A stretch of 35,086 nt of DNA from Octopus sinensis. Taxonomy: Eukaryota. The first letter of the stretch is position 1. Each line of letters opens with the position of its first letter. The notes under the pieces are model-generated. The model worked only from the letters and a program-made list of their open reading frames with translations, had not been told where the DNA came from and made no database searches. Position numbers and translations under genes: made by a program. Positions 1 through 35,086 of this stretch are shown here, one piece after another. The DNA lies in assembly GCF_006345805.1 (NCBI RefSeq), contig NW_021829868.1, positions 1-35,086 on the forward strand. Direction: 5' to 3'.

Positions 1-2830
1 GTGTTCGTTTTGCCACGTGAATAACCGGGTGGTGGACTAGCGTTGCTTGGAATTGTGAATGGAAGTGTAGTAGTGAGATAGGCATCGAGAATAGGTTTGG
101 GTTACTGCAAGTTGTTTGTTAGAGCTGCTTAGTGAGCTAAAGCTCATAATTGTATATAATGATTTTTCATGGTAGTTTTTTAAAGAATCCATTCATAATA
201 AATTTTTTAAGTAGTGTTGGTTTGCCACGTGGATATAGTTTTTAGTTCTATTTATTCTATTTCTCCATTCATAATTTAAATGACGTTTACTTTCCATGGC
301 GCGTATCTTTTTTTTTTTTTTTTTTTACATAAGTTATTTCTATGGTAACGTAATTTTGGTTTGATTTTTTTAACGGCTAAGAATTTAATTTCACTTCATA
401 ATTGAAACTGACTTGTAAGTATGTATTTTATTTATCCTTATGTCATATTGTTATTTTTGATATTCTGGTTAATTACGATGTATTTAATGTTGTTTTCATA
501 GGAGTGTTTATGTATATGAGATTGTGTGTGAGTTTTTAGTTGTATATTTATTTATCTGTATGAGTGTGGGTGTGTAAATATGTTGTATATATCGAGTTTA
601 GTGAGTATGTATATGCGTATATGTGAGGGAGTATATGTATTTGTTGTGTTTGTGTGTTTTGCGTGTGTGTGTGGTTGTGTGTGATGTGTATATGGGTTTG
701 TTATTTAGGTTTTGGGATGTATGTGTTAATATGTCTGTGTGGGGAGGGAGTGGGTTTTGGTGTATATGAGGTTTATAAGTTAGTATAGGTATGTGTATAA
801 TCGTGGGTCTGTGGTTTACGTGTGTGTATTTGTGTGTGAATGTTTAGGTTAGGGGGATTGCTATATAGGTTTGTTATAGAGTTTAGCAAAGGGAGATTTT
901 ATCGTTATATGTTTTTAAGAGTTTTGGTTTATCATGGTTTTTTTAGGGAATTCGTGGTAATTTGTCTACTTTCGATGTGGTTGTTTTATTGCATTGTTTC
1001 ATTCATAATTTTTGAGTGGTGTTCGTTTTGCCACGTGAATAACCGGTGGTGGACTAGCGTTGCTTGGAATTGTGAATGGAATAGTGTAGTAGTGAGATAG
1101 GCATCGAGAATAGGTTTGGGTTACTGCAAGTTGTTTGTATAAGCTGCTTAGGTGAGCTAAAGCTCATAATTGTATATAATGATTTTTCATGGTAGTTTTT
1201 TAAAGAATCCATTCATAATAAATTTTTTAAGTAGTGTTGGTTTGCCACGTGGATATAGTTTTTAGTTCTATTTATTCTATTTCTCCATTCATAATTTAAA
1301 TGACGTTTACTTTCCATGGCGCGTATTCTTTTTTTTTTTTTTTTTTACATAAGTTATTTCTATGGTAACGTAATTTTGGTTTGATTTTTTTAACGGCTAA
1401 GAATTTAATTTCACTTCATAATTTGAAACTGACTTGTAAGTATGTATTTTATTTATCCTTATGTCATATTGTTATTTTTGATATTCTGGTTAATTACGAT
1501 GTATTTAATGTTGTTTTCATAGGAGTGTTATGTATATGAGATTGTGTGTGAGTTTTTAGTTGTATGATTTATTTATCTGTGAGTGTGGGTGTGTAAATAT
1601 TGTTGTATATATCGAGTTTAGTGAGTATGTATATGCGTATATGTGAGGGAGTATATGTATCTGTTGTGTGTGTGTGTTTTGCGTGTGTGTGTGTTTGTGT
1701 GTGAATGTGTATATGGGTTTGTTATTTAGGTTTTGGGATGTATGTGTTAATTTGTCTGTGTGGGGGAGGGGTGGGTATTGGTGTATATTGAGGGTTATAA
1801 GTTAGTATAGGTATGTGTATAAGTCGTGGGTCTGTGGTTTACGTGTGTGGTATTTGTGTGTGAATGTTTTGGTTAGGGGGATTGCTATATAGGTTTATTA
1901 TAGAGTTTAGCAAAGGGAGATTTTATCGTTATATGTTTTTAAGAGTTTTGGTTTATCATGGTTTTTTTAGGGAATTTGTGGTAATTTGTCTATTTTCGAT
2001 GTTGGTTGTTTTATTACATTGTTTCATTCATAATTTTTGAGTGGTGTTCGTTTTGCCACGTGAATATTATTTTTAATTCCATTTATTCCATTTCTCCATT
2101 AATTAATTTAAAGATGTTCGTTTCCAGAGCGGTTATACTTTTTATACATATGTTAAGTTCCTTGGTAAAGTAATTTTGTTTGGTGTATATGTTGAGGCTT
2201 ATATGTACTTGTGGGTGTGTGTGAGTGGGGTGGGTGTTTGTATTTGTTATGGGTGTGTGGTTTAGTGTGTGTATTGTGTGTGAATGTATAGGTTAAAGGG
2301 ATTGCTATATAAGTATGTTATAGTGTTTAGTAAAGGAGGTTTTATCATTTCTGTTTTGTGAGTTTTAGCTTATCATGGTAGTTTATAAAAGAATCCATTC
2401 ATAATTTTGTGTTTATTTGTCTGTGTGGGGTGAGTGGGTTTTTTGGAGTATATGTTGAGGTTTATATGTATGTATTGGTATGTGTAAGTGGTTGGGTATT
2501 TGTATATGTCGTGGGTGTGTGGTTTACGTGTCTGTATTTGTGTGTGAATGTTTAAGTTAGGGGATTGCTATATAGGTTGTTATAGAGTTTAGTAAAGGGA
2601 GATTTTATCATTATATGTTTTATGAGTTTTGGTTTATCATGGTAGGTTTGTTAAGGAATTCGTAGTAATTTGTGTCTATTTGCGATGTCTGTTGTTTTAT
2701 TGCATTGTTTCATTCATAATTTTTAAGTAGTGTTCGTTTACCAAGTGAATATAATTTTTAATTCCATTTATTCCATTTCTCCGTTCATAGTTTTGAGTGA
2801 TGTCCGTTTTCTAGAGCGTGAATGGGGGTT
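1..2830. repeat. ~1.02-kb GT-rich tandem repeat (2 near-identical units plus degenerate partial units)
   Basis: GTGTTCGTTTTGCCACGTGAAT recurs at 1, 1019 and 2044, with a variant at 2730. Units 1 and 2 differ mainly by small indels. Internal sub-repeats are present. Confidence 0.9.
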
Positions 2831-3219
2831 GTATGTGTGTGTGTGGGAGTATGAATAAGTATTGTGTTTTATAGTTGCCTAGACGTTTTTATGTGTATGT
2901 ATAGGGATATATATATAGGTGTGTGATTTAGTGTATGTAGTTAGATATGGTTATATATAATAGGTATATGTGATGGGTGTATATATAGTTTATTATTATA
3001 TTATTATTATTTTTTTGTTTTGTTTTATATTTTATATTTTATATTTTATATTTAATTGTTGATAGGTTTTTTTTAGTTTATATATTGTTTATATATTGAT
3101 TATATATGGATTATATATAGGTTATATATGGATTATATATTTATATTTTTCATTCATACTTTAATTATTTAAAATTATTATTTTTATATTTTAAAATATT
3201 GATATTTTAGATTGGAAGT

Positions 3220-3262
3220 CCACCTGAAGATTGTCGATCAAGACAAGAAACGATTGTAGTGG
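3220..3262 (+). ncRNA. Minimal type I hammerhead ribozyme (Penelope-like element/retrozyme type)
   Basis: CCAC-CTGAAGA-TTGTC(gatcaa)GACAA-GAAA-CGATTG-TA-GTGG. Stem I is CCAC/GTGG, core is CUGANGA plus GAAA, stem II is 5 bp, stem III is near-palindromic, and the GUA cleavage triplet ends at 3258. The 10.1-11.1 pair is U-A rather than the usual G-C. Confidence 0.75.
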
Positions 3263-3356
3263 CGGTTTTTTTGACTATTTATTAAAATTTTATGTATTGA
3301 TTAAGTCTTTCCTTGTTTGTTTTGCAAAATAGTGGTTTTGTCTCTAATAATATTAT

Positions 3357-4084
<728 letters not shown>

Positions 4085-4149
4085 CATTTATCTGCCAGTT
4101 ATGAGGAAACAAAGTAGTTGGTGGAGTTATCATATGTAAGAATGCATAA

Positions 4150-4366
4150 TCCTTTTTCTATTATTGGTACAAGGCCTGAAATTTTTTGGTGAGGGAAATA
4201 GTCGATTAAATCAACTCAGCGCTTCACTGGTACTGGTTTTATCAACCCCGGAAAGATGGAATGTAAAGGCAACCTCAGAAGCATTTGGACTCAGAAAATA
4301 AGGATGGACAAAATGTTGTTAGACATTTTGTCCGGCGTGCTGACCGTTCTGCCTACTTGGCACCTT
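4150..4366 (-). mobile_element. Old diverged SINE, family-B-like (counterpart at ~23590-23805)
   Basis: Degenerate match to the family B body (ACTGGTAC..TTATCAACCCCG..AAAGGCAA..CTCAG) and head. Confidence 0.6.
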
Positions 4367-4392
4367 TGTCGAAAGTAAATAAAAAAATGTAC

Positions 4393-4563
4393 CTGAGTTA
4401 CTGCTACAACAAATAGTAATGATCACTGCACATAATATTGCTATTAGTACACCGATGATAGATAATTTGTTTTCTTTATCTTCGATGTTAATGACTTTTT
4501 CCGATCTTTTCTTTTTTCATCAGCCTCTTGATCAGCTCCTCCAGTACCTCCACAAGGCATCAT
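4393..4563 (-). pseudogene. Exon 1 of TNF-ligand paralog A (cytoplasmic tail plus TM helix), disrupted as assembled
   Basis: Corrected translation MMPCGGTGGADQEADEKRKDRKKSLTSKIKENKLSIIGVLIAILCAVIITIVVAVTQ, donor CAG|GTACAT. Relative to 23832-23990 it has a -1 (GG>G) and a +1 (TT>TTT) indel giving an in-frame TAA, so it is a pseudogene or an assembly error. Confidence 0.8.
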
Positions 4564-4591
4564 TGTAATGTATCATTCACAATAGCTTGTC

Positions 4592-4627
4592 GAATGAAGC
4601 GAGATTAAGTTTAGTCAGCTTTATATA
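4592..4627 (-). promoter_or_regulatory. TATA box plus Inr core promoter of paralog A
   Basis: Minus-strand TATATAAAG (4627-4619) with TCATTC Inr-like A at 4595, 30 nt downstream of TATAAA and ~30 nt upstream of the ATG. Confidence 0.65.
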
Positions 4628-5035
4628 GTGCAATGACATGAATGAGACTTCATTGACACACCTCCTGTCACTCCTCTCTTTCTAGTACTTTCTTACTAAC
4701 TCAACTGCGCTCTCTCCCCGTCTCTATCTTCTCTCTCCCCTCTTGTCTTTCACTTTCTATCTCTTCTCGTCACTCCTCTCTTTCTCTCTCCCTTTCTATC
4801 TCCTCTCTCCCCCTCTCTATCTTCTCTTTCCTCTCTTAATCTTTCGCTTCTATCTCTTCCTGTCACTCCTCTCTTTCTTTCTCCCCTCTCTATCTCCTCT
4901 CGCTCTTTGTCCTTCTCTCTCTTTCTTTTCTATTCTTTTCTATCTCTCCTCCAATCACATTTACTTAATTTACTTATATCCAGTTTTTTTATAATTTTTT
5001 TTTTTTTTTGCAATTGGCAATAGAAACAGTATCAA

Positions 5036-5228
5036 TACCCTTTCTACTATAGGCGCAAGACCTGGAATTTGGTGGGGAGAGGTTTCACCAGTGTTTCACT
5101 GGTACTCATTTTTATGAGCCCGAAAGGACGAAAGGCAAAGTCAAGCTCAGTGGAACTCAGAACGTAGCAGACAAAATACCCCAAAGCATCTTGCCTGCCG
5201 GGCTAACGATTCTGCCAGCTTGCTGCCC
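5036..5228 (-). mobile_element. Old diverged SINE, family-B-like (counterpart at ~24835-25025)
   Basis: Contains CCCGAAAGGACGAAAGGCAAAGTC..GAACTCAGAACGTAGCAGAC and head GCTAACGATTCTGCCAGCT. Confidence 0.65.
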
Positions 5229-5355
5229 TAATAATAATAATAACAACAACAACAATTATAATGATAAATAATAATAACAATTATAACAACAACAACAACA
5301 ACAATAATAATAATAACAATGATAATAATAATACTAATAACAACAACAAAAAAAA

Positions 5356-5570
5356 TATTCAGACAAATACATAACAAAAACACCAGGACTTACAAACACA
5401 TATAACATACAGAAAATTGCACTAGTAGGCACTGCACACATCCTACGCAGAACACTTTCCATACAATAACCATCAGAGCATCACAACAAATCACAGCACA
5501 TACCCAAGGCACACAGAGCTGTGCTCGGTAGTGAAGTGAAAGCACGCTATAAAAATAAAACTACTGAATA
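5356..5570 (+). mobile_element. 3' fragment of RLE-type non-LTR retrotransposon (R4/Dong-like) inside (AAT)n
   Basis: Reads YSDKYITKTPGLTNTYNIQKIALVGTAHILRRTLSIQ*, resembling the C-terminal QKxxLLGTAxILRxxL motif of RLE LINEs. It is followed by a short 3' UTR and an (AAT)n tail, and is absent from duplicate copy B. Confidence 0.7.
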
Positions 5571-5709
5571 ATAATAATAATAATAATAACAGCAACAACA
5601 ATAATAATGATAATAATAATAATAACAACAACAACAATAATAATCATAATAAAAATGATAATAATAATAATAATGATAATAATAATAATAATAATAATAA
5701 CAATGATAA

Positions 5710-6130
5710 GCTTGTCAGTTGTTTGACCTTAACCAGTTGAGCATGTCCCTTAGTGGCTGACGATATGTGCATCTCTGATCACGAGCAGAAGTAGTGGGGG
5801 AGCATTATAGCCACGTGTTGAGAAGGATTCTTTGGGGTTTGAATAATTCACCTCTGGAAACATGGGTGTTTCGTTCAACGTCCTTAAACAACCCTTATTC
5901 AGGGACCTTTTGAGCGGGATGGGTTACTCGATCTGAAGAAAATTCTAACTGGGCTCCACCTGCAAGGTCATGTGCTGTTTATCTTGATATGAGATCACCA
6001 TGTCGCGCACATATGGTTGTGATGCATGTGCCTGGTGTACCCTTATCAGACGGGTAGTCATGATGGGTATACTGGGCTTCGTATATTTTACCCCAGTGTC
6101 ACTTTGATGGCATGCTCTGCTCACTCACTC
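5710..6130 (+). mobile_element. 5'-truncated copy of a non-coding (AAT)n-tailed retroposon
   Basis: About 90% match by eye to the 3' part of 6158-6709. Ends in CTCACTC(AAT)n. Confidence 0.7.
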
Positions 6131-6157
6131 AATAATAATAATAATAATAATAATAAT

Positions 6158-6709
6158 GCCCTGATGCAGTACCAGGCAGTGGTTCTCATGGTTTCTGATC
6201 TTAACTGATTGGAAGTGTTATCATGTACATTGTTTTGTCTTGGTATAAAGGATGGGCTACAGCAAATATTCTGCTCAATACCAGATTTGCTTATCAGTTG
6301 TTTGACTTTAACCACTTGACCAAGTTTTCTAGTTGCTGACGATATGTGCGTCTCTGATCACGAGCAGAAGTAGTGGGGGAGCATCATAGCCATGTGTCGA
6401 GAGGGATTCTTTGGGGTTTGAATAATTCACCTCAGGAAACATGGGTGTTTCGTTCAACATCCTTAAACAACCCTTACTCAGGGACCTTTTGAGCAGGATG
6501 GGTTACTCGACCAGCAGAAAATTCTAACTGGGCCCCACTTGCAAGGTCATGTGTTGTTTATCTTGATATGAGATCATCATGTCGTGCACATATGGTTGTG
6601 ATGCATGTGCCTGGTGTACCCTTATCAGACGGGTAGTCATGATGGGTATATTGGGCTTCGTATATTTTACCCCGGTGTCACATTGATGGCAGGCATTGCT
6701 CTCTCACTC
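6158..6709 (+). mobile_element. ~550-bp non-coding (AAT)n-tailed retroposon, longer copy
   Basis: Flanked by AAT/GAT repeats on both sides, tandem with 5710-6130, and absent from duplicate copy B. Confidence 0.7.
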
Positions 6710-6765
6710 AATAATGATAATAATAATGATGATGATGATGATGATGATGATAATGCTTTCTACCA

Positions 6766-7908
6766 AAGGCACAAGGTCTGAAATTTGTAGGGAGGGAACC
6801 AGTTTATGACATTGACCCTGATCATTCACTTGTATTTCATTTATCAACCCCAGAAGAATGTAAGGCAAAGTAGACTTGAGCGGAATTTGAACTCAGAATG
6901 TAAAGATGGATGAAATATTGCTAAGCATTTCGCCTGGCCTGCTAACGTTTCTTATTTCTTTATTGCCCACAAGGGGCTAAACATAGAGGGGACAAACAAG
7001 GACAGACAAACGGATTAAGTCGATTACATCGCCCCCAGTGCATAACAGGTACTTATTTTATCGACCCCGAAAGGATGAAAGGCAAAGTCGACCTCGGCGG
7101 AATTTGAACTCAGAATGTAACAACAGACGAAATACCTATTTCTTTATTGCCCACAAGGGGCTAAACATAGAGGGGACAAACAAGGACAGACAAAGGGATT
7201 AAGTTGATTACATTGATCCCAGTGCGTAACAGGTACTTAATTTATCGACTCCGAAAGGATGAAAGGCAAAGTCGACCTCGGCAGAATTTGAACTCAGAAT
7301 GTAACAACAGACGAAATACCTATTTCTTTATTGCCCACAGGGGCTAAACATAGAGGGGACAAACAAGGACAGACAAGGGATTAGTTGATTACATTGATCC
7401 CAGTGCGTAACAGGTACTTAATTATCGACTCCGAAGGATGAAAGGCAAAGTCGACCTCGGCGGAATTTGAACTCAGAACGTAACAACAGACGAAATACCT
7501 ATTTCTTTATTGCCCACAAGGGGCTAAACACAGAGGGGACAAACAAGAACAGACAAAGGGATTAAGTCGATTACATCGCCCCCAGTGCGTAACAGGTACT
7601 TAATTTATCGACTCCGAAAGGATGAAAGGCAAAGTCGACCTCGGCGGAATTTGAACTCAGAACGTAACGGCAGACGAAATACCTATTTCTTTATTGCCCA
7701 CAAGGGGCTAAACATAGAGGGGACAAACAAGGACAGACAAAGGGATTAAGTTGATTACATTGATCCCAGTACGTAACTGGTACTTAATTTATCGACCCCG
7801 AAAGGATGAAAGACTAAGTCGACCTCGACGGAATTTGATCTCAGAACGTAACGGCATACGAAATACTGCCAAGCATTTCACACGGCATGCTAATGATTCT
7901 GCCAGCTC
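6766..7908 (-). mobile_element. SINE family B multimer: 5 tandem ~182-bp units followed (on the minus strand) by an older related SINE
   Basis: Units begin TATTTCTTTATTGCCCAC at ~6954, 7136, 7319, 7499 and 7682. Only the last carries the tRNA-like head. B-box-like GAGTTCAAATTCC is in each unit. Confidence 0.9.
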
Positions 7909-8047
7909 AACATCCTAACAACAATAATGATATGACTGAGGAACAGAGAAATCTCAGGAAAAGACTCATGGACGTAAGAATTGCATGAACAGAGACCAAG
8001 TCGGTGAATTTAAGTAACATGTGAAACACGTGTATAAGTATGTGTAT

Positions 8048-8088
<41 letters not shown>

Positions 8089-8092
8089 GCAT

Positions 8093-8490
8093 ACTCTCTT
8101 TTACTTCTTTCAGTCATTTGACTGCGGCCATGCTGGAGCACCGCCTTTTTTAGTCGAGCAAATGGACCCCGGACTTATTCTTGTAAGCCCAGTACTTATT
8201 CTATCGGTCTCTTTTGCCGAACCGCTAAGTGACGGGGACGTAAACTCACCAGCATCGGTTATCAAGCAATGCTAGGGGGATAAACACAGACACACAAACA
8301 CACATACATATATATATATATATATACATATATACGACAGGCTTCTTTCAGTTTCCGTCAACCAAATCCACTCACAAGGCATTGGTTGGCCCGGGGCTAT
8401 AGCAGAAGACACTTGCCCAAGATGCCACGCAGTGGGACTGAACCCGGAACAATGTGGTTGGTTAGCAAGCTACTTACCACACAGCCACTC
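8093..8490 (-). mobile_element. SINE family A (tRNA-derived, CORE-like, ~400 bp)
   Basis: Head ..GAGTGGCTGTGTGGTAAG, B-box GGTTCAGTCCC, CORE-like CTTGGGCAAGTGTC, internal TA/CA tract and (AGAGTAAA)n tail. Confidence 0.9.
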
Positions 8491-8500
8491 AATAAATAAA

Positions 8501-8902
8501 TCTTTATATATAAAAGAGAAGTTGTGTGTCTGTCTCCTACGATTTAGATTCCTAACTACTCCCACATTTTGCAGTGCAGTTTTACCAAAACCGGGTATCT
8601 TATAGTCGTGATTCATATCGAGCCCTTCTGGGTATTAGCGCACATCTACAATGAGTCTATGATTTAAAAAAAAATTTACCATCATTTTTTTCCATTTTAA
8701 TGCATTTTTATCGCAATTATATAAGGGAAGTAACTCTCTAAAAATGTCTACGATGAGTCAACGATTTAAAAAAAAAATTACCATCATTTTTTTTTTCCAT
8801 TTCTAATGCATTTTTTTTGCTATTTTTTGGCTATAATTCTCTAAAAATGCTTATTTAGTTATTTCCCTTACAAACCCGAGCAACAACGGGCGATACTGCT
8901 AG
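8501..8902 (+). mobile_element. Non-autonomous Helitron
   Basis: Starts TC, ends CTAG after the hairpin CCCG-AGCAACAA-CGGG, inserted between A and T with no TSD. The empty site AATAAATAAA|TATTATATA is at 27097/27098. Confidence 0.9.
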
Positions 8903-9170
8903 TATTATATAAAAAAATGACCGACATGGTCTGATGGCAAAACCATACACTACTTAAACATAAGGGAAAAGCTGGATGAATAAATCTGACAGTATTTGCG
9001 GCGAGCATATAAAAATGCCACAGATATACGGTAGGGAAGAGAAAAAAGGTTAGAATCTACAATTGACTCTACCACAAGTTGGCTGAACATTTTATGAAAC
9101 ACAGTGTGACAAAAGATCAAACAGAAACAAGGGACTTGATCAGACCCGCTTCAATTTTAGTAGGTGAACT

Positions 9171-9586
9171 GGATCTTTTCGGTTTGAACGGCAGTTTTTT
9201 CTAGCGGTGTCATATGAAATTGTCACCCATAATTATGACCCTAGTATCGATCTATTGCATTTCAATCTGTTTTAGGGTTAGGGGTGGGGGAGAAGGGTAT
9301 CTTTTTTTTCTTCACAAATGTAAATAAACTCAATCTGTTTCTTAAACGAGGGACATATTCATGCAGCACAGAATGTTTTTTTACCTCAATAGACGTCAGT
9401 GATTGGTTGAAATTGCAGAAATTGAAGAAAAAACAACAACAAATATCTTACAAACTATAGAATTTTCTCAATAAAGCCAAGAGAAAAAGATGTTTTATAA
9501 ACACATTCTACCAGTATATGAAGTTTAAAAGTGTTTCGTTACGTGGACATTATTTTAAAAAACTGCCGTTCAAACCGAAAAGATCC
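9171..9586. mobile_element. MITE with 30-bp TIRs, GG termini and 8-bp TSD (Merlin-like)
   Basis: TIR GGATCTTTTCGGTTTGAACGGCAGTTTTTT. TSD GGTGAACT at 9163-9170 and 9587-9594. Confidence 0.9.
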
Positions 9587-9920
9587 GGTGAACTGGTTGG
9601 AAAGAAAGAGAGGAATATAGGTGGACAGTAGGAGCCATGATGGAAGTGGGGAACTGAAGGTGACATTCTAACTCTGCGTAAAGATCTGAGCTGCATAGAA
9701 AAATTGTCAAAAGGGCAATGGAAAAATGGAAAAGAAAGTGCAAGGGTGTGTGGTACCAAATAGAAAAGAAAGGGTTCAAAACTGTCATCGAAACCCTAAA
9801 ACGAGTCCATCATGGTTTGAAAATTACTTGTATTTTATATACTTATCAAAATTAAAACGAACCTTCCTATATTGTTGGGATTATTGGGTGTGTACATGTG
9901 TGTGTATGTGTGTGTGTATG

Positions 9921-9952
<32 letters not shown>

Positions 9953-10064
9953 AACAACCAATAAGGGTGAGAAATTTTTATACTAATTTAATAGTACATC
10001 CATTTAACACCTAGTGACTTAGTGCATATAAGAAACCCGGATTTTCATACATTTTATATATAAA

Positions 10065-10174
10065 TATAAGAGAGCGACCACTATGTAGTTGTGCTAATAT
10101 TCACTGGAGACATTTTTTATGTGGCTGAAGCCCAATGGTCTATTTTTAGTGCTCATAGTGGTCGCTCTCTTATA
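10065..10174. mobile_element. Tiny TA-flanked MITE-like inverted repeat
   Basis: Perfect 21-bp inverted repeat TATAAGAGAGCGACCACTATG (10065-10085) / CATAGTGGTCGCTCTCTTATA (10154-10174). Confidence 0.7.
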
Positions 10175-10233
10175 TATATATATCATCATCATCATATATA
10201 TATATATATATACATACATACATATAGATTCAC

Positions 10234-10267
<34 letters not shown>

Positions 10268-10703
10268 ATATATATATGATAATAATATAAGTATATGCAT
10301 ATATATATATTCATAAATATATGCATATATACATACATATATTTATATACCTACACATATATACAAGCACATATGAGTACAGGACATAAAAATAACGTTG
10401 AACACAATGAGAAACGAAAACATAGAAAACGAACTTTTTTTCAAACAACAAAAAAACTAAACAGAGAAATGCGACATGCACCATAAAGAGTATTCCCCTT
10501 CATCAGTTGTCCCTGTTTCATCTACTCCGCGCTTCAAAGGTAATTTTTTTTGTTGATGTCCTGTACCCATATATGCATGTATATATACATATATATGTAG
10601 GTATGTACATATATGTATGTATATATATGCATATATTTATACATTATTTATAGTATATAATCGAACGCCGTGCACCCTTTTCCAAGTGAGTTTTATCTTT
10701 ATA

Positions 10704-11497
10704 TACGAGGGACGTTCAATAAGTAATGCCTCTGACCCACTTGCAGTTGTTTGATCTAGCTGAAATTTTGCATGTGCAATTATTTATATCTCTATAGAGT
10801 AAGTGGCAAATTACAGCTCTGAATTAATTGTGGTTTCTGATTTACAGGTGTTTGAACCGAGTCAAGTGTGAAATGGAGCCTGTTGAGTGTCGAGCAGTGA
10901 TCCGGTTTTTGTATTTGAAAGGACGCACACCACGTGAGACTTTTGATGAAATGAAAGTAACTTATGGTGATGATGCCCCATCATATGACCGTGTAAAACG
11001 CTGGCATCGTGAATTCAAACATGGTCAGAACTCTGTGGAAACAGCTCCCAGATCTGGTCGCCCCTTCTGCCATTGATGAGGCGTCTGTCCGTCAAGTTGA
11101 GGCTGCCATTTTGGAAGATCAACGCATAATTATTCGCCAAATAGCCCATGAGGTCAAGATTAGTACCGGGTCTGTGGAAGCTATCATTCATGACCATTTG
11201 CATATGCAAAAGGTGTCTGCCAGATAGATTTCCAGGTTGCTCACGCCTTTCCAGAAGCAAGAACGCGTCGAGTTCTCGAGGGTGAATTTGGAGATGTGCC
11301 AAGAAGATGAGTCAAAATTTTTCAAAAGACTGATTACACAGGATGAAACCTGGGTCCATCACGATGATCCAGAGGCCAAAGCCCAGTCAATGCAGTGGAA
11401 GCACCGTGACTCACCCCCTCCAAAGAAGGCAAGGGTACAGCCCTCCGCTGGCAAGGTCATGCTCACAGTCTTCTGGGACCAGGACGGAGTAGTGATG
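10704..11497 (+). pseudogene. Mariner transposon, 5' half: TIR plus decayed transposase, 3'-truncated
   Basis: TACGAGGG..TTCAATAAGTAATGC TIR-like start after TA. ATG at 10873 gives MEPVECRAVIRFL..VKRWHREFK..PRSGRP, then a frameshift, KVSAR*IPRLLT and ITQDETWV..GKVMLTVFWD. It is cut off before the remaining catalytic Asp residues. Confidence 0.92.
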
Positions 11498-11586
11498 AAT
11501 AAGTCCTGGGGTCGATTCCTCGACTAAAAGGTGGTGCTCCAGCATGGCCACAGTCAAATGACTGAAACAAGTAAAAGAGTAAGAGT
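11498..11586 (+). mobile_element. SINE family A 3' tail fragment truncating the mariner
   Basis: AATAAGTCCTGGGGTCGAT..CCAGCATGGCCACAGTCAAATGACTGAAACAAGTAAAAGAGTA matches the family A tail. Confidence 0.85.
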
Positions 11587-11884
11587 ATATATATGTATGT
11601 ATCTCTATCTATCTATATAAAGCGCTAACAATTTAAATGAGATGTAAATAAATAATATAGATATAATCATCCAACATCTGACTACTTTATTACTCTAGAT
11701 ATGTGTGTGTGTGGTGTGTGTGTGCATGCATAGTATACACATCACACATTTGATGCATCAAATTCCACAAGGCAAATCATTAATTCATTTGATTTCTCTT
11801 TATTTCAAAATTTCATAATAAAATAATAGTAAAAAAAAAATAAAAAAAATACAATAAACATTATGTGTGTGTGTGTGTGTGTGT

Positions 11885-11987
11885 CATCATCATCATCATT
11901 ATCATCATCATTTAACATCCACGTTCCATGCTGGCATGGTTGGATGGTTTGACTGTGAATGGCAAGACAGATGGCTGCACCAGGCTC
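11885..11987 (-). mobile_element. RTE 3' terminal fragment with (GAT)n tail
   Basis: Reverse complement matches the 14120-14207 RTE end (..CCAACC.TGCCAGCATGGAA..GGATGTTAAATGATGATG). Confidence 0.7.
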
Positions 11988-12002
11988 ATACATATATATA
12001 TA

Positions 12003-12221
12003 TGTTTGTGTGGTATATTGACATTTCTGTGATAACGATCCCTATTGATCAATTTTGTTTCCTCTTCCTTTTTTTTATCCCCCCCCCTTTTTTTGTCCTC
12101 TTTCTTTCCTTTTACGATCCCATTTAATCGAAAACCAAACCCCCTTTTTTATCCCCAAAAGAAAAGCTCTACCTTGTAATTTGTCCTGTCTGTGTGCAGC
12201 CCTGTGTGGCTAATAAAGAAA
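12003..12221 (+). mobile_element. Probable LINE 3' UTR fragment sharing its tail with SINE family B
   Basis: Pyrimidine-rich stretch ending TTTGTCCTGTCTGTGTGCAGCCCTGTGTGGCTAATAAAGAAA, similar to the family B tail TTTGTCCCCTCTATGTTTAGCCCCTTGTGGGCAATAAAGAAA. Confidence 0.45.
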
Positions 12222-12516
12222 CAGACCGACCAGTCCATCAGATGTTGTTACACATCGCTGGTCACAATGCGTTCGCATTGTTTTAGCCTTTGAATGACGC
12301 CACCCCACTGGCTAAGCGAGCAGGCCAACAGAAGAAAGAGTGGGAGAAAGTTGTGGCGAAAGAGTACAGCAGGGATCACCACCCCCTGACGGAGCTTCAT
12401 AGAGTATTTAGGTGTTTTCACTCAATGAACACTCATAACGCCCAGTCTGGGAATTGAAACCGCGATCCTACGACCGCGAGTCCGCTGCCTTAACCACTTG
12501 GCCATTGTGCTTCCAC
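12222..12516 (-). mobile_element. SINE family C (tRNA-Arg-like head)
   Basis: Head GTGGAAGCACAATGGCCAAGTGGTTAAGGCAGCGGACTCGCGG..GGTTTCAATTCCC with A and B boxes. Shares its 5' ~190 bp with 29260-29642. Confidence 0.85.
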
Positions 12517-12603
12517 ACATACATACATATATATATATACATATACATATACATATATATATATATATATTTACATGCAACATGGAATACTAATTTATAT
12601 ATA

Positions 12604-14207
12604 CGACAGGGTTCCCCGTTCCCTTATCTGGTGGTCGATGCGGAAACTGGAGATTGAAGAATGGCTAATAAGTGCTGTACAGGCTCTATACAGAGAGGCT
12701 GTCAGCAAGGTTAGGATTGGCAACGAATATAGTGAAGAATTCCGAGTAGAAGTAGGTGTGCACCAGGGCTCAGCCCTCAGTCCCCTTTTATTCATCATAG
12801 TCCTTCAGGCAATAACAGAGGAATTCAAAACGGGATGCCCCTGGGAGCTCCTCTATGCCGATGACCTAGCTCTCATAGCAGAATCACTACCGGAACTAGA
12901 AGAGAAATTTCGGGTGTGGAAGCAAGGGTTGGAATCAAAGGGCCTTAAAATAAATGTAGCAAAGACCAAAGTATTAGTAAGCAGCATAGGTACTCATAGC
13001 ACACATCCCCTCGGGTAGGTGGCCCTGCTCACCTGTAGGAAAGGTACAGGTAGAACTCCATAAGATGCACCCAATGTAAGTTATGGACACATAAGAGGTG
13101 CAGCAACATTAAAGGGAAATTAACAGATAAGATAGCTTTCATGTGCGGCAGATGCACAGGGACAATAGACACAACAGACACTCAGAAAACAGATTCCATC
13201 ACACTCCAGGGAGAGAAACTAGAAGTAGTTGATAGTTTTCCGCTACCTGGGAGACCAAGTTAGTAGTGGAGGTGGATGCACAGAGTATCACCACTAGAAT
13301 ACGAATAGCCTGGGCAAAGTTCAGAAAGCTCCTACCCCTACTGGCAACAAAAGGTCTCTCCCTCAGAGCAAAAGGTAGATTGTATGATGCATGTGTGGCG
13401 AACTGCCATGCTTCACGGTAATGAAACATGGGCTGTGACTGCAGAAGACATGCGTAGACTTGAAAGAAATGAAGCTAGCATGATCCGCTGGATGTGTATG
13501 TCAGTGTGCATGCAAAACAGAGTGTAAGTATCCTGAGAGAAATGCTGGATATAAGAAGCATCAGATGTGGTGTGCAAGAGCGACGCTTGCGATGGTATGG
13601 TCATGTGCTGCGGATGGATGAAGAGAGATGTGTGAAGAAGTGCCACTCTCCCAAACAGTTGAAGGTATCAGGGGGAGAGGTAGACCCAGGAAGACATGGG
13701 ATGAGGTGGTCAAGCATGACCTCAGAGCATTGGGCCTCACTGAGGCAATGGCGAAGGACCGAGATCTCTGGAGATATGCTGTGACTACAAAGACCCGGGC
13801 TGCTTTCTGCAGCAATTCCACATACCCCCTACCCATTCTAAGTACCCCAGATCCCCAAAGTACCCTGGATCCCCAAAGTACCCCGATCCCCTACCCTGGA
13901 CCTCTGGATCCCCAAAGTACCCCGATCCCCAAAGTACCCCGGACTTCGTTGCCCCCGTGCCGCTGACACGTTAAAATGCTCGAACCGATCGTGACGATGC
14001 CGGACCCTCCGGCCCCTGTGCAGGTGGCACGTAAAAAGCACCCAATCCACTCACGGAGTGGTTGGCGTTAGGAAGGGCATCCAGCCGTAGAAACTCTGCC
14101 AGATTCAGACTGGAGCCTGGAGCGGCCCCTGGCTTCCCAGACCCGGTCAAACCGTCCAACCCGTGCTAGCGCGGAAAGCGGACGTTAAACGATGATGATG
14201 ATGATGA
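12604..14207 (+). mobile_element. 5'-truncated RTE-clade LINE, decayed RT C-terminal half plus 3' UTR
   Basis: GVHQGSALSPLLF..LLYADD..GLKINVAKTKV RT motifs, then RRLRWYGHVLRM and GRGRPRKTW, with frameshifts. 17-18-bp tandem repeat at 13840-13945; (GAT)n tail. Confidence 0.95.
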
Positions 14208-14675
14208 TTGCATGGTACAGTTATAGAAACTCACAAACAAAACTCAAAGTTTCTGCATTAACGATATGATGATTGTGGTATTTCCTCAGGTATTAGAAAC
14301 TTGATGACAAAAACAAAACAAAAAAAAAACGTCACTGCTGTTAGGAAAGATCCCCATTATACATTCAAGATCCACTGCAACCACAAGGGAGCCAGCCACA
14401 TGAATTCGATATCTAATTTCCCACCAGTAGCTCATCATAGTATTGTGGGAAGCAAATCTCGTGACTATTTATTTCTATAACTCAAAGTTATCATGGAACA
14501 TGGCAAGTTGTTCAAAACCTTTCTTCTTCCCAGAAATCTTTATTGAATCCTGTATACTCACTGTATACATTCATTTGTCGTGTGTCTGAATAAAACCTTG
14601 AACACGAAGATACTCGCACTGAACGAGCGTTGTCATTATTTACTGCACAGTGGTATTTCATGGTAATTGGATTAA

Positions 14676-14879
14676 CCCTTTCGTTACTGTATTTATTTTG
14701 AGATGTTCCGTATTTCTTTCAATTATTTTAAATACAACAAAGAATTTAGTACAATAACTTAATTATCATTAAGCTAGTGTTAGGAACATAAATTGGGACT
14801 AAGGTTTGGTGGAAGATTTTAATTCAAAACTTTTGAAAACAAGACATTTGTACTTAGAGCCAGGTTGGTAACGAAAGGG
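14676..14879. mobile_element. piggyBac-like MITE in the predicted TNF 3' UTR
   Basis: TTAA|CCCTTTCGTTAC ... GTAACGAAAGGG|TTAA: 12-bp TIRs with TTAA at 14672-14675 and 14880-14883. Confidence 0.88.
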
Positions 14880-14926
14880 TTAAAATAAATGACCCTCAAT
14901 AAAATGAGAGTGCTGTCACTCACATT

Positions 14927-15312
14927 CTATGGAGGTTCATTTATTTTCAAAACGGTGATAGACAGGTGGCTTGTGTGCTTGTCAGGGCTGATGAATTTTA
15001 CCATGTTCATCTTCAGAAAGATTGTGTCATTAGCTTTCAATTTGCGTGTAACTGATAATTCTATTATCTCATGTTTTGATATATGTGAGGAATCTAAAGT
15101 CTTTTTCTTAGATTCAATCTTTGTTTCATTCTTTGTGTACAAAGTTAGGAATAAATGAAAGTCTGGTGTATCTTCTGAAAAATAAAGTTGTACTACAAAT
15201 TTTATGTCATAAACTCCATCTTGTGGTATAGTAATATAGGTTCCATCAATCAATTCTATGTCGCCTTCTTGCTGGTTCTCATCTTTAATCCACTGCAAAT
15301 AAGTCATTTCCA
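14927..15312 (-). CDS. TNF-superfamily ligand paralog B, last exon (TNF homology domain)
   Basis: Acceptor TTTCCATTTCAG|TG (phase 1). Reads EMTYLQWIKDENQQEGDIELIDGTYITIPQDGVYDIKFVVQLYF...ELSVTRKLKANDTIFLKMN..SHLSITVL, aligning by eye with TNF motifs LQW..G.EL.D..L.VP..G.Y.I..QV.F and ..FQL.KGD.L..FGI. Stop TAG at 14929-14927. Confidence 0.85.
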
Positions 15313-15378
15313 CTGAAATGGAAATCAATAATAACAACAACAATAAATACATATTAATTTTTTTCACACAGCAATATA

Positions 15379-15750
15379 GGCGCAGGAGTGGCTGTGTGGT
15401 AAATAGCTCGCTTACCAACCACATGGTTCCGGGTTCAGTCCCACTGTGTGACAACTTGGGCAAGTGTCTTCTACTATAGCCTTGGGCCGACCAAAGCCTT
15501 GTGAGTGGATTTGGTAGATGGAAACTGAAAGAAGCCCGTCATATATATGTATATATATATATGTGTGCGTGTATGTTTGTGTGTCTGTGTTTGTCCCCCC
15601 AACATCGCTTGACAACCAATGCTGGTGTGTTTACGTCCCCGTAACTTAGCGGTTCAGCAAAAGAGACTGATAGAATAAGTACTAGGCTTACAAAGAATAA
15701 GTCCTGGGGGTCAATTTCCTTGATTAAAGGCGGTGCTCCAGCATGGCCAC
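15379..15750 (+). mobile_element. SINE family A, near full length
   Basis: GGCGCAGGAGTGGCTGTGTGG head through CCAGCATGGCCAC. Lies 66 bp from the last-exon acceptor. Confidence 0.9.
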
Positions 15751-16033
15751 ATGTTGGAGGCTTGCATGCTTGTTTGCTCGCAAAATACCCTTAAATCTGT
15801 AATTTCAGTTATTTAATGGGCATAATGCAAATTATGAGAAAAAGTGTGCAATAAATCTGTATAAATTAGCTTACCCAACTCTTTGTAACCCTTTGTTTTT
15901 AGGTAAAACAAGGCATGGTGAACTGAAAATTAAGAAGAGAGAAAGCAGACAGTGAGAAGGATATATTTTAATATAGGTTCAATATCAACAGAAGACTATT
16001 CAAAGAAAAGAGTACCTCCTGATGTATTTCATA

Positions 16034-16338
16034 CTAGCATTATAGCCCGGCATTGCTTGGGTTTGTAAGGGAAGTAACTATATAAGCATTTTAGAGTTTT
16101 TCTTCCCTTATATAAAACCGAGTGAAAAATGGATTAAAAACGGGGAAAAATGATGGTAAATTTTTTTTTAAATCGTAGACTCATCGTAGATGCGCACTAA
16201 TACCTAGAAGAGCTCGATATGAATCACAACTATAGGATACCCGCTTTTGGTTAAACTGCACTGCAAAATGTGGGAGTAGTTAGGAATCTAAATCGGAGTA
16301 GACAGACACACACACAACTACAGTTTTATATATAAAGA
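16034..16338 (-). mobile_element. Non-autonomous Helitron, same family as 8501-8902
   Basis: Minus strand A|TCTTTATATATAAAA ... CCCAAGCAATGCCGGG-CTATAATG-CTAG|T. Confidence 0.85.
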
Positions 16339-16485
16339 TATTGAATACTTCAGATTAGCATCTAATAAACAATTATACAACATATTAACTGTTTTACAAT
16401 CATCATTAACCATAATGAAAATGATCTATATGGAGAACAAGTATTAACCATTAATGAAAGAGTGCCAAGACTAAGCATCCATTAA

Positions 16486-16931
16486 GGCGGCGAGGTGGCA
16501 GAAACGTTAGCACGCTGGGCAAAATGATTTGTGGTATTTCGTCTGTCGTTATGTTCTGAGTTCAAATTCTGCCGAGGTCGACTTTGCCTTTCATCCTTTC
16601 GGGGTCCATAAATAAAGTACCAGTTTCGCACTAGGGTCGATGTAATCGTCTTAATACCTTTGTCTGTCCTTGTTTGTTCCCTCTATGTTTAGCCCCTTGT
16701 GGGCAGTAAGGAAATAAGAAACATTAGCACACCGGGCGAAATGCTTTGTGGTATTTTGTCTGTCGTTACGTTCTGAGTTCAAATTCCACCGACGTCAACT
16801 TTGCCTTTCATCCTTTCGGGGTCCATAAATAAAGTACCAGTTTCGCACTGGGGTCTATGTAATCGGCTTGATCCGTTTGTCTGTCCTTGTTTGTCCCCTC
16901 TATGTTTAGCTCCTTGTGGGTAGTAAAGAAA
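16486..16931 (+). mobile_element. SINE family B head-to-tail dimer
   Basis: Full monomer GGCGGCGAGGTGGCAGAAACGTTAGC..GGAAATAAG joined to a second copy that restarts at AAACATTAGCAC. Confidence 0.9.
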
Positions 16932-17056
16932 TATATATAAGCATCCATATATTTCACACATCGCACAGTAGTTACGTGAGCTTTAACATGGTCATCTAAA
17001 GCCATTGTCCAGTCAAATATTATAGGCATTTTTTTCATATATTTAATGATATCTTT

Positions 17057-17466
17057 TTACTCTCTTTTACTCTTTTACTTGTTTTAATCATTTGACTGCG
17101 GCCATGCTGGAGCACCGCCGTTAGTCAAGCAAATCGACCCTGGGACTTATTCTTTGTAAGCCCAGTACTTATTTTATCGGTCTCTTTTGCCGAACCACTA
17201 AGTGACGGGGATGTAAACACACCAGCATCGGTTGTCAAGCAATGCTAGGGGGAAAAACACAGACACACAAACATACACGCACACATATTTATATACATAT
17301 ATACGACGGGCTTCTTTCAGTTTCCGTCTACCAAATCCACTCAAAAGGCATTGGTCTGCCCGGGGCTATAGCAGAAGACACTTGCCCAAGATGCCATGCA
17401 GTGGGACTGAACCCGGAACCATGTGGTTGGTAAGCAAGCTACTTACCACACAGCCACTCCTGTACC
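17057..17466 (-). mobile_element. SINE family A, full length
   Basis: Reverse complement of the family A head, body and (AGAGTAAA)n tail. Confidence 0.9.
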
Positions 17467-17654
17467 TGTGTGTATTTTTGCCATTTATTTCTTTAGTATG
17501 TCTGTTTTTTTTCATGTTGAAGGTATTACTATCTATTTTAAGACTGTAGTGTATTAAGGAGATGTTCAGTGATTTCATTGACATTACAATATGTTACAGT
17601 GTCATGATATTATGAACATGCAAAAAGCAAAATAATGGCAAAACATGTACTTAC

Positions 17655-17694
17655 ATTTAGAAGCTGGTGTCTGAACTTGTACTTTACTTTGTTT
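17655..17694 (-). CDS. TNF-ligand paralog B, 40-nt micro-exon (KQSKVQVQTPASK plus 1 nt)
   Basis: Polypyrimidine acceptor TTTTCTTTTTCTCTCTAATTTAG and donor T|GTAAGT. Phase 0 in and phase 1 out bridge exon 1 and the last exon exactly (159+40+386=585 nt). Confidence 0.7.
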
Positions 17695-17757
17695 CTAAAT
17701 TAGAGAGAAAAAGAAAATTAAGATAAGATCGTGTCAGCTGTTGTTTGCATTACTTAC

Positions 17758-17955
17758 ATCATATTGCTGTCCTTTTTAATGATTGTATCAAGACTGACAC
17801 TGTCTTGTTATAATCTTGGATCAGACTTGATATTTGTACCAATACATTTAATGTTGTAGCTGATGTTGTCATCCTTTAGCTTCCAGATTAATGTGGAGAA
17901 GGTTGTTGCATGTCTCTTCTTGTGGTGTCTGAAGGCTGAAAGATGTTTGTTGTAT
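17758..17955 (-). other. Candidate additional stalk exon (198 nt, phase 0-0), not open as assembled
   Basis: Strong donor GAT|GTAAGT, a 63-nt intron-like gap to the micro-exon, and acceptor TTTTAATCCAG. Needs a +1 and a -1 correction in A runs to read through. Confidence 0.3.
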
Positions 17956-18356
17956 CTGGATTAAAATTTTTGTCTACTGATTCAATATAATACCTGGTCT
18001 TAGTAATAACATCACAAAAAAGATCCCTAGACAAAAACTATATAGATGTTTGATATGTTCCCTTGAAAAACGGTATCTTTTAAAAACTTAAGAACCTCCA
18101 ATGACTGTAAAAATTACAGAGAAGGGATTTTTTCCTTGTGTCCACCTTTTATAAAATACATCTTAATGAGGATTAAATATAGACCACCTGAAACATTATA
18201 AACTATTCTAGTATGGTTTGTGTAATTTTGATATCTATAAGACACTGGTTGTATTTGCTGTGGAGGTGATTATCTTCCCTGTGTTTTTCTATCTATCTTT
18301 TTCTAAATGTGCATTCTCATTCCAATGTCAACGACATTGAATTGCATATATATATA

Positions 18357-18730
18357 CTAGTAGTATAGCTCAGCATTGCCTGGGATTAAGTTAGGATTAT
18401 TAAGTGATCAAGCGCTATATTTCAAACCAAAATAAGTGACATCAGCATCAAATTTGACTGAAATCCGTTGAAATTGGTAATCATTTGGCTGAAAATGGGT
18501 TGCAGGCAATTTGATTGGGAAATCCCATAAGGAATTGGTTTATTTATTATTCTACTCATTGATTGTTTTTTTGTTTTTGTTTTTGAGGAATTCAAAGACC
18601 CCATGAGTCCTAAGCAATGCTGGCTTCACGTTTGAGCAAAATGTGTCGAAATTGGTAAAAGTTATGGTTGAAAATGAGGTGTAGCCAATTTTAGTGGGAA
18701 ATCCTATGAGGAATTGGTTTATCAGTTTTT
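18357..18730 (-). mobile_element. Possible old Helitron-like 3' end with ~120-bp internal repeats
   Basis: Minus-strand CCCAGGCAATGCTGAG..CTAG|T end; two diverged copies of GAAATTGGTAA..GGGAAATCC.AT.AGGAATTGGTTTAT. Confidence 0.4.
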
Positions 18731-18767
18731 TATTCTGATTGAATGAAAAACCCCATATATATACATA

Positions 18768-19230
18768 TTTACTCTTTTACTTGTTTCAGTCATTTGATTG
18801 TAGCCATGCTGGAGCACCGCCTTTAGTCAAGCAAATCGATTCCAGCACTTATTCTTTGTAAGCCTAGTACTTATTCTATTTTATATGTATGTATGTGTGT
18901 ATATGTTTGTGTGTCTGTGTTTGTCCCCCCCAACATCGCTTGACAACTGATGCTGGTGTGTTTATGTCCCCATAACTTAGCGGTTCGGCAAATATATATA
19001 TAAACGACTGGCTTCTTTCAATTTCCGTCTACCAAATCCACTCAGAAGGCTTTGGTCAGCCTGAGGCTATAGTAGAAGACACTTGCCCAAGGTGCCACGC
19101 AGTGGGACTGAACTTGGAACCATGTGGTTGGTAAGCAAGCTACTTTATTTTATCTAATTTGCCACAGGGGCATTACACAGATGCAGCTTTGCGGGCTGGA
19201 CATAGACATTGATGGTATGAATGATGGTAT
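18768..19230. repeat. Family A SINE with internal inversion plus flank, duplicated at 22657-23115
   Basis: Minus-strand SINE whose central TGTGTCTGTGTTTGTCCCC..GCGGTTCGGCAAA segment is in plus orientation. The same structure and unique flank recur ~3.9 kb away. Confidence 0.85.
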
Positions 19231-19567
19231 AAAACTGGTTTTATATTATGACTTGCTAAAGGTGACCCACTTTACGCGTGGCTGGAGCTCTGATTGTTAC
19301 TTTCTGTTTCTTATCACCACATTCTCACTCTCTGTTTCTCTCTCCTTTCTCACTTTTCCACTCTCTTACTCTTCCTTTCTCTCGGACTCTCCTTCGCTTT
19401 CTCTCACTCTTTATCTTTCTCTATCTATCTCTCTTCCATTTATAAAAAATTAGATTTCTGTGTTTAAATTACAAATCCACTTCCACTTTACCATGCTGAA
19501 AATTTGATTGAAATCGGGCAAAAGGTGTCCGATCTAGACCCCCCCCCCCCCAGTGTCTCCCAAAATC

Positions 19568-20299
19568 GAATCTTTTCCTTTTGAACGGCAGTTGTCAACA
19601 CAATTTCTAGTTAATTAAACACTTTTAAACTTTGTATACTGGTAGAATATGTCAGAATAAAAGACATTTTTCTCTTGGCTTTCTTGAGAAAATTGTAATT
19701 TGTAAGTTTAACGTAGTTTAATTTTTCAAATTTTAACCAATCAATGGCCTCTATTGAGCTAAAATCATTTGCTGCGTCTAAAACTGAGACAACATCCTGC
19801 CACTAACCTTAACCCTAACCCTATATTTTAGCCTTTTGTTTTTTTTTCTTAATTGTTCAATTAATTTAATTGTTACGCGTGTGTCTAAAATTATTTGTTT
19901 TATTTTTGTTTTGAGATACATGTGTAATGTTTAAACTATTTTCCATTGCTTAAGAAAAAAGAAACGAAAGGCTAAAACGAAAGCAACGGAAAATAATTTA
20001 AACAATTAACAAACAAAATAATTCTATAATTTTATACACGTGCTTTCTGTACGTAAACATAATAGTGACAGGATGTTTGTCTCAGTTTTAGACGCAGCAA
20101 ATGATTTTAGCTCAATAGAGGCCATTGATTGGTTAAAATTGGAAAAATTAAATTACATTAAACTTACAAATTACAATTTTCTCAAGAAAGCCAAGAAAAA
20201 AATGTTTTATTTTGACACATTCTACCAGTATATGAAGTTGAAAAGTATTTAGTTAACTAGAAATTGTGTTGAAAACTGCCGTTCAAAAGGAAAAGATCC
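19568..20299. mobile_element. Fold-back MITE with ~230-bp TIRs and 8-bp TSD, related to 9171-9586
   Basis: Ends G(A)ATCTTTTCCTTTTGAACGGCAG / CTGCCGTTCAAAAGGAAAAGATCC. TSD CCAAAATC at 19560-19567 and 20300-20307. Confidence 0.9.
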
Positions 20300-20853
20300 C
20301 CAAAATCAATAAAATCCCAGTTTTCACACCAAAGCAACAACCATAGCGCCCCAAAACGTCTCGCAATCAATTTCCCACCTCAAGTTATCCACTCCTGTAA
20401 ACATTAATCCCCTTCCAGCCCCATTTAGACCCCTTTTTACATAAAAATCCAATTTGTCTCAACGTTTGCCTTCTTCATTTTATAGATTAGACAGATATAC
20501 CGGGACTTGCCTGGGATTAAAATAGTTTATTATTGTTTTACTTGTTTCGGTATTATAACCCGATTTCATTCAGGTCTACGGGGGCCACATTTTAAAAGAT
20601 GAGGAATTTTGCCCCAGAGGCGATGCCTTTCAATTGAGCAAACTCAAAGTTGCCATGCAAACTTGCTAGCACATTTAACATAGGTGTGCATATTTTCAGC
20701 TGAATCCGCTCACGTATGCACACATTATATATATGCATACACATTAAATATGTACATATATACGCATTCTATATACATGTCTATACACATATATATTTAT
20801 ATATATATATATATATATCTACACACATATATACAAATATATACACTTTATAT

Positions 20854-21881
20854 ATAAGATGCACCAAATGTAAGCTATGGACACATAAGAGGTGCAGCAA
20901 TGTCAAAGGAAGGCTAATTAGGAAGATAGTTTTTGTATGTGGCAGATGCTCAGGAGCAATAAACACTGAAAATGCTCTGAGGCCAACTTCCGCCACATTC
21001 CAGGGAGAAAACTAGAAATAGTTGATAGCTTCCGTTAAACCTAGGTGACCAAGTCAGTAGCGGGGGCAGGTGTGCTGAAAGTGTAACTGCTAGAGTAAGA
21101 ATAGCCTGGGCAAAGTTCAGAGAGCTCTTACCTCTGCTGGTGTCAAAAGGCTTCTCGCTCAGAGTAAAAGGCAGACTGTATGATGCATGTGTACGAACAG
21201 CCATGCTACATGGCAGTGAAACATGGGCCGTGACTGCTGAAGATATGTGTAAGCTTGCAAGAAATGAAGCCAGTATGCTCTGATAGATGTGTAACGTCAG
21301 TGTTCATACTCGACAGAGTGTAAGTACCTTGAGAGAAAAGTTGAACCTAAGAAGCATCAGTTGTGGTGTGCAAGAGAGACGTTTGTGCTGGTATGGTCAT
21401 GTGGCAAGAATGGATGAAGATAGTTGTGTGAAAAAGTGCCACACCCTAGCGGTTGAGGGAACCTGTGGAAGAGGCAGACCCAGGAAAACCTGGGACGAGG
21501 TGGTGAAGCACGACCTTCGAACTTTAGGTCTCACCGAGGAAATGACTTGTGACCAAGACCTTTGGAAGTATGCTCTGTGTGAGAAGACCTGGCAGGACAA
21601 GTGAGGCCATAACCCGGGGCCTTTACCTGGGATGTAGCCAGTCCACCTATGCATACCTTTCCTTCTTGGGACACAAAACACTACTTGTGAAGACCTGCTG
21701 AGGCAAGTGAAAATCAAATCAAAATAAAAAATCAAAATCATCAACATCAATGGAAATTGCAGCTGTGATACCAGTGCCGGTGGTACGTACGTAACAGAAC
21801 CATCCGAACGTGTTCGTTGCCAGCGTCGCCCCGACTGGCCTCGTGCAGGTAGCATGTAAAAAGCACCATCCGATCGTGGCT
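20854..21881 (+). mobile_element. Second decayed RTE LINE fragment (3' ORF part plus partial UTR)
   Basis: Reads ..RIAWAKFRELLPLL..GRLYDACVRTAMLHGSETW.. and ERRLCWYGHVARM..GRGRPRKTW, with stops and frameshifts. Confidence 0.92.
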
Positions 21882-21884
21882 GTA

Positions 21885-22076
21885 ACGTCATTGATTAGTT
21901 GAAATTGCAGAAATTGAAGAAAAATAACAACAAATATTTTACAAACTATAGAATTTTCTCAATAAAGCCAAGAGAAAAAGATGCTTTATAAACACATTCT
22001 ACCAGTAACAAAGTTTAAAAGTGTTTAGTTACATGGAAATTATTTAAAAAACTGCCGGTCAAAACCGAAAAGATCC
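21885..22076. mobile_element. Right half of the 9171-type MITE
   Basis: Matches ~9390-9586 and ends AAAACCGAAAAGATCC. Confidence 0.85.
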
Positions 22077-22080
22077 AGTT

Positions 22081-22430
22081 TTAAATAAGGTAAGAAAAAT
22101 TTCAAAATTTTTCCATAAATCTCCTACAAAAACTGAAATTTTGCAAGATTTTGTACAAGTGAACTTTGCTAACAAAGAATATAAACTTATACTGGATTGC
22201 AGAAATAGGTGGAATAGCACATTCCATGTGATTGAGAGATTTTTGAAATTAAAAAGCTGCATTCCAAATGCTCTACGAGCAGTACTTTCCACAGATGCCG
22301 GAGCTGACGAAGAATGAAAATCTCTCGATTTACTATATGAAATTCTGCATCCAATAGAAATCATTTTGAAGGCTATTTGCGCTGATGATACAGATTTACC
22401 GAAAGCGGAATATAGAACTTTAAATTTCAA
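22081..22430 (+). pseudogene. hAT transposase fragment
   Basis: LNKVRKISKFFHKSPTKTEILQ..LILDCRNRWNSTFHVIERFLKLK..DEE*KSLDLLYEILHPIEIILKAIC. RWNST motif typical of hAT transposases; TGA replaces a usually conserved Trp. Not in the ORF track. Confidence 0.85.
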
Positions 22431-22656
22431 AAGAAGAAAAAAAATTGTGACATATGACTGTATGTGTGTGAGCTTTCTTGCTAGTTTTTTTAAGTAATTT
22501 ACTAATGACTGAAACAAATATATAAATGAAAATAAATAAAAGACTATCAGTACTTAATGGGAATAAACTTTTGGTGGACTTGTACACATTACATATATCT
22601 ACAGAATAGAAGTTGAAATTTCAAAGTTTTCTTTTAGTAATTTAGTCTCTTTACTA

Positions 22657-23115
22657 TTTACTCTTTTACTTGTTTCAGTCATTTGATTGTGGCCATGCTG
22701 GAGCATCGCCTTTAGTCGATCAAATCGACTCCAGCACTTATTCTTTGTAAGCCTAGTACTTATTCTATTGTATATATATGTATGTATGTGTGTATATGTT
22801 TGTGTGTCTGTGTTTGTGCGCTCCAACATCGCTTGACAACTGATGCTGGTGTGTTTATGTCCCCATAACTTAGCGGTTCGGCAAATATATATATAAACGG
22901 GCTTCTTTCAATTTCCGTCTACCAAATCCACTCAGAAGGCTTTGGTCAGCCTGAGGCTATAGTAGAAGACACTTGCCCAAGGTGCCACGCAGTGGGACTG
23001 AACCTGGAACCATGTGGTTGGTAAGCAAGCTACTTTATTTTATCTAATTTGCCACAGGGGCATTACACAGATGCAGCTTTGCGGGCTGGACATAGACATT
23101 GATGGTATGAATGAT
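22657..23115. repeat. Second copy of the internally inverted family A SINE plus flank
   Basis: Near-identical to 18768-19230, including inversion junctions and downstream TTTATTTTATCTAATTTGCCACAGGGGC..GATGGT. Confidence 0.85.
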
Positions 23116-23831
23116 GGTGATGGAACAATGATGATGATGGGAGAAGACGAAAGCGCCCGCCGACTTCTGCTTCTCTAAAACAATGTTCTTTTTTCAAAAA
23201 ATCACAAATGAGGCAATAAACCTCTTATTCAATATATTACAATGTTCTATTTTTTTCTTTTAAAACACACAGACAGTTCAGGTTACCCGGCTGACCGGCG
23301 CTTGCTACTAAGCAAGCTACATACCACACAGCCACTCCTGCGCCCACACTCTGAAAAGTATTTGTATAAATTTTCATTAAAAAATATCCATTTTTCTGAA
23401 ACAAAGCCAAAAGGTGTGAATTTTCTGAAACTCTTCTTTCCAACCATAGAGAATGTTTTCCCAACAAATTCAAATGCAATCAGAATTCCTGCCATTGAAA
23501 TGTAATTGTAAAAAAATTTCATTAAAACAAATCCATTTGACTGCAAGTTATGAGGAAACAAGTCGTGGGTGGAGTTATCATGTGTAATCCTTTTTCTATT
23601 ATTGGCACAAGGCCTGAAATTTTGTGGTGAGGGAAATATTCGATTAAATCAACCCAGCGCTTCACTGGTACTGGTTTTATCAACCCCGGAAAGATGGAAT
23701 GTAAAGGCAACCTCAGAAGCATTTGGACTCAGAAAATAAGGATGGACAAAATGCCCAACAACATTTTGTCCGGCGTGCTGACCGTTCTGCCTACTCGGCA
23801 CCTTTGTCGAAAGTAATTAAAAAGAATTTAC

Positions 23832-23990
23832 CAGAGTTACTGCTACAGCAATAGCAATGATCACTGCACATAATACTGCTAGTACAACGATGATAGATAC
23901 TTTGTTTTCCTTTATCTTCGATGTTAATGACTTTTTCCGATCTTTTCCTTTTTCATTAGCCCCTTGATCAGCTCCTCCACAAGGCATCAT
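23832..23990 (-). CDS. TNF-ligand paralog B, exon 1 (cytoplasmic tail plus type II TM anchor)
   Basis: MMPCGGADQGANEKGKDRKKSLTSKIKENKVSIIVVLAVLCAVIIAIAVAVTL (53 codons): basic juxtamembrane stretch then a 23-aa hydrophobic helix. Phase-0 donor CTG|GTAAAT at the same position as in paralog A. Confidence 0.8.
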
Positions 23991-24019
23991 TTGTAATGTA
24001 CCATTCACTATAGCTTGTC

Positions 24020-24070
24020 GAATGAAGCGAGATTAAGTTTAGTCAGCTTTATATAGTTACAAGGAAGTGA
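24020..24070 (-). promoter_or_regulatory. TATA box plus Inr core promoter of paralog B with adjacent ETS-like site
   Basis: TATAAA first T at 24053 and Inr-like TCATTC A at 24023 (spacing 30). AGGAAGTG at 24062-24069. Confidence 0.65.
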
Positions 24071-24124
24071 ATGAGACTTCGTTGACACACCTTTCTCAGG
24101 TACTTTCTTGCTAACTCAACTGCT

Positions 24125-24745
24125 TCTCTTCTCTCTCTCCCCCTCTCTATCTATCTTCTCTCTCCCCTCTTGTCTTTCGCTTTCTATCTCCTCCCGTCAC
24201 TCCTCCCTTTCTCTCTCCCCCTCTCTATCTTCTCTCTCCCCTCTTGTCTTTCGCTTTCTATCTCCTCCCGTCACTCCTCCCTTTCTCTCTCCCCCTCTCT
24301 ATCTTCTCTCTCCCCTCTTGTCTTTCGCTTTCTATCTCCTCCGTCGTCACTCCTCCTTTCTCTCTCCCCCTCTCTATCTTCTCTCTCCCCTCTTGTCTTT
24401 CGCTTTCTATCTCCTCCCGTCACTCCTCCCTTTCTCTCTCCCCCTCTCTATCTTCTCTCTCCCCTCTTGTCTTTCGCTTTCTATCTCCTCCCGTCACTCC
24501 TCCCTTTCTCTCTCCCCCTCTCTATCTTCTCTCTCCCCCTCTCTATCTTCTCTCTCCCCTCTTGTCTTTCGCTTTCTATCTCCTCTCTCCCCTTCTCTAT
24601 CTCCTCTCTCCCCCTCTCTATCTTCTCTTTCCCCTCTTGTCTTTCGCTTTCTATCTCCTCCTGTCACTCCTCTCTTTCTTTTTCCCCCTCTCTATCTCCT
24701 CTCGCTCTTTGTCCTTCTCTCTCTTTCTTTCTATTCTTTTCTATC
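24125..24745. repeat. CT-rich ~74-bp minisatellite (~7 units)
   Basis: TGTCTTTCGC recurs at 24171, 24245, 24319, 24394, 24468, 24563 and 24638. Only ~2-3 units at the paralogous 4710-4940. Confidence 0.9.
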
Positions 24746-25024
24746 TCTCCTCCAATCACATTTACTTAATTTACTTATATCCAGTTTTTTTATATTTTTT
24801 TTTTTTTGCAATTGGCAATAGAAACAGTATCAATACCCTTTCTACTATAGGCACAAGACTGAAATTTGGTGGGGAGAGGTTTCACAATGTTTCACTGGTA
24901 CTCATTTTATTGACCCCGAAAGGACGAAAGGCAAAGTCAAGCTCAGTGGAACTCAGAATGTAGCAGACAAAATACCCCAAAGCATCTTGCCTGTCGGGCT
25001 AACGATTCTGCCAGCTTGCTGCCC

Positions 25025-25438
25025 TAATAATAATAAGAACAACAACAACAACAACAATTATAATGATAAATAATAATAACAATAATAATAATAATAATAA
25101 CAACAACACAACAACAACAATACTTATAATAATAATAATAATAATAATAACAACAACAATAATAATGATAATAATAAGAACAGCAACAACAATAATAATG
25201 ATAAATAATAATAACAATTATAATAATAATAACAATATAATAATAATAATAACAACAACAACAACAATAATGATAAATAATAATAACAATAATAATAATA
25301 ATAATAATAACAACAATAACAACAACAATGATAATGATAATATTAATAATAATAATAATAATAATAATAATGATAATAATAATATAATAATAATAATGAT
25401 GATAATAATAATAATAATAATATAATAATAATAATAAC

Positions 25439-25472
<34 letters not shown>

Positions 25473-25500
25473 TAATAAAATAATAATAACAACACAACAA
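25025..25500. repeat. (AAT/AAC/GAT)n microsatellite
   Basis: Pure trinucleotide mosaic; source of spurious poly-N/I/L/Y ORFs. Confidence 0.95.
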
Positions 25501-26468
25501 AGGCACAAGGTCTGAAATTTTTTGTGGAGGGGACCAGTTGATGACATTGACCCCGGTCATTCACTTGTATTTCATTATCAACCCCATAAGAATGTAAGGC
25601 AAAGTAGACTTGAGCGGAATTTGAACTCAGAATGTAAAGATGGATGAAATACTGCTAAGCATTTCGCCTGGCCTGCTAACGTTTCTTATTTCTTTATTGC
25701 CCACAAGGGGCTAAACATAGAGGTGACAAACAAGGACAGACAAACGGATTAAGTCGATTACAACGCCCCCCCCCCAGTGCATAACATGTACTTAATCTAT
25801 CGACTCCGAAAGGATGAAAGGCAAAGTCGACCTCGGCGGAATTTGAACTCAGAACGTAATGGCAGACGAAATACCTATTTCTTTATTGCCCACAAGGGGC
25901 TAAACACAGAGGGGACAAACAAGGACAGACAAAGGGATTAAGTCGATTACATCGCCCCCCCCAGTGCATAACAGGTACTTAATTTATCGACTCCGAAAGG
26001 ATGAAAGGCAAAGTCGACCTCGGCGGAATTTGAACTCAGAATGTAACAACAGACGAAATACCTATTTCTTTATTGCCCACAGGGGCTAAACATAGAGGGG
26101 ACAAACAAGGACAGACAAAGGGATTAAGTCGATTACATCGCCCCCAGTGCGTAACAGGTACTTATTTTATCGACTCCGAAAGGATGAAAGGCAAAGTCGA
26201 CCTTGGCGGAATTTGAACTCAGAACGTAACGGCAGACGAAATACCTATTTCTTTATTGCCCACAAGGGGCTAAACATAGAGGGGACAAACAAGGACAGAC
26301 AAAGGGATTAAGTTGATTACATTGATCCCAGTACGTAACTGGTACTTAATTTATCGACCCCGAAGGATGAAAGACTAAGTCGACCTCGACGGAATTTGAT
26401 CTCAGAACGTAACGGCATATGAAATACTGCCAAGCATTTCACACGGCATGCTAATGATTCTGCCAGCT
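25500..26468 (-). mobile_element. SINE family B multimer, copy B (4 units) plus older SINE
   Basis: Units at ~25686, 25874, 26061 and 26243; paralogous to 6766-7908. Confidence 0.9.
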
Positions 26469-26620
26469 CAACATCCTAACAACAACAACAATAATGATAT
26501 GACTGAGGAACAGAGAAATCTCAGGAAAAGACTCATGGACGTAAGAATTGCATGAACAGAGACCAAGTCGGTGAATTTAAGTAACAATGTGAAACACGTG
26601 TATAAGTATGTATGTATGTG

Positions 26621-26654
<34 letters not shown>

Positions 26655-26685
26655 TGTATATATATACTTACAGTATATATATGCA

Positions 26686-27088
26686 TACTCTCTTTTACTT
26701 GTTTCAGTCATTTGACTGCGGCCATGCTGGAGCACCGCCTTTTTTAGTCGAGCAAATGGACCCCGGGACTTATTCTTTGTAAGCCCAGTACTTATTCTAT
26801 CGGTCTCTTTTGCCGAACCGCTAAGAGACGGGGACTTAAACACACCAGCATCGGTTATCAAGCAATGCTAGGGGGACAAACACAGACACACAAACACACA
26901 CATGCATATATACATATATATATACATATATATGACAGGCTTCTTTCAGTTTCCGTCTACCAAATCCACTCGCAAGGCATTGGTCGGCCCGGGGCTATAG
27001 CAGAAGACACTGACCAAGATGCCACGCAGTGGGACTGAACCCGGAACCATGTAGTTGGTTAGCAAGCTACTTACCACACAGCCACTCA
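26686..27088 (-). mobile_element. SINE family A (paralog of 8093-8490)
   Basis: Same element and flanks as in copy A. Confidence 0.9.
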
Positions 27089-27253
27089 ATAAATAAATAT
27101 TATATAAAAATGACCGACATGGTCTGATGGCAAAACCATACACTACTTAAACATAAGGGAAGAGCTGGATGAATAAATCTGACAGTATTTGCGGCGAGCA
27201 TATAAAAATGTCACAGATATACGGTAGGGAAGAGAAAAAGGTTAGAATCTATA

Positions 27254-27665
27254 GGCGCAGGAGTGGCTGTGTGGTAAGTAGCTTGTTTACCAACCACATG
27301 GTTCCGGTTCAGTCCCACTGTGTGGCACCTGGGCAAGTGTCTTCTACTATAGCCTCGGGCCGACCAAAGCCTGTGAGTGGATTTGGTAGACGGAAACTGA
27401 AAGAAGCCTGTCGTAATATGTATATATATGTGCGTGTGTGTGTTTGTGTGTCTGTGTTTGTCCCCCTAGCATTGCTTGACAACCGATTGCTGGTGTGTTT
27501 GTGTTCCCTTCACCTAGCGGATCGGCAAAAGAGACCGATAGAATAAGTACTGGGCTTACAAAGAATAAGTCCCGGGGTCGATTTGCTCGACTAAAAAGGC
27601 GGTACACCAGCATGGCTGCAGTCAAATAACTGAAACAAGTAAAAGAGTAAAAAGAGTAAAGAGTA
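27254..27665 (+). mobile_element. SINE family A, full length, specific to duplicate copy B
   Basis: Copy A has the empty site GGTTAGAATCTACAATTGACTC (~9048-9069). Confidence 0.9.
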
Positions 27666-28288
27666 ATTGACTCTACCACAAGTTGGCTGAACATTTTACG
27701 AAACACAGTGTGACAAAAGAGCTAACAGAAACAAGGGACTTGATCAGACCCGCTTCAATTTTAGTAGGTGAACTGGATCTTTTCGGTTTGAAAGGCAGAG
27801 GTTCTCTTGTTCCTTAATACCCACTACTGTCTATATTCTTCTATCTCTCTCTCTCCTTATTTTTGTATCTGACATCGTCAACCATGCATAACTCCAGCTA
27901 AAGATAATATCTATCAATAACAGCGTGCCTATAGATGTGATCGATCTCAGCACTTCATTGGGACTTATAGATTCAAGCCTCTAATTTCGTTATAGTTGAT
28001 TAAATCATTCGCTGAACTTGACTGGTTTTTATTAAAATTTTATCGATCATAGAAGTTTGAAAAGCGAGGTTTAATAGATGCTTAGAGTTATCTCCCTTCC
28101 ACCATTATTTTCACATTCTACGCTTTCAACGAGCGATTTTTATTAAGACTAAATCTCTTCGAATTTATCTTTATATATTTTATATCAGTTCTGAAGTACG
28201 GTTGCTGCATTTCTATATTTTTTCTGTTTATCCCAGTATTGTCTTTAGTATTTTATCCCGCTTGGACCTTCAAGGAGCTTGCTTTCTA

Positions 28289-28493
28289 AACACATGGTTC
28301 CGGGTTCAAATCCCACGGCGTGGTACCTTGAGCGAGGCTCTACGATAGCCCCGGGCCGACCAAACCCTTGTGAGTGGATTTAGTAGACTGAAACTGAAAG
28401 AAGCCCGCGTATATATATATATAATATATATATATATGTGGTGTGTGTGTGTGTGTGTGTGTGGTGTGTGTGTGTGTGTGTGTGTTGTGTATA

Positions 28494-28564
<71 letters not shown>

Positions 28565-28812
28565 GGAGAGAGATGCATTCTTATTTATATATACGTTTGT
28601 GTGTTTGTGTTTGTTCCCCACCTACCATCGCTTGACAACTGATGCTGGTGTGTTTACGTCCCCGTAACTTAGCGGATCAGCAAAAGAAGCCGGTAGAATA
28701 GTACTAGGCTTATAAAGATTAAGTCCTGGGATCGATTTGTTCGACTAAAGGTGGTGTTCCAGCATGGCCGTAGTCAAATGATTGAAGTAAAAGAATGGAA
28801 AGAGTAAAATGG
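28289..28812 (+). mobile_element. SINE family A, diverged, with expanded internal microsatellites
   Basis: CACATGGTTCCGGGTTC..GTGAGTGGATTT..GTTCCAGCATGGCC with long TA/TG/TC/AG tracts. Confidence 0.8.
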
Positions 28813-28926
28813 GTAGTGTAGTATTGGACGGGATGTTCATGGCTGGATCGCTTTTGATTATACATCTGTTTGATCGATATTGACTTCAGGTTTAAAAAAA
28901 AACTACATATAAAATATATTTTATAT

Positions 28927-29157
28927 ATTTCTTTATTGCCCACAAGGGGCTAAACATAGAGAGGACAAACAAGGACAGACAAAGGGATTAAGTCGATTAT
29001 GTCGACCCCAGTGCGTAACTGGTACTTAATTTATCGACCCCGAAAGGATGAAAGGCAAAGTCGACCTCGGCGGAATGTGAACACAGAACGTAACGACAGA
29101 CGAAATACGGCTACGCATTTCGCCCGCCGTGCTAACGTTTCTGCCAGCTCGCCGCCT
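28927..29157 (-). mobile_element. SINE family B full-length monomer (~230 bp)
   Basis: Minus strand GGCGGCGAGCTGGCAGAAACGTTAGC .. GCCTTTCATCCTTTCGGGGTCGATAAA .. GGGCAATAAAGAAA. Confidence 0.9.
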
Positions 29158-29259
29158 CTACATACAAAATATATTTCATATATTTCTTTACTATATATAT
29201 ATATATTTCTTTAACAAAATATATTTTATAATAGACGGCCTGACATAATGAAGAGCAGG

Positions 29260-29642
29260 GAAGCACTCCGTCGGTTACGACGATGAGGGTTCCGGTTGAT
29301 CCGATAACGGAACAGCCTGCTCGTGAAATTAACGTGTAAGTGGCTGAGCACTCCACAGACACGTGTACCCTTAACGTAGTTCTCGGGGATATTCAGCGTG
29401 ACACAGAGAGTGACAAGGCCGGCCCTTTGAAATACAGGTACAACAGAAACAGGAAGTAAGAGTGAGAGAAAGTTGTGGTGAAAGAGTACAGCAGGGATCA
29501 CCACCATCCCCTGCCGGAGCCTCGTGGAGCTTTTTAGGTGTTTTCGCTCAATAAACACTCACAACGCCCGGTCTGGGAATCGAAACCGCGATCCTATGAC
29601 CGCGAGTCCGCTGCCCTAACCACTGGGCCATTGCGCCTCCAC
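29260..29642 (-). mobile_element. SINE family D (tRNA-Arg-like head), full length with TSD
   Basis: Head GTGGAGGCGCAATGGCCCAGTGGTTAGGGCAGCGGACTCGCGG..GGTTTCGATTCCC. Direct repeat ACATAATGAAGAGCAGG at 29243-29259 and 29641-29657. Confidence 0.92.
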
Positions 29643-29953
29643 ATAATGAAGAGCAGGTAGTGAAAGCAAAGTTGAGTAGAGGAAGAGATAGAGAGGAATA
29701 GGAAAAAAGAACGAGAGAGAGAGAGAGAGAGAGAGAGAACGAGTGAGGAAGAGGACAATAAAAGGGTGGGAGAGAGAAGGAAGAGAGAGTTGTTTGGAAT
29801 GTTTTTGTACAGTGGTGAGAAAAAAAGGACAAAGGGAAAGAGAGAAAAAGTAAGAGTTTGGGGGAGACCATAAAATACCCTGAAAAACTAGAAAGTAGTT
29901 TAGTTAATTGTTGTTAATGTCGGGTTGTATAATTGCGCACGAAACTTTGAAAC

Positions 29954-30173
29954 ATGACAAAGCCAATTACAGATGCAGAGCAACTGGTGTCTTCCCAGAG
30001 CGGTTCGAGGAATACCTGCAAGACATCAGTGCGGACAACGGAAGAGAATTCAACCACAAAATACGAAATTCACTGGAATTATCGCACAAAAGCGTCACAA
30101 CTCCTATTTTAAATACGGAATTATTATTTTGGCCATAATTGCAGTGGTGGTGGTAATAATTTGTCTAAACCAG
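29954..30173 (+). CDS. First exon of a type II membrane protein gene (possible third TNF-ligand paralog)
   Basis: Ends KRHNSYFKYGIIILAIIAVVVVIICLNQ|GTGAGA (phase-0 donor right after a TM helix). Open from ATG 29973 (67 codons), or from the better-context AAACATG at 29954 if one A of the run 30058-30061 is removed. Confidence 0.65.
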
Positions 30174-30721
30174 GTGAGAGACTTCAATATTTATTTATTT
30201 TCAGCGGACTTTAGGCGAACCTACGGACTTTATTTACTTTAGCTTTCTCGCACGAGTCAGAGTATCTCTTTTGTTTATTTTTCCACGATTGCCTTTCAAA
30301 ATACAAATGAAGAGTAGAGGGGAACTTTTCATAAAGAAAAATCATTTCATAGTTTTCAAGCATCTTGTGATCCTCTCTCACCATCGTTCCTTTGCATCAC
30401 CGCTAAAATAATAATTTAAAACCTGTTTTCCGCTGTTTTCCATGTTTCGTTTTCTTTAATAATATTTTTTTTTTGTTACACTTTTACCCTTCAGTAAAAT
30501 CTTTTTCCTTTTTTTTGTATAAGACACAAAAAGTCAAGAAACCATGTTTCCGCCATATTCATTAATTTTCTTTTATCTGCAGATTGCATTATTTTTTTTT
30601 GCTCACACGTTTTTCCATACAACTGTCTACTTTTATGTCTGTCTCCCTCTGTCTGTCTCCCTCTGTCTTTCCTTCCAACTAATGCGTTGACTGCCACTTT
30701 CTTTTGTTTGTCTTTACACTA

Positions 30722-30757
<36 letters not shown>

Positions 30758-30819
30758 CATACATATATCTGGATATATATATGTATACGTCTCTCTCTCT
30801 CTCTCTCTCCTCTCTCTCT

Positions 30820-30862
<43 letters not shown>

Positions 30863-30898
30863 CATACATACATATATCTGGATATTATATGTATAGTG

Positions 30899-30936
<38 letters not shown>

Positions 30937-30972
30937 CATACATACATATATTTGTATATATATGTATAAACA

Positions 30973-31005
<33 letters not shown>

Positions 31006-31030
31006 TCTCCTCTCTCTATATTATAGTATA

Positions 31031-31063
<33 letters not shown>

Positions 31064-31537
31064 CATACATACATACATCTGTATACATATGTAGCGAATC
31101 TTGCATGAAGTGTGTTCGATCACCATAGCCAAATTTAAATCGACACTCTTACAGAACTTTTCCCACGATGGAACTATGGTTGTTCTCTGACAGCAGTTAT
31201 TACATTTTCCAGATGACTTTAGCTAGGCCGAAACAATATCTTCACCACTTGACCCTTTCTAACCTCTTCTACTTCACCAAAAAACAGAAGAGAGATAACA
31301 AGACCACCAACTAAATCTAGTGTTCTCAACGATATATCTATCCTTCTGGATCTTTATATAAGCAAGTACACCCCCAAGCAAAATTCAGTTAGTCACCAGC
31401 CGGTGACAACTCGGCCAAGTTAATTACCACTCGGTGACAACTCAGGGAGAACGTAGTCTGGCTGACCAGCTACAACGGTGAGACAACCCCTAACATTTTC
31501 TTCTCTAGCTCTAATTCTGTCTCTTACAACAACATTC

Positions 31538-31958
31538 GGAACTTTTCGGTTTGAACGGCAGTTTTTTCTATCGCGGTGTCATATGAAATGGTCACCCATA
31601 ATTATGACCCTAGAATCGATCTATTGCATTTCAATCTTTTTAGGGTTAGGGGTGGGGGGGGGAAGGGGGAAAGGTATCTGTTTTTCTTCAGAAATGTAAA
31701 TGAACCCAATCTGTTTCTTAAACGAGGGACACCATCATACGGCACAGAATGCTTTTTAACACAATAGACGTCATTGATTGGTTGAAATTGCAGAAATTGA
31801 AGAAAAAAACAACAAATATCTTACAAACCATAGAATTTTCTCATAAAGCCAGAGAAAAAGATGTTTTATAAACACACATTCTACCAGTATACGAAGTTTA
31901 AAAGTGTTTAGTTACGTGGAAATTATTTTAAAATCTGCCGTTCAAACCGAAAAGATCC
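31538..31958. mobile_element. Merlin-like MITE, same family as 9171-9586
   Basis: TIRs GGAACTTTTCGGTTTGAACGGCAG / CTGCCGTTCAAACCGAAAAGATCC. 8-bp TSD CAACATTC at 31530-31537 and 31959-31966. Confidence 0.9.
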
Positions 31959-32451
31959 CAACATTCTATCTGTCTCAGCAATTACTACTAACAAGGAAGA
32001 GACCTAAATACAAATATTCTACAGCATCTATCCATCGCATGCTTTTGGATTTATTATTAACCTGCCCGTCCAGGCAAGGTACTGTAACGTAACGTAAATA
32101 AATATTTCCTTAAAACTTTATACATTCACATCCTAAAAGTGCAACCAAAATAACAACAATAATTCGTAACCACTGCTAAATTATCATATTGTCTCTATTC
32201 AATTAGCTCTCCGTTACACATCTCTCTCTCTGTCTCTCTCTCTTTTTCTCTCTCTCTCTCTCTCTTTCTCTCTGTCTGTCTCTCTGTTTGTCTGTCTGTC
32301 TCTCTCTCCTCTCTCCTCTCTCTCTTATATTGTGTGTGTGTGTGTATGTATATATATATATATACACACATGAATATATATATATATGTGTGTGTATATA
32401 TGTATATATATATATGTGTGTGTGTATGTATGTATATATATGTATGTATAT

Positions 32452-34024
32452 CATTATCATCATCATCATCGTTTAACGGTCCACTTTCCAAGCTAGCATG
32501 GGTTGGACAATTTTGACTGAGGGCTGACGAACCAGATGGCTGCACCAGGCTTCAATCTTGATCTGGCAGAGTTTCTACACTGGATGCCCTTCCTAACGCC
32601 AACCACTCCGAGAGTGTAGTGGGTGCTTTTTACGTGCCAGTCAGGTGGTACTGGCAAGGACCTCGCTCGAATCCTTTTACACATGCCACAAGCACAGGTG
32701 CCAGTAAGGCGACTTTGGTAACGATCACGCTCGAATGGTGCTCTTTTATGTGCACTGGCATGGAAGCCAGTTGGCTGCTCTGGCAATAATCATGCTCGGA
32801 TGGTGCTCTTGGCACCCTACTAGCATGGGCACAAGTGCCAGTAAGGCGACGCTGGTAACGATCACGCTCGAATGGTGCTCTTTTATGTGCCACTGGCATG
32901 GAAGCCAGTTGGCTGCTCTGGCAATACAATAATCACGCTCGGATGGTGCTCTTGGCACCCTACTAGCATGGGCACAGAAGTGCCAGTAAGCGACGCTGGT
33001 AACGATCACCTCGAATGGAAAATGCTCTTTTATGTGCCCTGGCATGGAAGCCGTTGGCTGCTCTGGCAATAATCATGCTCGGAATGGTGCTCTTGGCACC
33101 CTACTAGCATGGGCACAAGTGCCAGTAAAAGGCGACGCTGGTAACGATCACGCTCGATGGTGCTCTTTTATGTGCCACTGGCATGGAACCATTGGCTGCT
33201 CTCTGGCAATAATCATGCTCGGATGGTGCTCTTGGCACCAACTACTAGCATGGGCACAAGTGCCAGTAAGGCGACGCTGTAACGATCACGCTCGAATGGT
33301 GCTCTTTTATGTGCCACTGGCATGGAAGCCAGTTGGCTGCTCTGGCAATAATCATGCTCGGATGGTGCTCTTGGCACCCTACTAGCATGGGCACAAGTGC
33401 CAGTAAGGCGACGCTGGTAACGATCACGCTCGAATGGTGCTCTTTTATGTGCCACTGGCATGGAAGCCAGTTGGCTGCTCTGGCAATAATCATGCTCGGA
33501 TGGTGCTCTTGGCACCCTACTAGCATGGGCACAAGTGCCAGTAAGGCGACGCTGGTAACGATCACGCTCGAATGGTGCTCTTTTATGTGCCACTGGCATG
33601 GAAGCCAGTTGGCTGCTCTGGCAATAATCATGCTCGGATGGTGCTTTGGCACCCTACTAGCACGGGCACAAGTGCCAGTAAGGCGACGCTGGTAACGATC
33701 ACGCTCGAATGGTGTCCTTTGAGTGCCACTGGCACGGAAGCCGGTTAGCCACTCTGTCAATAATCACGTTCATATGGTGCTCTTTGCACCCCGCTAGCAC
33801 GGACATCAGTCATCGAATTTGATTTTGCCTTTGATTGAATTGATTTCATTGATTTGATTTCACTTGCCTCAACAGGTCTTCGCAAGCAGAGTTTTAGAGT
33901 CCAAAGAAGGAAAAGGTTTCGCATAAGTGGGCTGGTTATGTCCCTGGCATAGGCCATGAGATTATGGTTTCATTTGGCTTGCCGGGTCTTCTCCCGCATG
34001 GCATATTTCCAAAGGTCTCGGTCA
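32452..34024 (-). mobile_element. RTE LINE 3' end (ORF tail plus 3' UTR plus (GAT)n)
   Basis: Minus strand begins GACCGAGACCTTTGGAAATATGCC (DRDLWKYA) and ends GTTAAACGATGATGAT, as in 12604-14207. Confidence 0.88.
32693..33800. repeat. 138-bp tandem repeat (~8 units) inside the RTE 3' UTR
   Basis: ATGCTCGG at 33354, 33492 and 33630 (period 138). Each unit is two ~69-bp half-repeats. Left units are indel-rich. Confidence 0.95.
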
Positions 34025-34058
34025 CTAATTACAGTTCTATATATAAGAGATGAGAAAT

Positions 34059-34315
34059 TATGTACATTATTTACATTTGACGGACATAACCACCATGCCA
34101 TATACCTTCAGGCATATGGCGTAGTGGTTAAGATTCCGAGTTTGATTCCAGGCAGTGGCCAGAATAATAATAATAATATCTAAAATATATCTTAGGAATG
34201 AGAACCCTGATTCAAAATTTTGTCTTATATACCTAATGAAGGCTGGAGGGTATATCAGCAGAAACGTTGTTAACAAGATGAGGACAAATATCCATCAAAT
34301 ATAAATAATGTATAT
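34059..34315 (+). mobile_element. tRNA-headed element with degenerate hammerhead-like tail, preceded by an inverted, internally deleted copy of itself
   Basis: A box TGGCGTAGTGG (34117), B-box-like GTTTGATTCC (34140), (AAT)n, then CTAATGA-A-GGCTG(10 nt)CAGCA-GAAA-CGTT (34233-34268). 34059-34106 is the reverse complement of the tail end joined to the head. Confidence 0.55.
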
Positions 34316-34442
34316 ACATATAAATATTTTTTTATATCTAGTTTCAGCTCACGAGCTGTGGCCATGCTGGGGCACTGCTGTTTGGTGTTGTTATAATACA
34401 TACATACACACACACACACACACATACATATATACATACATA

Positions 34443-34612
34443 GGCGCAGGAGTGGCTGTGTGGTAAGTAGCTTGCTAACCAACGACATAGTTCCGGGTTC
34501 AGTCCCACTGCGTGGCATCTTGGGAAAGTGTCTTCTGCTATAGCCCCGGGCCGACCAATCCCTTGTGAGTGGATTTGGTAGACGAAACTGAAAGAAGCCT
34601 GTCGTATATATG

Positions 34613-34645
<33 letters not shown>

Positions 34646-34857
34646 TTGTATGTCTGTGTTTGTCCCCCTAGCATTGCTTGACAACCGATGCTGGTGTGTT
34701 TACGTCCCTGTCACTTAGCGGTTCTGCAAAAGAGACCGATAGAATAAGTACTGGGCTTACAAAGAATAAGTCCTATGGTCGATTTGCTCGACTAATAGGC
34801 GGTGCTCCAGCATGGCCGCAGTCAAATGACTGAGACAAGTAAAAGAGTAAAAGAGTA
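34443..34857 (+). mobile_element. SINE family A, full length
   Basis: GGCGCAGGAGTGGCTGTGTGG through GTAAAAGAGTAAAAGAGTA. Confidence 0.92.
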
Positions 34858-34961
34858 TACATACATATAAAGGTGACAATAATATGATGAAGGTAATAAA
34901 AGCATCAGTCACCATGTTGTGTTAATTTTCCTTTTCTCACCTTCTTTTCTTTCTGTTTTAG

Positions 34962-34992
34962 AAGGACAATAAGCAACAGCCACCTCCACGAT
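34962..34992 (+). CDS. 31-nt micro-exon (KDNKQQPPPR plus 1 nt) of the plus-strand gene
   Basis: Long polypyrimidine acceptor TTCTTTTCTTTCTGTTTTAG and donor T|GTAAGT. Phase 0 in, phase 1 out. Confidence 0.6.
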
Positions 34993-35086
34993 GTAAGTTA
35001 CTTCCACCGTTCCACCTTCCATGTCTCAATAAAATTATCTTGACTCTGTAATATATTGTAACATTAATGAAATCACTGGATGGAAG

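Follow-up and report, generated by a model that had tools for sequence, protein, structure and literature searches.

Ligands of the TNF superfamily (TNFSF) form non-covalent homotrimers through conserved hydrophobic and aromatic residues of the inner sheet, and they bind TNF receptors with cysteine-rich domains. Mollusc C1q-domain proteins belong to the jelly-roll fold class as well, carry trimeric heads and have undergone large lineage-specific expansions. In Octopus vulgaris a lineage-specific TNFSF expansion has been described, which appears in the tree as a monophyletic cluster with six paralogues; eight Eiger-type ligands and four Wengen-type TNFRs were counted in the supplement, and the octopus proteins are given without accession numbers in both text and supplement (preprint 10.1101/2024.07.27.603686). 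A literature search on the locus or accession names yielded no paper. TNF ligand expansion in octopus is thus already known as such, and the locus analysed here is no new kind of system.

We analysed a stretch of 35,086 nucleotides from Octopus sinensis (contig NW_021829868.1, positions 1 to 35,086; the window). Its minus-strand coding sequence 23990..14927 very likely constitutes an intact four-exon gene for a type II membrane protein of 210 aa, a TNF ligand superfamily member from a tandemly duplicated subfamily that is specific to octopods. The gene, LOC118761074, is already annotated in RefSeq on this contig, merely unnamed. The analysis provides a family name and a corrected reading for this "uncharacterized protein", and adds one copy more to the lineage-specific TNF ligand expansion of octopuses, whose immune signalling is poorly characterised.

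All relatives that we found are octopod. Among these paralogues are O. bimaculoides A0A0L8H1L3, A0A0L8FY84, A0A0L8H6M7 and others, O. sinensis LOC115227685 and O. vulgaris XP_029654294.1. Like the window protein they consist of a tail, a TM helix, a Pro/Gln-rich stalk and a TNF homology domain (THD), and they conserve the motifs FHHAxFxLKTxGY, LQW and IPQDGxY; the four-exon layout is shared where examined, i.e. in O. vulgaris (L001) and on a second O. sinensis scaffold (L002). THD identity ranges from 37% to 95%. The window copy differs from them in its lower score against the Pfam TNF profile, with no reported match, and in eight copy-specific exon-4 substitutions, which account for seven amino-acid changes, one of them creating an NDT sequon. 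Its stalk is one of the family's shortest.

With vertebrate TNFSF (TNF-alpha, lymphotoxin-alpha, RANKL, TL1A, CD40L, FasL, TRAIL) the protein shares the type II topology, a predicted 10-strand jelly roll and a last coding exon that holds most of the THD (exon 4, aa 83-210, strand A being on the preceding 48-nt exon). The A'-B'-B-C core of lymphotoxin-alpha is alignable at the sequence level. Identity over structural alignments is just 11-20%, however, and because many members score alike, orthology to any one vertebrate TNFSF member is not claimable. Further differences are a THD without Cys, so that it has no disulphide, and the very short stalk without a furin site. As an invertebrate type II TNF ligand it resembles Drosophila Eiger and the molluscan TNFSF expansions.

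Gene model of LOC118761074

A preliminary description of this DNA had proposed a complete TNF ligand gene of three minus-strand exons, 23990..23832 (159 nt), 17694..17655 (40 nt) and 15312..14927 (386 nt). All three are present with canonical splice sites (CTG/GTAAAT, TTTAG/AAA, AAAT/GTAAGT and TTTCAG/TG; the slash marks the exon boundary), and their in-frame join gives 585 nt and 194 aa, matching the quoted sequence. The gene model was nevertheless incomplete, as a fourth coding exon of 48 nt, 15922..15875, lies between the claimed exons 2 and 3. With this exon the CDS comprises 633 nt and 210 aa, and the translation is identical to the RefSeq entry "uncharacterized protein LOC118761074 [Octopus sinensis]" (P0001); the exact match requires the added exon. 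The features of the locus are as follows.

24047..24055, minus strand: TATA box TATATAAAG, 57 nt upstream of the ATG; read from the sequence, function putative
23832..23990, minus strand: coding exon 1, 159 nt, aa 1-53, Lys/Arg-rich cytoplasmic tail and TM helix
17695..23831, minus strand: intron 1, 6137 nt, bounds from the exon coordinates
17655..17694, minus strand: coding exon 2, 40 nt, stalk KQSKVQVQTPASK, ends in phase 1
15875..15922, minus strand: coding exon 3, 48 nt, phase 1-1, FHHALFYLKTKGYKEL and the first base of V83; predicted beta-strand A of the TNF homology domain
14927..15312, minus strand: coding exon 4, 386 nt including the TAG stop 14927..14929, aa 83-210, predicted strands A' to H
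14692..14697, minus strand: candidate poly(A) signal AATAAA, the first after the stop, about 230 nt away; pattern scan
4393..4627, minus strand: second copy of TATA box, 5'UTR and exon 1, ATG at 4563, GT donor after 4393; tblastn and alignment

All four exons have canonical splice sites, the ORF is complete and the TATA box is intact. Exon 1 stops at phase 0, with GTAAAT next in the intron; exon 3 is flanked by TTTTCAG/TT upstream and TTGG/GTAAGC downstream. Exon 2 is 100% identical to its counterpart in scaffold L002, which also contains exon 3, as does O. vulgaris L001. The gene is far beyond chance, given that exon 4 on its own finds paralogues with E down to 1e-40. The pattern scan returned further candidate poly(A) signals, namely AATAAA starting at 14544 and 14473 and ATTAAA starting at 14823.

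The list of open reading frames shows nothing of the gene but the fragments 14927..15463 (178 aa) and 23817..24008 (63 aa), just as had been noted. Its portrayal as hidden in repeats applies to the introns, which are repeat-filled (intron 1 also holds a retroelement fragment in the opposite orientation), but not to the annotation, where the gene is present. A Pfam scan of short intron-1 ORFs such as 22141..22317 had no match, and a supposed resemblance to hAT transposases was dropped. Rfam and tRNA scans of the window were likewise empty, so the interspersed repeat of about 400 bp has no detectable tRNA head. The kappa-B consensus GGGRNWYYCC occurs three times against 2.1 expected matches; the only clean palindrome, 18517..18526, lies deep in intron 1 and is not taken as evidence.

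Family assignment and predicted fold

Reading of the protein sequence revealed a Lys/Arg-rich charged tail of 30 residues followed by a hydrophobic segment of 23 residues (31-53); the 15 residues ahead of this segment carry a net charge of about +5, as opposed to +3 behind it. The protein thus has type II topology, with a tail at the N-terminus, one TM anchor in place of a cleavable signal peptide, and an ectodomain at the C-terminus. The THD is indeed free of Cys, the sequons NET and NDT can both be read, and the stalk contains no RxxR furin site, all as initially described. The motifs LQW and L...D.I are present too, while a third string had been given one dot short and correctly reads G..EL.DG..I.IP..G.Y. 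The impression of almost no stalk was an artefact of the missed exon; the actual stalk is short, with about 14 residues (54-67).

Taken singly, the window protein is not recognised as a TNF ligand by sequence: neither the 194-aa nor the 210-aa form matched Pfam TNF (PF00229) at E<=10, and a phmmer search against the PDB left it without a match. The TNF assignment therefore rests on the family and on the predicted structure. Two relatives exceed the PF00229 gathering cutoff of 23 bits, P0007 with 26.7 bits and P0014 with 27.6 bits, covering profile positions 1-124 of 127, and both are linked to the window protein by phmmer (E=3e-26 and E=6e-14, respectively); P0014 also bears a precomputed PF00229 match. 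Other paralogues stay below the cutoff, the closest ones only narrowly (P0002, 20.4 bits; P0003, 22.0 bits), and so does P0005 (19.9 bits); P0002 has 94% overall identity to the window protein. Several O. bimaculoides relatives are named "TNF family profile domain-containing" or "THD domain-containing" in UniProt. When a profile of the family was run against 177,635 PDB sequences, lymphotoxin-alpha (7dov_A) was the single significant match (E=2.2e-5 and 1.8e-5), in an alignment of only about 53 residues from the A-A' loop to strand C with the LxW ... G-x-Y core. Because several members, including the window protein, fall below the Pfam TNF threshold, profile-only censuses such as the count of 8 ligands in O. 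vulgaris probably undercount the family. A word-indexed homologue search with the full-length family alignment recovered at least 5 proteins (8000 candidates scored), and one with the alignment of the THD alone recovered 7 proteins from 307 candidates, none of them outside octopods; neither search found a sequence link to squid or other mollusc TNFSF.

The AlphaFold2 monomer model, a prediction that rests on a family of only 13 sequences, has a helix at residues 30-54 and ten strands, with a mean pLDDT of 80 overall and block means of 82-96 over residues 71-200. A strand is placed at residues 69-74, where the block-mean pLDDT is 68 (61-70) and 93 (71-80). Foldseek comparison of this model with the PDB gave 368 matches at E<=1e-3, the best 50 of which are all RANKL, TNF-alpha, TL1A, CD40L, FasL or TRAIL (probability 1.00, E 1.3e-8 to 1.1e-7, target-normalised TM 0.60-0.82). 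The model thus predicts a ten-strand jelly roll (A, A', B', B, C, D, E, F, G, H), and solved TNFSF ligands are its nearest structural matches. The invariant positions of the family, L88, W90, G99, G115, Y117, I119 and I201, are all kept in the window protein. W90, Y117, I119 and I201 sit on strands A', C and H of the model, a placement consistent with a trimer core. Taken together, the Pfam-passing relatives, the PDB profile match and the predicted fold support the initial reading as a diverged cephalopod TNF-superfamily type II membrane ligand, even though the proposed Pfam TNF check succeeded for the relatives P0007 and P0014 and not for the window protein itself.

According to the exon map, exon 1 supplies the basic cytoplasmic tail and the 23-residue membrane anchor, exon 2 the short stalk and exon 3 the predicted beta-strand A, with exon 4 contributing the remainder of the 10-strand THD. 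By analogy with established TNFSF biology, the THD would homotrimerise on the cell surface and signal to an adjacent cell by drawing together TNF receptors with cysteine-rich domains; its role would probably be in haemocyte, immune or apoptosis signalling. As the stalk of about 14 residues lacks a furin site, the protein most likely acts in membrane-bound form, or else it is released by a metalloprotease and not by furin.

Alternative readings and recent duplicates

Could the 194-aa form that skips 15922..15875 be a real or even the main product? Owing to its 1-1 phase, the 48-nt exon can be skipped without loss of frame, which is what misled the first model, and the sites at the resulting 17655/15312 junction are canonical. 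Yet the exon is preceded by a strong polypyrimidine tract with CAG and followed by the donor GTAAGC, and it is included in every annotated relative and absent from no listed isoform of a relative. Its motif FHHAxFxLKTxGY, conserved in 13/13 family members, counts as one of the better-preserved parts of the family alignment. According to the exon-to-residue map it corresponds to strand A of the predicted sheet (residues 69-74), so that the 194-aa form would be devoid of this strand. We thus regard the three-exon form as very unlikely to be the main product, and its being a real one as highly improbable too. A first-pass exon model can keep the frame and still miss a structural strand. It is even harder to read the four-exon product as a C1q-domain protein or another TNF-like jelly roll instead of a TNF ligand. 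C1q and TNF domains have one fold in common, and the relative P0013 gave a weak, sub-threshold match to BclA_C, a C1q/TNF-like domain (19.5 bits vs a cutoff of 38). However, Pfam C1q (PF00386) was absent from all 14 members scanned (the window protein and P0002-P0004 at E<=10, the other ten relatives at E<=1). C1q, adiponectin and cerebellin heads do not occur among the best 50 of the 368 structural matches to the model, which are TNFSF ligands throughout, and the sole PDB sequence match of the family profile is lymphotoxin-alpha. Unlike mollusc C1q proteins, the window protein has a type II TM anchor rather than a signal peptide and no Gly-X-Y collagen stalk. C1q is hence not the better match, and this reading can practically be dismissed in favour of a TNF ligand.

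The least unlikely alternative concerns the status of the gene: although structurally intact, it could be a redundant, functionally decaying recent duplicate, or just the other haplotype of LOC115227685, rather than a ligand gene with a function of its own. Window and scaffold L002 are collinear and nearly identical, with 99.4% identity over 19.8 kb and 98.2% over a further 4.6 kb, and differ by a 1.6-kb segment bearing a retroelement. Their coding differences amount to 13 non-synonymous and 1 synonymous changes and one 3-nt indel, and for 8/9 exon-4 CDS differences the window copy alone holds the unique state. Moreover, the cluster does yield pseudogenes: in the window, exon 1 has a frameshifted copy, and in O. 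vulgaris a copy of exon 4 contains a stop. Against decay stand the complete ORF, the splice sites and TATA box described above and the retention of all seven invariant residues. By itself, the surplus of non-synonymous changes falls short of significance (p ~0.13 in a one-sided binomial test of about 16N:1S, counted on a tree of three copies). On balance, we consider redundancy or allelism unlikely and prefer the reading as an intact ligand gene.

Within the window, the second copy at 4393..4627 represents the start of an adjacent tandem paralogue, with the remaining exons beyond the contig. It is part of a segmental duplication that pairs 4083..8517 with 23532..27113, and its TATA box (4619..4627) is conserved inside a near-identical promoter and 5'UTR block. 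Three-frame translation revealed that the frame of this exon-1 copy is broken by a 1-nt deletion and, further on, a 1-nt insertion, which bring TAA and TAG into frame.

Differences between the near-identical copies are mostly non-synonymous and clustered in exons. Between window and L002, 2.2% of the coding sites differ, whereas intron 1 has only 1 mismatch in about 5.5 kb. Among the closest copies exon 4 shows changes of 7N:1S, 15N:1S and 10N:0S. As judged from the sequences, this predominance of non-synonymous changes fits relaxed constraint on a recently duplicated gene as well as adaptive change. In a gene conversion test, the window-specific exon-4 states were found in none of the three other copies compared; this absence neither supports conversion nor speaks against unsampled paralogues as a source. 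One tentative and rather improbable proposal is that diversifying selection, or gene conversion between paralogues, acts on the octopod-specific TNF ligand cluster with the exons as its focus. Many of the coding changes fall in the predicted surface loops A-A', B'-B and F-G, and in E-F in the O. vulgaris orthologue. If the two scaffolds were alleles, the locus would be a hypervariable invertebrate cytokine locus.

Exon structure of the gene

The three minus-strand exons of the preliminary description are bounded by canonical splice signals, as read directly from the sequence, and their join (159 + 40 + 386 = 585 nt) is stop-free and translates to the 194-residue protein proposed there. As had also been stated, the ORF list contains the gene merely as two unrelated-looking pieces (14927..15463 and 23817..24008). 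What had been regarded as a complete gene, however, lacked a fourth coding exon. A homologue search led to the RefSeq protein P0001 (210 aa, "uncharacterized protein LOC118761074 [Octopus sinensis]"), and the sole difference from the 194-residue protein is at one junction, where Leu is replaced by FHHALFYLKTKGYKELV. The extra residues are coded by a 48-nt exon at 15922..15875. The four-exon coding sequence (23990..23832 / 17694..17655 / 15922..15875 / 15312..14927) comprises 633 nt and yields exactly P0001 on translation. Since the phase of the 48-nt exon is 1-1, skipping it keeps the frame, and therefore the three-exon join looked complete.

Predicted promoter element and coding exons of LOC118761074
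24055..24047, minus strand: predicted TATA box TATATAAAG, ATG 57 nt downstream
23990..23832, minus strand: exon 1, 159 nt, end CTG/GTAAAT; aa 1-53, basic tail and TM helix
17694..17655, minus strand: exon 2, 40 nt, TTTAG/AAA to AAAT/GTAAGT; aa 54-66, stalk
15922..15875, minus strand: exon 3, previously missed, 48 nt, polypyrimidine tract and CAG upstream, GTAAGC downstream; aa 67-82, strand A and start of the A-A' loop
15312..14927, minus strand: exon 4 (the former exon 3), 386 nt, start TTTCAG/TG; aa 83-210, strands A' to H

The 48-nt exon is not an optional part of the gene. It is included in all annotated relatives and isoforms that we retrieved, and it is a separate exon also in O. vulgaris and on a second O. 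sinensis scaffold. Its FHHAxFxLKTxGY stretch is among the more conserved ones in an alignment of 13 family members, and in the AlphaFold2 model it forms beta-strand A (residues 69-74). Downstream of the gene, a pattern scan placed the first AATAAA ~230 nt past the stop codon.

Assignment to the TNF ligand superfamily

Taken alone, the window protein has no match to the Pfam TNF or C1q profiles at E<=10 and no phmmer match in the PDB. A missing TNF-profile hit had been named beforehand as speaking against a TNF ligand and, taken literally, it does so at the level of the single sequence, whereas relatives of the protein do match the profile. It is this family of relatives that settles the question. 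An exhaustive phmmer search of 1.84 billion representatives with the last exon as query found 14 proteins; the relatives traced are octopod without exception (O. bimaculoides, O. sinensis, O. vulgaris and Argonauta hians), a taxonomic reach that derives from this single-sequence search. Two of the relatives, P0007 (26.7 bits) and P0014 (27.6 bits), match Pfam TNF over virtually the whole profile and above its gathering score of 23 bits, while P0002, P0003 and P0005 reach 19.9-22.0 bits. Several O. bimaculoides members carry the UniProt names "TNF family profile domain-containing protein" or "THD domain-containing protein" (THD, TNF homology domain). When a family profile was compared with all PDB sequences, exactly one significant match was obtained, lymphotoxin-alpha (7dov, E about 2e-5), which aligns through an LxW ... 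IPxDGxY core. All motifs quoted in the preliminary description are present, one string having been written a dot short; the C-terminal domain is indeed without cysteine, and both the NET and the NDT sequons were found.

The AlphaFold2 model, computed from a shallow alignment of 13 sequences, has a mean pLDDT of 80 (block means 82-96 for residues 71-200) and consists of a helix (30-54) and ten strands. A Foldseek search of the PDB with this model gave 368 matches at E<=1e-3, the best 50 of which are TNF-superfamily ligands throughout (RANKL, TNF-alpha, TL1A, CD40L, FasL and TRAIL; E about 1e-8, target-normalised TM 0.60-0.82). As judged from the model and these best 50 of 368 matches, the fold is the anticipated jelly-roll, closest to TNF ligands and without a better C1q match. 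Through its family, the window protein is thus best filed as a ligand of the TNF superfamily (TNFSF).

We also considered a C1q protein. No C1q-type protein is found among the best 50 of the 368 Foldseek matches, and none of the 14 family members matches a C1q profile. The type II anchor and the missing Gly-X-Y stalk likewise disfavour this assignment.

As a TNFSF ligand, and by analogy with the established biology of this superfamily, the protein would trimerise through hydrophobic residues of the inner sheet of its THD, and the trimer would then cluster a receptor of the cysteine-rich domain (CRD) type. The family-invariant residues W90, Y117, I119 and I201 are located on strands A', C and H. 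In a preprint supplement (10.1101/2024.07.27.603686), the count for O. vulgaris is four receptors of the Wengen type and eight ligands of the Eiger type. The stalk comprises ~14 residues and is without an RxxR motif, so that the ligand probably either works while anchored in the membrane or is released by a protease other than furin. Orthology to one particular vertebrate ligand cannot be claimed, since many vertebrate ligands score alike.

The gene model is already in RefSeq, and relatives are already auto-annotated as THD proteins. Moreover, a monophyletic, lineage-specific TNFSF expansion has been described in O. vulgaris (preprint 10.1101/2024.07.27.603686). A literature search by locus and accession names found no paper naming the window locus. 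New here are the family assignment for the unnamed gene LOC118761074 and the finding that this octopod subfamily partly escapes the Pfam TNF threshold.

Duplicated neighbourhood and coding differences

The gene is part of a cluster that is duplicating. The same contig carries the TATA box, 5'UTR and exon 1 a second time, as those of a TNF-ligand paralogue; they lie inside a segmental duplication (4083..8517 against 23532..27113).

4627..4393, minus strand: second copy of TATA box, 5'UTR and exon 1

Its promoter and 5'UTR block hardly differs from that of the main gene. In its exon 1, the loss of one nucleotide and, further on, the gain of one disrupt the frame, so that TAA and TAG come to lie in it, and the remaining exons would fall beyond the contig end. 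Either this is an exon of a pseudogene or the assembly is in error here. Similar disorder is seen at the O. vulgaris locus, where there is an extra exon 1 and where exons 2-4 occur a second time, with exon 4 disrupted; these regions are at 8479..8664 and 20330..23091 of L001 (OX597837.1). The annotated O. vulgaris orthologue, 28.7 kb in length, spans both. As frame changes and a stop occur in this additional exon 4, what the annotated gene skips is a pseudogene copy. This middle copy of the O. vulgaris locus has a counterpart of similar sequence in the truncated protein P0004 of O. sinensis. In O. bimaculoides, the model P0005 (XP_052832125.1, 315 aa) contains an incomplete THD with strands A to C and, after a Pro-rich linker, a complete one. 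Either two tandem paralogues are fused here by read-through, or the gene truly holds two THDs in frame, a type discussed in the preprint 10.1101/2024.07.27.603686.

P0002 (LOC115227685) is encoded on another O. sinensis scaffold, VCDQ01004715.1. This scaffold is collinear with the window where the two were compared (window 8062..33987); identity is 99.4% across 19.8 kb and 98.2% across a further 4.6 kb. Only a 1.6-kb retroelement-bearing segment, found in the window alone, breaks the collinearity. Mismatches are enriched in the coding sequence (14/627, 2.2%, versus 84/23,639, 0.36%, in non-coding sequence; Fisher p = 2e-7), where 13 of the 14 are non-synonymous and one 3-nt indel is added. In exon 4, a comparison with three other copies shows eight of nine coding differences in the window copy alone, and Nei-Gojobori counts for this exon among the three intact copies are 7N:1S, 15N:1S and 10N:0S.

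Simple positive selection is not the only reading of these N-rich differences, because the mismatches are patchy: they are concentrated at the promoter and exon 1, at exon 4 and the 3'UTR, and in one repeat of intron 2, while 5.5 kb of intron 1 contain a single one. Gene conversion from paralogues would give a similar picture, and so would polishing errors in multi-copy sequence. The two scaffolds could also be haplotigs under diversifying selection. The N:S excess by itself is not significant (p about 0.13, binomial estimate).

Repeats and other features of the window

A ~400-bp interspersed repeat fills the introns, together with tandem arrays and fragments of retroelements.

12605..14206 and 20854..21604, plus strand: non-LTR retroelement fragments
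8096..8490, 15383..15751, 17070..17459, 26690..27087, 27261..27647 and 34450..34869, both orientations: ~400-bp interspersed repeat, SINE-like in size
24134..24703: CT/GA-rich 74-bp tandem array, starting ~80 nt upstream of the TATA box
6953..7866, 25687..26427, 32692..33799 and 1..2066: further tandem arrays and duplication
18766..19228 and 22655..23118: 463-bp direct repeat, 96% identical, intron 1, copies 3.9 kb apart

An ORF at 12575..13018 matches Pfam RVT_1 (E=2.6e-16), and the 1.6-kb segment overlapping it is, by its absence from VCDQ01004715.1, an insertion/deletion difference between the two scaffolds. A 78%-identical retroelement fragment lies antisense within intron 1 and contains an ORF with a weak PHD-finger match (19.6 bits, below cutoff). 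The ~400-bp repeat is present in at least 6 copies of 88-91% identity, one of them in intron 3 and one in intron 2; tRNA and Rfam scans of the window gave no tRNA-like head and no Rfam match for it. The 74-bp array yields long spurious 'SLSPSLS' ORFs. In the further arrays, the unit is 184 bp (4-5 repeats, found at two sites) or 138 bp (8 repeats), and the start of the contig holds a direct duplication of 1 kb. Deep within intron 1, at 18517..18526, there is a perfect palindromic kappa-B consensus, GGGAAATCCC; the motif occurs 3 times in the window against 2.1 expected, which is not above chance, and we place no weight on the palindrome. The 463-bp repeat pair, also present in VCDQ01004715.1, brackets retroelement-tail ORFs, and its copies may be terminal repeats that belong to an inserted element.
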